In this document: in pieces, positions 1 to 64,000 of the stretch
How the letters are laid out: every line of letters starts with the position of its first letter
How positions within the stretch are numbered: the first letter of the stretch is position 1
Virus record (IMG/VR): IMGVR_UViG_3300035183_000733
Coordinates: 309,760-373,759 of that record
Strand: one strand, 5' to 3'
DNA: 64,000 nucleotides
Notes under the pieces: model-generated
Database searches by the model: none
The model's input: only the letters and a program-made list of their open reading frames with translations
Told to the model about the DNA's origin: nothing
Position numbers and translations under genes: made by a program

Positions 1-7
1 CTCAGAT

Positions 8-328
8 ATGAAATACTTAGGAGAGACGCTTGTGGAGCAGAAGGACACTCCATACAAGGATTATGCCAAGGCTGAGTTTGCCCTACTGTTCATCATGAAA
101 TACGGCGGGATAGACGGAGCGCACCACAAGGACTGGGTCCTCGACCAGGTCGCGAGGATACTCAACGATTCTCCGGTGACCATATTCCTGGCAAAATGGG
201 ATAACGGGCAAGAGGAGTACAGATTCCGCGTCGGCGATTCTTCGCGTTACCTCAATTGGGTCGCCGAATGCAAGAACGGGGAGGACGGACCGGACACGTA
301 CAGCTACGAGGAAGGAATTGCGCCCTGA
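8..328 (+). CDS. Hypothetical phage protein
   Basis: 106-aa ORF with phage-like codon usage; no family motif recognised. Confidence 0.6.
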   Translation: MKYLGETLVEQKDTPYKDYAKAEFALLFIMKYGGIDGAHHKDWVLDQVARILNDSPVTIFLAKWDNGQEEYRFRVGDSSRYLNWVAECKNGEDGPDTYSYEEGIAP

Positions 329-388
329 TGTTTTTCATCTCGTAAAAAATAGTATACTTACCTGAATAGAAAAACTAACAGGTAAGCG

Positions 389-1021
389 ATGGAAGAAATA
401 AAGATACAGCAGACTGTTGCGGTCCTGGTGGACGGCAACAACATGGACAAGAGCGCTAACACCTTTGGTGAGTTCATGATGATGGATTACGACCGGTTGA
501 TACCGCGTCTTATAGGTAGGCGCAGTCTGTCAAAGTTCTTCTACCTCAGGGAGGGAAAGAAGATCTCGAAGAAGCTCGCCGAGAGATTACACAAGAATTT
601 TTACGGAATAGTCAAGCCATGCTACAAGAGTGCAGATGTGCCGCTAACTATAGAGGCGGTCCAGCTCGTTGACAAGGTTGACACCATAATAATCCTATCG
701 GGTGATTCCGATTACATGGAACTCGTCAAGTATTTGAGCGCTCGTGGTTGTAGGACCGAGATTGCCGCATTCAGGCACAGCGCATCGACGGCCCTCATAG
801 AGATGGCAGACTTCTACCACGAGATAACGGTGGATGACTGCTTCACTGTGGAGAAACACGGCAAGGATGAGCACGTGGAGTTTGCGCCGGAAATACACGG
901 TGACCTCGGGTTGGCTCCGAAGAAGAAACATGTCATCCTTCCGAAGGACACCAGGGTCGTTGACGTGACAAACCCGGCGTTAACCGAGAAGATACGGTTG
1001 TACGACGAGACCGATCGATAA
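389..1021 (+). CDS. NYN domain protein (LabA/DUF88, PIN-like fold)
   Basis: VAVLVDGNN, IIILSGDSDY, and SAS-x-LIEMADFY motifs typical of NYN. Confidence 0.85.
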   Translation: MEEIKIQQTVAVLVDGNNMDKSANTFGEFMMMDYDRLIPRLIGRRSLSKFFYLREGKKISKKLAERLHKNFYGIVKPCYKSADVPLTIEAVQLVDKVDTIIILSGDSDYMELVKYLSARGCRTEIAAFRHSASTALIEMADFYHEITVDDCFTVEKHGKDEHVEFAPEIHGDLGLAPKKKHVILPKDTRVVDVTNPALTEKIRLYDETDR

Positions 1022-1130
1022 TGCCTATGTGATTATTCTTGACAACGGCAACGAGACCAAGCGGAGGAGGAATAACTTTAAAACCGAAGAAGAAAATGTC
1101 AATAAAAATTAAGGAGGACAGACGGACAGG

Positions 1131-1637
1131 ATGATCGACAAGAGCTACATAGTGCACGACGACTATAACGTAAAGGGCTTCGACGGGAAGTACAGGTTCC
1201 TGTCCAATTTCTTCATGACACCGGTTTATTTCGAGGGCATCAAGTACCCGTCGAGCGAACACGCATATCAGGCCGCTAAGACAGAGGACCAGCCCACCAG
1301 AATGACTATGTTCCTGAACTGTACGGCTGGTGAAGCAAAGAAGAACGGCAGGATCGTAACCATTCGCGATGACTGGTCCAGGATAAAGTTCGACGTGATG
1401 AGCGTCATCGTGTTCGAAAAGTTCTACCGTAATATCGAATTGCGTCGTGAGTTGCTTGCAACTGGCAAGCGCCACCTCGAGGAGACAAACCACTGGAACG
1501 ATACCTATTGGGGTGTGTGCAATGGCAAAGGAGAAAATAACCTGGGCATAGTACTCATGGGCGTGAGGGCGTACTGGGGTTCCAAGTACCCGGAGCTGCT
1601 CGGCAAACCAGTGGCAAACATAAAACCTTTATTTTAA
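1131..1637 (+). CDS. NADAR (YbiA-like) ADP-ribosyl hydrolase family protein
   Basis: FLSNFF, SEHAYQAAK, W-x-x-IK-x-x-VM, WNDTYWG, GENNLG-x-x-LM motifs. Confidence 0.9.
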   Translation: MIDKSYIVHDDYNVKGFDGKYRFLSNFFMTPVYFEGIKYPSSEHAYQAAKTEDQPTRMTMFLNCTAGEAKKNGRIVTIRDDWSRIKFDVMSVIVFEKFYRNIELRRELLATGKRHLEETNHWNDTYWGVCNGKGENNLGIVLMGVRAYWGSKYPELLGKPVANIKPLF

Positions 1638-1647
1638 AATATGAGAC

Positions 1648-1926
1648 ATGGAACAGCCAGAAATAAAAATAAACGATTCGCTGGTGTGCAAGAACACTGC
1701 GCCACTTACCGGGAATGAGGTGGCACCGCCGCTCGAGATGGACAAGGATTACGAAGCAAAGAACGTGCACGTATGCGAGTGCGGACAAACGCACATCGAT
1801 GTGGGACTCAAGTCAGTTTACAACTGGATCCGTTGCTACAAGTGTGATACGCATCTCCCAAACGGAGATAGTGTCCACTGGTGTCATCCGAGCAGATTTC
1901 AAATAAAAAAGGCCATGTTACCATGA
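1648..1926 (+). CDS. Hypothetical protein with Cys-rich (CxCG...CxxC) putative Zn-binding motif
   Basis: VCECGQ and RCYKCD motifs. Confidence 0.65.
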   Translation: MEQPEIKINDSLVCKNTAPLTGNEVAPPLEMDKDYEAKNVHVCECGQTHIDVGLKSVYNWIRCYKCDTHLPNGDSVHWCHPSRFQIKKAMLP

Positions 1927-1950
1927 CCTATAAAAAATTAAAATTAAACT

Positions 1951-2202
1951 ATGGTGTTAATTATCATCATCACATACATAATAGGGTTCGTCTTGAATGT
2001 CGCGTTGTTCGCCACGTTCGGCAAGGCGATGGGGTTCGATTACAGCGCCCCCAAGGACTATTCTAATTGCGACGACTGGGACGGCAACGTCCAGGCGTAC
2101 ACTGCGTTCTCGTTAGGGTGGCCTATAATAGACACATTCCTTATCCTGTGGGGACTGTGGACCGCTCTGACAAAATTAACAGGGGTATTCGTTAAATCAT
2201 GA
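1951..2202 (+). CDS. Hypothetical membrane protein
   Basis: Two hydrophobic segments. Confidence 0.6.
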   Translation: MVLIIIITYIIGFVLNVALFATFGKAMGFDYSAPKDYSNCDDWDGNVQAYTAFSLGWPIIDTFLILWGLWTALTKLTGVFVKS

Positions 2203-2501
2203 AGCCGGAAGAAGGACAGAAAATTTACGTGCCCACCTCGCTGTATGTTTACAGGGGTGCGGACGATTTCGAGGGTGGCCTTGCCACCATCAACAAGATA
2301 GAACACAGTACGCATTTGCCAGAAGACCACTACAACTACACTATGGTCGGCATCAAAGAGAGGCCTGGTACTACTATGTATAACTGGAAGTATCTCATGG
2401 AGAACCAGGACAAGTGGCGCGAGGAATACGGCGATCGTATAGCGCATCCAGATCCTGACGAACGTCCGGAGTTCAACCAACCTAATGCGGATTGGAGATG
2501 A
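2199..2501 (+). CDS. Hypothetical protein
   Basis: ATGA overlap with upstream gene; protein-like composition. Confidence 0.65.
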   Translation: MKPEEGQKIYVPTSLYVYRGADDFEGGLATINKIEHSTHLPEDHYNYTMVGIKERPGTTMYNWKYLMENQDKWREEYGDRIAHPDPDERPEFNQPNADWR

Positions 2502-2843
2502 TGGAATTAACGGAGAAACAAATAAACTATATAAGTACGCTGGCATAGAGGACAAGATTCCTTCTGTGTGACCTACTTACGAGGCGGCTGCTATAGAGAT
2601 GGCGCAAGACCTATGCTACACATGGGATGCTCGCGAACCGGAACTTTATAGAGTGGCGTGTCTACTGGAGCTTAGGGTGCCAGGGTTAAAATTATCACAG
2701 CACCTGGACCCCACACACATAATAAAAAACATAACATTATAAAATACTCGATGGCAAAATAACTTCAAGAGCAAAGGTTACAGCGCAGAGGAGATCGCGG
2801 AGTATGGTAGCTACATCGAGTTGATTGAGGAGAAAATAAAATG
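2498..2843 (+). pseudogene. Remnants of one or two small genes broken by frameshifts/stops
   Basis: Protein-like pieces in different frames: MELTEKQINYISTLA; AAIEMAQDLCYTWDAREPELYRVACLLEL; NNFKSKGYSAEEIAEYGSYIELIEEKIK*. Confidence 0.4.
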
Positions 2844-3581
2844 AAAGTCTGGTTCATAAGCGACACACATTGCAAGCACATGTTTCTGGATATACCAGAC
2901 GGGGTTGATATGGCCATACATGCCGGGGACATGTCCAACTCGAAGGAACCGGCCGTCAACAACAACGAGGTACGCGATTTCCTCGAGTGGTACAAGTCAC
3001 TCACGCATATCAAGTACAAGGTGCTTATTGCCGGCAACCATGATACGTCCATAGAGAAGGGACTCGTCACGAGAGGGGACATACATGAGTCCATAACTTA
3101 TCTCGAGCACGAATACGCAGAGGTCGGCGGACTCAAGATATTCGGCAGCCCGTACACCCCGCAATTTGGGAAGGACTGGGCATTCAATGTGCCGCGCGGG
3201 TGCATCTCCTCGTATTGGGACGATATTCCAGAAGGTCTCGACATACTGATAACGCACGGCCCTCCCAAGGGAATACTCGACCTTACGCAGTACGACACGA
3301 GGGCTGGCGCGGATGGTCAGTCATTCTTCCAGTGCGGGTGCAAAGATATGTTGCGCGCGATAGCCAGGAAAAAACCGAGGTACCACGTGTTCGGTCACAT
3401 ACACCCAGAGGAGAACTGCCCAAATAGCGGCGCTCTGAATATACAGCATTGCGACACAACATTCATAAATGCTGCGGTGTGCAGCTTCGGTAAGTCTGTT
3501 TTTGACGGTGTCAAATTCAAGAACATACATAACAACGGGCACCTCTTTGAGATAAATAAACTGTCTGTGGAAAAATTTTAG
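2841..3581 (+). CDS. Calcineurin-like metallophosphoesterase
   Basis: ISDTH, HAGD, IAGNHD, LITHGPP, HVFGHIH motifs. Confidence 0.9.
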   Translation: MKVWFISDTHCKHMFLDIPDGVDMAIHAGDMSNSKEPAVNNNEVRDFLEWYKSLTHIKYKVLIAGNHDTSIEKGLVTRGDIHESITYLEHEYAEVGGLKIFGSPYTPQFGKDWAFNVPRGCISSYWDDIPEGLDILITHGPPKGILDLTQYDTRAGADGQSFFQCGCKDMLRAIARKKPRYHVFGHIHPEENCPNSGALNIQHCDTTFINAAVCSFGKSVFDGVKFKNIHNNGHLFEINKLSVEKF

Positions 3582-3614
3582 ACGGGGCGTGTACAACGGA
3601 ACAGATTATTTTCG

Positions 3615-3622
3615 TAATTTTG
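3615..3622 (+). promoter_or_regulatory. Bacteroidota-type -7 promoter element ahead of the leader/tRNA array
   Basis: TAATTTTG matches TAnnTTTG. Confidence 0.55.
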
Positions 3623-3684
3623 CTTCAGAATCCGAAACAAATAGGATATATAGGATATAACGTAAAACTTTAATACAGCAGAAA

Positions 3685-3777
3685 ATGTTCGCAACAATAA
3701 CAAAAGGGATGTACACAGGGACCACCTTCACAACGAAGAAGGATGGTAAAGTATTCTCCGGGATTTGCGAGTCATGA
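3685..3777 (+). CDS. Putative leader (attenuator) peptide MFATITKGMYTGTTFTTKKDGKVFSGICES
   Basis: 30 codons, below the ORF-track cutoff; 7 Thr, 4 Lys, 4 Gly, 2 Met, 1 ATA; overlaps the antiterminator arm. Confidence 0.7.
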   Translation: MFATITKGMYTGTTFTTKKDGKVFSGICES

Positions 3778-3813
3778 TGTGCTGAACAGTATACAAGATT
3801 CCTAAAATCCCGG
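3758..3813 (+). promoter_or_regulatory. Putative antiterminator hairpin
   Basis: CCGGGATTT (3758-3766) pairs with AAATCCCGG (3805-3813); GAGTC (3769-3773) pairs with GATTC (3797-3801). Confidence 0.7.
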
Positions 3814-3840
3814 TTAAAACAACCGGGATTTTTTGTTTTT
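3804..3840 (+). terminator. Intrinsic terminator directly upstream of the first tRNA
   Basis: AAAATCCCGGTT-AAAAC-AACCGGGATTTT followed by TTGTTTTT. Confidence 0.85.
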
Positions 3841-3844
3841 ATAC

Positions 3845-3916
3845 GCATCCGTAGCTCAATGGTAGAGCTCCCGGCTCTTAACCGGTAGGTTGAAGGTTCG
3901 AGTCCTTCCGGGTGCA
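3845..3916 (+). tRNA. tRNA-Lys(CTT)
   Basis: Cloverleaf; anticodon loop CT-CTT-AA; T loop TTCGAGT. Confidence 0.9.
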
Positions 3917-3940
3917 CAAAAGGTCTGGCGACCAAAATAT

Positions 3941-4021
3941 TGCGGGGTGACTGAAGATGGTATCAGGTAGGACTCATGATCCTATGCGCAAGCCTCGGAG
4001 GTTCGAGTCCTCCTCCCGCAC
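3941..4021 (+). tRNA. tRNA with CAT anticodon (Met or Ile2), 12-nt variable arm
   Basis: TAGGA-CTCATGA-TCCTA; variable region TGCGCAAGCCTC; GGAGG-TTCGAGT-CCTCC. Confidence 0.8.
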
Positions 4022-4025
4022 AAAT

Positions 4026-4073
4026 GCCGAGTTGAAAGGGAACGCACAGCCGGCGGGCTGCCCCTCGGCTCCA
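4026..4073 (+). ncRNA. Minihelix-like hairpin ending in T-CCA
   Basis: GCCGAG/CTCGGC closing stem, GGG/CCC and CAGCC/GGCTG inner stems, then TCCA. Confidence 0.35.
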
Positions 4074-4135
4074 ATTAGGGAATGACACTGCTGTGGTACA
4101 CCGAGGCAGTGAGGAAGACAGGAATCGGTGTTCAT

Positions 4136-4208
4136 GCGGGAGTAGCTCAGTTGGTAGAGCGTCACCTTGCCAAGGTGAAGGTCGCGGGTTCGAATCCCGT
4201 CCCCCGCT
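4136..4208 (+). tRNA. tRNA-Gly(GCC)
   Basis: Canonical cloverleaf; TCACC-TTGCCAA-GGTGA. Confidence 0.95.
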
Positions 4209-4210
4209 CA

Positions 4211-4301
4211 GTGGACAAGAATGGTCGGGGTTGCGATACCGATCACCCAATGAGAGAGGACCTCGAATCTCGCACAAGGTCATTATCTCACTTGTCCGCC
4301 A
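4211..4301 (+). ncRNA. Structured RNA motif, copy A (3-way junction)
   Basis: GTGGACAAG/CTTGTCCGC, TGGTCGG/CCGATCA, TGAGA/TCTCA, GACCT/AGGTC; homologous to 4816-4900 with compensatory changes. Confidence 0.7.
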
Positions 4302-4306
4302 CATTA

Positions 4307-4395
4307 AGTGGTTCTGTTGTCGTCGTTCATTATTGAGAAATTTAGAACTCGACAATCCAAAGTAAATCCTGGTAATAGGGTCCAGGAGAACCGCT
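4307..4395 (+). ncRNA. Putative structured spacer RNA
   Basis: AGTGGTTC/GAACCGCT closing stem enclosing GTTGTCG/CGACAAT and TCCTGG/CCAGGA hairpins. Confidence 0.45.
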
Positions 4396-4401
4396 GAACA
4401 T

Positions 4402-4473
4402 TGCGGAGAGGTTGTTGGTAACCTTCTGGTCTCATAAGCCTGGACCCCGGCAGTTCGATTCTGCCCTCCGTTA
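4402..4473 (+). tRNA. tRNA-Met(CAT), probably initiator
   Basis: 1:72 T/T mismatch, GGTCTCATAAGCC anticodon arm, GGCAG-TTCGATT-CTGCC. Confidence 0.8.
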
Positions 4474-4477
4474 CAAA

Positions 4478-4550
4478 GGACAAACTGATGTAGATCGTGA
4501 GACCGAAAGGCCGCCGGAGCCAAGGTGAAAATTCCCTTCAGTCCCTGTCT
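4478..4550 (+). ncRNA. Putative structured spacer RNA
   Basis: GGACA/TGTCT and ACTGA/TCAGT closing stems with internal GNRA-capped hairpins. Confidence 0.35.
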
Positions 4551-4559
4551 AAAATATTT

Positions 4560-4649
4560 GCGGGTGTCGCGTAGTTGGTCCATCGCACCAGCCTTCCAAG
4601 CTGGTCAGATAAGGTCAGATCGTGAGTTCGAATCTCACTACCCGCTCCA
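4560..4649 (+). tRNA. tRNA-Gly(TCC) with 17-nt variable region
   Basis: CCAGC-CTTCCAA-GCTGG; variable TCAGATAAGGTCAGATC; encoded CCA. Confidence 0.85.
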
Positions 4650-4733
4650 CGTTCTCTCTGGGTGACTATGAGATGTACCTGACTCTTAACCGCTGAACCT
4701 GGGACCAGTTGGAGGTAGCAAGTGGAGAGAACG
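4650..4733 (+). ncRNA. Putative structured spacer RNA
   Basis: CGTTCTCTC/GAGAGAACG 9-bp closing stem, TACCT/AGGTA inner stem. Confidence 0.45.
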
Positions 4734-4739
4734 TATTTT

Positions 4740-4813
4740 GCATGTAACGCATAAGTGGTGGTGCGCCAGCCTTCCAAGCTGGAACAGAGTCGGTTCGATC
4801 CCGACTACATGCT
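4740..4813 (+). tRNA. tRNA-Gly(TCC)
   Basis: GCATGTA/TACATGC acceptor; CCAGC-CTTCCAA-GCTGG. Confidence 0.9.
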
Positions 4814-4815
4814 CA

Positions 4816-4900
4816 GTGAACAAGATGATTGGGGTTATGCCAATCGTCCTATGAAAGAAGAAGCAGAATCTCACACTGCATCGATATTTCACCTGTTCAT
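4816..4900 (+). ncRNA. Structured RNA motif, copy B
   Basis: GTGAACA/TGTTCAT, TGATTGG/CCAATCG, TGAAA/TTTCA, GCAG/CTGC; loop GAATCTCACAC like copy A. Confidence 0.7.
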
Positions 4901-4903
4901 TAT

Positions 4904-4976
4904 GCTGCTGTAGTTCAGTCGGTGGAACACGTCCTTGGTAAGGACGAGGTCGCGGGTTCGATCCCCGCCGGTAGCT
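4904..4976 (+). tRNA. tRNA-Thr(GGT)
   Basis: Canonical cloverleaf; CGTCC-TTGGTAA-GGACG. Confidence 0.95.
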
Positions 4977-4978
4977 CG

Positions 4979-5161
4979 ATGAAGACAAGAGAGATAAAAA
5001 CGAGGCAGGTCGAACTATACGAGATAGATAAACCTGTCGAATATAAATTGAACGCTATGTCCGATTATTATTGCAAGATAATGGGCGGAAAATTTAAACC
5101 GTCTGTACAGTTCTCGATAACAACTTATCTTGAGCATACGGGCATTAAGAGAAGAATGTAA
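4979..5161 (+). CDS. Small hypothetical protein within the tRNA array (MKTREIKTRQ...)
   Basis: ATG just after tRNA-Thr; the ORF-track start at 4829 runs through RNA genes and is unlikely. Confidence 0.55.
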   Translation: MKTREIKTRQVELYEIDKPVEYKLNAMSDYYCKIMGGKFKPSVQFSITTYLEHTGIKRRM

Positions 5162-5164
5162 ATT

Positions 5165-5246
5165 GCCTGAGTGGCATCAGTGGTCGACTGCGCCTGCCTT
5201 GTAAGCAGGAACTCAAACAACGGGGGTTCGAATCCCTCCTCAGGCT
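5165..5246 (+). tRNA. tRNA-Thr(TGT) with 12-nt variable region
   Basis: CCTGC-CTTGTAA-GCAGG; variable AACTCAAACAAC. Confidence 0.9.
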
Positions 5247-5395
5247 CAAAAAATAATGGCAGATCCGCATGACCGTTTCGGATACTAATACCCAAAGGTC
5301 GTTAATCATGGGAGCCAAAAAATTTAAGAAACGAAAATGAAGCAGAAACGAAAATATAAACGGTAACGCCTTGCTGACTGCGAGGCATCAATCAT

Positions 5396-5468
5396 GCGCT
5401 CGTAGCAAACCGGTTGTAGGCAAATGGCTTTTAACCATTCAGGTCTGGTTCGACTCCAGACGGGCGCA
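5396..5468 (+). tRNA. tRNA-Lys(TTT)
   Basis: AATGG-CTTTTAA-CCATT; TCTGG-TTCGACT-CCAGA. Confidence 0.85.
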
Positions 5469-5492
5469 CAAATAAGAACGAAGTAAAATTTT

Positions 5493-5580
5493 GCGTCTGT
5501 TGCTCAGTTGGCCGAGAGCACCACACTTTTAATGTGGAGTGGGGTAACCACCATCGCAGGTTCGAATCCTGCCGGGCGCA
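5493..5580 (+). tRNA. tRNA-Lys(TTT) with long variable arm
   Basis: CCACA-CTTTTAA-TGTGG; variable AGTGG-GGTAA-CCAC-CATC. Confidence 0.9.
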
Positions 5581-5592
5581 CAAAATTTAAAC

Positions 5593-5683
5593 TGCCCCGT
5601 TCGCTTAGCTGGCCGAAAGTACCGGACTCTTAATCCGGAGAAGGTAACTTCCAACGTGGGTTCGAATCCCACCGGGGCAACCA
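5593..5683 (+). tRNA. tRNA-Lys(CTT) with long variable arm
   Basis: CCGGA-CTCTTAA-TCCGG; variable AGAAG-GTAA-CTTC-CAAC; encoded CCA. Confidence 0.9.
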
Positions 5684-5696
5684 AAATGTATGAACG

Positions 5697-5963
5697 ATGG
5701 AATGTAACGTAGAACGCGAGCTCAGAGAGCGGCTCGTGAATTTCAGGAGGATCTGGGTGCACTACACTCGCCTCGGCTCTCTGTGTGTTACGCTCTTCCC
5801 GGCGGAACCGCACTCTCAGTACCGGATAGTCACCAGGCAGAAACTCGGCGACCGCATCTGGCGCAGGACGAAGACCACTGACGAGAACGGCAACGAGACC
5901 GTGCTCAAGGAGCTGGACGTTGACCTGATCGAGAGAATTGTGAGGGAAGACTTAGCGCTGTGA
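5697..5963 (+). CDS. Hypothetical protein; last codons overlap the next tRNA
   Basis: 88-aa ORF with coding-like codon usage. Confidence 0.6.
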   Translation: MECNVERELRERLVNFRRIWVHYTRLGSLCVTLFPAEPHSQYRIVTRQKLGDRIWRRTKTTDENGNETVLKELDVDLIERIVREDLAL

Positions 5964-6036
5964 CCAGAGATGGTATTGGACCTCCCTCATAAGGAGGCGC
6001 GGAAACGCATCGCCGGTTCGAGTCCGGCCAGCGCTA
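5954..6036 (+). tRNA. tRNA with CAT anticodon (Met or Ile2), long variable arm
   Basis: AGCGCTG/CAGCGCT acceptor; CCTCC-CTCATAA-GGAGG; variable CGCG-GAAA-CGC-ATC. Confidence 0.85.
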
Positions 6037-6214
6037 CAAGTTAGTTCTAAATTTTGTATATTGCCAGTAACTGTTTGATTACAGATAACTAAAACTAAAA
6101 AGGAAAAAATATGTTTTTAATAGGATTCTCAGGTATTGCCCCGCTACGAGAGCTACTGTCAGTAAGTAAAAACAACAGAAGGGAAGGCTTCTGAATTTAT
6201 AATTTAAAAACTAA

Positions 6215-6489
6215 ATGACAATGGAAAAGAAATTAGGGAAAATTGAAAGCGTAACCTTTGGACACGGAGGAAATGTGCTTGGGATGCCGAAATGATTAAG
6301 TGGGACAAAAATTGCAAATGGACAGAAGCCGACAGAGATAAGCAATACGCTGAGATTATGCGTTACCTATCAAAATTATTAAAGGAGGCAAAAGTTGATA
6401 GTGTTGATAAATTAAAAGGTGTGCCGATTGAAGCAACTTTTGATGGCAATATGCTAAAGGAGTGGAGAATTTTGACGGAAGTTATTTAG
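6215..6489 (+). pseudogene. Conserved phage hypothetical gene with internal deletion and frameshift near 6270
   Basis: MEKKLGKIESVTFGHGG in one frame joins KCAWDAEMIKWDKNCKWTE...LLKEAKVDSVDKLKGVPIE in another. Confidence 0.6.
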
Positions 6490-6712
6490 TACACAGGTGA
6501 GCTGGGTTGTTTTTATTTCTTCTTAGCCCGTGTTATATTTTCGGTTGCTTTTCGCAACTGGAATATAACGGTCGGGTGTTTATGAAGTTGGGGCATTCAA
6601 GGCTCTAATGTTCATACAACCACCGAAGTAAAATAGTAGCACAAAGGCTGAGTGCTTAGTTATCAGCCCTAAGCCCTAATTTTGTTAGCGGTTCGTGGTA
6701 GTTGTAAAAAAA

Positions 6713-6744
6713 TTTGGTTGTTACGATATTTATACGTATCTTTG
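6713..6744 (+). promoter_or_regulatory. Bacteroidota sigma-70-type promoter
   Basis: TTTG (6713-6716), 20-nt spacer, TATCTTTG (6737-6744) = -33/-7 consensus. Confidence 0.75.
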
Positions 6745-6748
6745 TCGT

Positions 6749-6988
6749 ATGGAAAATATAAAAGTAAAAAATTTGAAACGTGGTTATGGTGTAAACCATT
6801 CAAAACATGGCTACATTCAATATCGTGGACTTGCAACAAAACACCCTTATACAGATGAGCCAAAAGTACCACATAGATATGTATTTTGGCCTGCAATAGA
6901 TGAAGACGGTAAAGCATTGCCTGATGTTGTTTTGACAGATGGTAATGAAATTGTTGAACTGGTTGATAAATATGAGGAGGTGGAATGA
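6749..6988 (+). CDS. Hypothetical protein (MENIKVKNLKRG...)
   Basis: ATG just downstream of the promoter; AT-rich. Confidence 0.6.
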   Translation: MENIKVKNLKRGYGVNHSKHGYIQYRGLATKHPYTDEPKVPHRYVFWPAIDEDGKALPDVVLTDGNEIVELVDKYEEVE

Positions 6989-7374
6989 GAATAGAAATTA
7001 ACCTTATAGACATGAAGAACGCTCAAGGACAAATTGACAGGAAAGGCAGGAACACAATGAACATGAAGAGACTACGCGAGCTGAAGGATCAGTTCGTGAC
7101 AGAGAATTACGGCAATGACAGCATGACGAGCGATGTGGTGGCGGTGGCGGCCATAGACAAGTTCTTTAATTTCGTGAAGGCAAAGGAGAAGGAATGTAGG
7201 GCCAACGATTTCAAGCCGGACCCGTCCCCAATGATCGGAACCAACCCGTTCCGCAAGGACGCTGTTAGCGACGGTGACCACCTTTTTATACCCCCGACGG
7301 AAACGGACCGTGGTTCCATGGACGAACGTTTTAACCGCCTGCTCAACTACAGGGTTGAGACCTCGGTGGAATAA
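6985..7374 (+). CDS. Hypothetical protein
   Basis: ATGA overlap; 129 aa. Confidence 0.6.
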   Translation: MRIEINLIDMKNAQGQIDRKGRNTMNMKRLRELKDQFVTENYGNDSMTSDVVAVAAIDKFFNFVKAKEKECRANDFKPDPSPMIGTNPFRKDAVSDGDHLFIPPTETDRGSMDERFNRLLNYRVETSVE

Positions 7375-7397
7375 ATATCCAGATAAATAGATTAAGA

Positions 7398-7478
7398 GGT
7401 GACCGAAGGGGAGCATGCTTCCCTGGCAAATATCCGAGCGCGTCCTCGCCTTAAGTCCGTAAATAGGGGCTGGTCACC
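7398..7478 (+). ncRNA. Putative structured RNA directly upstream of tRNA-Thr(CGT)
   Basis: GGTGACC/GGTCACC closing stem, AGGGGAGC/GCTTCCCT hairpin. Confidence 0.45.
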
Positions 7479-7483
7479 AACTT

Positions 7484-7559
7484 GCCGATGTAGTTCAGCT
7501 GGTAGAACGTCGGTATCGTAAACCGAAAGTCGCAGGTTCGAATCCTGTCATCGGCTCCA
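7484..7559 (+). tRNA. tRNA-Thr(CGT)
   Basis: Canonical cloverleaf; TCGGT-ATCGTAA-ACCGA; encoded CCA. Confidence 0.95.
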
Positions 7560-7573
7560 AAAATTATTACGGT

Positions 7574-7699
7574 ATGGAGTTCAAGGAGCTGGAGATAATA
7601 AAGATTGAGACGGAGGATCGGTTCTTCGTCACCGACCAGGGTGAGCTCGGTATAGAAATGCAGATAACAGTGCTGCCGAGTGGCAGCGTGATTGAATAA
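7574..7699 (+). CDS. Small hypothetical protein (41 aa)
   Basis: MEFKELEIIKIETEDRFFVTDQG... with coding-like usage. Confidence 0.45.
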   Translation: MEFKELEIIKIETEDRFFVTDQGELGIEMQITVLPSGSVIE

Positions 7700-7714
7700 C
7701 AAAAACAAAAAGCC

Positions 7715-8306
7715 ATGAAAAAAGAATCGGTAGTTCTTGAGATACGTGCGGCGGCCGGTAGAGATGATGCAAAACTTCTTGTAGAAGAAATGACGTCTAT
7801 TTATCGCAAAGCCGCCATCTGGCTCTCACCGTTGGACTCGAATACCCCCTACGGAGAAGAGAGGCAGGGTCCAGACGAGCATCGTCACGGTGGCAGTCAT
7901 GGACGATAAACCACAACAAAACTTCGTGCTAAACCGCAACGACGTCGACCGCAAGTACTGCAGGTCTGGCGGCAAGGGCGGGCAAAAGGTGAACAAGGTC
8001 GAGACTTGCGTCGTGCTCACGCATATTCCGTCCAGCATGCAGGTCAGGTCGGAGGAGCACAGGACGCGCGAGAAGAACGAGGCCGCGGCCTGGGAACGCC
8101 TGGAGGACAAGCTGCGGGCCATCCACGACAACGGGGAGGGCCGCAAGATCCAGGGCATCCGCAACTCGCAGATAGGCACCGGAGAGCGCAACGACAAGCG
8201 CAGGACCTACCGGGACCAGGACGGCTACGTCATCGACCACGTCACAGGGAAACGGATTACGATGAAGGACCTGTATAAGGGGAACATCGGAGGTCTCCAC
8301 GTGTAA
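7715..8306 (+). pseudogene. RF1-like class I peptide release factor homologue (no N-terminal domain), split by deletion plus frameshift near 7815
   Basis: Frame 2: VVLEIRAAAGRDDAKLL; frame 3: SGSHRWTRIPPTEKRGRVQTSIVTVAV, SGGKGGQKVNK (GGQ at 7977-7985), GERNDKRRTY. Confidence 0.85.
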
Positions 8307-8313
8307 AAGTATT

Positions 8314-8580
8314 ATGGATATAGAGATGGTTTACATACAGCACTGCGACCTGCCGGAGTGCGCGCTCGGGACTGCCGAGTGGGACTGCCCGAGTTGTGGA
8401 GGACACAACATCGAGTACGACGATTTCTTTTACGAGGAGTACGAAAAGGAACACAAGGGTGAGCTTTGCTGCGATTGGTGCCGGGCAGAATTTGAAGTTG
8501 AGAAAAAAGAATACGGTATTTACAATATTAAAAAGGAGGTAAACAATGAGCAATTGGAAAGTAATAAAGACAAAGATTGA
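8314..8580 (+). CDS. Hypothetical Zn-finger protein
   Basis: CPSCG and CDWC motifs. Confidence 0.6.
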   Translation: MDIEMVYIQHCDLPECALGTAEWDCPSCGGHNIEYDDFFYEEYEKEHKGELCCDWCRAEFEVEKKEYGIYNIKKEVNNEQLESNKDKD

Positions 8581-9625
8581 GGTGTTCGATCACCCGGATG
8601 CGGCGAAACTGCAAATCGGAAAGATTGGCACATACCAGGTAGTTGTGCAGAAGGGACTGTACAACGGTGGTGAGGACGTGGTATTCGCTCCCGAGAAGTC
8701 CATCCTGAACGGTGAGCTTGAGAAGGAGTACAAGAACTACCTGCACGGTCCTGATAAGAACAGGGTTGGTTCTATTCGTTTGAGAGGTGAGCTATCTTGT
8801 GGTATCATCATACCTAACGAGCTTGTGTTCGCGCAGTGCGGTAAGCACATAAGCGAGCTGCCTAACGACGAGGACCTGTCGGAGATTCTTGGTATAACCA
8901 AGTACGTGCCGAGGGTTCCTTCCGAGATGGAGGGCGTGGCGGTTCCTATCGAGTACGACAACTTCTCGATAAAGCACGACGTCGAACAGTTCGGTGTTTA
9001 CGCTGCTGACTTCGTGGACGGGGAGCGTGTCGTGATAACGGAGAAGCTGCACGGGTCGCAGCTCGTGGCATACATCTCTGTGCACAACGACAACCAGGTT
9101 AAGGCAAAGTGGGTGTCTACCAAGAACTACAACGCCGAGGGCTTGTGCCTTGTGGAGAGCGATACCAACTTCTACTGGATGGCGGTTAACGATATAGGGT
9201 TATTCTCCAACATACTGGACTTGCTGCCCAATCTGTCCGCCCTCGCCGGGCTCAGCTCCGGCGATGAGATGGTGGTGCAGGTGTTCGGTGAGGGTATTCC
9301 TTGTCAGGCCATGAAGTATGGTTTCGTCAACCCGACTATGAAGATATTCGGTGTGACGATAAACGGAAAGACATATCCTTACGATCAGCTTCCGGAGTAC
9401 TTCAGAAAGAATTGGGTTCCTGTTCTGTACGACGGACCTTACGAGAACGTGCCGGAGCTCAAGAAGCTTGCGCTCGGTAACGAGAAGGTGTCCGGCCAGG
9501 AGCTGCACATTAAGGAGGGCATTGTAATAACTCCTTACGAGGTGCGCAGGGCCAAGGACGGGACATGGCTGAAAGTTAAGGTGATTAACCCGAAATACAA
9601 GGAGACAGGCGAAGAATTTTCGTAA
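8546..9625 (+). CDS. ATP-dependent RNA ligase (DRB0094/Rnl2-like)
   Basis: N-terminal OB-like domain (HPDAAKLQI...RLRGELSCG), motif I TEKLHGS, motif III FGEG, motif IV KEGIVI, motif V LKVINPKY. Confidence 0.88.
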   Translation: MSNWKVIKTKIEVFDHPDAAKLQIGKIGTYQVVVQKGLYNGGEDVVFAPEKSILNGELEKEYKNYLHGPDKNRVGSIRLRGELSCGIIIPNELVFAQCGKHISELPNDEDLSEILGITKYVPRVPSEMEGVAVPIEYDNFSIKHDVEQFGVYAADFVDGERVVITEKLHGSQLVAYISVHNDNQVKAKWVSTKNYNAEGLCLVESDTNFYWMAVNDIGLFSNILDLLPNLSALAGLSSGDEMVVQVFGEGIPCQAMKYGFVNPTMKIFGVTINGKTYPYDQLPEYFRKNWVPVLYDGPYENVPELKKLALGNEKVSGQELHIKEGIVITPYEVRRAKDGTWLKVKVINPKYKETGEEFS

Positions 9626-9649
9626 ATCTACAAGGATTTAAGTGTACGT

Positions 9650-9961
9650 ATGTGTAAAGTAATAAATATAAAAGATAAAGGTGACGAATCAAATTTTGTG
9701 TATATCGGGAGACCTACAAAATTTGGCAACCCGTATTCGCACAGGGAGGGAACGCTCGCCGAGTTCAGGGTTGCGTCAAGGAAGGAAGCGCTCGAGAAGT
9801 ACGAGAAGTACCTATTATCGAATCCCTCGCTGATGGAATCCCTGCACGAACTGAAGGGAAAGACCCTGGTGTGCTGGTGCAAACCCAAGGCTTGTCATGG
9901 GGATATTTTAAAAAAATACGTGGATAAACTCGAAAAAGGTTTACCTGCGACGTTGTTCTAA
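9650..9961 (+). CDS. DUF4326 domain protein
   Basis: VYIGRPTKFGNPY, LKGKTLVCWCKPKACHGDIL. Confidence 0.9.
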   Translation: MCKVINIKDKGDESNFVYIGRPTKFGNPYSHREGTLAEFRVASRKEALEKYEKYLLSNPSLMESLHELKGKTLVCWCKPKACHGDILKKYVDKLEKGLPATLF

Positions 9962-10188
9962 AGATAAATAGATTATGAACTTTGAACCTGAATACAGGAT
10001 GGAATCGTTGACGAAAAAACAATATGAGCGCGCTATCAAATCAAAGTGGCGTAGACTGCGTTTTTGCGCGCGACTTCGTATTGCGTATCGCTCACTGGGG
10101 GCGGCGCACGATCTATCGGTCACACCCGATAGGAATATAAGAGGGTAGGAGAGACCCTCGAATTTCTCTCCAAAACAAGCATAGGAAT

Positions 10189-10704
10189 ATGAAAGTGTTT
10201 AAGAAGTTTGGAGAGGAGCAAGTGCCGGATCTGGCAGCATACGTCAAGGACTACGTATCTCTCCACAAGGATGTAACAATAATGGTAGGCTGTGACGCGG
10301 CCGATTCTGGATGGTACCTGAGGTACTGTACTGTCGTTCTATTGCGCCACGAGGGCAAGGGAGCGCACTTTTTGTTTTACAAGGATTCGGTCAAGAAGAG
10401 TTCGCCTAAGAAGCTGCAGACTCCAGACGAGATATTCATGAAGATCTGGGGCGAGGTGGAGCGTATATTTGAAGTGGCCGAGTACCTCGAGACAGAGCTG
10501 ACGAAGTCTGGCGTGTACGAGTATGCACGTAAGCCGGGGTACAAGTTGGTCGAAACCCACGTCGACATCAACCCGGACCCGCACGAGGGCTCGCACCTGG
10601 TGTACAACGCCGCCACTGGATTCTTCTCCGGTTCGGGTTACATCGTCAAGGCCAAGCCTTGGGCATGGGCCTCGACTTGCGCAGCTGACATGCTGCTCAG
10701 GTAG
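10189..10704 (+). CDS. RNase H-like YkuK (DUF458) family protein
   Basis: IMVGCD, YCTVVLL...GKGAH, ETHVDIN, KAKPWAWASTCAAD. Confidence 0.8.
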   Translation: MKVFKKFGEEQVPDLAAYVKDYVSLHKDVTIMVGCDAADSGWYLRYCTVVLLRHEGKGAHFLFYKDSVKKSSPKKLQTPDEIFMKIWGEVERIFEVAEYLETELTKSGVYEYARKPGYKLVETHVDINPDPHEGSHLVYNAATGFFSGSGYIVKAKPWAWASTCAADMLLR

Positions 10705-10747
10705 GATATATGCCTCCATGCTTAGGTCATGCATAAATCGACCGGCA

Positions 10748-10778
10748 GCCCCCGCACTATCGCGGGGTTTTTATTTTC
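10748..10778 (+). terminator. Intrinsic terminator
   Basis: CCCCGC-ACTATC-GCGGGG plus T tract. Confidence 0.8.
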
Positions 10779-10783
10779 AGAAT

Positions 10784-10951
10784 ATGGAGTTCTACTGCGA
10801 TAACAAGAGACACCTGGTGTTGTCGTACAGCATAGAGAACCTTCACAAGATGGCTGAGGATCTCAATATAAAGCGCTGCTGGTTCCACAAGCAGATAGCC
10901 CATATAATAGGACACTATTGCCTGAGAAATGTTGGAAATTTCTTCGGGTAG
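10784..10951 (+). CDS. Small DUF4031-like protein, probably degraded at the C terminus
   Basis: YCDNKRHLV...SIENLHKMAEDLNIKRCWFHK. Confidence 0.5.
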   Translation: MEFYCDNKRHLVLSYSIENLHKMAEDLNIKRCWFHKQIAHIIGHYCLRNVGNFFG

Positions 10952-10977
10952 TTGTATTATAGTTCCCAGGAAGTTGC

Positions 10978-10985
10978 TATCTTTG
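10978..10985 (+). promoter_or_regulatory. Bacteroidota-type -7 element
   Basis: TATCTTTG 30 nt upstream of ATG 11015. Confidence 0.65.
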
Positions 10986-11014
10986 TTATGTTAATCAATT
11001 AAAACAATTAAAAC

Positions 11015-11896
11015 ATGACAAGAACAATGGAAATAGCGTTGACACCAGCGCACGAAAAAGTAGTCGGCAAATTAGCAGCCAACGAGCCTTACAATAAGAA
11101 GGCAATCCTCGACAGAACAGCGATGATCTCTGTTAAGAAGGAAGGCGGAGTAATCGTTACCCGCGACAAGGGCAACATCGTATCTAAGTTCCGCCCGAGC
11201 AAGATCTACGAAATCGTAGACTTCAATGATGCGGTAAAAACTTTGCTGTCGGTTATTGACGGCATATTCAACCCTGAGTTCTACAACATCACGGTTAAAG
11301 CCGGGTACCAGGAGCTTAAGCTTCGCGGCAAGTCGCACAAGATCAACGGGGACGTGTTCCACGAGATGGTGTGGTTGACAAACAGCACCGACGGTACAAA
11401 GCGTCTTTCAATCCGTTATGGATTGATGCGCCAGTGGTGCTCTAACGGTGCGGTGATGACTTACAAGGGATCATCGTTCCGGGTGAAACACCTGACGACT
11501 AATAACGTTAACGAGGAATTGAAGGCGTTCATGCTGCAATTGCCTAAGCTTGACGTTACAAAAACAATCAAGCGCTTAAAAAGCATTGGTGGCAAAACCA
11601 TCACGGTGCGCGAGTTGTCCGACTCGTTGGTAAACAAAATCGGCAAGAAGGGCAACGATACCATTTGGAAGTTGCTTGTCGACAAGATGGCCTCTTCGAA
11701 GACCGACAGAATCGGCACCAAGGAGGACGCGCTCATCACAGGCATCAAAGTACCTTTCAATGAAATGACCAAAGAAACGCTGGACACTCCATTGGACAGC
11801 TGGAAGGTATTCAACTGCTACACCGAGCTTTGGAGAAGCTTGGACGCAGGGGAGATCGAGCGCGAGACCAACAAGATCCTTGAAATCCTTAACTAA
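11015..11896 (+). CDS. DUF932-family protein
   Basis: LTNSTDG...YGLMRQWCSNG...HLT motif. Confidence 0.7.
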   Translation: MTRTMEIALTPAHEKVVGKLAANEPYNKKAILDRTAMISVKKEGGVIVTRDKGNIVSKFRPSKIYEIVDFNDAVKTLLSVIDGIFNPEFYNITVKAGYQELKLRGKSHKINGDVFHEMVWLTNSTDGTKRLSIRYGLMRQWCSNGAVMTYKGSSFRVKHLTTNNVNEELKAFMLQLPKLDVTKTIKRLKSIGGKTITVRELSDSLVNKIGKKGNDTIWKLLVDKMASSKTDRIGTKEDALITGIKVPFNEMTKETLDTPLDSWKVFNCYTELWRSLDAGEIERETNKILEILN

Positions 11897-11904
11897 GTAA
11901 TAAC

Positions 11905-11933
11905 GGAGGGGGTGGAAGTCCCCCTCCATTTTT
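11905..11933 (+). terminator. Intrinsic terminator
   Basis: GGAGGGGG/CCCCCTCC stem followed by ATTTTT. Confidence 0.75.
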
Positions 11934-12164
11934 AATACGCCAATGAAAAAACAAACCATAGGAGAGCCAAGGCCGACCTCCACAATGAAAGAACTATTTG
12001 TGACATCGACTTAAAGGTCACGGAAAGAGGTACTAAAGGGCGGCATCTACAAGATGGGCTCGAACATATTCAAGCTCTCCCATTGGAATGATACGCGCGA
12101 AAATGAGGCGTGGATGTCTCCATCATAAAAATCATAAACGTACGTACGATAAATAGAAGTCCAG

Positions 12165-12680
12165 ATGATCTGGGCTTTTTATTACCCCAGAGTCAAAGAA
12201 CATCCAGGCCAGCATCATGATGGACCTGTACCTCAAGGGGTATTCGCCGATAGTAGCGAATTTCACGTGTCAGGGCTTGTCCGAGTGCGAAAGATAAGCA
12301 GGTCTGACTTCAGGAAGGATTTCGAGAAAGAACACAAGCACAAATTGCTACTGGCGCGCAAAGCCACAAAGACATACAGCAAATGTGTTCGCGGGAAGAA
12401 GACCGACGAAACAGAAACGTACGTGCTCATACCCAACTACTTCACGTACCTCGTTCCAGAGGGCCTGGTCAAGGTAGAGGAGGTTCCTGAGTACGCAGGT
12501 CTGCTGTACGTCCTATCCGACTACAAGGGTTCTACTGGGCGAAGAAACCACCACCTAAGCTGCACGACAACCGGATGGACGATAAGATGCTGCGCGCGAT
12601 AGCGCACAACCTCATGTGCAAGTTAATTTTCGGCAGCTCGTACCAGACCTATATCAATAAGAATAATAGCGTCATAGATG
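12165..12680 (+). pseudogene. MmcB-like / PD-(D/E)xK putative nuclease gene with at least two frameshifts and a deletion
   Basis: IMMDLYLKGYSPIVANFTCQGLSEC, then KISRSDFRKDF...PNYFTYLVP...VPEYAGLLYV, then FYWAKKPPPKLH...MDDKML, each in a different frame. Confidence 0.65.
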
Positions 12681-12698
12681 GATATATAAATAAAACGG

Positions 12699-12882
12699 AT
12701 GATGACTTTCCAGATATTCTCAATGAACGAGGCACAGAGCTTCGCTCCGGAGGAGCTGAAAGACAAGATTCGAGGATCTGAAGGAACCCAAAGTATTCTT
12801 CGAGACGATCAAGAACATATTCTTGATATATCCTCTGATGAAACTTGTTAACATACTTGAAAATGCAAGGAACATATCATAA
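12699..12882 (+). pseudogene. Small late gene with a 1-nt frameshift
   Basis: MMTFQIFSMNEAQSFAPEELKDK continues as FEDLKEPKVFFETIKNIFL...NIS* in another frame; preceded by GATATATAA (12681). Confidence 0.45.
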
Positions 12883-13376
12883 TGAGACAATATGGATGTG
12901 TTATGTTAAACGTCCCCTTGAGGGGATGGTCCGAGGTACTAATGCACGTAGATCAAGACGATGTTTACGATCCGGACGGTGACCATGGGCTTAGCTTATA
13001 TCCTCACATAACAGTCCTATACGGCGTGCACCAAGTGGAGAATCCGCTCGACATGATGCTGTATCTGGATACTATATGCAGGCAGACAGAAATAGAGTTC
13101 TTGCCGGTCAGTTTGTTCGACTCGGACCCGAGGTTCGACGTGCTGAAGTTCGGCGTTAACTGTAAGGTTTTGCACACGTACCACGACAAGATAAAGAAGA
13201 AGTTCCCATGCACAATCGACCATGAGTATAATCCTCACATGACGATAGCATATATAAATAAAGGCACAGGATGGAAGTACAGTAATCTTGCATTCAGTAT
13301 GCCTAAAATTACTATAGATTTGATGCGGTTCACGAATGCGGACGGTCACGAAACACTAATAAAATTGAAGCCATGA
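12882..13376 (+). CDS. 2H phosphoesterase (Acb1/T4 gp57B-like)
   Basis: Two HxT motifs: YPHITV and YNPHMTIAY. Confidence 0.8.
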   Translation: MRQYGCVMLNVPLRGWSEVLMHVDQDDVYDPDGDHGLSLYPHITVLYGVHQVENPLDMMLYLDTICRQTEIEFLPVSLFDSDPRFDVLKFGVNCKVLHTYHDKIKKKFPCTIDHEYNPHMTIAYINKGTGWKYSNLAFSMPKITIDLMRFTNADGHETLIKLKP

Positions 13377-14197
13377 GTAAAGAGAAAGATGTTCAGGAGA
13401 AGATCAAGGCGAACCTTGAGGCCATCATGAACAACATGGGGGTCAACACCACGCCCAAGTCGCCGGCGAATGCCAACCCGAACTCGGTCGCGGTCAAGCA
13501 GGTCAAGGGTATGGACCTTGACGGAGATCCGGACGGTACGCTCGACAAGATTGACCACCCGAACTCCGAGCCCATGAACATACATGCCGAGCGCGTGCAG
13601 CTGGAGAAGGAGGCTAAGAAGGTGCTCAACTCGGTCATGAAGTTCTACGTTGACCAGAAGTACATAAAGAAGAACGACTACGTTCTCGCCAAGAAGAAGA
13701 TAGACGAGATGGCGCTGTCGTCGATAATGTTCTCCCTGAAGTTCACGCAGCTGGCCATGATAAAGCTGCTCGAGGACATAGACATGGGCAACACGCACCC
13801 GAGAAATTTCGAGGCGCTCGCCACGCTCAACAATCAGTTGATGTCGACAATCAAGCACCAGGCCGCATACATGGTAACTCTCGAGGAGGGTTACAAGAAG
13901 CAGCAGCACGACAATACTGTGGTTGAGGAGATGCGCAATGCCAAACCACAGGAGGAAACTATAGACAAGCTTGACGGACCGGTGAAGGTAAGGGGCACGA
14001 AGAACCTCATGGAGACCATACAGACCAAGCTTATCGAGGACGCCAAGTTCGAATACAAGAAGGAGGAGAAACCGCGCCTGACCGATCCTGGAGCAAGGCC
14101 AGTCAACCCTCTGGCTGACGTAACACCGAAGGACAAGGACGCAAATAAGAACGAAGACGAGGACCACTTTGATTTAGATGATGAATACTTCGGATAA
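13373..14197 (+). CDS. Terminase small subunit (T4 gp16-like), probable
   Basis: HPRNFEALATLNNQL resembles the gp16 PR-x-x-EV-x-ATL motif; upstream of terminase genes. Confidence 0.65.
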   Translation: MSKEKDVQEKIKANLEAIMNNMGVNTTPKSPANANPNSVAVKQVKGMDLDGDPDGTLDKIDHPNSEPMNIHAERVQLEKEAKKVLNSVMKFYVDQKYIKKNDYVLAKKKIDEMALSSIMFSLKFTQLAMIKLLEDIDMGNTHPRNFEALATLNNQLMSTIKHQAAYMVTLEEGYKKQQHDNTVVEEMRNAKPQEETIDKLDGPVKVRGTKNLMETIQTKLIEDAKFEYKKEEKPRLTDPGARPVNPLADVTPKDKDANKNEDEDHFDLDDEYFG

Positions 14198-14308
14198 AAT
14201 ACCTTGCGAAGTGCGGAACCACCGTGCATGTCGGGATCGCCTTCCAGAGCCACGGAGACGATGCCATGCACTTGTGCCTGAGATGTCTATATGTAATTAC
14301 TGTAAAAA

Positions 14309-15058
14309 ATGAAGCACCTGAGGGACATAAACGAGTTCAGGAGTTTCGATAATTCTAAGGTATCGAAGAACGGACAACTATTGACCGTGTATCACGGCAC
14401 CAATTCCAAGTTCGACAAGTTCGACGCCTCATATATGGGGCAGACCGACGAGGGTTATTATGGACGAGGGTTCTATTTCACCATTGACAAGGACTATGCC
14501 CGCGAGTACGGATCACGCGTCATCGAGGCAAACCTCGATGTTAAAAACCCGTTCTATCTTCGCACATGGTCGATGCTTGGCAGCTACGAGGAGATTTACC
14601 TAAGAGAGGATCTATCCAAACTCAAAGGCGTGCCGTCGTACTTCAAGCCGAACAAGGAGATTCCCGAAGGATTTGAACTGACCGTACGCGATACAAACCA
14701 CGACGAAGTGGTCGAGATAGCAGTTGTTCCCAAAAAAGAACTGTGGGGCACTGACGACGAGGTGTACGGTCCGAGCATCTATCTGAAAAAGGAAGATGCT
14801 GCCAAGAAGGACATACTTGAAGGGTACAAGGAGCTTGCTGTGGTGCGATTCAACGATATGAGGGCCGACGTTGAATTTGACGGTGGCCTCGCCAACTGGG
14901 TTATCCAAAAGCTCGGCCGCTGGAACTTTCACGAATTACTACAGAAGAACGGATACGACGGGATCTTCGTCGTCGGCAAGGACGGAGACAAGACGCCGAT
15001 AGACGAGGTGTCCGAGATAGTCGTATGGGACCCATCCCAAATACAAATAATAAAGTGA
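14309..15058 (+). CDS. ADP-ribosyltransferase-like protein (ART-PolyVal type) with MKHL N-terminal motif
   Basis: VYHGTNSKFDKF, YYGRGFYFT, A-x-x-Y-G, LDVKNPF, GYDGI, EIVVW. Confidence 0.7.
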   Translation: MKHLRDINEFRSFDNSKVSKNGQLLTVYHGTNSKFDKFDASYMGQTDEGYYGRGFYFTIDKDYAREYGSRVIEANLDVKNPFYLRTWSMLGSYEEIYLREDLSKLKGVPSYFKPNKEIPEGFELTVRDTNHDEVVEIAVVPKKELWGTDDEVYGPSIYLKKEDAAKKDILEGYKELAVVRFNDMRADVEFDGGLANWVIQKLGRWNFHELLQKNGYDGIFVVGKDGDKTPIDEVSEIVVWDPSQIQIIK

Positions 15059-15322
15059 CATGGCAGATAATAATTGGCATGATAAGAGATATAGATTTTG
15101 ATGATAATTTAACCATAGAACATCTATGGGGAGGGAATTTGTAGATCCACTTCGCCAAGGCAGTGACGTGACGCATATCGGGTCTCTCGACATGTTGTTC
15201 CTGACATGGATAATAACGGAGGAGCTCAAGTACGGAGCGCTCGTGAGTGGGTTCGAGACTATAAAATAATACTATCTATGTGCACGAGCGCGTATGGTAC
15301 AAAATAAACTGGGGAATCAAAC

Positions 15323-15901
15323 ATGAAAGAAAACATTCACCCACACAATCACCTGGTGAGGAGAGAGGACCGGGAGATGGTGCTCAACCAGAGAGGTAGG
15401 ACCATCTGGTTTACCGGACTTTCCGGTTCCGGTAAATCGACAATAGCGAGCAACATAGAGTTGACTCTTAACGAGAGTGGCTACGCAACGTACATACTCG
15501 ACGGCGACAACGTTAGAATGGGACTGTGCTCCGGGCTTGGGTTCTCTCCCGAGGGCAGGAAGGAGAACCTGCGGCGAATAGCCGAGACTTGCAAATTGTT
15601 CAACGACGCAGGCATAATAGTATTCGCCTGCTTCATATCCCCGTACGAGACGGACCGTCAGATGGTACGCAGCATCATTGGTAAGGACTACTTCGAGGTA
15701 TTCGTGTCCACTTCGCTCGACGTGTGCGAGGACCGCGACCCGAAAGGCCTGTATAAAAAAGCCCGGGCGGGTGAGATAAAGGGATTCACCGGGATAGACT
15801 CGCCGTACGAGGTCCCAAAGGACCCAGACATGGTCATAGAAACGGCCGGTCTTAGTGCCAGGCAGTGCGCGTTTATGTTCCTCGAAAATTTTTCCCTATA
15901 G
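15323..15901 (+). CDS. cysC: Adenylyl-sulfate (APS) kinase
   Basis: IWFTGLSGSGKST, LDGDNVR, R-x-ENLRR, RDPKGLYKKARAGEIKGFTGIDSPYE. Confidence 0.95.
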   Translation: MKENIHPHNHLVRREDREMVLNQRGRTIWFTGLSGSGKSTIASNIELTLNESGYATYILDGDNVRMGLCSGLGFSPEGRKENLRRIAETCKLFNDAGIIVFACFISPYETDRQMVRSIIGKDYFEVFVSTSLDVCEDRDPKGLYKKARAGEIKGFTGIDSPYEVPKDPDMVIETAGLSARQCAFMFLENFSL

Positions 15902-15931
15902 GAAAAATAATTTCTGGACGATATATAGTTC

Positions 15932-16942
15932 ATGTGGAACACAAGAATTATCGACTTTTTGAGGTCGGAACTGCATGGTAATGACTCCATGTTCAAAGAG
16001 ACTCCCTACTACAGGGGCGACGTAAACCTAAGAAAGGCTAATCTCGATTTTCATCTCACTGATAAAGAGCGTGACATAATGGGTTCCATAGGCGACCCAA
16101 TGATGTTTGTCGAATATCTCGGATTCAATTCGCCAGTATTATCACCTACCCTTGGTAAAATAAAACTCTACGACTACCAGAAAGACTTCATACAGCACAC
16201 GGAGTTCTATAAGTTTGTGGTGGTCGCCAAGTCTCGGCAGATGGGCATGACCTTGCTCGGGGCGATAATAGCATTGCATTATGCGACCACGTATTCTGAC
16301 AAAATGTTCCTGTACCTCACTGTCAATAACGAGGGGGCTGCGGCTTTTATAGACAAGGTAAAAGCGCTCTACGCAAGTATGCCGTTCTTCATGAAACCCG
16401 GCATAATATCGTGGAACGCAAAGTCGATAGAATTCGACAACGGGTGCAGAATAGTTGCAAAGGGCGCCACTCCGGATGTGCCGATTGGTGGTCAGACAAA
16501 TTTCATATTCATGGATGAGGCTGGACTCATAAAGGACGCGCATAAGGTGTTCAGGAGCATTGCACCACACATGGCGAAGGGCAAGGACTGCCGGGTGATC
16601 GTTGTATCGACGCCGAACGGATACAACTGGTTTTACGATCTCTTCGTAAAAGCTGAAGACGAGGCCAACGAGTTCAAGCCGCTGAGGTATTTGTGGAACC
16701 TCGTGCCGGGCAGGGACGAGGCCTGGAAACGCAATGAGATACTCAACCTCGGCTCGGAGGATAAGTTCAACATGGAGTACGGACTGCAGTGGTCGGCAAA
16801 GAACACGGTCGGAGCTAAGATAACCGAGGACGATGTGGACACTATGCTGGAGCTACCAACCAAGGAGTGGCTCGAGTCCGAGATAAAAGAACTGAAGTCC
16901 AGGATAAAGAAACTGGAAGACTTGTACAATGGAAGAAAATAA
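15932..16942 (+). CDS. Large terminase paralogue, ATPase domain only
   Basis: LYDYQ, KSRQMGMT (degenerate Walker A), FMDEAG, VVSTPNG, ends soon after EYG with no nuclease domain. Confidence 0.8.
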   Translation: MWNTRIIDFLRSELHGNDSMFKETPYYRGDVNLRKANLDFHLTDKERDIMGSIGDPMMFVEYLGFNSPVLSPTLGKIKLYDYQKDFIQHTEFYKFVVVAKSRQMGMTLLGAIIALHYATTYSDKMFLYLTVNNEGAAAFIDKVKALYASMPFFMKPGIISWNAKSIEFDNGCRIVAKGATPDVPIGGQTNFIFMDEAGLIKDAHKVFRSIAPHMAKGKDCRVIVVSTPNGYNWFYDLFVKAEDEANEFKPLRYLWNLVPGRDEAWKRNEILNLGSEDKFNMEYGLQWSAKNTVGAKITEDDVDTMLELPTKEWLESEIKELKSRIKKLEDLYNGRK

Positions 16943-19900
16943 CAGATACAAGAAGCAGCACGAGGAACAGAACGTCAAGAACCTGTCGCAGGTATGGACC
17001 ACCGAGAAGGTAAATGAGCTTCTCGAGAACATAGACGCGGGTGTCGACGTTAAGTCTACTCCATTCTGGGACGGCAAGCCCGAGTGGCGCTCTGCCAATA
17101 TAGTATACGAGTATACAGTGGAGGAGATGGAAGAGATACAGCGCTGCGCGAGGGACGTCATATATTTCGCCAACAACTACTGCTTCTCCATGACGGATGA
17201 AGGCGTAAAGAACATTAAGCTGCGTGACTACCAGGAGGACGTACTCAGGGATTTTCAGGACTCGAGGTTCTGCGTGTTCCTGTCCCCAAGGCAGGTGGGA
17301 AAAGCTCAGCCCTTGGACGCAATTGTCTGGAAATCTACTGGCAAGGCAAGGTTCGGCGACCTTCTTTTAGGCGATAAAATATACGATGCCTCTGGCAACC
17401 TAACCAGCGTGGTTGGCATATTCCCGCAAGGTAAGCGAGATGTATACAATATAACATTTTCAGACGGGTCCACTGTCAGGTCTTGCGGCGAGCACCTGTG
17501 GACAGTAGAGACCGTAGATGGAACCGAAAAAACACTGGAGCTACGCGAGATAGTATCTAAAGGACTTCTGTCAAAGCGCGGGGATTATAAGTGGTTTGTC
17601 CGAACATCTGAACCGGTAAATTTTCCCGAGGCAGATTTTAATATAGACCCATATTTTCTCGGACTTATGCTCGGAGATGGCTGCATGTCAAATAAGTATC
17701 TAAATGTGGCCAGCGCCGACTCACAAATAGTAGAATACCTGAACAACGAAGTATGCGAAGCACATGATGTGTGCATTAAACAAAATGGTCATGACAGATA
17801 TGCGTATTTTGTTACCAAAAAATCAGGATACACAAATGAGGTCATAACGGAGCTAAAATCGTTAGGGCTAATGGGCAAGAGGTCCGAACATAAATTCATA
17901 CCCGAAATATATTTATATGGTTCTATACAGCAGAGGCTATCATTATTACAAGGTCTGATGGATACCAATGGACACGTTACTAAAAAGTCCAATGTAGTGT
18001 TTACCACTTCGTCGCCGAGGTTGGCCGACGATGTACAACAATTGTGTGAATCCCTCGGCATAGTTGTGTGCCGCTCTGTCAAGGAAACTGGATACCGCAA
18101 AGAGGATGGCACGCGAGTGGCTTGCCTGCCTGCACACAGGTTGAAACTGATGCTCCCGAATGGATTCGCATATCCTATATTCAGGCTGGACAGAAAGCAA
18201 CGCCTTATACGGGATAAGCATTATGATTGGGGTCGCAGGCGCGGGATAGCTTCTGTTGAATTAGACGGGCATGAAGACGTTCAGTGCATAATGGTTGACA
18301 ACCAAGACCATCTGTACTTAACCGACCATTTTATTCCGACCCACAATACTATAACCACAGGCATATTCCTTACGTGGTACTTGCTGTTCCACTCTGACAA
18401 GAACCTTATGGTGCTCTCCAATACGGGAGCTACCACCATAGAGATCATAGATAAAATAAAGGTCATACTGCAGAACCTTCCGTTTTTCCTGAAGCCTGGT
18501 ATCATACTGAACAACCAGATGACCATGAAGTTCGATAATGGGTGCAGGCTCTTTGGACGTAACACTACCAAGACAGCGGCCATCGGTTTCGCCATTCACT
18601 TCCTGTACTGTGATGAGTTTGCTCACATACACCAGAACTTCATAGACCCGTTCTGGCGGTCCGTATACCCGACGCTCTCGTCGTCTAACATATCAAGGGT
18701 GGTCATAACGTCCACGCCGAACGGTATGAATAAGTTCTACGACATATACACCGCCGCGCTCGAGGGCAAGAACGAGTTCAAGCCTATACGAATAGACTGG
18801 TGGCAGGTGCCCGGAAGGGATGAGGCGTGGATGAGGCGTGAGATAGGCAACCTCGGTTCGGAGGAGGACTTCAATCAGGAATATGGATGTTTTACAGGTG
18901 ATAGCTTGGTTACTACAATCGATGGAGTGAAACCAATTAGAGACATACACCCCGGCGATTTAGTCCTCACACATTCAAATCGCTACCATAAAGTCAAGGT
19001 GGTGTCGGAGCGCGTGTATGACGGGGAACTGCACGAGCTCTATTCGTACGGGAATAACCGGCCTATAAAATGCACAAACGAACACCCGATACGGACGGTA
19101 TTGGAAGGTCGTAGATACGAGTGGACCTCCGCGGATTCGATACGTACAGAAGATTGGCTGTGTTATGCCAAGCCACTTCTAAAAAAATCCAAGGTCATAT
19201 CGGAAGATATGGCGTTGTTGATTGGTTGGTACATAGCCAAGGGATGCGCCCGCAAATCGCAGGTCAGTTTCGGCTTACATAAAGAAGAGACGGGGTTCAG
19301 GGACCAGATCCTACGGTGCCTTGCTACTGTATCTTCGGGTAAGGTGCATGTACGTGTCAGGGATAATTCTACCGAAATAATTGTTAACGATGCCGACCTT
19401 GTCGAGTTTTTTGTTAAAAACTGCGGAGCTGGAGCTTTAGAAAAAAAAATACCCTTTGAGTTAATAGCCGGGCACGAACAAATCGTGTATGATACATTGA
19501 TAAATGGCGACGGTTTTTATAAGAACAAGACGCACGACGGGTATACTACAGTTTCATACACGTTGGCTTATCAGTTGCAATTGTTATCGCATGCTCTCGG
19601 ATATACATGCAGTATAACGTTTGGTAATAAATCCGGCATCCGTAAAGTGGTCGGCCGAGATGTTTTCGCCAATGAAGCCCACCAATTGCGGATAAACAAA
19701 GCCACGTCTAATAACGATAACAAGAAGAGCAGGATAAGGTGCCACAAACTAAGCGTGTCCGGACAGGTCAAAGCTGCGAAAAAATACCCATATTTCGGCA
19801 CGGTTTACAATCTGGAGGTCGAGGTGGACAACTCTTATTTCGTGGAGGGTCGTGCGGTACACAACTGTCAGTTCCTCGCGTCATCCAAATTATTATTGGA

Positions 19901-20759
19901 CCACAAGACGCTTGGTCAGGTCAAGAGACTCACCACAGAATTCGTGTGGCACGAGATAACCGATTTGCACAACAAGGAGATCAACTACGAGCACCTCAAG
20001 TGGCACCCCAAGTTCAATCTTGATACGATAAAGGATACGGACAGGTTCGTTTTCACAATAGATACGGCCGGAGGTGGGGGAGGTGACTACACCATACTGA
20101 ACATCTTTAAGCTTGTGCCGATGCCGGAGAAGATGATAGAGCAGCAGCTCACCGCAAATGATGAGGGCGACTTCATGTCTTTGCTCCAGGTGGGAATGTT
20201 CAGGTCTAATAAGGCCGGCGTAGAGGACCTGCAGCCTATTGTGGAGACTCTTCTGTACGACGTGTTTGGAGAGGACGCGGTCAAGATAGTGCTCGAGATG
20301 GACTTCAAGGGCAACCTCCTGTACGAGCGCATGAGCAACCACACCAAGTTCTACGAGGACATGTTCATACACACCAAGCACTCGGAGAATGCCAAGAGGA
20401 TGCTCCCTGGCATCAAGCTGAACCCTAAGAACAAGTACGAGTACTGCATGGAATTCAGGCGCTTGGTGAGATCCGGAAGGATTATACCTTGCGAGAAGAA
20501 CACGTTCAACGAGCTGATGTCTTTCGGATTGGACAAGAAAGGCTCGTATTCGAGCCAGATAGGGCATGACGACATTGCTATGTCCATGGTAAATCTCGTA
20601 CCTTTTTTCTCTTCGGACCAGTATTACGAGATTGTGGAGAATATATACGATGGACTCGATGAGAAGTACAGGACGCTTATCACAAACAAGCTGACGAGTA
20701 CGAGGGATGAGCCGCAGAAAAGTTACGACTCAGACTTCTTGTCGGGGCTCATGAGTTGA
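16929..20759 (+). CDS. Terminase large subunit (T4 gp17-like) with two inteins; about 602 aa after splicing
   Basis: LRDYQ, PRQVGK/T, YCDEFA, ITSTPNG, EYG/CQF, DTAGG, GHDD motifs. Confidence 0.95.
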   Translation: MEENNRYKKQHEEQNVKNLSQVWTTEKVNELLENIDAGVDVKSTPFWDGKPEWRSANIVYEYTVEEMEEIQRCARDVIYFANNYCFSMTDEGVKNIKLRDYQEDVLRDFQDSRFCVFLSPRQVGKAQPLDAIVWKSTGKARFGDLLLGDKIYDASGNLTSVVGIFPQGKRDVYNITFSDGSTVRSCGEHLWTVETVDGTEKTLELREIVSKGLLSKRGDYKWFVRTSEPVNFPEADFNIDPYFLGLMLGDGCMSNKYLNVASADSQIVEYLNNEVCEAHDVCIKQNGHDRYAYFVTKKSGYTNEVITELKSLGLMGKRSEHKFIPEIYLYGSIQQRLSLLQGLMDTNGHVTKKSNVVFTTSSPRLADDVQQLCESLGIVVCRSVKETGYRKEDGTRVACLPAHRLKLMLPNGFAYPIFRLDRKQRLIRDKHYDWGRRRGIASVELDGHEDVQCIMVDNQDHLYLTDHFIPTHNTITTGIFLTWYLLFHSDKNLMVLSNTGATTIEIIDKIKVILQNLPFFLKPGIILNNQMTMKFDNGCRLFGRNTTKTAAIGFAIHFLYCDEFAHIHQNFIDPFWRSVYPTLSSSNISRVVITSTPNGMNKFYDIYTAALEGKNEFKPIRIDWWQVPGRDEAWMRREIGNLGSEEDFNQEYGCFTGDSLVTTIDGVKPIRDIHPGDLVLTHSNRYHKVKVVSERVYDGELHELYSYGNNRPIKCTNEHPIRTVLEGRRYEWTSADSIRTEDWLCYAKPLLKKSKVISEDMALLIGWYIAKGCARKSQVSFGLHKEETGFRDQILRCLATVSSGKVHVRVRDNSTEIIVNDADLVEFFVKNCGAGALEKKIPFELIAGHEQIVYDTLINGDGFYKNKTHDGYTTVSYTLAYQLQLLSHALGYTCSITFGNKSGIRKVVGRDVFANEAHQLRINKATSNNDNKKSRIRCHKLSVSGQVKAAKKYPYFGTVYNLEVEVDNSYFVEGRAVHNCQFLASSKLLLDHKTLGQVKRLTTEFVWHEITDLHNKEINYEHLKWHPKFNLDTIKDTDRFVFTIDTAGGGGGDYTILNIFKLVPMPEKMIEQQLTANDEGDFMSLLQVGMFRSNKAGVEDLQPIVETLLYDVFGEDAVKIVLEMDFKGNLLYERMSNHTKFYEDMFIHTKHSENAKRMLPGIKLNPKNKYEYCMEFRRLVRSGRIIPCEKNTFNELMSFGLDKKGSYSSQIGHDDIAMSMVNLVPFFSSDQYYEIVENIYDGLDEKYRTLITNKLTSTRDEPQKSYDSDFLSGLMS
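17304..18347 (+). mobile_element. Intein 1 (348 aa, Ala1, class 3-like) with LAGLIDADG endonuclease, inserted in Walker A
   Basis: GK|AQPLD ... THN|T; W in block B (EHLWTV), C in block F (VQCIMV), T in block G; LGLMLGDG and LQGLMDTNG. Confidence 0.88.
18888..19865 (+). mobile_element. Intein 2 (326 aa, Cys1, canonical) with LAGLIDADG-like domain
   Basis: EYG|CFTGDS ... VHN|C; TNEHP block B, VYNLEV block F; IGWYIAKG and LINGDG. Confidence 0.9.
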
Positions 20760-20793
20760 GCCGGAAAATAACCCTTTTTCGGTAAGGCTCATA

Positions 20794-20802
20794 GATATAT
20801 AA
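20794..20802 (+). promoter_or_regulatory. Phage late promoter motif GATATATAA (representative site, before tail sheath)
   Basis: Same motif at 12681, 15920 (GATATATAG), 23584, 24161, 24693, 27757, 35728, 38505, 39098, 39903 (AATATATAA), 42843, 50263, 61513, each shortly before a start codon. Confidence 0.8.
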
Positions 20803-20837
20803 AGAAAATAAAAGTCCAAAATAACCTCCGTAAGAGA

Positions 20838-23531
20838 ATGGCACAAAAGATTAAACTGGACCTCAGCAGATTCAAAGCAAGTGGAGTTTACACTCTTGAA
20901 TTCGACGCGAGTGAGAACATTTTCGTAACACCGCAGACTATCCGTCTCGTTGTTGGTTTCTCGAAGAAGGGTCCCTTCAACAGCCCGGTATTCTGCCCGG
21001 ACATCAAGACCGCCAGGACAGTGTTCGGCGATATTGATTCGCAGCTCGAGCGTAAAGGTTCGTTCTTCCACAGAGCATTGTTCACCTGCCTTGCAACAGG
21101 CCCGGTGTTCGCCCTGAACCTCCTTGCACTCAACGACGATACCGAGACTTCTCCGGATAACTCGGACAAGATCAACTACAAGTCTTTCTCTATCGATACA
21201 GAAGAAATCAACGGCGTTCTTACTCCGAGATTGTACTCTTCGTTCTTCAACAAGGAGCGCTTCTGGTTCCCTGATACTGAATACTTCCAGGCGACTGTGT
21301 CTGTGGCGGATCAGCCTAAGTTCTTCCACATCACTAACCTCGGTAAGACACCTCTTTCGGTGATAACCAAGAAATCCGACATAAAGGGATATGACCTTAC
21401 GGTTAAAGAATGGTACGCAGGTACCACCGAGGAGAGACCAGCATTCCTCGACGATAACGATTACATCAACGACTACTTCGTCGACGTTATCGCCATCGAA
21501 GGAAACTGGACTGACTTTGCTGCCCTGTCTATCGACCCGGTGTACAGCAAGTACTTCAACGCTAAGGGCTTCAAGAAGGAGTTCCTCGACCAGTTCCTAT
21601 CTCTGCCGGAGATTTCTCTGGTGGCTAAGATCACTGGATGTTTGATTCCTGACTTCAAGGATAAGAATGGTGTTAATCAGTTCATCGAGACCCTCGTTAA
21701 CAACACGACTGCAGTCAGCGGACTCTTCGTGTCTATCAACAAGAAGGCACTCGACGATATAGAAAACAACTCAAGCCAGATTGATCTCGTGGGTCACCAC
21801 CTCATCGATGCCGCGGTATCTCTGCAGAGGAGCTTCGAGTTCCTTTCTTACAAGGCACCGCTTGTTAATGATTATGAATACGCGGACTACTCTCCGTCGT
21901 ACATAGTGTACAGCTCGCCATTCGACGTGATAATCGCTCCAGAAGGAAGCGACATCTACAACGACTGGAAGACTGGAACTATCACTGATGGCGACTATAT
22001 CATTAAGGATGCTTTCGGAACTAAGCAGTTCCTCAAGTTCTTCGCAGGTACAGATAGCCTCGGCGATCCGTACGTGGAAGTTCGCGCATACGACAGCGAC
22101 ACATTCCTGTCTCAGGAGAACATCGCGCTGTTCGGTACTTCGTACAACACTTCGGGCTCGCTCGTCGCTACCAACCTCAACATTGTATCGCTTTACGGCA
22201 ACTACAACGAGTTCTTCGACACGCTAAGTTCAGATCCATCTAAGCCGGCACTCGGCTCAAACGAGGCAATCATCTCAGCTGCAGACGCTGCTAAGATGAA
22301 GGTCGGCGACCTGTTGGTCGATTCGTCTGGCACGCGCCTCACGAGGATCGTGAAGATGGCCAAGTACGACATAGCGGGCAACGTTCGCGTCACCGCAAAC
22401 CAGCCACTCAAGTTCTACGCTTCAAACCGTATCCAGAGGTTCCAGAGGATCCAGGATTACGTTAAGGAGCTTCAGTACTACTACCTACAAGGATTCACCC
22501 TCAAGGAGACCCACATGCCTAACGGCTCTGGCTCGAGGATGAACGAGATACTTGACGTTCTTTACAACACCAATCTTGCAAAGACCCTCAAGAGCAAGGA
22601 CGCAATCGACTTCCGTTACATCGTAGACACGTTCAATCACGGTCTCGAGCCTAACTCTAAGTCGAGGCTGTCTAAGCTCGCTAAGGACCGCCAGAAGTGT
22701 ATCGCGCTGTTGAACACACCTTCTATGAAGGAGTTCCTCGACAGCACTGACCCAAGGTTCACCGATGCTCCTACTGCGTCGAACCCTAAACCGGTTCTCA
22801 ACACGCTGTACATAGCACAGGGTGGTAACTTGAGCCTCAACCCGAGCTTCACTTACTCGCTCCCGGACGAAGAACTTGGTAACAAGTACTGCGGATTCTT
22901 CTCGCCGAACCTCATACTCAGGATCAACGGCAAGAACCTTTCGGTTCCGCCTTCGGCCCACGTATCGAACAACTTCATACAGAAGTTCATAGCCGGAACT
23001 CCGTACGCTATCGTCGCCGGTTCAAGGCGCGGTATCATCTCCGACCCTAACCTGGTCGGTGTTGAGTACGAGTTCTCTGACGAAGACCGCGAGAACCTGG
23101 AGCCGTTCGGATTTAACCCGATCATCCGCAAGCGTGGACAGGGCGTGCAGATCTTCGGAAACCAGACCGGATTCCAGAGGGTAAACTCTGCGCTCAACAA
23201 TCTCCACGTACGCGACTTGCTCGTTACGATAGAGACCGACGTCGAGGCTATCCTCGAGAGGTACCTCTTCGAGTTCAACGATCCCGCTACGCGTCTCGAA
23301 ATCAAGACCAAGGTTGACAACTACCTCGAAGGTGTTCAGTCGGCAGGCGGTATCTACGACTTCGCTGTAATCATGGACACGTCCAACAACACGAACGAGA
23401 TCATCGACCAGAACATCGGTATCATAGACGTGATTATCGAGCCCGCTCGTGGTATCCACAAGTTCATCAACCGTGTGACTATTGTTAAGACCGGCGGTGT
23501 ATCTTCAGGGGGATTCGCAGTGTTCGCATAA
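20838..23531 (+). CDS. Tail sheath protein (gp18-like)
   Basis: VGFSKKGPFN, VPPSAHV, AIVAGSRRG, NPII, IFGNQT, LNNLHVRDLL, FEFND-x-x-TR, IIEPARG. Confidence 0.95.
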   Translation: MAQKIKLDLSRFKASGVYTLEFDASENIFVTPQTIRLVVGFSKKGPFNSPVFCPDIKTARTVFGDIDSQLERKGSFFHRALFTCLATGPVFALNLLALNDDTETSPDNSDKINYKSFSIDTEEINGVLTPRLYSSFFNKERFWFPDTEYFQATVSVADQPKFFHITNLGKTPLSVITKKSDIKGYDLTVKEWYAGTTEERPAFLDDNDYINDYFVDVIAIEGNWTDFAALSIDPVYSKYFNAKGFKKEFLDQFLSLPEISLVAKITGCLIPDFKDKNGVNQFIETLVNNTTAVSGLFVSINKKALDDIENNSSQIDLVGHHLIDAAVSLQRSFEFLSYKAPLVNDYEYADYSPSYIVYSSPFDVIIAPEGSDIYNDWKTGTITDGDYIIKDAFGTKQFLKFFAGTDSLGDPYVEVRAYDSDTFLSQENIALFGTSYNTSGSLVATNLNIVSLYGNYNEFFDTLSSDPSKPALGSNEAIISAADAAKMKVGDLLVDSSGTRLTRIVKMAKYDIAGNVRVTANQPLKFYASNRIQRFQRIQDYVKELQYYYLQGFTLKETHMPNGSGSRMNEILDVLYNTNLAKTLKSKDAIDFRYIVDTFNHGLEPNSKSRLSKLAKDRQKCIALLNTPSMKEFLDSTDPRFTDAPTASNPKPVLNTLYIAQGGNLSLNPSFTYSLPDEELGNKYCGFFSPNLILRINGKNLSVPPSAHVSNNFIQKFIAGTPYAIVAGSRRGIISDPNLVGVEYEFSDEDRENLEPFGFNPIIRKRGQGVQIFGNQTGFQRVNSALNNLHVRDLLVTIETDVEAILERYLFEFNDPATRLEIKTKVDNYLEGVQSAGGIYDFAVIMDTSNNTNEIIDQNIGIIDVIIEPARGIHKFINRVTIVKTGGVSSGGFAVFA

Positions 23532-23543
23532 CACAAGCCATAG

Positions 23544-23573
23544 AAAAAAGGCCCGAAAATATCGGGCTTTTTT
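23544..23573 (+). terminator. Intrinsic (probably bidirectional) terminator
   Basis: AAAAAG-GCCCGA-AAATA-TCGGGC-TTTTTT. Confidence 0.85.
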
Positions 23574-23595
23574 CATTTAACGAGATATATAAATC

Positions 23596-24162
23596 ATGAG
23601 GAAGATAAAGCTATTCAGTTCGTTCGAGAAATTTGCCGAGGCAGAGGAACGCGCATTCTAGGATCTCAACCAGGAAGAGAAGGAGAAAGGTTTCTCCGTG
23701 ACCAAAGCTCCGGGAACATTGCCCACGGATGGACGTCCGTCCGTATTCCTCGCAGGCTCGATAGAGATGGGGAAGGCCGAGGACTGGCAGACTAAGGTGC
23801 AGGACCTACTAAAGGACGAGAATGTGGCCGTGTACAACCCGCGCCGCGACGACTGGGACTCCTCGTGGGAGCAGAAGATGGAGAACCCGCAGTTCCGCGA
23901 GCAGGTGGAGTGGGAGCTTAACGCGCTCGACAGGGCCAGCGTCATCATAATGTACTTCGACCCGAACACCAAGTCTCCTATAACTCTTCTCGAACTCGGC
24001 CTGCACGCGCAGAGCGGCAAGCTACTCGTGTGTTGCCCGGAAGGCTTCTACCGCAAGGGCAACGTGGACATAACGTGCGCCAAGTACAACATCCCTACGT
24101 TCAACACGATAGAGGAGCTGACTGCTGCGACAATAACCAAGATAAAATCAATGTACGCGTGA
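23596..24162 (+). CDS. Nucleoside 2-deoxyribosyltransferase-like protein; natural start 23596 with in-frame TAG at 23659
   Basis: VFLAGSIEMG...WQ...YNPRR...QVEWEL...SPITLLELG; MRKIKLF start follows the late promoter in the same frame as ORF 23698. Confidence 0.75.
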
Positions 24163-24263
24163 TATATATAAATGAAGAACCTCAAGCAGTTCTGGAAGGC
24201 ACGCCAGAGTCGGATATAAGTGACCAAACAAAAAAGTAACCAAACAAAAAAACAAGCAATAAG

Positions 24264-24482
24264 ATGAAGAATCTCAAAGGATTTGACCAGCTAAACGAGG
24301 CTATCAGCAAGGAAACACTAAACCGTATGGAGGGCCTGGCTCACGAGAAGAATTTGAAGCAGTTCAACGAGCTTCTGACATCCCTGACAAAGGAATGGTT
24401 AAAGGAGGGGTTCGAACTGAGCGACATATCGGACTATATCGACCAGAAACTGGACCACATAGGATTCAAAAATATGCGATAA
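24264..24482 (+). CDS. Hypothetical protein with MKNLKGF N-terminal motif
   Basis: 72-aa ORF. Confidence 0.65.
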   Translation: MKNLKGFDQLNEAISKETLNRMEGLAHEKNLKQFNELLTSLTKEWLKEGFELSDISDYIDQKLDHIGFKNMR

Positions 24483-24731
24483 GATTACTGAATCTCGCAA
24501 ACAAGAACTAAGCAGCAGCGGATTTTTACAAATCCGCAGTAAAGGCGGAGCCTTGGCATGGACGAAAATGAAGGGCACGAAGCAAACGAGAGCCCTATAT
24601 CACTTAGTCGAAGCCATGGGCCATGCCGACCAGAAGTTCTGCGATACAGAACAAAACGAGGACAAATAGAAGTGGGATTGTAAAATCTCGCAGATATATA
24701 ATAAAAGGACTAAAATTAAACACTAAATACC

Positions 24732-25301
24732 ATGGCCGGCTTGCCCCACTATAAAAATTCGAAAGCTGCGATGGCTAACTTCGAGCCTGTGTACCTTAAC
24801 CTCTTCGAGGTGTCCCTGACACCTCCTACGGGCATCGATCCAGGTACTGGTAACAACAACCAGAACTTGATGCTTGAGCACGTTAAAAAGATTACAGGTC
24901 TTGAGCTTGATAAGAACCCTGGAACTGTTGAGCAGTTCTACAAGTTCGCCAAGAGGCGTTACGCTGGTGCTAAGCCAGAAACGACCACGATGGACATCAC
25001 CATCGATTTCGAGGTGAACCTCAATGACGCTAACTCGATGTACATATTCAAGACCCTGCGTGCATGGTCTGACCTCGTGTACAATCCGTTGACTGGCGCC
25101 ATGGCACTCAAGAAGGACTACATCGGTTCCGGTCTCATCACGATATTCAACCGTCAGGGTGACATCCACCGTCGTGTGCGTCTGCCGGTCATCTGGCCTA
25201 TCTCTGCTATCAGCCCTATGGAGCTCGATTACCAGAGCACTGAGGTATACATGATTTCTCTTACGTTCGCAGCGGATTACTGGGAAGACGTGTTCATCTA
25301 A
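24732..25301 (+). CDS. Tail tube protein (gp19-like)
   Basis: EPVYLNLFEV, RRYAG, LRAWSDLVYNPLTG, WPIS...LDY; follows sheath and late promoter. Confidence 0.9.
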   Translation: MAGLPHYKNSKAAMANFEPVYLNLFEVSLTPPTGIDPGTGNNNQNLMLEHVKKITGLELDKNPGTVEQFYKFAKRRYAGAKPETTTMDITIDFEVNLNDANSMYIFKTLRAWSDLVYNPLTGAMALKKDYIGSGLITIFNRQGDIHRRVRLPVIWPISAISPMELDYQSTEVYMISLTFAADYWEDVFI

Positions 25302-25324
25302 GTTTTCCACTCGCAACTATTCAA

Positions 25325-25351
25325 AGGGAGCCCGAAACGGCTCCCTTTTTT
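25325..25351 (+). terminator. Intrinsic terminator
   Basis: AGGGAGCC/GGCTCCCT plus T tract. Confidence 0.85.
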
Positions 25352-25408
25352 ATTTGGAATATATAATTTGAAACATCGCTTTTTGGCTCGGATAAAATAT
25401 GTAAGGCC

Positions 25409-26239
25409 ATGATAATTATATCCAAAGACAGAATATACCACGAGTATTTTAAAGGCGGCATGAAGGTGATAGTAAATATCTCCTCCACAGATGTGAGCCT
25501 TGTCCGCTTCCTCACCGAGACGGTGCAGGTAGAGGATAACGTTACGGTCGAGGACGTGCTGAGGCACCTCATAGATTACCAGGAGGACATAAGCTTCGCA
25601 ATGGAGTCGAGCCTTGGCGGTTACACGCTTCAGCCGTTCCTTGACGAACTGCTGAAGGACCTGCCAAAGGAAGATCACTTACTTTATGCCGAGTTCTGCC
25701 ACGAGGCGAACATCATAGACGGGATGCTGGTGCACACGCCGAGATTCGGCGCAATGGGCAAGGACATAGCCGGCGGTACCGACAATGAGCTGCCTTACAC
25801 GGTAGAGCTCGCTGCGATTTCATCTTACAAGCATCTCAACATAGTGCTCAACAAGGAGTACGTAGTGACAAAGATAGACGAGGTAGACGGCAAGCAAATA
25901 GACACGGTGCTCTTCGCTACAAGCAAGGAGTTCACGCTGTACGAGCTACTGCACGCTCTACTGTTCGAGATAAGCTACTACGGTACGCCCGAGATGCGCG
26001 CAGGCACGATGCTTCAGGAGGTGATAACCAACATAGGCCAGGGCGAGAACTTCAACATGTCCGTGGCCCAGATGGAGCACCTAAAGACGGAAGAGATAGC
26101 CAGGCTCGAGGCCGAGCTGGAAGAGTCCGTCAAAAACGAGGACTATGAGAAGAGCGCGGAGATACGCGACCGTATCGACCAGCTCAAAAGAGATAGAATA
26201 GGGCCAGACCCTGGAACAAATGCCCAGCCTGAGGTATAA
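25409..26239 (+). CDS. Hypothetical protein with C-terminal UvrB/UvrC coiled-coil motif
   Basis: LEESVKNEDYEKSAEIRDRI. Confidence 0.7.
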   Translation: MIIISKDRIYHEYFKGGMKVIVNISSTDVSLVRFLTETVQVEDNVTVEDVLRHLIDYQEDISFAMESSLGGYTLQPFLDELLKDLPKEDHLLYAEFCHEANIIDGMLVHTPRFGAMGKDIAGGTDNELPYTVELAAISSYKHLNIVLNKEYVVTKIDEVDGKQIDTVLFATSKEFTLYELLHALLFEISYYGTPEMRAGTMLQEVITNIGQGENFNMSVAQMEHLKTEEIARLEAELEESVKNEDYEKSAEIRDRIDQLKRDRIGPDPGTNAQPEV

Positions 26240-26263
26240 TCGTAAATAGAAACTTCAATAGAA

Positions 26264-27298
26264 ATGGATAACAACCACAACCAGAACCAGAACGAGACAC
26301 CGGAAGAGAGGGCAAAGCGCCTGCTCCGCGAGAAGGAGGAGCAATCCGGAATGACATTCGATAAAAGCGAAGAGACAAAGCCAAAAAAAGAACCTGTTCC
26401 AGAACAGATGACTTCCCTTGGCAAGGCGTCTACTTTCTTTGAGAACCAGGGAACACAGGGGATACCTGGCGGTGACGCAGGCTGGAAACCTGTGCCGGTA
26501 GATAACTTGCCGAGCAACGGTTTGTTCTATCCCGAGGGTACTACACTCGAGATCAAGGCCGCGTCCGTCGGAGAGATACGTCACTTCTCTACTATCGACG
26601 AGCAGGACCCGCTCGACCTCGACGACAAGCTCAACTTAATAGTTGAGAAGTGCATGAGGCTCAGGTTCCCTGACCGCAATGCTTCATACCGCGACTTGAA
26701 GGAGGAGGACCGCTTCTACATAATCTTCGCGATACGCGAGCTCACATTCAAGGAGGGTGAGAATAAGCTTTTCATCAACGTGAGGTGTGGCGCTACGTGC
26801 CTCGGTGACGGATCGTTCCAGGAGAAGGTCGAGATGAAGAAGGAGAACTTCGAGTACTACAAGATAGACCCGAAGCTCATGCAGTACTACGATCCTAACG
26901 CTCGCGGTTTCGTAATCAACAGCGAGAAGGCTGGGACTATAAAGCTTTACGTCCCATCGCTTGGCGTTACGTCGTTTATCAAGAATTACCTCAGGGAGAG
27001 GATACAGCGCAGGGAGTTTTACGACAAGGCGTTCATCAAAGTCGCTCCGTTCCTGTTCGACGACTGGCGCACTCTCAACGAGGCAAAATTCCAACAGATG
27101 CAGAAGGAGTCCCTAAGCTGGAACGTTTACAAGCTGTCTGCCATTTTAAAAATTGCGGAGAAAATTCGATTCGGAGCAAAGACCGAGTTGAAGCGTCAAT
27201 GCGACAAGTGCGGTGCTGAGGTCGCCGCACCTCTGGCCTTTCCCGGAGGAATCAAGTCGCTATTTCTCCCTGCTGACCCGCTCGACGACCTTCTTTAA
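26264..27298 (+). CDS. Baseplate hub / tail assembly protein (T4 gp26-like)
   Basis: LPSNGLFYP...EI, D-x-x-YI-x-x-x-IRE, two Cys pairs (RCGATC, CDKC); position between tube and tape measure. Confidence 0.65.
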   Translation: MDNNHNQNQNETPEERAKRLLREKEEQSGMTFDKSEETKPKKEPVPEQMTSLGKASTFFENQGTQGIPGGDAGWKPVPVDNLPSNGLFYPEGTTLEIKAASVGEIRHFSTIDEQDPLDLDDKLNLIVEKCMRLRFPDRNASYRDLKEEDRFYIIFAIRELTFKEGENKLFINVRCGATCLGDGSFQEKVEMKKENFEYYKIDPKLMQYYDPNARGFVINSEKAGTIKLYVPSLGVTSFIKNYLRERIQRREFYDKAFIKVAPFLFDDWRTLNEAKFQQMQKESLSWNVYKLSAILKIAEKIRFGAKTELKRQCDKCGAEVAAPLAFPGGIKSLFLPADPLDDLL

Positions 27299-27371
27299 TA
27301 CCTCGGACCAGCCGAGCACGGAATCGATACGCTGTCTGCTGTATTCCACGAGGAGGGATATTGAGAACATC

Positions 27372-27719
27372 ATGGAATTCCAGAATCAGATGGGACAGTG
27401 GGACGACCCCGAGAACCAACAGAGCATGCTCTCGTTGTTCCAGGTCGACATCGAGAATCTCGTCAACGTGCAGTTTGGCCTGATGTATCACCTCCGGGTT
27501 TCGCCAAGCGAGGTTAACAACTGGCCGTATTGGGAGTACGAGATTTATGTGGAAAGGCTGGCCGAAGTTCTCAAGAAGAAACAGCAAGCCGAAGACAAGC
27601 AAGGCAAGGAGATGATGAACCAGCAGTTCAATCCTCAGAAATCGGCCGATGGGTTCCTCAAAAAAGCCCAGGGCGCTGCGCCTAAAGTCTCAATGCCATC
27701 TTTCAGAATGCCTAAATGA
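27372..27719 (+). CDS. Baseplate hub assembly chaperone (gp51-like); start may be 27426
   Basis: LMYHLRVSPSEVNNWPYWEYEIYVERL resembles the gp51-type P-WE-x-IY motif. Confidence 0.55.
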   Translation: MEFQNQMGQWDDPENQQSMLSLFQVDIENLVNVQFGLMYHLRVSPSEVNNWPYWEYEIYVERLAEVLKKKQQAEDKQGKEMMNQQFNPQKSADGFLKKAQGAAPKVSMPSFRMPK

Positions 27720-27722
27720 TAA

Positions 27723-27750
27723 GAGCCCCGATTATGTCGGGGCTTTTTAT
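27723..27750 (+). terminator. Intrinsic terminator
   Basis: AGCCCCGA-TTATG-TCGGGGCT-TTTT. Confidence 0.85.
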
Positions 27751-27787
27751 TTCACGGATATATAAGTAAATAGTATCCGTATACCAG

Positions 27788-28177
27788 ATGAAGCACTTAA
27801 AATTGTTCGAAACGTTCGACGTAAAGAAGGACGAACAGGCTGAAGACAAGGTTCGTCAGATGAGCATTCACGCGCTCGCTGGGAAGCCGGAATATGTGGT
27901 GCTCTATCTGAAGAGCAAGCCGTCCACCGATGAACTGCACAAGGACCTCGAGGGCCTCGACATAGACTTTGCCAATATAAACGCCAAGAAGGCGCAGCAT
28001 TACACTGTAGGCAATTCCAAGGCCGAGTTCAACCTTTACGCTAATGGTCCATCCATAGTGGTCGAGACGACAACGACGTACGTGCCTTCTGAGAAGATAG
28101 TCGACAAACTTAAATCCAAGGGATGGAGAGTAGTTGCCAGAGAGACTGCGGCACGTTCATTGGTGGTTACTCAGTAG
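27788..28177 (+). CDS. Hypothetical protein with MKHLKLFETF N-terminal motif
   Basis: Follows GATATATAA at 27757. Confidence 0.7.
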   Translation: MKHLKLFETFDVKKDEQAEDKVRQMSIHALAGKPEYVVLYLKSKPSTDELHKDLEGLDIDFANINAKKAQHYTVGNSKAEFNLYANGPSIVVETTTTYVPSEKIVDKLKSKGWRVVARETAARSLVVTQ

Positions 28178-28280
28178 TGTATATGCAGAAGGGTGAGTTC
28201 ATGTTGTACACTAATATCGGTGATGACGATGATACTACAAGCATAATAACGCTCGCAGAAATAGTCAAGGAATAATTTAG

Positions 28281-31200
28281 ATGACAAACAAGTCACTGAA
28301 CATAATAGCGTCCTCCGCCAAGATGATGGCGGATTCGGCACGTTCCATGGAGGCTCTCGTCGAGAACCTCGAGACGGCCGTATCCACACAGAACACCATA
28401 CTCGGCGCGTTCGTGGACAAGCTCGAACAACTTCTAAAGAAGGCTGGCGGCGGTGGCGGCGGTGAAAAAGCAGGAGGCGGTGGTAAGGGATCAAGCATGC
28501 TCTCATCCCTCGGAGGGCTCGGCAAGATCAGTAAAGATACCGGCGACAACCTGAAGGCCATGGGAGAGGGTCTGACCGTTTTCTCGAAGGGGTTGCTCGA
28601 CTTCGCCAAGGCTGGTATAAAATTCATGATAGTTCCGCAGAAGGTTATGACCTCGATGGTCGACCTTATAGTCAAGCTTGCGGAACAACTCGCCAAGATA
28701 GACGGAAAGAAAATACAAGAGGGCGCAGAAGGCTTATCATCGATGGCCGGTGCTATTGCTATATTCGGATTGACGCTCGCGCTCGCGGCGCCTGTGTACT
28801 TAATAGCCGCGCTTGGCGCGCTCATAGTCATACCTACAATAGCGGCGTTCGCATACGTGTTCAGTCTAATAGGAAAGGCCGCACCTGCGATCGACGCGGG
28901 GGCCAAAGCTGTAGCATGGATGGGCCTCGCCATCGCATCGTTCGGGCTCGCGCTCTGGATAACAAAAACGCTGGTAGGCGGAAGCTGGAAGGACCTCGCA
29001 GTAGCCAGCTTGATAGTCGTAGGCGCACTCGCACTATTCGGCATAACATTTTACATAATAAGCGAATTTGCCGACCCGATACAGAAGAGTGCAAAAGCCG
29101 TAGCTTGGATGGGTCTCGCCATAATAGCATTGGGCATAGGTCTTGCTATATTCCAGGCGTTCAATATTTCGTTCGGCACTGTGCTCGTGGCAGCCGGAGC
29201 CGTCGCGATACTCGGTATTGCGTTCGGTATAGCCGGTATATTCGGCTCTCTCATAGAAGCCGGTGTCATACCTCTCGCGATGGCAGGTCTCGCGCTCATA
29301 GCGCTCGCGCTCGGCATTGGTGCGTTCAGGTTGTTTGGAATAGAGACTGCGGATTATCTCGCAGCGGGCGGAGCCGTCGCGGTCACCGCAGGTGCATTTA
29401 TGCTCGCTGGACTGTTGTCTCCACTGATATTGCTCGGAGCCGTCGCATTGATAGTTGCCGGAGTCGCTCTCATATCGTTGTCCGCCGGTCTCGCTGTCAT
29501 GAACACTATGTACGTTAAGGCCATGGACGGAATACTCGCTCCATCAACGGCGGATCCGGAACAGACGAACCTCGACATTGTCATAGGCAGCGTTGTGGAC
29601 GCGTTCTTCATCAACCCGGTAAAGGCCGTGTTCATGATGATAGGAGCCGTCGCCTTGATGTTCGCATCGATAGCTCTCGTGACACTCGCTGGCGGTTTAT
29701 TCGTAATGAACGCGCTCTACAAGAAGGCGATGGACGGTGTCCTCGCCAAGAGCACCAACGAGGATTACCAGACCAACCTCGACTTCGTGGTCGGAAGCGT
29801 GGTCGAGGCGTTCTACATCAACCCAGTGAAGTCGGTGTTCATGATGCTCGGCGCCGTTGCTTTGATAGTAGCGTCCGTGTCCCTCGTAACGCTCGCTGGC
29901 GGTATAGCATTGTTCAACCTCGTATGGAAGAAGACTAAGGACTCAGGACTGTTCAAGCCGAGCGCTACGGACCCGGACGTATCCAACTTTGAATACACGC
30001 TCGACGCCATCATAGATGGTATGGTAATGGGTCCATTCAGATTGATGGAGCTCTACGCCGCGGTGCCGGCGTGGATAATGGCGGGTATCGGGCTCATCAC
30101 AATAGGTACAGGCTTGTCCAAGTTTGTCCAGATAGTCGAGAAGAATATAGACATCAACAAGATTGGCGACATGGTCACCACCGTGTTGACGACAGTTGCC
30201 GAGTGCTTGATAAACGTTGGCAACGGGGAGTCCGTTGACTGGGACGATGTAGAGGACGGCATAGAGGCCGTGTCGGATGTCGGCAATGTTCTTTCGTCTA
30301 TAGCGGACGGCGTCGCCAAGATGGCGGAGCTCAAGATACCTATTTACGATAAAAACGGTAACGTTACCTCGTACATAACAATTGGTGACAAGACATTCGA
30401 CCAGGTGTCCGTCAACATGAAGAAGATAATCAACGCCGTCGTGGGAACGCTGACCGAGATAGGAAAGGGACAGGGCGAAGTTGGATGGTTCAGCAAGAGC
30501 GACGGAGAGAAGGGTGCCGACGCTATCCGCGGGATAGGACAAGACCTCGTCGGCCTCGCGGACTTCGTGCAGAAGGCCGCCAACCTGACGTTCCCTATCT
30601 ACGACAAGGACGGCAAAGAAATTGGCAAGACCACCATAGACCCTAAGATGCTCGAGAAGGGCGGCTCGGTTTATCGTAACATAGTTGCGATGATCAGGTC
30701 CGTGACAAGCGCTCTCGGAGAGATTGGTTCCGGCGAAGCCGCACAGTCCGGCTGGTTCGTGGATTCCGACATAGAGAAAGGCAAGCAAGCGATCGCGGGC
30801 GTATCTGGCGACCTCAACGGTATCGCACAGATGGTGCAATCCGTGGCCACCGTACAGAACTTTGATGTTGTCGAGCAGAACATCAAGCGCACGCTCATTC
30901 TCATACCGCAGGCCATGCTTGGTGCGGCTGAGATAATAGACAAGAACAGGGCTTCTCTAATGAAGACCGGCGCCTCTATTTCCAACATGATGGACGCTAT
31001 CGGTTCCATCATAGATGCCCTCGCTAAGGTTGCCGAGAAGAAGATAACGGACAAGGAAGGCGCGATAATAAGCAACGCCGTGACGCAACTCATCGGCGCG
31101 TTCTCATCTATAAAGCCGGATACCGATTACTCACACTTCCAGAAGGCCGTAGAGTACATAGAGCGTCTGGCCGGAACTGCCGACCCTATGGACAGGCTCG

Positions 31201-31643
31201 CCAAGTCGTTCGACAAGATAGCTAAGACCATGGACAAGTTTGGCGCGACGTTCAAGAAGATGGACCAGATGACGCTGAAGAACTCGACCATGCTCATCCA
31301 GTCGCTCACCACGTTCGCGAAGGCCGATCCTAACGCGCTCAACGCGCTATCGGATAAGGGCAAGATGCTCATCCAGTACATTTACGAGAAGAACGGCGAG
31401 AAGAAGCAGACGCCACCTACCCCACCGACGCCTGCACCTACTTCAAATACGAACCAAAGTGGAACTAAGAATGTAACCAACACTAAAACTCCTGCCAATC
31501 CAGGCACCGCACCAATTGCTACAGGTTCGACTGCCCGTATGGAGCAGTTGCTCGAAGATATTTTAACTAAATTGAATAAGTTGAATATGCTCGAGGACAT
31601 AGATACTAAACTCAGTGGCACGCTTAAGGTCACCGATAAATAA
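28281..31643 (+). CDS. Tape measure protein
   Basis: 1120 aa, Ala/Gly-rich helical protein with long hydrophobic repeat block, downstream of tube/hub genes. Confidence 0.8.
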   Translation: MTNKSLNIIASSAKMMADSARSMEALVENLETAVSTQNTILGAFVDKLEQLLKKAGGGGGGEKAGGGGKGSSMLSSLGGLGKISKDTGDNLKAMGEGLTVFSKGLLDFAKAGIKFMIVPQKVMTSMVDLIVKLAEQLAKIDGKKIQEGAEGLSSMAGAIAIFGLTLALAAPVYLIAALGALIVIPTIAAFAYVFSLIGKAAPAIDAGAKAVAWMGLAIASFGLALWITKTLVGGSWKDLAVASLIVVGALALFGITFYIISEFADPIQKSAKAVAWMGLAIIALGIGLAIFQAFNISFGTVLVAAGAVAILGIAFGIAGIFGSLIEAGVIPLAMAGLALIALALGIGAFRLFGIETADYLAAGGAVAVTAGAFMLAGLLSPLILLGAVALIVAGVALISLSAGLAVMNTMYVKAMDGILAPSTADPEQTNLDIVIGSVVDAFFINPVKAVFMMIGAVALMFASIALVTLAGGLFVMNALYKKAMDGVLAKSTNEDYQTNLDFVVGSVVEAFYINPVKSVFMMLGAVALIVASVSLVTLAGGIALFNLVWKKTKDSGLFKPSATDPDVSNFEYTLDAIIDGMVMGPFRLMELYAAVPAWIMAGIGLITIGTGLSKFVQIVEKNIDINKIGDMVTTVLTTVAECLINVGNGESVDWDDVEDGIEAVSDVGNVLSSIADGVAKMAELKIPIYDKNGNVTSYITIGDKTFDQVSVNMKKIINAVVGTLTEIGKGQGEVGWFSKSDGEKGADAIRGIGQDLVGLADFVQKAANLTFPIYDKDGKEIGKTTIDPKMLEKGGSVYRNIVAMIRSVTSALGEIGSGEAAQSGWFVDSDIEKGKQAIAGVSGDLNGIAQMVQSVATVQNFDVVEQNIKRTLILIPQAMLGAAEIIDKNRASLMKTGASISNMMDAIGSIIDALAKVAEKKITDKEGAIISNAVTQLIGAFSSIKPDTDYSHFQKAVEYIERLAGTADPMDRLAKSFDKIAKTMDKFGATFKKMDQMTLKNSTMLIQSLTTFAKADPNALNALSDKGKMLIQYIYEKNGEKKQTPPTPPTPAPTSNTNQSGTKNVTNTKTPANPGTAPIATGSTARMEQLLEDILTKLNKLNMLEDIDTKLSGTLKVTDK

Positions 31644-31817
31644 TTTATTCCACTTCCATCTTCGGAGGAACATTTCTTGTTATATTAGATCGTTCGGATG
31701 TGCGTAGATATTCTGTCTGCAACTCCGGGCCCACAGAGGCCTTCCGAAACCCACAAAACAACAGAGCCGAAACATTTCGTATCTGTGCGGTATAATAAAT
31801 CCCCAAGGAAGACTCTG

Positions 31818-32276
31818 ATGAAATCAGCTAAATATGACATCTCATATATGAGGATGGCCCACGTATGGGCCGAGAACTCTCACTGCAAGCGCAAGCAGGT
31901 AGGCGCGTTAATCGTAAAGGATAACATGATAATATCCGACGGTTTCAACGGCACTCCGTCCGGTATGGACAACTGCTGCGAGGATGCAGCAGGCGAGACC
32001 AAGTGGGAGGTCATACACGCAGAAGCCAACGCCATTCTCAAGCTCACAAACACACCAAACTCGTGCGAGGGCGCTACCCTGTACATAACACTATCCCCGT
32101 GTCGGGACTGCAGCAAGCTCATTCTCCGTTCTAAAATATCACGTGTGGTTTATGATAAGGAGCACTCCGATGTCGCAGGGATCGACTTCCTGAGAAACAA
32201 CGGTGTGCGAGTGGACCAGCTTGAGCTACACATCGAGAACACTTACACTATTAAGAAAACAAACATACACATATAA
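31818..32276 (+). CDS. dCMP deaminase
   Basis: CKRKQVGA, GFNGTPSG, HAEANAI, LSPCRDC; real start MKSAKYD. Confidence 0.93.
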   Translation: MKSAKYDISYMRMAHVWAENSHCKRKQVGALIVKDNMIISDGFNGTPSGMDNCCEDAAGETKWEVIHAEANAILKLTNTPNSCEGATLYITLSPCRDCSKLILRSKISRVVYDKEHSDVAGIDFLRNNGVRVDQLELHIENTYTIKKTNIHI

Positions 32277-32278
32277 TC

Positions 32279-32569
32279 ATGAAGCAATTTAATGACTTAC
32301 TCAATTCGGTTAAGGCCGTACAGGGCAATGGCTCGGAGTCAAACCAACCAACGCCAAAGGAGATTAAGGAACAGGCAATAGCAGAGCATAAACAGGGTAT
32401 CGCGAAAGCGCTCACTCGCTTGCTCGTAGCGGTGCTGTCCTTATTTGGAGAGGCTCTCGTTGTGAAGTTACTGGCCGGCGTTGTGGTTCCAGAGTACCCG
32501 CTGGATTACTGGCAATCTTTGTGTTTCATTCTACTGGTGCGCTTAACATTAGGTTCGTACAAAAATTAA
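32279..32569 (+). CDS. Hypothetical membrane protein
   Basis: Hydrophobic C-terminal half. Confidence 0.6.
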   Translation: MKQFNDLLNSVKAVQGNGSESNQPTPKEIKEQAIAEHKQGIAKALTRLLVAVLSLFGEALVVKLLAGVVVPEYPLDYWQSLCFILLVRLTLGSYKN

Positions 32570-32581
32570 AAGACAATTTCA

Positions 32582-33274
32582 ATGGAGAATTTAGAGATCA
32601 GATTGGTCTCGATAAATGAGCTCGCGCTTAAGTACATCGAGACGAGGAGTGAGAGGGACTTCAGAAACTTATTCGAGAGGATACGCCCTGGACTGACCAA
32701 CTACGCAAACAACATTCTCAAAGACCTCGACGCCGCTAACGACGTGGTGGCCGACGCATTCGTAAAGATGTGGTCGAGAATAGACACGTACAAGCCGTGC
32801 TGGTGCTTTTCGACGTGGGCATACCGCGTCACTCGCAACGAGGCCATGCAGTACATACGCAAGAAGAAGCAGCTCTCGACAGTATCGCTCGAGAACTGCG
32901 TGAAGTTTATAGGCAGCAGCTTTGAGGATTCGCCGGACTTCATGCTCATCGATAACGGTATCGATCATGAGGGACTGATCTCAATGCCAGACGAGATAGA
33001 CCCGATGTTATCTCCAGAAGACGTTACTGACGCGTTGTACCAGAGCGTGATGGAACAGATGAACAAACTGCCCGCGCACTACAAGGACATCATAATTGAC
33101 AGGGAGGTCCACGAGATGCAGTACGAGGAGATAGCCGCAAAATACGGTCTTGAGCTTAACACCGTCAAGACCAGGATTATTCGTGCCAGGGAGAAAATAA
33201 TGCAGATGGCCAACCTCGGCGACCGCAAGTCCAAGAGGAAATCTAAGAAGAAGGCCTGGAACGCAGGAATCTGA
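32582..33274 (+). CDS. RNA polymerase sigma factor, ECF type
   Basis: Region 2 (DVVADAFVKMW...FSTWAYRVTRNEA) and region 4 (YEEIAAKYGLELNTVKTRIIRAR). Confidence 0.9.
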   Translation: MENLEIRLVSINELALKYIETRSERDFRNLFERIRPGLTNYANNILKDLDAANDVVADAFVKMWSRIDTYKPCWCFSTWAYRVTRNEAMQYIRKKKQLSTVSLENCVKFIGSSFEDSPDFMLIDNGIDHEGLISMPDEIDPMLSPEDVTDALYQSVMEQMNKLPAHYKDIIIDREVHEMQYEEIAAKYGLELNTVKTRIIRAREKIMQMANLGDRKSKRKSKKKAWNAGI

Positions 33275-33321
33275 GAGCTGATAACTTTTCCTAATTACTT
33301 TTATTTCTGTTATCTATTTAG

Positions 33322-33329
33322 TATCTTTG
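33322..33329 (+). promoter_or_regulatory. Bacteroidota-type -7 element
   Basis: TATCTTTG upstream of ATG 33353. Confidence 0.6.
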
Positions 33330-33352
33330 ATTAAACAAAAATCTTCAGAGCT

Positions 33353-34141
33353 ATGAGAAAGTTAGTGGAAAATCAGTACAATAGGATTCTTATGCAGGCC
33401 GGATCACCTAACTGGGTGGACCGTCAGATATTGGCCCTGGCTAACTACATTTTGTTCCCAGAGTTCAGGAAGAGGAGCTACGACCTTAAATGGTGCATGT
33501 ACGGGCTCCTCTCCTATTTCATATTCGCCATGGCCATAGATGTTATGTATGTGAGGGGCAAGCTCGACGAGCGAAACATGGAGCTGAATGCGGCCTATAA
33601 TAAGGTAGATTATCTGCTGGACAATGCTTACAGGTACGTGTACAATCAGGTCGAGGACTCGTTCCGTGTATCTGATGAGTACCTGAGGTACAAGATGTAT
33701 AAGGAGACCGGCATAATCGTACCGGAGAGGGTGAGCGAGGATCATCTGAAGGCTATTGCAAAATTGTCGGAGGACAAGAAGATCCCGCTTAATATCTTCT
33801 TGAGGGTTATATACCACGAATCGAGGTTCGATTCGTCTGCAGTAAATAAGTCCTCTGGTGCTTTCGGCTATTGTCAGACTATGCCGACTACGTTCGACCA
33901 CTTCTACTCGGCGATGAAGCTCAAGGGTGGTAAGTCAGCGTTGAACAATCTGACGATTGGGGCGGAGGTGCTTGCCAAGAAGTTCAATTACTGGATCGGG
34001 CGAGGACGCGACGAGATGGGAGCCTGGGAGATGGCGCTTGCGGGTTATGCGATGGGTGACAGTCTTCCGCGAGCTTTGAACGCGGTGCCAAACGCGGTGA
34101 GGCCTTATGTTAATTATGTGCTGTATCAAAAAGAACTTTAA
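33353..34141 (+). CDS. Lytic transglycosylase (SLT domain) with N-terminal TM segment
   Basis: IYHESRF...SSGAFGYCQTMP...NL-x-x-GA...ALAGY. Confidence 0.8.
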   Translation: MRKLVENQYNRILMQAGSPNWVDRQILALANYILFPEFRKRSYDLKWCMYGLLSYFIFAMAIDVMYVRGKLDERNMELNAAYNKVDYLLDNAYRYVYNQVEDSFRVSDEYLRYKMYKETGIIVPERVSEDHLKAIAKLSEDKKIPLNIFLRVIYHESRFDSSAVNKSSGAFGYCQTMPTTFDHFYSAMKLKGGKSALNNLTIGAEVLAKKFNYWIGRGRDEMGAWEMALAGYAMGDSLPRALNAVPNAVRPYVNYVLYQKEL

Positions 34142-34146
34142 ATAAC

Positions 34147-34632
34147 ATGTTCAACAGATTACGCGGAGCGATTAAGGACATTCGTAATTACTATTACATC
34201 AAGGGTGTTATACGCAAGAATAAGAACACTCCGGAGTGGAAGAAACACAACTTATCGGTTGGATACTTCGGCATCATATACACGGTGATAAACCTGCCTC
34301 CTGAAGTATTTGAATCGGAAGAGCAGTACCACTCGGTATACGTCATGGAGATGATGATGCCTATAAACAACTACCTGGCGTCTCTCAATCTTCAGGAGGT
34401 GGTCACACCCCGTGTAGAGAACCTAATAAATAAAGAGAAAGGCGAGTACGCGTACGGCGTAAAGTATCTTCCATTATTCAGGGACCTATCGTTAGGGTAC
34501 GTGATGTGGCGGGTTCTCGGTGCGTTGCTGGTGCTCTGGCTACAGCTCAGGTTCGGGTTGTTCTCCAAGGGCCTCGGTTACGTGTTCGACGTGTTCGATT
34601 ACGTGAAGAAATTTTTCGAGTGGGCGTTCTGA
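34147..34632 (+). CDS. Hypothetical protein with C-terminal TM helix
   Basis: 161-aa ORF. Confidence 0.65.
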   Translation: MFNRLRGAIKDIRNYYYIKGVIRKNKNTPEWKKHNLSVGYFGIIYTVINLPPEVFESEEQYHSVYVMEMMMPINNYLASLNLQEVVTPRVENLINKEKGEYAYGVKYLPLFRDLSLGYVMWRVLGALLVLWLQLRFGLFSKGLGYVFDVFDYVKKFFEWAF

Positions 34633-34908
34633 CGAATTTCGAAGAATCAACGGATCTTTCCCTCGAGGCAAGGTGGAAGACTTCGGAAGACGTACGCCGA
34701 GACATAGTCAAATTGCACAACACACACAGATGCCGATATAGAGGGAAGCAAGCCTAAGTTGGGTGCTCGGTGCTCGTCGGTTCGGCTACGGCGCGCAGCT
34801 ACTCCAGCCAGGACTACCGGCTGACGACTCCGGTCACAGAGATACTCGAGGCAACTTTGAAACAAACCACTTCATCCTGGGTATAAAAACAAAATCGTAC
34901 CCAGAAGG

Positions 34909-35724
34909 ATGAATGTTACAATAGATAGAATTGACGGTTTGCCATTCGGGCGATGCTACAAGGTCACCAGTGGTGGAGAGTCTCATTTCCTGCCGTCAGT
35001 TACCACAATACTCAAGATGAAACCCACGCCGAAGTACGACGAGATACGCGAGTCGCTCGGTGATGAGAAGTACAAGTTGGCCATGCAGCGCGCGGCCGAC
35101 AGGGGTACCGTGATGCACAAGTGGCTCGAGGAGTTCCTTGGACACTATGGGGTGCACAAAGATAAGGCAGCTGCGTTGAAGCACACGCAGACGTACATAT
35201 CAGAGACCAAGGAGTTCGACGACCTGATAACGGAGAAGGCACGCGCGGTCAGGATAGGCCGTGAGCTGTTTTACAATTTCTACCACAACGAGACGTGGAT
35301 AAATCCGATAAAGAATGTACTTCACAACGAGGTGTTCATGTACACGTTCTTCAAGGGCGGCTGGGCCGGAGCTTCCGATTTCGTGTACGAGGATTTCGAT
35401 GGTAATCACGTGATAGCTGACTTTAAGTCATCGAGGATCAAGAAGGACCCGGACGAGATAGACTCGTACCGTATGCAGATAGCTTGCTACATGTTCAAGT
35501 ACGCTGAGATGTACAAGGTAGTGCCGTCGAGAGGCGAGATACTCATAGCCAACGAGGACAACAACGAGATCCAGAAGGTGGTGGTGCCTCTGAACGACGA
35601 CCCGGAACACGGACCCGGCATGAAGCACTATCTCAAAGAGTTCCTGTACTACAAGGAACAGTTCCACCGGACACCAGAATGGATAGATTTTGAGTCCAAG
35701 ATAGCCAAGGAACGGGCAGTTTAA
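34909..35724 (+). CDS. PD-(D/E)xK exonuclease (Cas4/RecB-like, T4-like phage type)
   Basis: LPSVTTIL, RGTVMH, AGASD, IADFKSS, YRMQIACY. Confidence 0.85.
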   Translation: MNVTIDRIDGLPFGRCYKVTSGGESHFLPSVTTILKMKPTPKYDEIRESLGDEKYKLAMQRAADRGTVMHKWLEEFLGHYGVHKDKAAALKHTQTYISETKEFDDLITEKARAVRIGRELFYNFYHNETWINPIKNVLHNEVFMYTFFKGGWAGASDFVYEDFDGNHVIADFKSSRIKKDPDEIDSYRMQIACYMFKYAEMYKVVPSRGEILIANEDNNEIQKVVVPLNDDPEHGPGMKHYLKEFLYYKEQFHRTPEWIDFESKIAKERAV

Positions 35725-35753
35725 ACAGATATATAAAAAGCAACAAGAAAACA

Positions 35754-36269
35754 ATGGAAAACAAAAAAGAAAACATCGTGGCTCCAGAGGAGCAAAAGGA
35801 TGACATCAAGGCTCCGGTCGTGGACCAGGCCAAAGTTAAACTCGCGGCCGACGCACTCGAGTCGTTCAAGAAGGAGATAAAGAACAAGCTGTACGCTCTG
35901 CCTGGAGACTATTCTTTAGTCTCTGAGATCAAATGGTTCATCGAGAACGAGGCACAGTGGAAGGCCATGGAAGCCCTTGGAGTGGAAGAACTGACCAATA
36001 GGTTCAACGACCTTGGCGAGATAAAGAATGGGGTGTTCTACCTCAACGGTCTTGAAGTCGAGGCACTTCACTACTTCTTATCGAAGGTGGAAGGCAAGGG
36101 CAGGGAATCGAGCGCTAAGTATTTGCGCATGGTTCGCTCGGTTAACGAGGGACTAAAGATGAGGCAGGCGGACACTCGCCAGCAGATAAAGCTCGAGCAC
36201 GAGCTCGCTGCTGCCGAACAAGGCATAGACCTCGCGGCGCCCGTGGAGAAAAAAGAAGAGGAAGAGTAA
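35754..36269 (+). CDS. Hypothetical protein
   Basis: Follows GATATATAA at 35728. Confidence 0.7.
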   Translation: MENKKENIVAPEEQKDDIKAPVVDQAKVKLAADALESFKKEIKNKLYALPGDYSLVSEIKWFIENEAQWKAMEALGVEELTNRFNDLGEIKNGVFYLNGLEVEALHYFLSKVEGKGRESSAKYLRMVRSVNEGLKMRQADTRQQIKLEHELAAAEQGIDLAAPVEKKEEEE

Positions 36270-36533
36270 ATGGTTGACAAGACCACATTCGAGCTGCTCA
36301 AGAAGACAGTGGGCGAGATGGACGTCATAAATGGCGTCATCAAGGATTCGTTCGACGTTAGCACGGCACGGGCCTTAGAGCCCGTGCTCGGCGAGGTCGA
36401 TTTCGATTATCTCTCCAGCGTCAACCAGGCTAAGCTCGAGGAGCTCGTTGGCACGTTCCTCGCGCACGTGCGCAATACCCTTGAGAACGAGCTTGAGTTG
36501 AAGGCAATGGATATTAAACAACTAAAATCATAA
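36270..36533 (+). CDS. Hypothetical protein
   Basis: Abuts upstream stop. Confidence 0.6.
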   Translation: MVDKTTFELLKKTVGEMDVINGVIKDSFDVSTARALEPVLGEVDFDYLSSVNQAKLEELVGTFLAHVRNTLENELELKAMDIKQLKS

Positions 36534-36536
36534 GCT

Positions 36537-36866
36537 ATGTTTGACAAACTCAACAAGTACGTCGTCTACGCTATTTATGTCCTTGCGGTCATGTCTATGA
36601 TCAACGGGTGCAACGGGTGCAACACGTCAAAGGAGGTGAGCAAAATCCGCAAGGATGTTGACACGCTCGACGCAAGTCTCAACAAGTTCAAGCAGGAGAT
36701 CTACACCAAGGAGGAATCCGACGTGCGCATGTCCATCGAGGGCTACGAGATAAGCAAGAGGATGCTGTACGACCAGAACGCCATCGTGCGTACTGTGATG
36801 AGGCCTGATGACAGGATGGCCGAGTACGACCTCAAGATAAAGGAACTGAGGGAGAAACTCAAGTAA
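36537..36866 (+). CDS. Hypothetical protein with N-terminal TM/signal and coiled coil
   Basis: Hydrophobic N terminus followed by GCNGC. Confidence 0.6.
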   Translation: MFDKLNKYVVYAIYVLAVMSMINGCNGCNTSKEVSKIRKDVDTLDASLNKFKQEIYTKEESDVRMSIEGYEISKRMLYDQNAIVRTVMRPDDRMAEYDLKIKELREKLK

Positions 36867-36867
36867 G

Positions 36868-37563
36868 ATGGGATTGATACAGAAGATAAAGAGCCTCGAC
36901 AGAATGACGGTGATCAAGAATTCGTTCTTGGTCCCGATTCTGCTCGTGGTAATAATGTCCATCTCGCACGTGGTAAGCTGGTACGACATCGGCAACCCGA
37001 TGAGCTGGGCCATCTACCTCTCGGTAGCAATAGAGATATTCGCGTTGGCATCCGTGTCCGCCGCGAGCGTTAACATCAACCGCGCCTCGGTGTGGTTCTT
37101 GTTCACCCTCGTAACTTCCATACAAATTGTGGGTAACATATTCTTCGAGTACAACGACATCGACGTTACGGGCAAGTTGTTCAAATCCTGGATGGAGCTG
37201 ATCCAGCCGCTGTTTGAGGACTGGGATGTAACGGCGCACAAGAGATTCCTCGCGACAATACAGGGCGGAACCTTGCCGCTGATGTCGCTCACCGCGCTTC
37301 ACTATTACATAAAATTCGGCGACAAGCAGAGGGAGAATGAAGCTAAGGTAGCGGAACAGCCGGTAGCTAAACCGGAGGAACCCAAACCTGTAGAATCTAC
37401 GGAACCTGTGGAAATCTCCAACGTGGAGCCACCAATGCCTATTGAGGATGCCATGCGTGCGGAACCGGTAACCGAAACGCCTCAAACACAGCCAGAGCAG
37501 ATCGAGCCTGAGCAAAAGAAGGACGACGATGACATCGCGCCCTATACAAATCACGACCAGTAA
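36868..37563 (+). CDS. Multi-pass membrane protein with acidic Pro-rich tail
   Basis: Four hydrophobic segments. Confidence 0.7.
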   Translation: MGLIQKIKSLDRMTVIKNSFLVPILLVVIMSISHVVSWYDIGNPMSWAIYLSVAIEIFALASVSAASVNINRASVWFLFTLVTSIQIVGNIFFEYNDIDVTGKLFKSWMELIQPLFEDWDVTAHKRFLATIQGGTLPLMSLTALHYYIKFGDKQRENEAKVAEQPVAKPEEPKPVESTEPVEISNVEPPMPIEDAMRAEPVTETPQTQPEQIEPEQKKDDDDIAPYTNHDQ

Positions 37564-37565
37564 AA

Positions 37566-38078
37566 ATGGGACAGCCAAACAATAACCCCTTCAACAAGAT
37601 AAAATGTACAGGCGGCAGTGACGTAGTCGTCGCGCAGCCTGGCAACGGCGGCATAAGCATTGTGCAGGGGGCCAACACGTTGTTCACACTTCCGTTCAAC
37701 TGGTTCCTGCCGGTAAACATTTACCAGTACAAGGAGTTCTACCTGCAGCCGAACACGAGTCCGTCAACCGGCGCAAACTCTATGCAGCTTGAGGCGTGCA
37801 ACACTACAAATGATAACGGGGAGGATTCTGCCGTGATAATAATAGTGGAGTACCCCGACTATGACGTATCCAATGAGCAGGTGCACACTGACGAGAAGTA
37901 CATAAAGTACGTCTACCCTATAGGTGGACAGGAAATGAACATAGGAAAGATCATGATGCTCACTGGCACCAACAAAGCAGGTGCAGGGTGGGATCTTCTG
38001 TCATCTCCGGGCGGAATGTTGCTCTACAACCCGCACCCAAATTTTGCAGTCAAAGTAAAAGTATTGATATTAGCTTAA
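37566..38078 (+). CDS. Hypothetical (likely virion) protein
   Basis: Beta-rich composition in the late operon. Confidence 0.6.
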   Translation: MGQPNNNPFNKIKCTGGSDVVVAQPGNGGISIVQGANTLFTLPFNWFLPVNIYQYKEFYLQPNTSPSTGANSMQLEACNTTNDNGEDSAVIIIVEYPDYDVSNEQVHTDEKYIKYVYPIGGQEMNIGKIMMLTGTNKAGAGWDLLSSPGGMLLYNPHPNFAVKVKVLILA

Positions 38079-38088
38079 AGAAAATCTC

Positions 38089-38421
38089 ATGACACCAAAT
38101 TCAGCTTACGAACTCGTCAGCATTGAGAAAGATGTCGACTACTCACCGAAGATCAACAACCAGCCCACGTCGACAAACGACGGACCTGTAGTATCAAAGG
38201 GCATGACACCACCAGTATTTGCGCTGTGGTGCGTGGAGTCCTGCACGACGGGAACAGTCACCATACACCCTCTCGGCAACGAGAACCCGATAGAGGTACC
38301 GTGCAATGCGTTCAAACCTGGCGTGGTGTACTACATCTACCTCAAGAAACTGTTGAAGGACAATGATGGCAAGGTAAAATTTATCGGGTACAGGTACAAG
38401 GACAACCCGATGACGTACTAA
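38089..38421 (+). CDS. Hypothetical protein
   Basis: 110-aa ORF followed by terminator at about 38447-38470. Confidence 0.65.
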   Translation: MTPNSAYELVSIEKDVDYSPKINNQPTSTNDGPVVSKGMTPPVFALWCVESCTTGTVTIHPLGNENPIEVPCNAFKPGVVYYIYLKKLLKDNDGKVKFIGYRYKDNPMTY

Positions 38422-38551
38422 GAATATCTTTATATATCTGGTATCAGGCCCTCGTTAGTGGGGCTTTTTCATTATGAATTTCGTAAGCAGAACCTGCTTT
38501 TTGAGATATATAATATGAACCGGTTTTCGGATTAAATTAAACCGTTCTGAG

Positions 38552-39034
38552 ATGGAAAAGACAATTAAAAAGATGTTCGACGAGGCGCTACATTGCCTCA
38601 ACTGGGACGTCATCATAAACTTCTACGAGTCTAACGATCGGGAATCATTTTTCTTGAATAAGCGGAGGGGAAGGGGTGTAATAACCAAGGAGAGCATCCG
38701 AAAGGAACTCAGGAACCTTGTGGAATACGTGCACAACAACGACATATCCCGCTTCGAGGCAGATCAATGGATAATAATGTACAAGAGAAGCGACGGGGAT
38801 CTCGGGGCGATGCTCGAAATAATCTTCGCGCCAACTAAGGGATGCGCCTTCGAGGACGAGGTGGAGTACCGGACCGAGGAAGAGGCGACGCAAGACGCCT
38901 ATGAGGTAGAGGTGCTTACCGAGCTTCTTGAGAAGTCCGTCAAGGAAGAGAACTATGAGCTATCGGCAGTCCTCCGCGACAGGATAAACAAAATAAACAA
39001 GGCGAACAAGCAGATGGTCAAAGTCCTAAAGTAA
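38552..39034 (+). CDS. Hypothetical protein with C-terminal UvrB/UvrC motif
   Basis: LEKSVKEENYELSAVLRDRI. Confidence 0.7.
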   Translation: MEKTIKKMFDEALHCLNWDVIINFYESNDRESFFLNKRRGRGVITKESIRKELRNLVEYVHNNDISRFEADQWIIMYKRSDGDLGAMLEIIFAPTKGCAFEDEVEYRTEEEATQDAYEVEVLTELLEKSVKEENYELSAVLRDRINKINKANKQMVKVLK

Positions 39035-39111
39035 CATTCAAAGCCCAATATACCGGTTCTATCCCCGCCAAAGCGCGGGGATTTTCTTTTATCCGGGGAT
39101 ATATAAAAAAG

Positions 39112-39573
39112 ATGAAACATTTAGTCATATTCGAGGCATTCCCGACGGTCTACGCCGAACCGACTTACGCCAACCAGGTGTTCAAGGTGAGGTACAGGCA
39201 GAACGCCGACCTGTCCAACAAGAAGGGCAACGACACAGTCAAGAAGCCAGAGAATGACTTACTCGACAAGTTCTCCCAAGGTGACGTGGTTAGCGGCACC
39301 GGCATTGAGGACAAAAAGACACACAAGGGCCACGTTCTCAGAATAAAGAAGGACTCGCACGGAGAGAACCTCGCGATATTCATTGAGGAGGATGGCAAAG
39401 AGATAGAGCTGCTCCCGTCGACAGTTAAAATGGAAGACGAGATCGGCAACCTCGTACCGAACGACGTAGCGGATCCGACCGCTCTTGATAAGTTCGATCC
39501 TACTCCAGGTGACGCATTTCAGCCATACGAGATGAGGAACCTAAAGGGTTTTGGCGACTACGGCCAAGTCTAA
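39112..39573 (+). CDS. Hypothetical protein with MKHLVIFEAF N-terminal motif
   Basis: Follows terminator and GATATATAA at 39098. Confidence 0.7.
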   Translation: MKHLVIFEAFPTVYAEPTYANQVFKVRYRQNADLSNKKGNDTVKKPENDLLDKFSQGDVVSGTGIEDKKTHKGHVLRIKKDSHGENLAIFIEEDGKEIELLPSTVKMEDEIGNLVPNDVADPTALDKFDPTPGDAFQPYEMRNLKGFGDYGQV

Positions 39574-39881
39574 GACAGGGGATTCTTAAGCGTAGAATTT
39601 TCCACAATAAGTTTGAAGTTGCTCTCGGTGCGTCTGACCAGGTCGGGGAACTTCTTTACGTCCTCATACGGGAGGGCGAACCATTCGCCATTCACATTAT
39701 ACCTCGAGAAGAACCTGTGGAGCGCTTTCTCTATCTTGGTCGCGTACATGACCTCCATCTCGTATATAAGCTCGAATACGGTCGCCCCGGCGGTCTGTAG
39801 TTGCTTCAGGCGCTCCTTTGGGTTCTTACTGTACCCAATCTTGTAATGGTCTTCGCCGTCCCTTATCAGATAGATTTTCAC
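39570..39881 (-). CDS. GIY-YIG / T5orf172-like domain protein
   Basis: IYLI...YKIGYSKNPKERLKQLQT...IEKALH...GEWF. Confidence 0.85.
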   Translation of the reverse strand: MKIYLIRDGEDHYKIGYSKNPKERLKQLQTAGATVFELIYEMEVMYATKIEKALHRFFSRYNVNGEWFALPYEDVKKFPDLVRRTESNFKLIVENSTLKNPLS

Positions 39882-39914
39882 GTTTTATATATTCGGGAAT
39901 GAAATATATAAACC

Positions 39915-40421
39915 ATGGACCACATCATCGAATACGAAGCGTTCAACGAGAAGAAACAGGCTGGCGTGATATACCATTACACCAAGCCTAAGTATCTATT
40001 GAAGATACTTGAGGAGGACCGGATGACTTCCGGACACCAGTTCATATCGTTCTCGAGGAACGCAAATCTCAAGGAGTGGGGCGACTGGTACGGTGCAAAT
40101 TGTAGGATCACCTTCAACGGCAGTGACCTAACGGACAAGTTCAAGATGGAGCCGTATCTATTCGACCCGGCAAAGGACGTACTGTTTGGAGGTGGACCGG
40201 CCGTCAGCGTGGAGGAGAGGAGAAAGCGATATGGCATAGAGCGGGAAGAGCGCATCCATAAGGAGGAGATAAGCGGCATCAAGAAGTACATAGTACAGGT
40301 GGACGTACTGAACCCGAGCGACGATGATAAGGAGAAAATAAATAAGGCGATCACCGAAAATCCGGACATCAAAATCCAGATAGTGGACGCTTTCAGACCT
40401 GTAAAGGGAATAATAGTATAA
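39915..40421 (+). CDS. Hypothetical protein with MDHIIEYEAFNE N-terminal motif
   Basis: IYHYT...ISFSR...E-E pattern is weakly ART-like; follows AATATATAA. Confidence 0.65.
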   Translation: MDHIIEYEAFNEKKQAGVIYHYTKPKYLLKILEEDRMTSGHQFISFSRNANLKEWGDWYGANCRITFNGSDLTDKFKMEPYLFDPAKDVLFGGGPAVSVEERRKRYGIEREERIHKEEISGIKKYIVQVDVLNPSDDDKEKINKAITENPDIKIQIVDAFRPVKGIIV

Positions 40422-40835
40422 ATGGACAAACCGGGGTTATATGAGGTTATATGGCAGAACGGATTGCAACCGGAGCTCGTGACATTCTGCACAGGGCTGA
40501 ACTGGTTGTACATCATAATCCTATCAACAGCGTTCTACGGCATGACGCACACCAACACGCTGGACTGGTTCCAGGAGCTGTCGCCGAAAACGTGGTGGAG
40601 GCGCAACACGATGTGGTTCGCCGGTCTGATCGCTATGGCGTTTTTTGTAGTGTTTCACCTCCTCGAGTTCGGTTCGGAAAATTTCAGCACGTACCTGTCT
40701 GGCAACCTGCGGTCGCTGTTCTTCACCGTGGTGTTCTCCAGCATATTCATAGACATACCGGTTTACATAATAAAAGGTCTGAGCAAGTTCATAGAGACCA
40801 AGACCGACAAGAAAGAAAAAGCCCCAGGAAGTTAA
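40422..40835 (+). CDS. Membrane protein, possible holin
   Basis: Three hydrophobic segments and a charged C terminus. Confidence 0.5.
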   Translation: MDKPGLYEVIWQNGLQPELVTFCTGLNWLYIIILSTAFYGMTHTNTLDWFQELSPKTWWRRNTMWFAGLIAMAFFVVFHLLEFGSENFSTYLSGNLRSLFFTVVFSSIFIDIPVYIIKGLSKFIETKTDKKEKAPGS

Positions 40836-40975
40836 CCCGGGGCTTTCTAATTATCGGCCTCTCTTTAGCTGGTATAGGTTTATCGCAATCACGAGTACGT
40901 TCATTATGATGATGGGGTAGGCTTCAAGCATCATGCCGTATATAACGAACATACCACAAGCTATGCTGTTCATTA

Positions 40976-41311
40976 TTATTCAGGTTTCCATGAACACGAG
41001 AACGATTGTATTACTTTCTCGCGCGTCGATTTCTTTTTGCATGTGTGCTTTATAGTTACTGTCCTCGGGTACTTGCTCGCCGGCTTGTACGCGAAGTCGG
41101 ACATCACCGTCTCCCACTTCTCGACATCCACTATGTTTTTCACGCACTCGGAGACTGCTGGCTTGAGCTCCGGGAACTTGTCCAGGAATTGCTTGAGCTC
41201 CTCGCTCATGAACGGCAGCGTCTTCATTTTCTCATCGCAGGTTTTATCCTCTCTGTTGGTGCCGTACGATTGTACCTCGTCTGCGCGCACTTGGGTTAGT
41301 GTATCGTTCAT
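40976..41311 (-). CDS. Hypothetical protein
   Basis: Start MNDTLTQ after TATAAAAA. Confidence 0.6.
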   Translation of the reverse strand: MNDTLTQVRADEVQSYGTNREDKTCDEKMKTLPFMSEELKQFLDKFPELKPAVSECVKNIVDVEKWETVMSDFAYKPASKYPRTVTIKHTCKKKSTREKVIQSFSCSWKPE

Positions 41312-41318
41312 GATATTT

Positions 41319-42314
41319 TTATACGTTAATGGATTGTACATACTTGATGTGTTCAGGGCTCATGGGAACCCCTGTGAAGTTAAGTGTAAGGAACACGCGG
41401 ATAACGTCAGCGTCCGACGTGTACTCCTCCAGCTTAGCAAAGGCCACGCGGTCGTACGACAGGATGTGGCGCTGCGCATCAGGAGAAAGGTCATTCCAGT
41501 AGTTGCCGTGCAGGTCAGGAAACTTGCCCTGAATGAAGTCAAGGATGGCGTTAAGGCGTTGCTTGCCGTCCACGCAGTCCCAGTTGTAGCCGTGACCGGA
41601 CTCCTTCATCTCCTTGGCGATTTGCTCCCACGACTTGTAACGGAACACGATCTTGCCGATCTCAATCCAGTTGTACATGGACTCGATAAGCTGCTGCTTC
41701 TGCTCGGTGGTCCACACCAGGCCGCGCTGATAGTATTTTTTGTTGCCGTCCTTGTCGATGATATACGGGTCAAAATTGCACCCGCCGTATGACTTGCCCA
41801 CGAGCTCGTCCTCGCTCGGGTGGTTTGACCTCTGAATCACCTCCTTGACCTCCATGCGCTCATAGCTGTCCGTGCGACGACCGTAACCACAGTCGGATAG
41901 AATGGACTCTACAGACTTGTTGTAAAAGGTCACGCGTGGCGGCTCAGACTTAAACGGGTTGCTACCGCAGTGCGCGTACGAGCGGAACACCCACTCCTCC
42001 TTACAAAGCTCGATGCCGTGCGGGAAGTGTCGCCCCTCGACGGACACCTTGCCTGCGGCGCTCGGGATGGACTTGGATAACATCCCAACGGCAAATACCT
42101 TGCCGTCCTTTGTGTCAATTATTTCGCGGACGGTGCCGCCGTACGAGAAGTGCATGTCCTTAGGGACCTCCTCCTTCTTCTTTGACTTTCCACGGCGGGT
42201 GACAACCGTCTCCATCACCTGGTAGTCTATTTTAATGTCGACACTGTCGCCAACTTGGATTGGACGTGCAGTCCACGCGTCTATTTGTGCTTGCTTATTT
42301 GTGATAGTTTCCAT
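41319..42314 (-). CDS. DUF262 (ParB/GmrS-like) domain protein
   Basis: YQRGLVWTTEQKQQLIES, CVDGKQRLNAI, F-x-x-LNFTG. Confidence 0.8.
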   Translation of the reverse strand: METITNKQAQIDAWTARPIQVGDSVDIKIDYQVMETVVTRRGKSKKKEEVPKDMHFSYGGTVREIIDTKDGKVFAVGMLSKSIPSAAGKVSVEGRHFPHGIELCKEEWVFRSYAHCGSNPFKSEPPRVTFYNKSVESILSDCGYGRRTDSYERMEVKEVIQRSNHPSEDELVGKSYGGCNFDPYIIDKDGNKKYYQRGLVWTTEQKQQLIESMYNWIEIGKIVFRYKSWEQIAKEMKESGHGYNWDCVDGKQRLNAILDFIQGKFPDLHGNYWNDLSPDAQRHILSYDRVAFAKLEEYTSDADVIRVFLTLNFTGVPMSPEHIKYVQSINV

Positions 42315-42369
42315 TTCGTTTGATTTGATATAGTAAAGATAAGAACTTTTTATCAAATATGAAAATAAA

Positions 42370-42780
42370 TTGATGGAAAATATTAACAATATACCAATAA
42401 ATAAAAGCCAGCCCTATTCAGGCCGGCTCTGCTCCGGTGCACGGCTTCACCACAGGCGTTTTCCTTGCAGAAATTATCAACCCCGTAGTCTGTCTACCTT
42501 ACAGGATTTTGAGTCCCTCATCCATTTATCGGTACCGGCGTGTGTTGCTATTATCCAGCTTCTACTGGACCCCTTGGACGTTAGGGACCCGTACTTCTCC
42601 AAGGAGGACAACTGGATATTCCGGGCGGTCCACGACTACTACACCCACATAATAACCAAGACGGAGGACTTCGACCTAAGGGGCGAGCTGCGCGCGTACA
42701 ACACGCACGCCAAGCTGGTGCCGCCGGACGCGCTCCCCGCATTGTTCACAGAGGTCGTGGGGGCAGGTGTGCTTACATAA
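42370..42780 (+). pseudogene. C-terminal fragment of a conserved phage protein
   Basis: PYFSKEDNWIFRAVHDYYTH...FDLRGELRAYNTH...ALFTEVVG preceded by non-protein-like sequence. Confidence 0.45.
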
Positions 42781-42854
42781 AGAAGGACAAGTTCCCGAAG
42801 CAAAAAATATCGGTTCTCCCGGGGTTCGACTTCAAAACGATAGATATATAAAGT

Positions 42855-43904
42855 ATGAAACACATCAAATCATTCGACGACCACGTATCCGAAAAGAAGA
42901 AGGAGGACAAACCAAAGAAGGAGCGCAAGCCCCAGTGGTGGGACAAGTACACCAAGTACGAGCTGTCCGCGTACCCCGTGAACATACCGGAGGACGACGT
43001 GACGGTCGACCTGTCCGGCGATATTCACTCGCATCCCGTGCTCACATGGAACAGCCCGAAGACTGGCAAGAAAGTTTACTCGTACACCAGGAAGAGGATG
43101 GAAGCGCAGAAGGCCGAGAAGTACAGCAGGATTTCGAACCTGTCGGATTCCCAGATAGAGAAGATAAAGGTCAAGTGCCACGAGGACATAGTTCTCGGCG
43201 ACACTAACGATTCTGACAAGCAGGCGGCCGCGGTTGTGTCCATAATCGCGCAGACCGGACTTAGACCTGGCAGCAGGGAAGGCTTCGAAAAGACTGAGAA
43301 CCGCGGGGTGTTGACGCTCGGGCCGGACAATGTAAAGATAAACGGCGATAAGATACGGCTCGAGTTCGTCGGCAAGTCGTACAAGAAGAACGTTGCCGAG
43401 TTTGAGGACGGGGCGCTCGCGCACTACCTGCAGAATAGAATAAAGGAACAGCGCGGCGAGGAGTTCTTATTCGACATATCCAAGAGCACGGTGGACCATT
43501 ACTACAAGGACAAACTGAAGATGGAGAGTTTCAAGATAAAGGACCTCCGCACTTTCATTGCCAACAAACTGGCGAAGATATTCTTGAATAGTTCGGAAGT
43601 GTCACCGCCACCGGTGCCGGAAAAACCAGCGGAAATTAAGAAGGCCGTCAAGAGCAAGCTCAGGCGGGCATTCGAGTACGTATCCAAGATGCTCAATAAC
43701 TCACCAGCCATGGCGAGGAATAGCTATGTAGATCCGGGCGTGATAGATTCGTGGCTCAACAAGCTTGGCATCCGTTCGGTAATAACGGAGGACGCAGAGC
43801 AGCCAGAGGGGTCGGAACCCGAGAAGTTCATCGGGAACGCACCGGTTTATGCCCTGCCAAAGTGGTGGGACGATGAGGACGCCGAGCTCGTAAAGGACAA
43901 GTAA
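42855..43904 (+). CDS. DNA topoisomerase IB with MKHIKSF N-terminal motif
   Basis: TGLRPG (R), FVGKS (K), KDLRT (R), NSPAMARNSY (catalytic Tyr). Confidence 0.88.
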   Translation: MKHIKSFDDHVSEKKKEDKPKKERKPQWWDKYTKYELSAYPVNIPEDDVTVDLSGDIHSHPVLTWNSPKTGKKVYSYTRKRMEAQKAEKYSRISNLSDSQIEKIKVKCHEDIVLGDTNDSDKQAAAVVSIIAQTGLRPGSREGFEKTENRGVLTLGPDNVKINGDKIRLEFVGKSYKKNVAEFEDGALAHYLQNRIKEQRGEEFLFDISKSTVDHYYKDKLKMESFKIKDLRTFIANKLAKIFLNSSEVSPPPVPEKPAEIKKAVKSKLRRAFEYVSKMLNNSPAMARNSYVDPGVIDSWLNKLGIRSVITEDAEQPEGSEPEKFIGNAPVYALPKWWDDEDAELVKDK

Positions 43905-44138
43905 AGAAACCAATAAGTTAGGGGACCAGATATGGTCCTTTTTTATTTCCATAATTTATTTTTTATTCGGACAAAACTTCGTAACTTTACACCATGAGCA
44001 AAACTTCAAATTTTATTATCGAGAACTGAATCCCGAGGTGGATGACAGCGACAGTAACATCGAGGCCCAAGCGGAAGCCAACCAACAGCAAATGGACTAT
44101 GAGAGAATAATCAGGTTGGGACATCCTGTGGAGGACCT

Positions 44139-44555
44139 ATGGCCGGTATTGTAGCAATTCTAATATTGCTCGGGACCTTATTGGCGTACGCCCTTGTCCT
44201 ACGCAAACGCGACAAGCAGAACGTGGCCAGGGAGATCGAGATTCTCCGTAAGCTCGTCAACGAATCCCAGTCCCCAGACAAGCTCAGTGGGTACAAGGAG
44301 ATTGCGTGGAAGTGCCGCATCATGTGCACCAAGTCGCAAGCTGCGGAGATAGACGCGTTGATAGCGGACATCAACACCCGACAAATTGAATGGATGAGCC
44401 TGGCGCTCGACGAAGAACTCGACGGCATCATAGATTTCATGCAACCAAAACCGCAGAACACGCTGACAAGAATCCTTCGCTCGAGAGGACACAGTCGTCC
44501 CACAAAAATGGAAGCACAAAAGATGCAACGCGAGCCTATTCTACTGAAGAGTTAG
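44139..44555 (+). CDS. Hypothetical protein with N-terminal TM helix
   Basis: 138-aa ORF. Confidence 0.55.
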   Translation: MAGIVAILILLGTLLAYALVLRKRDKQNVAREIEILRKLVNESQSPDKLSGYKEIAWKCRIMCTKSQAAEIDALIADINTRQIEWMSLALDEELDGIIDFMQPKPQNTLTRILRSRGHSRPTKMEAQKMQREPILLKS

Positions 44556-44701
44556 AAGTTTTTCATAAATTCATTAAGATGGATAAGCAGGAAGTGATAA
44601 ACAAAATAAAGGAAGGCAAGTACGAGCTTGAATCGACGGCGAGGAAGTCGCAGTGTGGCGTGCGGTGGACGAGTACGGATATTTAATAACAAAAAAGAAC
44701 T

Positions 44702-45281
44702 ATGAAGTATCAAATAATATATGCTAACCCTCCCTGGAGTTATTACAATGATAGCACAGCAAAACAAGATTGCACAACAGTAAAAGGAATGAGGCGACCA
44801 CCATATTCAGTAATGAGTTCAAACGAAATAATGAACTTACCTGTAAAAGAAATTGCAGATGATAACGCAATACTTTTTATTTGGACTACTGACTATCATT
44901 TGGCAAGATGTATTGAGGTAATAAAAGCGTGGGGGTTTGAATATAGGATTTGTTTGGGCGAAGAAGAATAAGAAAGGTTTGCCTGTGTGCTTTATGGGTG
45001 CATACACAATGAAAAGCGGAACGGAACTATGCCTACTTGCAACAAGGGGCAAGGATGCTCACAAACTTGTAAGGAAGCATAATGTAAGGTCGCTGATTGA
45101 AAGCCAAAGAGAACACCATTCAAAGAAACCTGATGAAGTAAGAACACGAATAGTTGAACTGCTCGGAGATTTGCCAAGAGTAGAATTGTTTGCAAGAGAG
45201 AAACACGATGGATGGGATGTGTGGGGCGATGAAGTAATTAGCTCGTTTTCTTTTTGGGGAGGGGAAAAAAATAAAAAATGA
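44702..45281 (+). pseudogene. MT-A70-family adenine methyltransferase, frameshifted near 44940
   Basis: IIYANPPW...LFIWTT...WGFEY, then IGFVWAK...TELCLLATRG...HSKKP...ELFAR in another frame; AT-rich. Confidence 0.85.
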
Positions 45282-45395
45282 TAACTACTGTATAGCCCAA
45301 AAACACCAAATGGAAACTATCTCAATTACAACAACTTAACAAAAACCTGAGATGAGATTGATAAAAAGATAAAGTATTGATAGTTATGAAAGCGA

Positions 45396-45932
45396 TTGAT
45401 GTTTCGATGGTATATCAAGGTGATACTTGAATATACAGGTAAATCAGGAGTTGAACACACTATAAAAACAAATATCATGCGAATAAGAACAAACACACCA
45501 AGCGCGCTCGACACGGTAATAAGGATACTGTCGGACAGTAAGGTGAACTGTGAGAAGCGCAGCAACAACGAAGTGGAACTGCCGTCGGCCAGAGAGGAGG
45601 ACGTCAGGGTACTGCTACAGGAGAAACTCGACGAGGCGAAGTTCGACTTTGCCAATGACACGGTTCTCGTTAACGGCAACTCCATCTGGTCGTACGCCAA
45701 AATCACGAGGGAGTTGTCGAGGATCAAGAAGCGCGGAAGCACCGAAGGTATATCCAAGTACTTCTACAACTTCATGCACCTCAACTTCACAATCGCACAC
45801 TATAACATCCATGGGTGGGCCGCACAGCACCCGACCTGGGCATCCGTCCGGGAAGTGCTCGAGGACGCCAACTGCCCGGTGTGGAAGACCGACGTAAAGA
45901 AGATTCTTGAATACGTAACCAGGATGCAATAG
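45396..45932 (+). CDS. Hypothetical protein (start uncertain, possibly 45477)
   Basis: SKYFYNFMHLNFTIAHYNIHGW conserved-looking block. Confidence 0.55.
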   Translation: MMFRWYIKVILEYTGKSGVEHTIKTNIMRIRTNTPSALDTVIRILSDSKVNCEKRSNNEVELPSAREEDVRVLLQEKLDEAKFDFANDTVLVNGNSIWSYAKITRELSRIKKRGSTEGISKYFYNFMHLNFTIAHYNIHGWAAQHPTWASVREVLEDANCPVWKTDVKKILEYVTRMQ

Positions 45933-45981
45933 TTTAAAGATAGACAATGTTCGTTAGTTCGCCGTGGTTACTCAAAGAATC

Positions 45982-46192
45982 ATGAACATGAAGGACACGT
46001 TCCAGCACCTGGCGTTCGTGTGCTGCGCCGAAGACGGGCGGATGCGCGCAGATAAGAAAACGGCGGAACTTATTGGTGATGTCCAAGAAGACGCTTCGCA
46101 AGGCGAGCATGAAGCTCGTCAAGAAAGGACTGTTCAATGTGAGAGACGGAGTGTTTACTGTTTCCAAAAAAGGACGGAAGCACATAAAATAA
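45982..46192 (+). pseudogene. Small winged-helix-like gene with a 1-nt frameshift
   Basis: ...KKTAELIG continues as MSKKTLRKASMKLVKKGLFNVRDGVFTVSKKG in another frame. Confidence 0.45.
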
Positions 46193-46209
46193 ATTAGTAT
46201 ATTTGCATC

Positions 46210-47103
46210 ATGCACTGTTTACACGCGTACATATTCAAAGCCGGCACGTTTGATGTTTCAGACGTGCCTCATGCTGAGCACGAGGGCTTCGTAATATTGG
46301 TGATGAGCGACAAGCTGTTCACCAAGCTCGGTAACCCCAAGCTTCTCGACCAGACGCTCAGGGAAACCATTAAGACCTACGTCGAGATTCAGACCGACTA
46401 CTTCGGAGGCGGCGGAGAGCAGGAGGCCAAGCTGTTCATAGACGGACGCGAGGAGTACGTGCCGGAGCCGGACCATCCCATTGACTGGGCTCTCGAGAAG
46501 TTGGGCGTCGTCAAGAAGGACGGAATGGACGAGTTCGACACCATCTCCCTTGGCAGCTACAGGGACGCGGCAAGCATACTCGACTCCTGGACTGAGAAAT
46601 TCAAGCAGAACAATCCGAAGCAGAAATCCGGGATAGAGAGACGCTACCTACTAAAGGCTATGCCGTATTCTATCCGCGACAGGATACTCGCTGGGCTCCG
46701 CGGCAAGAAGATAGGACAGGTCTATGTAGAGTATGAGAACGGCGAGAGGGTACGTCTTAGACGCGTATTCGACCCGACATCTAATTCGTATACGTACTAC
46801 GAGACGAAGAAGAAAACAATATCCTTCGGCGTCAACCAGGAAGACGAACGCGAGATAACAGAGGCCGAGTACACCGAGGGTCTGAAGCACGCGAAGAAGC
46901 AGATAAGCAAGACCCGCTACGAATACGAGTGCGGGGACGTCACTTGGGAGATCGATGACTTCGGTTCGATGGTGATAGCAGAAGTAGAATTGTCACACAT
47001 CGACCACTTCGCACCGATGCCAGACGATCTCGAGGCGATGGTAATAATGGAAATAACAGGCATGGACCAGTTCACCAATTACAACCTGGCGAGCCAAGTA
47101 TAA
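46210..47103 (+). CDS. Fusion of unknown N-terminal domain and CYTH (triphosphate tunnel) domain
   Basis: IERRYLL, RVRLR, E-x-E-x-EI, ISKTRY, WEIDDF, IAEVEL. Confidence 0.75.
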   Translation: MHCLHAYIFKAGTFDVSDVPHAEHEGFVILVMSDKLFTKLGNPKLLDQTLRETIKTYVEIQTDYFGGGGEQEAKLFIDGREEYVPEPDHPIDWALEKLGVVKKDGMDEFDTISLGSYRDAASILDSWTEKFKQNNPKQKSGIERRYLLKAMPYSIRDRILAGLRGKKIGQVYVEYENGERVRLRRVFDPTSNSYTYYETKKKTISFGVNQEDEREITEAEYTEGLKHAKKQISKTRYEYECGDVTWEIDDFGSMVIAEVELSHIDHFAPMPDDLEAMVIMEITGMDQFTNYNLASQV

Positions 47104-47814
47104 TACTGCCCACGTAGTGGGCACATGCCCCGGTACCCGTGCTGCGGCTTCAAGTTGAGGCCGCCGAAGCGCACGAATACGCACAAGTCCTTGCCCTTTA
47201 TGGTAGTAGTCCTGTCCGCCCTTGGCTCGAACCATTATCACGGCGTTACCCTGCCAGTTCCTCGTGCCTGTTATAACGCCTTTGCGGTTCGTAACGTACA
47301 CCTCTGGATCTCCCATTTGTCGCGGGTTTCCCTAAAAAAATGACGGAACGGCGCTTCGGCCGAAACAAAAGTTCGAAACGCGCGTAAAAAAATTATCCCA
47401 AAAAACCAGGGTTTGTAACCGGTTAAGTACTCGAGATCAACAATCCGTTCTTTGAACAAGTGACCCGCCCGATACCGGGCTCGCGAATCAAGTTGAATAC
47501 CCCGGCCCGCGAAGTTTTTGGAGTGCCATACCCCGGCGTTCGAGACGTTCCCTGGGAACGAGGCGTTTGGTACGTGGGCCTGGTGCTTCGGTTGTGGCGA
47601 CGAAACTATAGGTCTCGAGCGAGGACGGAACCTGGACCAACGAGGCTACGTGCAAGGAGCACCTTGGGGAGGAGACTTGTCCTGACTGCGACGGAAAGGG
47701 ACACGTGCCTGTCGAGAAGGAAGACTTCACGGACAAAACGCTCGGGCTCGGTGCTCGCGCGGAAATTCTACGGGACGCCTCAAGTACGGCGACTGATCGG
47801 AAATAGAGACAGCA

Positions 47815-47844
47815 ATCGGGGCCTTCGGGTCCCGATTTTTTTTA
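47815..47844 (+). terminator. Intrinsic terminator
   Basis: AATCGGGGCC-TTCG-GGTCCCGATT plus T tract. Confidence 0.85.
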
Positions 47845-47855
47845 TCTTGTCCTCT

Positions 47856-48509
47856 ATGAAAATGGGCAGAAAACTAAAAGACCAGAAGCTGGTAGAATTC
47901 GGGAAGCTTTCCGAGAAGATCCAGAAGCTTGGCTTCGAGAGTATAATCGTCATCGGCATGGAAAAAAACGATGGCAGCGGCAAGACCTTCATCTCGACCA
48001 AATATGGCAAGAAGGACAAGCTAAATAACGTGTCCAGTGCCAAGTTCGAGAAGGCCGTATCATATCTGCTGTTCATACTCGGATGCACCCCGGAAGAACT
48101 GATCAGGTCTGCCGATTCGCTTAAGTTGTTATCGGAAGCGGCACAGATGCACTCAATCGGAGTATTGCTGCAGAACCTTATATCGGACCTCGATAAACTG
48201 GGTAAGAAAAAGTCCAAACCAAAGAAGAAACCCCGCTCGGGTTGGCACGCGGCTTTCAACGAACACATGGAGACCAGGCTCGACGAAATAATAGAAAGCG
48301 AGACCGCTAAGCTCGAAAGCGAGCGTACACCATCGTACAGGTACAGCAAGGAGGCCGAGAACGAAGCGGCGGCCAAGCTGAGTTCGGAAGATAATAAAAA
48401 GCTCACAGCGATAAGAAGACGCAAGAACAGATTCGTGTCTGAGCGCAACTATGAGCAGGCAGCTAAGGCGCGTGATGAAGAGAGAGAACTACTCGGGCTA
48501 AACGGATGA
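47856..48509 (+). CDS. Hypothetical protein with C-terminal UvrB/UvrC motif
   Basis: VSERNYEQAAKARDEE; real start MKMGRK after the terminator. Confidence 0.65.
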   Translation: MKMGRKLKDQKLVEFGKLSEKIQKLGFESIIVIGMEKNDGSGKTFISTKYGKKDKLNNVSSAKFEKAVSYLLFILGCTPEELIRSADSLKLLSEAAQMHSIGVLLQNLISDLDKLGKKKSKPKKKPRSGWHAAFNEHMETRLDEIIESETAKLESERTPSYRYSKEAENEAAAKLSSEDNKKLTAIRRRKNRFVSERNYEQAAKARDEERELLGLNG

Positions 48510-48623
48510 AGAAGACAAAGAAGAAAATAGTGGCGGACGCTACGGATCTCGACATGTTTGCCAAGTACGGCGTGGAGAAGATATTGATGGGAAGCAAAAC
48601 CATAGAAATAAAGAAACCAAAGA

Positions 48624-49817
48624 ATGAAACCGTGTAACGTAATATTCGACGGGAACTACCTGTTCCACAGCGAATTCTCCATATTCGCATCGTACAGCAA
48701 GAGCGCCAAGTTCAGCACAGAGGGCGACGAAGTCTCGTTCGTGCAGGGCGTAGCAAACAAGTTCTTCTACGCGCTCGGCCATCTGCCGAAGGGTGGGAAG
48801 GTTGTGTTCTGTATAGACTCGAGGTCGTGGAGGAAGTCCGTCGAGATACCAGGCACCGAGTACAAGGCGTCCAGGGAGAACGAGGACGGCAGCAAGGGAC
48901 AGATGGACAAGGACACGAAGGAGAAGTTCTACAAGCTGATGAACGAGTTCTGCGACATACTGAAGAGCGTCGGCATCATAGTGTCGCGTATTGCCGGGGC
49001 GGAGGGCGACGACCTTATATTCAGGTGGACCGAGTTCTTCTACGAGAAGGGCGAGAACTGCATCGTAATGTCCGGCGATCGCGACATGACGCAGACCGTC
49101 AAGATGAGGAGGACCGAGGACGAGCACGAGCCGTGGATCATCCAGTGGAACAACAACAGCAAGCACAACAGGATGTACATACCGGAGGGCTGGCAACAGA
49201 GCTGGCTCAACAGGTCGTCGAGCATATTCGAGATGGACATGAACAACGACAGGCTCGCCATCAAACAGCACATAACAGATTTCGCCATAGACCTGCAGGT
49301 TGTCCACCCGGGTGAAGTGGTGTTCAACAAGATACTTGTCGGTGACGACGGTGACGACGTACCGCCAGCCTGTAGCTACGAGGGCAAGACCAAGGAGGGC
49401 AAGCCGAAGACCGTTCGGCTTACCGATTCTATTGCCGGCAAGGTCATAGCCGCCATGAGGGAGAAGTTCGGCAGCTTCGACCCAGCGACCGCCCTACAGC
49501 GATTCCACGACGAGGCGTACATGACCACGCTCGCCGGAATAATACTCAGGGTCATGAAGACCGTCGACGGAACGGAGGAGCGCAAGGTCATTGTAGAGTC
49601 CTTGAAGCGCAATAAGAAGCTCGTCCACCTGTCCGTGGAGGAACTGCCTGCAAACCTCGTCGGTGTTATAGACGACCACATCAAGACCACCATCGAGGAC
49701 CTGAGGACGCAGAGGGATAAGTGGAACCGCAAGGGGCTGTTCGAGGGCACCAGGTTTTCGGAAAATGTGGCTCCCAAGAGGGACGACCCGTTCGCGTTCT
49801 TCAACGTGCCAGAATAG
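48624..49817 (+). CDS. 5'-3' exonuclease / RNase H (T4 Rnh/FEN-like)
   Basis: FDGN, SRSWRK, YKASR, EGDDLI, SGDRD, LVGDDGDDVP. Confidence 0.88.
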   Translation: MKPCNVIFDGNYLFHSEFSIFASYSKSAKFSTEGDEVSFVQGVANKFFYALGHLPKGGKVVFCIDSRSWRKSVEIPGTEYKASRENEDGSKGQMDKDTKEKFYKLMNEFCDILKSVGIIVSRIAGAEGDDLIFRWTEFFYEKGENCIVMSGDRDMTQTVKMRRTEDEHEPWIIQWNNNSKHNRMYIPEGWQQSWLNRSSSIFEMDMNNDRLAIKQHITDFAIDLQVVHPGEVVFNKILVGDDGDDVPPACSYEGKTKEGKPKTVRLTDSIAGKVIAAMREKFGSFDPATALQRFHDEAYMTTLAGIILRVMKTVDGTEERKVIVESLKRNKKLVHLSVEELPANLVGVIDDHIKTTIEDLRTQRDKWNRKGLFEGTRFSENVAPKRDDPFAFFNVPE

Positions 49818-49909
49818 CGGAAATACTTTGTATTTCCGCCATAAGGCAAGCACGTATTGATTATCTTCAGTTCTCAAGTAAACAAAAAGATAAACTAAAC
49901 AAGAAAGTC

Positions 49910-50164
49910 ATGAGCACAACAACAAGAAAAAAGTCATCGAAGCGCAGCAACGCTGTAACTTCAAACGGCGCGTTCGTTCGCAAAAATCGCGCAAATTATT
50001 CTCAGAAAACCTGGGTTGTATTTACCACAGACGGGGACCGCATGAAGAGCCCTCGCGTTTACGACGCGAGACTCAGCCGCGATGCCGTACGTGGAGCGTA
50101 CAGCCGCGAGCTCGGTGTCTCTAAAGAGGAGACCCGTTCACGCAGGGTGGCAAATGTGAAGTAA
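49910..50164 (+). CDS. Small very basic protein, possible nucleic-acid binder
   Basis: MSTTTRKKSSKRS..., Arg/Lys-rich; terminator follows at about 50190. Confidence 0.6.
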   Translation: MSTTTRKKSSKRSNAVTSNGAFVRKNRANYSQKTWVVFTTDGDRMKSPRVYDARLSRDAVRGAYSRELGVSKEETRSRRVANVK

Positions 50165-50292
50165 TTTGCATGTTGTTTTTTAGGTTAGGGACCGGGTGGA
50201 GACACCCGGCTTTTTCATTTAAACCGGCTCCCGTTTCTGCCAATCGTTGTTGTTTGTGAAAGGATATATAAGGAAAATAGAATCCGGACACA

Positions 50293-53217
50293 ATGACCAT
50301 TAAGGAGCTTATAGAATTGAAGGACGTTCTATCGTCCGATTCGATCTCGACAACGAGGCTAACAGTAAACGACAACTTCCACAAACTTAGGAAGGGCCTC
50401 ATAGCCGTCATCGACTCCCTCCAGATCGACGCAGGACCTAACCTGAGCGTGCAATCCGTTCAGGCAGAGGATATTGTGGCGAACTCTTTCTCTACGCCGC
50501 TCCCCATGGACGGGGTGTACAACTTCCGTGTCAACTCGAACGGCGAGATAACGGCCAAGTCCATATTCACGAATACATGGATGGAGACCCCAAGGTTGAG
50601 GCTCGACCCGGACCCAACCACAATCGCTTTCCAGGCAGGTGAGATTCGCTGGTCAGGATCAGACTTCCTCGGATTCGACGGTACAAACTGGATCTCCCTC
50701 ACGGCAGGCGCTCCGGTTCCAATAATCACCGGGCCGCTGGTAATAAACCAACTCTACGAGATTATTACGTACGGAGCCGGTGACGATTTCACCAATGTAG
50801 GCGCGGCATCCAACGCCACAGGTGTTGTTTTCGTGGCCACAGGCACCACACCGACTAACTGGACCAACGGCTCTGTGCTGCAGAGCTCGAACGGTGAAGC
50901 AAACACCGCATCCAATCTCGGAACCGGCGCTGGCGTGTTCAAGCAGAAGGTCGGCACCGACTTACAGTTCAAATCACTTGTGGCCGGTACGAGCGTATAC
51001 TTCGACCTCACCAACCCGAACGAAATCAAGATAAACTCGACCGCGAGCTCCGGATATTCCGGCTACAGCGGTTTCTCCGGAATAGGAACGTCCGGTTATT
51101 CCGGATACTCCGGCAAGAGCGGTTACTCTGGTGTTTCTGGATTCTCGGGCGTGTCCGGTTTCTCTGGGCGGGGCGTGTCAGGTTTCTCTGGTGTGAGCGG
51201 CGGGTCTGGTGCGAGCGGGTTCAGCGGCGCATCTACGTCTGGCTACTCCGGTGTTTCTGGATTTTCCGGCGTGTCTGGCTATTCGGGATTCTCCGGATAT
51301 TCTGGTATTAGCGGTTACAGTGGTCTTAACGGACCTATAGGTGATTCGGGTTACTCCGGATTTTCGGGACTTGGCGTATCTGGATTCTCCGGATACTCCG
51401 GAGCTTCTGGCTCGGCATCGAGTTTACTCGGCCCGGCGGAGGACGGAAGTTACCTCGACGGACTGTGGACAGACCTTACGCCAACGACTCCAATAGGAAC
51501 TTTTGCGGACAGGGTCAACGAGATACTTCTCGCTATGGTACCGCCTCCGGCACCATTCCTTGGCTCATGGAGTCAGACCACATTAACTCAGTCGGTGACG
51601 GGCAAGCTCAGCTTCGACACGGCTAACCCAATAGCTGGGTATATCGGAGCGGATACCGCTCCAAACCCTGTCTATGTGGATGGTACGTTCTCCGTAGCGA
51701 GCAACAGGCTTGGAATATCGCAAGCCGTCGGCGGCGGTGACCTATCCGGCGTTCTGAATAATGCTGTAGCGGCTGGACCAGGCTCTCCTACACCTGCATA
51801 CGTAGCACAATCGTTCGGCGCCGCCGACAAGGGATACTTAAAGCTTTACATAAACGGAGTAGAATACGTGCCGGCGAGGATCAATCTTACATCGTCACCT
51901 GCGCCTATCGATACAAGCTCCGGCGGAACAACTACCGGTATAAGTGTATCGGCTCAGTCACCTTCGTACTTCCCGAGCGGCGCTCCTATGCCGTCGTTCC
52001 AGAACAGGACCGGTACGTGGAAGGTGCTTAAGGCGCACCTCGGGCTCGGATACAACCACGTGCATATCGTTCACGAAGAGACACCGTTCGTGCTACACAC
52101 GCTCGCTTCTTATGAAGTGGTGCTCGACGATAATACCACCGGATGTTCATTCTCTTCGGAGACATTGTACAACCACGTCATGACTGGAAGCAAGAAGCTG
52201 TCGGGCATAGACTACCATACCGGCGGCACGTTGTCCTACGACATCATAATAGACAATGCGTACAGGAACACGTACAGCGCGAGCGCGAGCGCAGTATCGC
52301 ACCTCGGTAACTCTAATTCTTACGGTGTGGTAGTAACCGCGCCGTCGCAGTCGTTATCGCCCAACGCTGGTAACGAGGCCATGCAGGTAACGATAACTGG
52401 CAAGACCGTCACGTTCTCTGCATCGAGGAGGGTGATAAACGAGGACGTGAGTCTGAGCACGACCGTGTTGAGGACCGTGCAAGGCACGTACGTGAGCCCC
52501 GGCACAACGTTCGGAACATTCCTACTTGACAACATGACATCGTCATCAACTATCGCAACGTTTGAGGCATTTGACGACGAGGTATACAGGCTAACGACCA
52601 ACTCCAACTACGATCTTGTAGCTGACGTGGCGGCGAACCCGTGGGACGGGTCGCAGTCGCTCATCGACGGGTCGGCTGGCCACACGGATGGTCTCCAGGT
52701 GATAGACGGCAGACTGATCTACCCGGGCGCGAACATATCATACCCGTATGACTTCACAACGGCAAACATCACCAAGGGCTCTACGTTCAATAACGGAGGA
52801 ATCGGCGGATCTGCGAGGATTTACAACCAGTCACCGGCGATAGAGAGGACGTACATAAGGTACTTCCGGAAGGTGTCGCCCACCACGGCAAACTTCGTCA
52901 TGACCATAAACGGCTCGGGCGGAACTTTCGTGCCCGTGTCGACGCCGCTGACTGGAAACAACATTCACGTGGAGATTAAGGGTCCTACCGAGACCGGATG
53001 GATGGACGCTTACGAGGATTTCGCAACAGGACAATTCGCGGATGGGGACGGAGCGAGGAACGCGACCGCTGGCGCTGGTCGTGCGTTCGGAGTGACTTGG
53101 GGTCTGACTATAGGAACTAAGAACACGGCGAACACGGGCGGTTACATGCTCATCAGGATAACAACTGGTGGGGGATTCACCGGGTCTCTGACCGGCATAA
53201 ACTGGACATTTGTATAA
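50293..53217 (+). CDS. Large virion structural protein with collagen-like (Ser-Gly-X)n segment
   Basis: 974 aa; follows GATATATAA; beta-rich Thr/Ser/Gly composition. Confidence 0.75.
51049..51411 (+). repeat. Coding tripeptide repeat SG(Y/F/V/A)
   Basis: [11 protein letters not shown]... about 120 aa, with short interruptions. Confidence 0.9.
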
Positions 53218-53234
53218 AAACATAAAGGACGACA

Positions 53235-55724
53235 ATGGCATTTCTAAACCAGAACCAGGCAATAGTAGCCTTCAAGCACCTCCTCGGGAAGTCCAATACG
53301 GATGTGACCAAGGAGGCGGGCAACGAAGCCGAAGGCTTATTCTTCAACATACCGGCCGAGACCGTCTGGATGGAGGACATCAGTCCAACACCAGCAATAG
53401 CGGTCGCGCTCGGGCGTGCCGTTGCCGTCACCGCCGACATGGTGGTGGACGTTACTTCTAACGGACACGCGCTATTCGCAACCTGGCCGGTAGTACCGCC
53501 GGCGGGAACTGACCCAATAACTTCGGCACCGTTCGCGTACGGAGCTGGCGTGCTCTCGGGCATACTCGCGGGCGATCGCGTAAGGAACGCGATCCCGCCG
53601 GCTTACGGCGTCGGATACGAGGCCAAGCCATACGCAGGCGTTAACTTAATTTCACCGGGCGACCAGCGCGACTGGATATACCAGTACAACTCTGGCGTGT
53701 TCTTCCAGCAGGCCGGCTCCGCTAACATACCGGCGTACGGAGGTTCGTCTTATACAAACCCTACAACCATACAGTTGTATGTTTACATCGGCGACACACT
53801 CGCCACGTTCAGCGGCAGCGGTAGCGGCGGGCCGAGCGAGTGGTACAACTCTGTATTTACGATAACGACAACACCTCCAGGTTCACCTTCATCGGGCGAC
53901 CGCTACTTGATCGCGCCCACTGGCGCGACCGGCGCATGGACTGGACAGGAGAAGAAGATAGCCGAATGGGACGGCATGGCATGGAACTTCACAACGCCTA
54001 CAACAGGCGGGTCCGTGCTCGTGGACGATGAGCCAGGCTACATCTACATATTTGCGGGAACCTACCCTACCGGAGATTGGACGCAGGTTCCTTTCGGTAC
54101 CACAAGGGCGGGAGTTGCAACCGGAACGAACACGTATGCCGTGACCGTAACTCCCCCGATACTGGCGTACGACCCTAACCTCATACTACTGCTAACGTTC
54201 GTGAACGCGAACACAGGCGTATCGACGTTGGATGTCAACGCCATCGGTCCTGTCCCCCTGTTGAAGTCTGATGGGCTCGGTGGACTAATGAACCTCGAGG
54301 CTAATGACATAAAGCCTGGTCTACTCTACATGATAGTGTACGACGGGTTCAACTTCCAGCTGTTCACGGGAGATAACAACTTCATACCGCGCACGGGCAC
54401 GGCGGTTGGACAGCCTGTAGCTGGCGACATAGAAGTCGCGCCAGGCACAAAGATTTACACGACGGGGTCACCGAGCAATCCGGCGCTCAAGTTTGAGATG
54501 GGCAACCTGCTCATCGAGGGCGGAGTCGCTAAGTACGACCAGGACCGTACGGCCGAGTTCGACAACCTCACTTTGATAACAAAGCAATACGCGGACTCGA
54601 TAGCCGGCGGAAGCGGTAACGTATCGAATATAAGCGTAGTTGCGACATACATGGGAACCGGCGGCTCGCCCGCAATGGATTCTTACGATGGAACTTCTGG
54701 ATCACCGGGGATAGTAGCGTACGATCCAGACGTGATATATCTTGTCACGTTCGACAACGACAACACAGGTCCTGTGCAGCTCTCTATAGACGGTCTTCCT
54801 TACGTGGAAATGCTCGTTGGAGACGAGACACTCGGCCTTGTATCGCTTTCTGCCGGGGACATAGTCGCCGCGGTGGTGTACTACGTAGTTTACGATGGCT
54901 CAAACTTCCAGGTGTTCACGCTGAACCCCACACAGCTCCCGGGAACTTACACCAACCTCAACCCGTCGACGGTGGCCGTTGGTGGTGTGCCGGTGGGAAC
55001 GACATTCAACAACACCACGTACACGCAGATATTCGACATGATGTTCTACCCGTATGTGTTGTCTACGTTCTCCGCATTCTCCATAAGCGGTCAGCCGACA
55101 ACATTAGAGGTGGGACAGAACATCGCTGCTGGTACCAAGACGTTCAACTGGACCACTACCGTGCCAGCTAACGTCGCGACAAACAGCATTAAGATTCGTG
55201 ACCTTACCACGCTTGCATATCTCGCTACAGGTCTCGCCAACGACGGAACGGAGAACATATCGTTCCCGTCCGCTATAACGAGGACTACTCCGGGATCTCG
55301 CACTTGGAGGATATACGGAACGAGGACGAACAGCTCCACGTTCACGAGGGACTTCACCGTCACCTGGTACTGGAGAGTGTTCTCTGGCACGAGCACCAAC
55401 ACCTCGCTCACCGAAGCGCAGATCGAGGCGCTCACTAACAACGGATTGCAGTCCGCATTCGCCACGACCATCAATTACGTAGCTGGCGGATACAAGTACT
55501 ATTGCATACCGCACACGTTCGGATTCCCGTCACTGTTCAGGGACTTCAACACCAACCTCGCCGTCGCGATGGCCGGCGTAGCAGAAGGCTACACGAACAC
55601 TAACGGAAACGGTCTCTACTACCAGCTCGTGAGCGTGACAAACACATACGGACAGACTGTCAATTACCGGGTATATAGAACAAGGAATATCCTCGGCGGA
55701 TCGATAAAGATTGTAATAACATAA
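53235..55724 (+). CDS. Virion/tail-fibre protein with DUF2793-like domain and two copies of a fibre motif
   Basis: GDRYLI...GAWTGQEKKIAEW...GGSVLVDDE; F-x-N-x-NTG...YDG-x-NFQ twice. Confidence 0.7.
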   Translation: MAFLNQNQAIVAFKHLLGKSNTDVTKEAGNEAEGLFFNIPAETVWMEDISPTPAIAVALGRAVAVTADMVVDVTSNGHALFATWPVVPPAGTDPITSAPFAYGAGVLSGILAGDRVRNAIPPAYGVGYEAKPYAGVNLISPGDQRDWIYQYNSGVFFQQAGSANIPAYGGSSYTNPTTIQLYVYIGDTLATFSGSGSGGPSEWYNSVFTITTTPPGSPSSGDRYLIAPTGATGAWTGQEKKIAEWDGMAWNFTTPTTGGSVLVDDEPGYIYIFAGTYPTGDWTQVPFGTTRAGVATGTNTYAVTVTPPILAYDPNLILLLTFVNANTGVSTLDVNAIGPVPLLKSDGLGGLMNLEANDIKPGLLYMIVYDGFNFQLFTGDNNFIPRTGTAVGQPVAGDIEVAPGTKIYTTGSPSNPALKFEMGNLLIEGGVAKYDQDRTAEFDNLTLITKQYADSIAGGSGNVSNISVVATYMGTGGSPAMDSYDGTSGSPGIVAYDPDVIYLVTFDNDNTGPVQLSIDGLPYVEMLVGDETLGLVSLSAGDIVAAVVYYVVYDGSNFQVFTLNPTQLPGTYTNLNPSTVAVGGVPVGTTFNNTTYTQIFDMMFYPYVLSTFSAFSISGQPTTLEVGQNIAAGTKTFNWTTTVPANVATNSIKIRDLTTLAYLATGLANDGTENISFPSAITRTTPGSRTWRIYGTRTNSSTFTRDFTVTWYWRVFSGTSTNTSLTEAQIEALTNNGLQSAFATTINYVAGGYKYYCIPHTFGFPSLFRDFNTNLAVAMAGVAEGYTNTNGNGLYYQLVSVTNTYGQTVNYRVYRTRNILGGSIKIVIT

Positions 55725-55734
55725 AGAAAGTAAC

Positions 55735-56826
55735 ATGGCTCTTATTCCAGGCGTAATACCCGTAACCGGGTTCATAGGTCCAATAGACAGCACCGACACA
55801 TACGCGGTGACGGACGCACTATACGGCATCGATGGCTGGAGGAACGTCGAGGACGCAACCGAGCGCGACGCTATAACCGCCGAGCGCCGCAGGAAGGGCA
55901 TGGTCGTCGGAACAAAGGACGACGGCAACTACTGGAAGCTCCTCACAGACGGGCCTTGGAACTTCGACAGCACCGACTGGGAACTCTTCATAACGGGTGC
56001 AGGACCTATAACATCCGGACTCTGGGAAAATATCGGTGGTAACATAGTGACGAGCAGCACAATGTTCTCACCAGGTCCGCCGCACGTGCTCCCATACTTC
56101 GACGACCAGCAGGACCTCGGTTCCAAGCTCAACAGGTGGAGGGATCTGTACCTCGGCTCTGTGATCGACTTCGACACCAACCTCGACTTCGTAGTCGGCG
56201 GCGGCAGCCCCGACGACTCGGTGCTCACGGTCGATAACGTGGGACTGTCCGTTTATTCAGGCAAGGTGATAAGGGGACAGGCGAGCACCAACTACATCGA
56301 TCTCGATATTGCTGGCGCATTTGGTATATTCGGTGACAAAGTTTTGATATTGTCATCTGTAACAATACCTACTCCGGCTGGTACTAATTATGTCAAGATA
56401 GGTGATGCTCATACTCTAACAGGAATAACGAGCATTGGTTCTGGATCCGGTTCTGGTACAACATTTGCACAGGACTTGACATTTGATCAAGCAACTGGAA
56501 CTAAATTTACAGATACTGTTAATTCCCGTGGTATTGAATATGCAGCCAACTATTCTGCTAACTACACTAATCGTACGCTTGTAGACAAGGAGTATGCTGA
56601 TGCCGTATTCGTGAACAACCACAAGTACGTGCACAGCGGATCGTTCACGGGCGGCACTGTTGTCACCATAACACACGGACTCAACACCACCGACGTTATT
56701 TGTGACGTGATAAACACAGCTACGAGCACCAAGGTGTGGGGCGCGAAGGTTGATAACTACCATACCAACAGTATAGACGTTACGATAAGCGTGACCGGAA
56801 CCTACAAGGTTGTGATAGTCGGATAA
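55735..56826 (+). CDS. Virion structural / tail-fibre-associated protein
   Basis: V-x-D-x-TERDAI...RRKGM-x-V; ITHGLNT C-terminal motif. Confidence 0.65.
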   Translation: MALIPGVIPVTGFIGPIDSTDTYAVTDALYGIDGWRNVEDATERDAITAERRRKGMVVGTKDDGNYWKLLTDGPWNFDSTDWELFITGAGPITSGLWENIGGNIVTSSTMFSPGPPHVLPYFDDQQDLGSKLNRWRDLYLGSVIDFDTNLDFVVGGGSPDDSVLTVDNVGLSVYSGKVIRGQASTNYIDLDIAGAFGIFGDKVLILSSVTIPTPAGTNYVKIGDAHTLTGITSIGSGSGSGTTFAQDLTFDQATGTKFTDTVNSRGIEYAANYSANYTNRTLVDKEYADAVFVNNHKYVHSGSFTGGTVVTITHGLNTTDVICDVINTATSTKVWGAKVDNYHTNSIDVTISVTGTYKVVIVG

Positions 56827-56844
56827 AATAACAAGATGAATTAG

Positions 56845-59811
56845 ATGAGTCATTTTCTCGATAACTTAAAAATAGTAGGGCAGCCAGGCGACAACATCTG
56901 GTTGCAGACCGGTCCCAACTCGAATGTATTGAGCGGTTACAACTATATCCTCGAGGCGCAGGACAACAACGGTCTACTACTCGGCTACAACACTGTATCG
57001 AACACAGACATCCGATTTGCGATGGACGTGTACACGAATGGTGCCGCTCTCAGGATACGCAACAACGCATCGACGAGCGACCTCGTCAGATTTGATACGC
57101 GCGGCACCAATGCTTCATTCATAAATACTGGCGGCAATGTCGGCATAGGCAACGCATCACCAACTGCGAAACTGCACGTGACGGGCACGGGCAACACCGG
57201 CGCGACTTACACCGCCCAGTTTCACAACTCTTCGGGAACCAACCACGCGCTGTCTATATTAGACAACGGAAATATTGGGATGAACCAAGCACCGGAAAAC
57301 GGCGCAATACTGGCAATCACCGCGCCGCTCGGTTATGGGTACGGCACTATAATAAGATCGCTCGCTACGAGTCCGACAGAATCTATACTTCAAATTAGAG
57401 ACAATGCGGAAGCATTAAAACTTGACATTCGTACGTCAGGAGAATCGTACTTCTCGAGTTTTGTCCAGGCCGCGAGCTTTTACATTGGCGGCATAGGCAA
57501 GTTTATACACGCTTCGGGCACGGCTAACGTATTCATGGGTCAGTACTCGGGCGAGGACCTAACATCAGGGGCCAGCAACTCGGCGCTCGGATATGCGGCG
57601 CTCGGCGACGTGACCACCGGCAACCGGAACGTGGCCGTTGGCGCATTGGCTTTGCAAATATTGACTACGGCGAGTGATAATACCGCGATAGGTTACAATG
57701 CGCTTAATGCCAATACGTCGGGTGGATCCAACACGGCAGTGGGGTGCAACGCTGCTTCTGGTCTGACGACCGGATCTTACAACACAGCTGTCGGTTGTGG
57801 AATAATGTCGACCGCAGTAACCGGAGACTTCAACGCCGCCTTAGGGTACAGCGCGCTGTCAGCGTTAACTTCCGGAAATTACAACATTGGAATCGGCAGC
57901 TATGCACTTAGTTCTAACACTACAGGCATTGGCAACATAGGCATTGGCAACTCGGCCAACTACTCTGGGACAACAAGCACCGGTAACGTGGCTATAGGGT
58001 ATCAGGCACTAAGGGAGAACACCTCGAGCGGCATAGTCGCAATCGGATATGAGGCGCTGAGGAACAACACATCCGGAGTACAAAACGTAGCAATAGGAAC
58101 GAACGCGTCTTATAGTATGACCACCGGTTCATACAACGTATCGATGGGATACGATGCTCTCAGGAGCACTACAACTGGAGGTGAGAACATCGCCATAGGT
58201 TACATTACTATGTACTACAACACCACCGGAATACGCAACATCGCAGTCGGTGGCAGTTCCCTCAGGGACAACACGACAGGTTCGCACAACGTCGTTATGG
58301 GTGGTGAGTCCTTGGTGCAGAACACCACAGGTACGGGCAACGTCTGCCTCGGTGGAAACGCCATGCTGACAAACCTCACAGGTTCGTACAACGTAGCGGT
58401 AGGATTCCAAGCGCATCAGCTTACCGGCACTGCAAACGACTACAACATCGCAGTCGGATACCGCGCACTATGGGTTGCCGCATCGAGCAGCAACGTTGCT
58501 GTAGGAACCGCAGCGCTCGTGTCCATGACGTCTGGCACGAGCAACGTGGCAGTAGGTCATAACTCAGGTAGCATGATAGTCACAGCGAGCAGCAACACGG
58601 TCGTAGGTTACAACGCGGGATCTCAGATCACCGGAGGAGACAACACAGGTGTCGGATACCGCGCGGTACGTGGAGCCTTCGGATCTACCGGAACGTCTAA
58701 CGTCGGAGTAGGTTCGAATACGTTATTATCGTTTACGACTGGTAGCAATAACGTCGCCGTAGGTTCAGACGCCCTCGTGACAATAACAACCGGATCTAAT
58801 AATATTGCAGTCGGAACAAGCTCCGGTCAGGTTCTTGCGACAGGAACTAACAACATAGCGATAGGGTACAACACGACACTCACCGCAGCGAGCTTATACT
58901 CCATAGTAATAGGGTCCAATGCCACTGCGACTGGCAACTCTCAGTTCGTCGTGGGTGGATCCGGCACGCCAATATCGAGCGTCTACATTGGTAACGGTGT
59001 GACTAACTCGGCGGCCCAGGACATAACGTACAACGCGACTGGCGGCTCAGGAACGGACAACCCAGGTGCCAACTTCACGATAGCGGCAGGACGCGGAACC
59101 GGCGTGGCAGGGGGCGGCAACATAATATTCAGGGTCGCTCCGCCGGACGTAGTATCAGGCTCGACGCCTAACGCACTCGTCACCGCTATGACGATACTGG
59201 ACACCGGTTACGTCGGAATAGGCATGACTCCGTCGTACAACTTCTCGGTGAAGGCACCTACCGCATCGTCGGTAGCCATGTACCTTGCCGGGTTTGGCGG
59301 CTCAGGCAGCCACTCGTTCATCTTCGCGGCCAACGACCCTTATTACGCCATAACGGACAGCGCAGGCACAGTTCAGGTCCTGTTGGACTCGAGCGCAGGA
59401 GGCAACTCCTTCGTGACGGGTAACATGGGATTCGGTACTGTCAGCCCGCAGTGTCAGGTCGACATCGATGGCGAGCTCGCAACAAGAGGTCAGACGCCGG
59501 CAAGCTTCAACTCTACACAAAACGACTTCCCAACAGCGGGCACCTCGTTCATCCGCCTCGAGAACACGAACGTAACCGCCATTGACGTCACCGGGTTCGC
59601 CGATGGTATTGACGGAAAGAGACTGGTCGTAACAAACATTGGATCTTTCCCTATAACGTTGAAGAACCAGGATGCCGGGTCGGCAGCGGCAAACAGGATG
59701 ATAATATACGACCCGGGCGCAAGCTCGACCGGGGACTACACGCTCGTCACGGACGACGCGATTGAGTTCATCTACGACGGGACTACAGCAAGATGGAGGA
59801 AAATAAACTAA
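56845..59811 (+). CDS. Tail fibre/adhesin with YadA-like head repeats
   Basis: NVGIG...PTAKLHV spacers and many N(T/V)A(V/I)G-x-x-AL repeats. Confidence 0.8.
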   Translation: MSHFLDNLKIVGQPGDNIWLQTGPNSNVLSGYNYILEAQDNNGLLLGYNTVSNTDIRFAMDVYTNGAALRIRNNASTSDLVRFDTRGTNASFINTGGNVGIGNASPTAKLHVTGTGNTGATYTAQFHNSSGTNHALSILDNGNIGMNQAPENGAILAITAPLGYGYGTIIRSLATSPTESILQIRDNAEALKLDIRTSGESYFSSFVQAASFYIGGIGKFIHASGTANVFMGQYSGEDLTSGASNSALGYAALGDVTTGNRNVAVGALALQILTTASDNTAIGYNALNANTSGGSNTAVGCNAASGLTTGSYNTAVGCGIMSTAVTGDFNAALGYSALSALTSGNYNIGIGSYALSSNTTGIGNIGIGNSANYSGTTSTGNVAIGYQALRENTSSGIVAIGYEALRNNTSGVQNVAIGTNASYSMTTGSYNVSMGYDALRSTTTGGENIAIGYITMYYNTTGIRNIAVGGSSLRDNTTGSHNVVMGGESLVQNTTGTGNVCLGGNAMLTNLTGSYNVAVGFQAHQLTGTANDYNIAVGYRALWVAASSSNVAVGTAALVSMTSGTSNVAVGHNSGSMIVTASSNTVVGYNAGSQITGGDNTGVGYRAVRGAFGSTGTSNVGVGSNTLLSFTTGSNNVAVGSDALVTITTGSNNIAVGTSSGQVLATGTNNIAIGYNTTLTAASLYSIVIGSNATATGNSQFVVGGSGTPISSVYIGNGVTNSAAQDITYNATGGSGTDNPGANFTIAAGRGTGVAGGGNIIFRVAPPDVVSGSTPNALVTAMTILDTGYVGIGMTPSYNFSVKAPTASSVAMYLAGFGGSGSHSFIFAANDPYYAITDSAGTVQVLLDSSAGGNSFVTGNMGFGTVSPQCQVDIDGELATRGQTPASFNSTQNDFPTAGTSFIRLENTNVTAIDVTGFADGIDGKRLVVTNIGSFPITLKNQDAGSAAANRMIIYDPGASSTGDYTLVTDDAIEFIYDGTTARWRKIN
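57526..58956 (+). repeat. Coding 14-aa beta-roll (NxAxG) repeats
   Basis: Tandem NTAVG/NVAIG units. Confidence 0.85.
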
Positions 59812-59818
59812 ACCAACA

Positions 59819-60046
59819 ATGACACAGCAAGAACTCGAAAAGCACGTGTCCGCAGCGATGGACAGCGTGAACTTGATAACTGAGACGCTGCTCGAGTGGC
59901 CGCCAATGGGTGACCCCATGCCGAGCGACGTTTCCGCAATGGTGACTCGAAACACCGAGCACCTGACGCTCATGATGACCAAGGAATGGTTCGTACAGGC
60001 GCTCTCGCCCGAACAGGCCGCGGTCATCAAAGAGATAGTGGGCTAA
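59819..60046 (+). CDS. Small hypothetical protein after the tail fibre
   Basis: RNTEHLTLMMTKEW; terminator follows at about 60067-60099. Confidence 0.6.
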   Translation: MTQQELEKHVSAAMDSVNLITETLLEWPPMGDPMPSDVSAMVTRNTEHLTLMMTKEWFVQALSPEQAAVIKEIVG

Positions 60047-60112
60047 CGCCACGGTGCAACAATATGAAGCCGGATGCTGGAACAATGTCCGGCTTTTTTC
60101 GTATATTTAGGC

Positions 60113-60256
60113 ATGACGATAGAAGAGATGATACGCAGCGCCTTCCCGACGAGCGAGAAGGACAGGAAGGACATCGAGCTGTCCCTGCTCAACAAGTTCG
60201 ACCTCGACCAAAGGGAAGAGGTATTGAGGCTTCTTAAAATAATTTACGAAAAATGA
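60113..60256 (+). CDS. Small hypothetical protein
   Basis: MTIEEMIRSAF...; ATGA overlap with next gene. Confidence 0.5.
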   Translation: MTIEEMIRSAFPTSEKDRKDIELSLLNKFDLDQREEVLRLLKIIYEK

Positions 60257-60462
60257 TGGCCGAGCTCGAGGCGATGATCGGAATACTGACCGCCGCATTC
60301 GTATGGGTCGTGGTCGGGCTGTGGATATGCTACAAGCGCGAGTGGTACTGCTGTTACGACGACAATACCCTGTTTTGCACGTTTGCGGTAATAGGCGCGC
60401 CGTTGAACCTGCTTATCGTGTTCATTAAGGTTTTCTGCGTGGACAAGTGGAACAACAATTAA
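60253..60462 (+). CDS. Small membrane protein
   Basis: Two hydrophobic segments. Confidence 0.55.
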   Translation: MMAELEAMIGILTAAFVWVVVGLWICYKREWYCCYDDNTLFCTFAVIGAPLNLLIVFIKVFCVDKWNNN

Positions 60463-60466
60463 ACAG

Positions 60467-60886
60467 ATGGAATTATTCGACTTCATAAAGGTCCTCTTCG
60501 GCAACAAAGCCGAGTACGAGAGGCTCAAGGACTACGAGAAGAACAAGTTCTTCTTCATGACGAACAGGTTCATGTTCATCTCCTACCCAGTGCAGGCGCA
60601 GATGTTCAACCACATCAAGGTGAACCAGGCGAGGGTACTCGACTACTGGCACAGGAACATGAGCCACGTGTACGGCAGGGTCCCGGACTGGATCTACACC
60701 AAGACCAAGAAGGCCGAGAAGAAGACGACCGTGAAGGTGCCGAGCGACGAGGCAATCGAGATGTACCTCACGAGGAACGGGTACTCCAGGCGACAGCTTG
60801 AGGAGTCCGTGAAGATACTCGGGGCGGAGTCAACATACGCGCCCATATTCAAGATAGACAAGATGCTTAAGAGCAACGCCGAATGA
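60467..60886 (+). CDS. Hypothetical protein, possibly clamp-loader small subunit (gp62-like)
   Basis: FM-x-NRFM...W-x-x-TKTKK...I-x-x-YL layout loosely parallels gp62. Confidence 0.4.
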   Translation: MELFDFIKVLFGNKAEYERLKDYEKNKFFFMTNRFMFISYPVQAQMFNHIKVNQARVLDYWHRNMSHVYGRVPDWIYTKTKKAEKKTTVKVPSDEAIEMYLTRNGYSRRQLEESVKILGAESTYAPIFKIDKMLKSNAE

Positions 60887-61541
60887 AAAACATAAAGACA
60901 TGGGTGTACTAGGCGGCGGTTGTCGGCGCATACCCGTTCTGGAGAAAGTGGTACTGTTGAACGTTTTGAAGGTAGGGTACGCTCCAAATAAAGGTGATCA
61001 CTACAGTAAATACCGCGATTTCGAAACAGTTGGTGATGTAATTGATAATCTTTTCATGAAGAGATTTGCTCTGCGCAATTGTGGTCCAAAAACATTCCAG
61101 GTGTTAACGGATTATATGGTCATGCGAAATCTAACCATGACACACTTCAACAAGAAGACAGCGTTCGTCGCTCTGGGCATGGCCACCGCAAAGGTCGCAT
61201 GCTCTACAAGTACGGTACGCACCAGACCTGTGCGTTCACGAAGGGCGAGACCTACAGGATCACCAGGATAGGCGACAATTTGGGCCAAGACACCTGGAGG
61301 CATGAAGGCCATAATCAATTACATAATCGCGACCATGCCCGATCAGATACGGATACAGCAACCCCAAAGCCGGGCCTGTCGGAATCATCCGCGTCGTTAC
61401 TACGGATCTTGACAAGGGCAAAAGATTCGGTTGTATGCTCTGTGATCGTCTTCTCTAACATGAGAAAGAAGCACAGCTACTTTGTGCTTGCGGGCTTCTT
61501 CGTTTTGCGGCGGATATATAAAAAAAGAAATATCCCAAGCC

Positions 61542-62003
61542 GTGGCATCCAGAAAACAGAAGGCATTCGACTACAAGCAGAACCGTTACACCGAGGGTTA
61601 CGTACCGGCTCCAGAGCGTATGGTCAAGCAGGTCGAGCCTGACATCGTAATATCAAACCCGATCGTCGTGAACGAGGTGGTCAACGTGAAGGGCATCATC
61701 AAGGTGCAGCTCATAATCCCGCTCGCCACGCACGTGAACGGAGACCTCATCACGAACCAGACATTCGAGTTCGCCCCTGCGCCAGGATCGGCCGCTTACA
61801 TAACCGTCAACGGTAGGACGACGTTCCCCGCAAACGGGGCCGCCGAGGTTTCCAGCTCCGCGTTCTACATAACCGACTCAACCGGCGCGATCGTGCGCAC
61901 GCAGGGCACTTACGCCATCGGCGACAGGTTCGTGTGGCAAGGTTCGATCGCAGGTATCGAGATACTCGCGGACGACGAGATAAAACTAATCTACGAGATC
62001 TGA
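61542..62003 (+). CDS. Hypothetical virion protein (GTG start after late promoter)
   Basis: MASRKQKAFDYKQNR...; GATATATAA at 61513. Confidence 0.65.
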   Translation: MASRKQKAFDYKQNRYTEGYVPAPERMVKQVEPDIVISNPIVVNEVVNVKGIIKVQLIIPLATHVNGDLITNQTFEFAPAPGSAAYITVNGRTTFPANGAAEVSSSAFYITDSTGAIVRTQGTYAIGDRFVWQGSIAGIEILADDEIKLIYEI

Positions 62004-62004
62004 G

Positions 62005-63768
62005 ATGTCGGCGAACAAGATAGTATTCAGCAGCAACAACACGCTCTCGGCGATAGCCAACTACAGGATAATATCCTACGACACGCCGTTCTCCGGAGTG
62101 GAGGAGATACAGGGCGTGGACGATAACGTGCAGGGAGTTCCCGCGGGCGGCATCGTTGTTCGATCGTTCAGGTGGAGCAAGGACTTCAAGTCCTGGTCGC
62201 TCTGGATGGACTATCTACCGAACGACCCGGCCCCTTTCGCGACCGTCGACATAACCGCAGACTTTTACATCGAGTTCCGCTACATGATAGCGGACGACCC
62301 GGACCAGAGCCCAGAGCTCGCACCGGGCACTCCAGTTTCGCCGGAGGTAGTGATATATTCGTTCGACTTCCTGCTGCGGTACGCAGAGGTCGACAAGTTC
62401 GCCGGGTACAAGCCGGTGACGATCTGCTCCGACGAGTTCGGGCAGATACCGGTGATGCTGCAGAAGGCGTTCAGCTTCAGCCCATACAACGTGAACAAGG
62501 GTGTCAACCTCTACAAGGAACTGTCGAGCATGGTCAACCAGACGTTCGGCCACGAGGTGAACTACTTCAGGGTGACCCCTCAGATGAGGAGCGCCGACGT
62601 GGTGTTCAAGGAGTGGACGCTCAAGCAGAGTCAGCAGCCGAGATGTCTCAAGATACTCGTGCCGAACAACGAGTTCCCGGATTCCAAGCCGCAGTACAAC
62701 CAGTTCGGCATCGACTTCGAGATACCGTTCGAGGTGCACATCGACCGCACGTACTGGGAGGCGATATTCGGCAAGCTGACGATGCCGCAGGAGAGGGACT
62801 ACCTCTACTTCCCGCTCATCAACAAGATGTACGAGGTGCAGAGCACCTACGTGTACAGAGACTTCATGCAGCAGCCGGTATACTTCAAGGTGATGCTCAT
62901 CAAGTACCAGAATAGGGCGGACGTGCTCAAGGACGACGACATCCAGGCGCTCATCGACGAGGCCACAATATCCACGGAAGAGCTGTTCGGCGAGGACATG
63001 AAGAAGGAGATCGAGAGACACACCAAGCCGCAGCAGTACGTGACGATAACGCACGAGCACGACCCTACGAGGGTCCGTGTAAACAGGAACATACCTATTC
63101 AGCGGTACGACTTCTACAACAACTGGACGCTCGTGGCCGAGCACTACTACAACCTGGCGGAACTCGACGCGCTCGACCCCGGAGCCGACGCTGTGATATA
63201 CAGGGCGGCGTCCAAGCTCGAGGCGACGGACTCGAGGGCGTTCACCTGCTGGTTCGCGCCGGACACCGGATCGCCCACGGCGCCGACGAGGCCGCTTCTC
63301 AGGGGAAGGAACGCATCCGGCATCGGCATGGACATAGACCTCATATTCTACACCGGGCTCGGGCAGGGCCAGGTGAAGGTTACGCTCAACTCCACGCCAG
63401 TCACGTTCCAGCTTACAGGGGTTCAGCTCGAGAAGGACGCGTGGTACGCCATCGTGGTTAACGTGTCCAACCAGTTCGCGCAGGCGAGCGTCGACCTCTG
63501 GGTGACGCAGCCGAATACGAGCGAGCTGAAGAATATATACCACAAGGCTCTGCCTATGCCTGTCACAGTATACGACGCGGCGCAGGAGTGGAAGCTCGTG
63601 GCGTCGCCGATAATAATGACTAACGTTCGCTTGTTTTCGAGGATGTTGGAAGACGAACATCAATCACTCGTGCTTAGCCAGCTAATAGTTAAGGATAGTG
63701 ACAAAGCTATAATAATCGATAATGCAAAACCTCTATTAAGGCTCGCAAGGGTGTCAAATCCTCGTTGA
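62005..63768 (+). CDS. Neck/head-closure protein (T4 gp14-like core) with C-terminal LamG-like domain
   Basis: FGHEVNYF, FGIDFE, RDYLYFPLINKMYEV; FTCWF and WYAIVV beta-sandwich motifs. Confidence 0.6.
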   Translation: MSANKIVFSSNNTLSAIANYRIISYDTPFSGVEEIQGVDDNVQGVPAGGIVVRSFRWSKDFKSWSLWMDYLPNDPAPFATVDITADFYIEFRYMIADDPDQSPELAPGTPVSPEVVIYSFDFLLRYAEVDKFAGYKPVTICSDEFGQIPVMLQKAFSFSPYNVNKGVNLYKELSSMVNQTFGHEVNYFRVTPQMRSADVVFKEWTLKQSQQPRCLKILVPNNEFPDSKPQYNQFGIDFEIPFEVHIDRTYWEAIFGKLTMPQERDYLYFPLINKMYEVQSTYVYRDFMQQPVYFKVMLIKYQNRADVLKDDDIQALIDEATISTEELFGEDMKKEIERHTKPQQYVTITHEHDPTRVRVNRNIPIQRYDFYNNWTLVAEHYYNLAELDALDPGADAVIYRAASKLEATDSRAFTCWFAPDTGSPTAPTRPLLRGRNASGIGMDIDLIFYTGLGQGQVKVTLNSTPVTFQLTGVQLEKDAWYAIVVNVSNQFAQASVDLWVTQPNTSELKNIYHKALPMPVTVYDAAQEWKLVASPIIMTNVRLFSRMLEDEHQSLVLSQLIVKDSDKAIIIDNAKPLLRLARVSNPR

Positions 63769-63973
63769 TTAGGCTGCTCGAGGGCTGAAAGATAAAGATA
63801 CTTGACAATGAAGCACATTAAGAGGAGGGCAAGAAGAGATCGGTACCGGGCAAGATCCTGTACAGGTCATTCTCGTGGGACGAGAACAGCGGACAGGGTG
63901 ACTCTGACGAGTTTGGGGACATCCGTGTAGGCAGGGTGGAATAGAGGTGGAATACAAAAAAATACTAAAAGAA

Positions 63974-64000
63974 ATGAAAATTCAGAGGTTCAACGATTTC
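63974..64000 (+). CDS. Start of a gene running off the window (MKIQRFNDF)
   Basis: Shares the N-terminal motif family. Confidence 0.5.

Follow-up and report, generated by a model that had tools for sequence, protein, structure and literature searches.

The tRNA array and its leader region

The window, a stretch of 64,000 nt that forms part of the 373,759-bp contig IMGVR_UViG_3300035183_000733, carries all of its long ORFs on the plus strand, where the leader and array features described below also lie. A metallophosphoesterase gene identified by Pfam (2841-3581) is located directly 5' of the leader region, and an array of 13 tRNAs, detected with ARAGORN and Rfam, extends from 3845 to 7559. 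The array is restricted to tRNAs for Lys (CTT twice, TTT twice), Gly (GCC, and TCC twice) and Thr (GGT, TGT and CGT) and to three tRNAs with a CAT anticodon, and the tRNA order is the same in the related loci L004, L005 and L007. Six of the 13 tRNAs are long, at 81-91 nt (3941-4021, 4560-4649, 5165-5247, 5493-5581, 5593-5683 and 5954-6037). They adjoin normal 73-75-nt versions with the same anticodons, and these pairs are kept in L004, L005 and L007. In the two long Lys tRNAs displayed, the additional nucleotides form a long variable arm of the class-II-like kind, an unusual trait for a Lys tRNA.

NYN, NADAR, metallophosphoesterase and RNA-ligase genes flank the array (389-1021, 1131-1637, 2841-3581 and 8546-9625), and NUDIX and NAMPT/NAPRTase genes are found upstream of the array in the relatives, so the surroundings look like an RNA repair and NAD neighbourhood. 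A mini release-factor gene, consisting of the end of a PCRF domain and an RF-1 GGQ domain, is interrupted in the window (7715-8306) as well as in L033 (9839-10549) and L034 (9848-10528). In the window, the release-factor-like N-terminal part starts at 7715, the +1 frame is open from 7794 and the switch lies near 7816, while in L033 and L034 a stop codon separates a PCRF-like ORF of 42-45 amino acids from the main ORF in the same frame. The arrangement recalls prfB and suggests programmed recoding. Genes resembling GIY-YIG homing endonucleases were seen in L034 (3459-4010 and 4278-4922, between array tRNAs) and in L003 (5638-6249).

The leader region begins with a candidate Bacteroidota-type −7 element, TAATTTTG (3616-3623), which matches the pattern TAnnTTTG. 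This pattern is enriched in noncoding DNA, with 8 of its 11 copies on the plus strand of the window falling within the 17% that is noncoding. The element is invariant in L002, L004, L013 and L007, and TAnnTTTG is also present 5' of the leaders in L033, L034 and L045 and of both leaders in the huge phage LR756502. The element would place the transcription start near 3630. The predicted hosts of the clade are Bacteroidetes (PMC7162821). Upstream of the candidate promoter, the motif GGAAAAATTTT (3568-3582) is kept in L002, L004, L013 and L007; it overlaps the last phosphoesterase codons in the window and is noncoding in L004 and L013. The leaders of the huge phage LR756501 have the inverted repeat GGAAAAAA-TGAC-TTTTTTCC in its place. 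The leader 5' UTR (3630-3684), with GAAACAAA..GATATATAG.ATATAA, is conserved out to L033, and within it a TATAAC/TATAAT-like element (3654-3659) offers a possible alternative promoter.

The leader ORF occupies 3685-3777 and comprises 30 codons followed by TGA, with the translation given in the first-pass annotation. That annotation had proposed that the leader is built from the codons read by the downstream tRNAs, and our recount agrees with it in every number: 17 of the first 22 codons are ACA (four), ACC (two), ACG, AAA (two), AAG (two), GGG (two), GGT, ATG (two) and ATA. The putative regulatory stretch spans codons 4-22 (3694-3750), and the array tRNAs can read 16 of these 19 codons, which specify Thr, Lys, Gly or Met or are ATA. 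Over the whole ORF, the array anticodons can read 18 of the 30 codons in frame, as against 7 and 3 in the other two frames, and none of 20,000 shuffles of the ORF reached 18 cognate codons (p < 5e-5). Its share of Thr, Lys, Gly and Met is also unique among the 253 ATG-initiated ORFs of 20-45 codons in the 64-kb window. The peptide has no Pfam match. No Shine-Dalgarno sequence precedes the start codon, where the DNA is A-rich; such a sequence is present before only 12 of the 56 long genes of the window, whose upstream regions are 44% A. Because starts of this kind are the norm in the window, the leader looks like an ordinary start for this phage, and the ORF is presumably translated.

Downstream of the ORF lies a predicted intrinsic terminator (3804-3840) with a 5' arm at 3804-3815, a loop, a 3' arm at 3821-3832 and a T tract that runs to 3840. 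Its hairpin (3804-3832) has a 12-bp stem with 5 GC pairs and a folding energy of −16.2 kcal/mol. The first tRNA starts at 3845, leaving gaps of 12 nt from the hairpin and 4 nt from the T tract. A promoter would not fit between the terminator and this tRNA, so transcription of the array requires read-through of the terminator. We also considered a bidirectional or purely operon-ending terminator and rejected it, since the first tRNA begins 5 nt past the T tract.

Within the ORF, 9-17 nt upstream of the stop codon, the segment CCGGGATTT (3758-3766, segment 2) is identical to the terminator 3' arm and complementary to AAATCCCGG at 3805-3813 in the 5' arm, as had been noted earlier. It can thus serve as an antiterminator strand. 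GAGTC/GATTC, named earlier as an extension of this pairing, forms the base of a central hairpin (3769-3801), which contains the stop codon and stacks inside the antiterminator. In L033, the stop codon likewise sits in a small hairpin, analogous to this one. When the two alternative folds of 3750-3845 were compared, as the first-pass annotation had advised, the terminator-enforced structure (−26.6 kcal/mol) and the antiterminator-enforced structure (−26.5 kcal/mol) were nearly equal in energy. If the transcript is cut before the 3' arm, the minimum free energy (MFE) structure is the antiterminator, with 3758-3766 paired to 3805-3813 around the central hairpin. Segment 2 is the best upstream partner of the terminator 5' arm (p = 0.016, dinucleotide shuffles).

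Leaders in related loci and before other arrays

Relatives that share the array were found by searching for homologues of two of its neighbours, the flanking phosphoesterase and the mini release factor downstream. The first-pass annotation had staked its reading on conservation of the ORF, and the ORF, its frame, the position of its stop codon and the terminator are indeed kept in five distinct relatives; the ORF is present in frame in every relative with the array. The leader is present in L002 (ORF at 9036-9122), L004/L005 (8849-8938 in L004), L013 (5845-5934) and L007 (1826-1915), and also in the much more diverged L033 (7177-7272) and L034 (2361-2474). All indels among these ORFs are multiples of three. 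Substitutions between the window and L007 are spread about equally over the three codon positions, implying that the peptide sequence is not under strong purifying selection. Several replacements exchange one member of the set for another (K to T, M to K, Y to T, T to M and D to G), many overall remain within Thr, Lys, Gly and Met, and the in-set codons number 18 of 29-31 in L007 and L033, 19 of 29 in L004 and 23 of 37 in L034. The bias is again specific to the reading frame, with cognate counts in frame and in the two other frames of 19/4/3 in L004, 18/5/5 in L007 and 23/9/8 in L034, next to 18/7/3 in the window. What is conserved is the composition, not the peptide sequence, and the pattern of substitutions is as expected if the codons of the leader count and the peptide itself does not.

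Scans of IMG/VR with terminator, tRNA-Lys and combined terminator and tRNA patterns, with the phosphoesterase and with an NYN alignment found the window's own contig only. In the JGI metagenomes, the tRNA-Lys pattern had no match, and the NYN alignment gave 17 loci, of which the 11 longest were scanned and are all without tRNAs. The phosphoesterase homologues in L003, L006, L008 and L010-L012 and the mini release-factor homologue in L032 are not beside arrays, and a megablast search of 2800-6200 against phages gave a single tRNA-sized match. Contigs from public RNA runs contained mainly tRNAs of other organisms; one metatranscriptome contig, which may be DNA, covers the equivalent of 3745-3919 in a relative. 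Right after the leader terminator, tRNA-like sequences missed by ARAGORN were seen in L033 (7359-7425) and on the minus strand of LR756501 (about 174050-174120), one with a CAT and the other with a TTC anticodon loop, and Rfam reports an extra tRNA at 7789-7877 in L033. Because ARAGORN misses atypical tRNAs in arrays, the sets given for the arrays are not complete.

Matches to the mini release factor extended to huge phages of Al-Shayeb et al., and we surveyed the whole of LR756501 (735 kb) and 550 kb of LR756502 (642 kb) for further leaders. A fixed rule was used, in which a terminator lies no more than 700 nt upstream of the array and an ATG-initiated ORF of at least 15 codons ends between −5 and 70 nt before the terminator 5' arm. 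For six arrays with other amino-acid sets, this rule yields exactly one ORF per array. In LR756501, codons of the array's own set make up 25 of 41 in the leader of the Arg/Thr/Val/Ala/Gly/Pro array (L045, 3394-3522), 14 of 25 in that of the Met/Gln/Ile/Glu array, 7 of 21 in that of the Leu-only array, where all six Leu codons are used, and 16 of 30 in that of the Trp/His/Phe/Lys/Ser array. LR756502 served as a blind test and gave 21 own-set codons of 33 for the Asn/Leu/Val/Ile/Thr/Arg array and 10 of 34 for the Pro/Asp/Gln array. The seven Ser codons in the leader of the Trp/His/Phe/Lys/Ser array cannot be read by the sole Ser tRNA detected there (CGA).

The −log10 p values for the array's own set are 2.0-4.4, whereas the best other set reaches at most 1.1 under the automated rule and at most 1.8 in the leader-by-array matrix. 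For five independent pairs, the true assignment of leaders to arrays is the best of 120 permutations, and the four LR756501 leaders rank 3, 1, 40 and 27 among the 2,392 small ORFs of that genome. Leaders of different arrays share no peptide similarity. The survey of other jumbo-phage arrays that had been suggested earlier thus bears out the idea that leader codons track array anticodons, in seven independent pairs from three genomes, all belonging to one phage clade.

Some tRNA genes in these phages have no such leader. No leader was found upstream of the Ile/Cys/Asp/Asn/Tyr array of LR756501, and no leader ORF upstream of two tandem tRNAs with a CTA anticodon in the same genome (690585-690738, L059). 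The latter are amber suppressors, labelled Pyl by ARAGORN, that lie behind a TATATTTG motif and a small hairpin, which hints at TAG recoding in LR756501. ARAGORN also reports, at 204243-204333 and 228902-229090 of this genome, one tRNA-like gene whose anticodon has four bases (TTAC) and two whose anticodon loop is given as two bases. The motif GTTCTTTGAC-N5-TTGAAATA stands directly before several tRNAs of LR756501, both after leader terminators and inside arrays (for example near 173900, 187050, 194950 and 367350). It resembles the TAATTTTG..GAAACAAA region of the window and may be a second or internal promoter or a processing signal. A blastn search of LR756501 leader and array sequences against phages gave generic tRNA matches and no orthologous arrays; no tRNAs were found around the mini release factor in LR745206, LR756502 and LR756504, or in the first 300 kb of LR756502.

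Proposed attenuation and its alternatives

In all 13 leaders examined, an intrinsic terminator is predicted between the ORF and the tRNAs. The strongest upstream partner of the terminator 5' arm is found at the ORF's 3' end in each of 11 leaders (p 0.002-0.07 each, dinucleotide shuffles), and the MFE structure of the truncated transcript contains this pairing in the same proportion, 11 of 11. The terminator stem is invariant in close relatives, where the loop varies, and has a different sequence in distant ones. The pairing segment itself differs by lineage, for example CCGGGATTT, GTTTGGGA, GCCGGGC, GGGTGTGGGT, TGATTGG and TTCGGGGTT, implying joint change of the ORF segment and both terminator arms. 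We regard this three-way co-variation as the strongest structural evidence short of experiments.

We consider it likely that a ribosome-mediated transcription attenuator stands before the phage tRNA array. Transcription would start at the Bacteroidota-type promoter near 3616-3630 and produce a leader RNA with a 30-codon ORF dense in codons decoded by the downstream tRNAs (Thr, Lys, Gly, Met and ATA). In the emerging RNA, 3758-3766 would pair with 3805-3813 around the central hairpin to give the antiterminator. A ribosome translating smoothly to the stop codon would occupy or unwind 3758-3766, so that the terminator (3804-3832) and its T tract would form and transcription would end, presumably at 3840, just 5 nt short of the first tRNA. 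A shortage of decoding capacity that stalls the ribosome on the test codons, or a lack of leader translation, would preserve the antiterminator and allow RNA polymerase to enter the array. Expression of the tRNA genes would then be set by how well their own codons are decoded, in a closed loop that would be self-limiting because its tRNA products relieve the stall. The phage would thus probably make the array tRNAs only when the ribosome struggles with the array's codons.

The direction of this response, from stalling or lack of translation to read-through, is deduced from the layout. The regulatory codons precede the pairing segment, and this segment would be within, or immediately behind, the stretch covered by a ribosome that has reached the stop codon, so smooth translation should favour the terminator. 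Two LR756501 leaders have a gap of 17-18 nt between the end of the pairing segment and the stop codon, which is about as far as a ribosome terminating there would reach. Segment 2 is sequestered only weakly in folds of 3630-3770, where no conserved partner for it is seen. There is no convincing 1:2 pairing of the trp type, and the circuit would therefore be expected to read through if the leader is untranslated. Such 1:2 pairing is not universal among ribosome-mediated attenuators. The core of the first-pass annotation, namely a leader-peptide attenuator whose codons mirror the array and whose terminator and antiterminator exclude each other, was supported by every comparative test it had proposed. 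Its further idea, that the sensor responds to anticodon nucleases such as PrrC and PARIS, is compatible with the anatomy and is speculation, and RNA-repair-type genes do lie nearby; a simpler reading, homeostatic feedback on decoding capacity, accounts for this anatomy too.

Other readings of the region have to be weighed against this attenuator. The ORF might be an ordinary small-protein gene or a chance ORF with its own terminator, in which case the tRNAs would come from leaky read-through or from elsewhere and the codon match would be a coincidence. That the ORF is short, without a Shine-Dalgarno sequence or a family match, would suit this explanation, as would the strength of the terminator and the positional conservation of one peptide part, T-x-K-K-G-G-K..F.G, in the window-type family. 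We nevertheless find it very improbable, given that the leaders of other arrays show no likeness in peptide yet match the amino acids of their own arrays, that the N-terminal half varies freely but within the codon set, that the ORF segment complementary to the terminator co-varies with both arms, and that no room for a promoter exists before the first tRNA. A translation-free RNA element appears just as improbable, whether it is a sensor of tRNA or protein, such as a T-box-like or protein-dependent attenuator, or acts only in tRNA-precursor processing or stability. Nucleotide conservation covers the entire 5' UTR and leader, untranslated parts included, and the substitutions lack third-position bias, as such an element would predict. 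The enrichment of cognate codons, however, is strictly frame-specific and bounded by the start and stop codons, the indels are in frame, and a readout of several amino acids over more than 10 codons suits a ribosome, not a single specifier loop. Moreover, neither the T-box nor any other Rfam family matches 3400-3845.

A somewhat less remote alternative, though still an unlikely one, accepts translation of the leader and differs in the signal or its sign: the element would sense global translation status, timing after infection or amino-acid starvation, or its polarity would be reversed so that translation promotes read-through. Amino-acid shortage also causes stalling, untranslated RNA is predicted to read through, and ribosomes that terminate near a terminator can suppress termination (PMC4824070). 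In the window, however, 26 nt separate the stop codon from the stem, a distance at which the terminator would stay clear of a terminating ribosome. Regulatory codons are always found upstream of the pairing segment, and a global sensor needs no leader tailored to each array. Anatomy, conservation, frame-specific bias, three-way co-variation and the leader-to-array match across independent arrays are observed, and it is on these that we prefer the ribosome-mediated attenuator.

Relation to known systems and implications

The thrL, hisL, trpL, leuL and pheL attenuators likewise combine a short leader ORF rich in regulatory codons and an intrinsic terminator with an antiterminator that uses the terminator 5' arm and is governed by the position of the ribosome. 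Thr and Ile are likewise mixed in the thr leader. Each phage leader samples three to six amino acids, unlike the leaders of amino-acid operons. Those operon attenuators control biosynthetic enzymes, while the window element would control 13 tRNAs; it also differs in having no clear 1:2 pairing and in residing in a phage with a probable Bacteroidota host. The classical scope of attenuators, which covers biosynthesis, transport and synthetase genes, does not include it. Closest in logic is the pheST attenuator of E. coli with its leader pheM, in which a leader peptide controls a component of the translation machinery via that component's own codons. However, pheST is a cellular system that concerns a synthetase and one amino acid. 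The product in the window is the tRNA itself, and the loop would consequently close directly on decoding, unlike that of pheST.

T-box riboswitches also tie tRNA status to read-through by a choice between terminator and antiterminator, but they read one uncharged tRNA directly, through a specifier codon and the T-box sequence, and do so ribosome-free. A T-box or a known leader family, such as Thr_leader, was discarded as a candidate for the window element: a permissive Rfam scan of 3400-8000 returned tRNAs and sub-threshold chance matches. Phage tRNA arrays are commonly explained by a match to phage codon use or by replacement of tRNAs that host defences remove. The array described here is comparable to the tRNA clusters of T4, T5 and other phages and to huge-phage repertoires (Al-Shayeb 2020). 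The Mahaphage paper (PMC7162821) does not mention attenuators or leaders. In the open-access literature we found no published description of leader-peptide control of phage tRNA arrays, nor of a feedback loop from decoding to tRNA synthesis. The putative ribosome-mediated attenuation of tRNA genes would be a new variation on the attenuator theme.

Control of tRNA genes is usually placed at initiation and growth rate. If the proposed reading is true, decoding capacity would feed back directly on tRNA synthesis by means of a leader-peptide attenuator. For annotation, leader content would predict array content, including tRNAs missed by standard tools, and for engineering, these leaders would offer compact sensors that are programmable through codon choice. 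Whether huge phages run closed-loop tRNA control for each codon family, with a bespoke leader per array that senses a decoding shortfall and provides replacements on demand, is in our view an evenly balanced question. The shortfall could arise from a mismatch with host codon usage or from defences that cleave or deplete specific tRNAs, and a 230-nt element would make the ways in which phages cope with both testable. As one leader would sense one set of amino acids, such control would also explain why huge phages group their tRNAs into arrays by set.

What the first reader, a model, noticed from the sequence alone, without database searches (positions are those of the whole stretch)
4211..4900. 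Two covarying copies of an unrecognised RNA motif, each directly 3' of a tRNA-Gly
Seen: copy A (4211-4301) follows tRNA-Gly(GCC) and copy B (4816-4900) follows tRNA-Gly(TCC), both after the same CA linker. Shared fold: P1 GTGGACA/TGTCCGC vs GTGAACA/TGTTCAT; P2 TGGTCGG/CCGATCA vs TGATTGG/CCAATCG; P3 TGAGA/TCTCA vs TGAAA/TTTCA, with true compensatory G-C to A-T changes. Conserved unpaired GGTT (L2) and GAATCTCRCAC (terminal loop) could form a kissing GGTT/AATC contact. Copy A ends in a 7-bp stem plus G-CCA. Inference: a functional ncRNA family (tRNA mimic, processing element or ribozyme) analogous to the stable non-tRNA RNAs in the T4 tRNA cluster; I cannot match it to a family I know.
Basis: partly seen in the sequence, partly recalled or inferred. 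Interest (0 to 1): 0.8.

Follow-up and report, generated by a model that had tools for sequence, protein, structure and literature searches.

The report
Structured RNA cassette behind tRNA-Gly genes
Two diverged copies of an ~87-nt three-stemmed RNA of no known family sit directly behind two glycine tRNA genes in a giant phage; compensating mutations keep the fold, but close relatives lack it and its job is unknown.

Summary
Copy A (4211-4299) and copy B (4816-4900) each start 2 nt after the discriminator of a tRNA-Gly. They are clearly homologous (about 69% identity; global score z about 9.7). Both fold into the same three-way junction (P1, P2, P3-P4). 97.9% of pair cells are standard pairs and 5 pairs changed on both sides, against 26-42% paired when partners are slid. 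The + strand, shared with the tRNAs, folds better than the - strand.

Nothing in Rfam matches, even at E<=10. It is not a tRNA, and its topology excludes the HDV-like theta ribozymes known at phage tRNA 3' ends.

New finding: the window is the end of a 374-kb jumbo myovirus. Its Lys/Met/Gly/Thr-only tRNA array has the same gene order in related phages, but those lack the motif. Site A holds 3 nt or a homing-endonuclease-like ORF; site B holds unrelated spacers. Only near-identical relatives carry it, and collection scans found no other copy.

So it is a real, selected, lineage-restricted accessory RNA cassette, one of several unclassified structured spacer modules in this array. The ribozyme, tRNA-mimic and kissing-loop ideas remain untested.

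The parts
4136..4210 (+). tRNA-Gly(GCC), with discriminator T4208 and the CA (4209-4210) that precedes motif A
   Evidence: ARAGORN; Rfam tRNA 70.3 bits; sequence
4211..4299 (+). Motif copy A, whole unit (89 nt three-way junction)
   Evidence: MFE fold -32.9 kcal/mol, z -3.1; pair counts; absent from the orthologous site in L006, L010 and L004
4211..4217 (+). A: P1 5' strand (pairs with 4293-4299; can extend to 9 bp, 4211-4219 with 4291-4299)
4222..4245 (+). A: P2 hairpin (stem 4222-4228 with 4239-4245; loop L2 4229-4238 starting GGTT). 4222-4252 is 61% identical, ungapped, to tRNA variable-loop/T-arm/acceptor-3' segments
4251..4290 (+). A: P3 (4251-4255 with 4286-4290), internal loop, P4 (4259-4263 with 4277-4281), terminal loop 4264-4276 containing GAATCTCGCAC
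4293..4299 (+). A: P1 3' strand. The following CA makes a G-CCA-like tail that is present only in this copy
4308..4394 (+). S1: a different three-way-junction spacer RNA conserved in all relatives. Motif A is inserted between tRNA-Gly(GCC) and S1
   Evidence: alignment and covariation; its own model R2 hits only the S1 copies
4740..4815 (+). tRNA-Gly(TCC), with discriminator T4813 and the CA (4814-4815) that precedes motif B
4816..4900 (+). Motif copy B, whole unit (85 nt): P1 4816-4822 with 4894-4900; P2 4826-4832 with 4840-4846 (L2 4833-4839); P3 4852-4856 with 4887-4891; P4 4860-4864 with 4878-4882; terminal loop 4865-4877 containing GAATCTCACAC
   Evidence: MFE fold -25.2 kcal/mol, z -3.2; pair counts; pattern match
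4904..4977 (+). tRNA-Thr(GGT), starting 3 nt after motif B. This leaves no room for further 3' ribozyme elements in copy B

Best explanation
The motif is a genuine small RNA gene module of 85-89 nt. It is a compact three-way junction: a closing stem P1, hairpin P2, and a bipartite hairpin P3-P4 whose 3' strand abuts P1.

It is most likely transcribed on the + strand as part of the polycistronic tRNA array of a 374-kb jumbo myovirus. It is one of several structured cassettes that fill the spacers of this array, each beginning 0-5 nt after the N73-CA end of the upstream tRNA. These cassettes are swapped, gained or lost between related phages, probably by recombination in the conserved flanking tRNA genes.

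Shown: the fold, its maintenance by compensatory change after the two copies diverged, its strand bias, its exact placement behind two tRNA-Gly genes, and its presence/absence polymorphism.

Inferred mechanism: host tRNA-processing enzymes cut the transcript at the tRNA borders. RNase Z or RNase P-type cleavage would act at the tRNA-Gly 3' side, and RNase P at the next tRNA's 5' end. This frees both the CCA-less tRNA-Gly, which a phage CCA-adding enzyme would then complete, and a nuclease-resistant ~90-nt RNA.

My best guess for its role is an accessory, tRNA-processing-dependent small RNA. It would either help define the tRNA-Gly 3' end, with the 12-14 bp P1+P3 coaxial helix acting as an acceptor/T-arm-like handle, or act in trans in the tRNA-centred counter-defence programme encoded around it. 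It is dispensable for the array as such.
For: Fold and selection:
- Both copies give the same MFE fold.
- 97.9% of cells are paired, 5 pairs changed on both sides and 4 through G-U, against 26-42% paired in slid controls.
- Paired and unpaired columns are equally diverged (67% and 66% identical), so the stems were kept by compensation and not simply by recent copying.
- The + strand is more stable than the - strand (-32.9 vs -29.6 and -25.2 vs -21.0 kcal/mol).

Transcription unit:
- All tRNAs and neighbouring ORFs are on the + strand.
- No + strand promoter-like site lies inside the array. The only terminator-like hit inside it on the + strand is a weak 5-bp hairpin at 4298-4312.

Placement:
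- Both junctions are identical (GCTCA then GTG) and both follow a tRNA-Gly. For 2 copies among 13 tRNAs, 3 of them Gly, P = 0.038.

Cassette behaviour:
- The motif is absent at site A in L006/L007/L008, L010 and L004, where the site holds 3 nt or a PDDEXK_5 ORF.
- Site B holds unrelated 185-199 nt spacers in L006, L014 and L015.
- A soil relative (X3) is 100% identical over 3802-3919 and carries motif A, yet has 87 extra letters at 3919/3937 and a different Met-Gly spacer.

Other spacers are conserved structured RNAs too: S1, X and Y.

Context: an RNA ligase, metallophosphoesterase, NYN RNase and RF-1/ArfB-like protein lie in the window, and a CCA-adding enzyme family gene lies in relatives.
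Against: - There is no expression or end-mapping evidence. The only RNA-library contig over the motif (X27, 4224-4355) runs on into the next spacer and may be DNA carry-over.
- Only two independent sequences exist, so covariation statistics are thin (5-10 of 500 shuffles reach the observed values).
- Relatives do without the motif, so any role in tRNA-Gly maturation cannot be essential.
- The tRNA-like features are loose. The Rfam tRNA model gives no hit at E<=10, and the G-CCA tail is in copy A only.
- The loop-loop contact is unsupported by covariation and is not rare by chance.
Confidence: 0.5

Rival explanations
1. It is a new class of self-cleaving ribozyme that cuts at its own 5' edge, between A4210 and G4211 (A4815 and G4816 in copy B). 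That would trim the tRNA-Gly 3' trailer, as HDV-like theta ribozymes do in gut phages.
For: - The motif starts 2 nt after the discriminator, within the +/-5 nt window described for theta ribozymes (PMC10879173).
- That paper reports that ribozyme-bearing phages are enriched for a CCA-adding enzyme and a DRB0094-family RNA ligase. This phage lineage carries a PF09414 RNA ligase (8546-9625) and a PF01743 gene (L004).
- A metallophosphoesterase lies next to the array; whether it could act on cyclic-phosphate RNA ends is not known.
- A compact junction with conserved loops is typical of small ribozymes.
Against: - No hit to any Rfam ribozyme family at E<=10.
- The hammerhead core motifs are absent by eye.
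- Unpaired positions are no better conserved than paired ones, unlike a catalytic core.
- Relatives mature the same tRNA-Gly without the motif.
Confidence: 0.1
2. It is a selfish mini-element (MITE-like, or a by-product of homing-endonuclease traffic) that inserts at the GCTCA end of tRNA-Gly genes. The stems would then be terminal inverted repeats or ssDNA/RNA structures needed for mobility, with no benefit to the phage.
For: - The conserved unit coincides exactly with the closing inverted repeat P1 (9 bp).
- The left junction is identical at two different tRNA-Gly genes.
- It is present or absent as a clean indel.
- The same site in L004 holds a free-standing PDDEXK_5 ORF.
- Cassette content differs even between near-identical phages.
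Against: - Only two copies exist in the whole 373,759-bp contig, by four pattern scans.
- Target-site duplication is unconvincing: CA/CA in copy A, and only with a shifted end in copy B.
- I saw no transposase among the ORFs scanned or in the Pfam listing of the locus around the array; most of the window's ORFs were not scanned.
- The G-U pairs make the structure strand-specific.
- About 31% divergence between the copies with compensated stems argues for long-term selection on the fold, not recent transposition.
- The polymorphism is explained equally well by homologous recombination in the flanking tRNA genes.
Confidence: 0.15
3. It is a tRNA-derived relic, rearranged from T-arm-containing tRNA fragments, that persists as a neutral structured spacer.
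For: - 4222-4252 is 61% identical, ungapped, to variable-loop/T-arm/acceptor-3' segments of the array's tRNAs (family D2).
- TCGAATCTCGC in the terminal loop matches the T-loop plus T-stem of the tRNA at 4560-4649 in 10 of 11 positions.
- A weak nhmmer similarity (E about 7) to the tRNA-Lys(TTT) 3' half in relatives.
- The array and its relatives contain other aberrant tRNA-like pieces, for example L010 4627-4711 and the L014 346-544 spacer.
Against: - No tRNA-model hit at E<=10, and no call from ARAGORN in standard, intron or mitochondrial mode.
- The present fold is not the cloverleaf.
- Nine substituted pairs remain paired between A and B, which neutral decay would not produce.
Confidence: 0.1
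4. It is a tRNA-elbow or minihelix mimic that acts as a decoy or sponge for a host tRNA-binding defence factor, such as an acceptor-end or anticodon-directed toxin.
For: - The array holds only Lys, Met, Gly and Thr tRNAs. Gly and Thr are the substrates of the toxSAS FaRel2 (PMC11559606). From my own knowledge, tRNA-Lys is the target of PrrC and PARIS, and initiator tRNA-Met of VapC and AtaT.
- It sits in an island of RNA-repair and counter-defence genes.
- P1+P3 can stack into a 12-14 bp helix, and copy A ends in G-CCA.
Against: - The CCA-like tail and the 7+5 bp register are not conserved in copy B.
- The P1 sequence does not carry the FaRel2 determinants (G1-C72, C2-G71, G4-C69, R5-Y68) in either register.
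- There is no direct evidence of any kind.
Confidence: 0.1

Closest known systems
T4 RNAC and RNAD (species 1 and 2 RNAs) in the T4 tRNA gene region
   Same: Small non-tRNA RNAs encoded inside a phage tRNA cluster, on the same strand as the tRNAs. Their biological role is unknown (PMC3014915).
   Different: No detectable sequence similarity: blastn of both copies against 50,697 GenBank phage records at E<=10 gave nothing relevant. The element here is duplicated, each copy sits exactly behind a tRNA-Gly, and it is polymorphic between close relatives.
Theta (minimal HDV-like) ribozymes at the 3' ends of phage tRNAs (Kienbeck et al. 2024, PMC10879173)
   Same: A structured RNA within a few nt of a CCA-less phage tRNA 3' end. 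The genomes also carry a CCA-adding enzyme and a PF09414/DRB0094-type RNA ligase.
   Different: The fold is a simple three-way junction closed by P1. There is no nested double pseudoknot, no internal P1 3' strand followed by P1.1/P4/J4-2, and no room for these in copy B. No Rfam HDV-family hit at E<=10.
The other structured spacer modules of the same array (S1 4308-4394, X 4650-4739, and M1 in L006/L004)
   Same: The same architecture: a closing stem beginning 0-5 nt after the upstream tRNA's N73-CA, two inner hairpins, the 3' hairpin abutting the closing stem, an AU-rich linker to the next tRNA, and covarying stems.
   Different: No detectable sequence or model-level homology. In the relatives that cover their sites, S1 (L004, L006, L010) and X (L006, L010, L014) are always present, whereas the motif is found only in this lineage.
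tRNA-linked passenger RNAs released by tRNA processing: the E. coli glyW-cysT-leuZ 3'ETS sponge RNA and the MHV68 tRNA-miRNA (TMER) units (from my own knowledge, not tested here)
   Same: A functional small RNA that owes its ends to RNase P/Z/E cuts at an adjacent tRNA.
   Different: Unrelated sequences and organisms. Release and function are inferred here, not shown.
Purine-riboswitch-type aptamers (three-way junction with kissing hairpin loops)
   Same: The overall architecture only: P1 closing stem, two hairpins, possible loop-loop contact.
   Different: No Rfam hit, different junction sequences, and no expression platform or downstream gene, since the element is flanked by tRNAs.

Membership tests
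tRNA (RF00005) | Cloverleaf with D, anticodon and T arms, scored by a covariance model | tested here: not met
   No tRNA hit over 4211-4299 or 4816-4900 at gathering score or at E<=10. ARAGORN in standard, intron and mitochondrial modes calls nothing there.
HDV-like / theta ribozymes | Location within about 5 nt of a tRNA 3' end | tested here: met
   The motif starts 2 nt after the discriminator of each tRNA-Gly; criterion from PMC10879173.
HDV-like / theta ribozymes | Nested double pseudoknot: the P1 3' strand is internal and is followed by P1.1, P4, J4/2 with the catalytic C, and the P2 3' strand | tested here: not met
   The only partner of the 5' strand lies at the 3' end of the conserved unit. 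In copy B only TAT separates it from tRNA-Thr. No HDV-family Rfam hit at E<=10.
Hammerhead, twister, twister-sister, hatchet, pistol and hairpin ribozymes | Match to the family covariance model or conserved catalytic core | tested here: not met
   cmscan of 3600-7700 against all 4227 Rfam families at E<=10 lists none of them. By eye, the J2/3-P3 stretch reads AAUGAGAG in place of the hammerhead CUGAUGAG core.
Self-cleaving ribozyme of any class | Site-specific self-cleavage in vitro | not testable with these tools
   Needs a transcription and cleavage assay.
Non-tRNA small RNAs of phage tRNA clusters (T4 RNAC/RNAD type) | Encoded within a phage tRNA gene cluster on the tRNA strand | tested here: met
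   a phage with terminase and tail sheath genes, a 13-tRNA array, all on the + strand.
Non-tRNA small RNAs of phage tRNA clusters (T4 RNAC/RNAD type) | Sequence homology to T4 RNAC or RNAD | tested here: not met
   blastn of both copies against GenBank phages at E<=10 gave no match for A and only short chance matches for B.
Non-tRNA small RNAs of phage tRNA clusters (T4 RNAC/RNAD type) | Accumulates as a discrete stable RNA | tested here: inconclusive
   Public runs hold only assembled contigs of near-identical relatives, with no end information. One RNA-library contig spans 4224-4355.
MITE / IS-derived miniature element | Terminal inverted repeats | tested here: met
   P1 is a 7-9 bp inverted repeat at the exact ends of the conserved unit.
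MITE / IS-derived miniature element | Target-site duplication, and multiple dispersed copies | tested here: not met
   The flanks are CA/CA in copy A but CA/TT in copy B. Only 2 copies exist in the 373,759-bp contig, both behind a tRNA-Gly.

The most novel reading that the evidence does not exclude
The motif, together with S1, X and M1, may represent an undescribed class of tRNA-array 'punctuation' RNAs. These would be interchangeable three-way-junction modules that start right at the tRNA 3' end and direct cleavage there, either by mimicking an RNase P/Z substrate or by new self-cleaving chemistry. They would so mature CCA-less, defence-evading phage tRNAs, and might double as stable decoy RNAs.
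Probability: 0.15. Interest if true: 0.8.

Novelty: new variant of a known kind. Interest (0 to 1): 0.45.

Why it matters
Phage tRNA arrays are now seen as counter-defence tools, yet the RNA between the tRNAs is usually ignored. Here the spacers of a Lys/Met/Gly/Thr-only array are packed with structured modules kept by covariation. At least four are unclassified, and one of them, this motif, is duplicated and polymorphic.

If these modules set tRNA 3' ends or act as decoys, they would add an RNA layer to tRNA-based counter-defence. They would also extend the theta-ribozyme precedent to other folds.

If they are only selfish or neutral cassettes, they still mark recombination hot spots that shuffle tRNA arrays. 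For the motif alone the reach is modest: one phage lineage and two sequences.

Tried and rejected
- Known RNA families: Rfam at gathering score over the whole window, at E<=10 over 3600-7700, and on the relatives' arrays. Only tRNAs were found.
- tRNA in disguise: ARAGORN in standard, intron and mitochondrial modes found nothing.
- More copies or homologues with model R1: none in the window beyond A and B, and none in L003-L015, in the 16 metagenome, 9 genome and 79+1 viral candidate loci. L042 is an identical contig that carries both copies, as does the source contig.
- Six DNA-pattern scans: four of viral contigs with motif patterns, one of metagenome contigs and one of genome contigs. Only the source contig was real.
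- An S1-anchored viral scan to fetch relatives' arrays found only the source contig.
- nhmmer and blastn of the motif against all the fetched relatives' loci found nothing below E about 0.4. blastn against GenBank phages found nothing.
- Protein anchors next to the motif: the 60-aa ORF at 4979-5161 has no homologue beyond itself. The array-internal 88-aa ORF gave three relatives, all without the motif.
- Homology to S1: the S1 model R2 does not hit A or B.
- Mini-ORF inside the motif (ATG at the P2 5' strand to TGA in P3; 10 and 9 codons; the L2 indel is 3 nt). Rejected because there is no Shine-Dalgarno in copy B, the substitutions are spread evenly over codon positions, and an in-frame open stretch this short is expected by chance.
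- Loop-loop contact as evidence: rejected as proof, because there is no covariation and 17% of shuffled loops match as well.
- Internal promoter or terminator: none convincing.
Full report
WHAT IS THERE

The window carries a dense + strand tRNA array at 3845-6037, plus one more tRNA at 7484. tRNA-Gly(GCC) at 4136-4209 and tRNA-Gly(TCC) at 4740-4814 are each followed by discriminator T, then CA, then a unit that begins GTG. Copy A is 4211-4299 and copy B is 4816-4900. B is followed after 3 nt by tRNA-Thr(GGT). A is followed after 8 nt by another structured spacer, S1 (4308-4394).

A and B align end to end at about 69% identity. The global score is 82, against 13.4 +/- 7.1 in 2000 shuffles.

Each copy folds on its own into the same three-way junction:
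- P1 is a closing stem of 7-9 bp.
- P2 is a hairpin of 7-9 bp.
- P3 (5 bp), an internal loop, P4 (5-7 bp) and a 9-13 nt terminal loop form the third arm.

IS IT MORE THAN CHANCE?

On the common structure 97.9% of pair cells are standard pairs. Five of 24 pairs changed on both sides and four more changed through G-U. Sliding the 3' partners by 1-3 columns drops pairing to 26-42% with almost no double changes.

Paired and unpaired columns are equally diverged (32/48 and 27/41 identical). The stems therefore survived about 31% divergence by compensation, not because the copies are young.

The + strand folds better than its complement (-32.9 vs -29.6 and -25.2 vs -21.0 kcal/mol, with z about -3.1 vs -1.5 to -1.8). 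This fits an RNA made in the tRNA direction.

With only two sequences the statistics stay thin: 5-10 of 500 shuffles reach the observed values. The proposed L2/terminal-loop contact is possible (GGGGUU with AAUCUC, 6 bp including two G-U). Both partners are invariant, however, and 17% of shuffled loop pairs do as well. The G-CCA tail is in copy A only. The 'CA linker' is a general property of the tRNA genes in this array and its relatives.

WHAT IT IS NOT

- No Rfam family matches either copy at gathering score or at E<=10.
- ARAGORN sees no tRNA there in any mode.
- Theta ribozymes (HDV-like, within 5 nt of phage tRNA 3' ends; PMC10879173) are the obvious precedent. Their nested double pseudoknot cannot be drawn here. 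The only partner of the 5' strand is the 3' end of the unit, and in copy B just 3 nt remain before the next tRNA.
- The hammerhead core is absent, and no other small-ribozyme model scores.

GENOMIC SETTING

The window is the last 64 kb of IMGVR_UViG_3300035183_000733, a 373,759-bp contig from a microbial mat metagenome. It encodes an intein-bearing large terminase and an 897-aa tail sheath, so this is a jumbo myovirus.

The genes around the array form an RNA-repair and counter-defence island:
- NYN RNase, NADAR, metallophosphoesterase, RF-1/ArfB-like protein, PF09414 RNA ligase, DUF4326 and an RNase H-like protein in the window.
- Further genes upstream, downstream or in relatives: NAMPT plus NUDIX, a CCA-adding enzyme family gene, a 2'-5' RNA ligase/Acb1-like gene and ART-PolyVal.

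The 13 tRNAs read only Lys, Met, Gly and Thr codons. Six of them have long variable regions.

COMPARISON WITH RELATIVES

Homologues of the adjacent phosphoesterase and of an 88-aa ORF inside the array led to contigs of related phages. L004, L006/L007/L008, L010 and L013-L015 carry the same tRNA order. The motif is missing in all of them.

Site A:
- In L006 and L010, GCTCA is followed by 3 nt and then S1.
- In L004 the same position holds a 120-aa PDDEXK_5 ORF.

Site B:
- L006, L014 and L015 have unrelated spacers of 185-199 nt.
- L010 has a rearranged order.

Only near-identical relatives (97-99% identity) carry motif A between tRNA-Gly(GCC) and S1. They appear as short contigs in soil and wastewater runs. 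One of them (X3) is 100% identical over 3802-3919. Yet it has 87 extra letters where the window keeps only a stub (3918-3940), and it has a different Met-Gly spacer.

Spacer cassettes therefore assort independently between very close phages. Recombination in the conserved flanking tRNA genes is the simplest explanation.

SEARCH FOR THE FAMILY ELSEWHERE

- Four motif-pattern scans of IMG/VR, one of JGI metagenome contigs and one of GTDB genomes returned only the source contig plus chance matches. Model R1 rejected all the chance matches.
- blastn against GenBank phages found nothing.
- nhmmer and blastn against all the fetched relatives' loci found nothing.
- Within the whole 374-kb genome there are exactly two copies, both behind a tRNA-Gly (P = 0.038 by position alone).

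THE MOTIF IS ONE OF SEVERAL MODULES

Other spacers of the array are also structured RNAs unknown to Rfam:
- S1 (4308-4394) is present in all relatives that cover its site. P1 and P3 covary, P2 is hypervariable, and the junction and loop are invariant.
- X (4650-4739) has five compensatory pairs across four phages.
- Y (about 5267-5325) has two substitutions in 59 nt.
- M1 is present in L006, L004 and L124.

The modules with a closing stem (S1, X, M1 and the motif) begin 0-5 nt after the upstream tRNA's N73-CA and end in an AU-rich linker before the next tRNA. The motif shares this plan but no detectable homology with the others.

Parts of the motif look tRNA-derived. The stretch 4222-4252 is 61% identical, ungapped, to T-arm regions. 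Its terminal loop repeats the T-loop/T-stem string of the tRNA at 4560-4649.

HOW IT MOST LIKELY WORKS

The following is shown:
- a selected, strand-specific fold;
- exact placement behind two tRNA-Gly genes;
- cassette-like gain and loss.

The rest is inferred. The array is one transcript. Host RNase P cuts at each tRNA 5' end. The CCA-less tRNAs are cut at or just after the discriminator and completed by the CCA-adding enzyme. The closed, compact motif would survive as a ~90-nt RNA.

I rate 'accessory, processing-released structured small RNA' at about 0.5. Within that, a cis role as a 3'-end handle (the P1+P3 coaxial helix of 12-14 bp) and a trans role in the tRNA-centred counter-defence programme are about equally plausible.

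The rivals are:
- a new self-cleaving ribozyme (0.1);
- a selfish mini-element (0.15);
- a neutral tRNA-derived relic (0.1);
- a tRNA-mimic decoy (0.1).

None of these can be settled without RNA end mapping and cleavage assays.

COMPARISON WITH WHAT IS KNOWN, AND VERDICT

By location the motif belongs with the non-tRNA RNAs of phage tRNA clusters. These are T4 RNAC/RNAD, whose roles are unknown (PMC3014915), and the theta ribozymes. It is a member of neither by sequence or fold.

It is a new variant of a known kind. It is real and unclassified, but narrow in distribution and optional. The interest is moderate for the motif itself. The array as a whole is the more striking object: toxin-target tRNAs, odd long-arm tRNAs, and at least four novel structured spacers that are shuffled between relatives.

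Noticed in passing
window 4308-4394 (also L006 11517-11599, L004 12100-12179, L010 4338-4418): S1 is a conserved three-way-junction RNA that follows tRNA-Gly(GCC) in all three other phage lineages whose contigs cover the site. P1 and P3 covary, P2 is hypervariable but always paired, and J2/3 (CCAAAGUAAAU) is invariant; the P3 loop (UAAUAGGGU) differs at one position in L010. It has no Rfam match.
   Followed up: partly
window 4650-4739 (also L006 11834-11929, L010 4712-4806, L014 181-270): Element X is a spacer RNA with a 9-12 bp closing stem that begins right at the upstream tRNA-Gly 3' end. Five pairs show compensatory changes across four phages. It has no Rfam match.
   Followed up: partly
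window about 5267-5325 (also in L006 and L010): Element Y is a 59-nt stretch with only two substitutions among phages whose neighbouring proteins are 67-78% identical. It is predicted to be structured and is unclassified.
   Followed up: partly
window 3845-6037 and 7484-7559: The 13-tRNA array reads only Lys (4), Met (3), Gly (3) and Thr (3) codons, and the order is conserved in relatives. Six tRNAs have long variable regions (81-91 nt: 3941-4021, 4560-4649, 5165-5247, 5493-5581, 5593-5683, 5954-6037), which is unusual for these anticodons. Most of the genes end N73+CA rather than CCA. The set overlaps the known targets of tRNA-directed toxins (Gly and Thr: FaRel2, PMC11559606).
   Followed up: partly
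window 389-3581 and 7890-10704; L041 and L004 upstream: The array sits in an RNA-repair and counter-defence island: NYN RNase, NADAR, metallophosphoesterase, RF-1/ArfB-like protein, PF09414 RNA ligase, DUF4326 and an RNase H-like protein. Upstream lie NAMPT plus NUDIX genes and, in relatives, a PF01743 CCA-adding enzyme family gene. Downstream lie a 2'-5' RNA ligase/Acb1-like gene, ART-PolyVal and an APS kinase.
   Followed up: partly
L004 11694-12099 (ORF 11736-12098): A relative carries a 120-aa PDDEXK_5 (homing-endonuclease-like) ORF exactly where the window has motif A. The position just after tRNA-Gly(GCC) is therefore an insertion hot spot.
   Followed up: partly
window 3918-3940, against L006 11081-11156, L004, L124 and soil run X3: The window keeps only a ggtc..gacc stub of M1, a ~75-nt three-way-junction element. 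M1 is present between tRNA-Lys(CTT) and tRNA-Met in relatives, including a relative that is 100% identical in the flanking 118 nt.
   Followed up: partly
window 4979-5161: A 60-aa orphan ORF fills the spacer between tRNA-Thr(GGT) and tRNA-Thr(TGT). Relatives have only 8-17 nt there. No homologue was found among 5.8 billion proteins.
   Followed up: yes
window 3620-3840: A noncoding leader upstream of the first tRNA is conserved (conservation seen in L124). It ends in a 12-bp hairpin plus T-run (3804-3840) only 5 nt before tRNA-Lys; the hairpin and T-run are also kept in L004, L006 and L010. This may be an attenuator or a processing signal for the array.
   Followed up: no
window 16929-20759: The large terminase gene (1276 aa) is interrupted by intein/Hint and LAGLIDADG homing-endonuclease domains.
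   Followed up: no
L014 346-544; L006 12005-12189; L010 4627-4711: The site-B spacers of relatives contain aberrant tRNA-like pieces. L014 has a T arm plus an acceptor-like closing stem around a large insert. L010 has a tRNA-Gly(TCC)-like gene with an enlarged D region. L006 and L014 share a GGGGAGAAC...GTTCCCGAC core.
   Followed up: no
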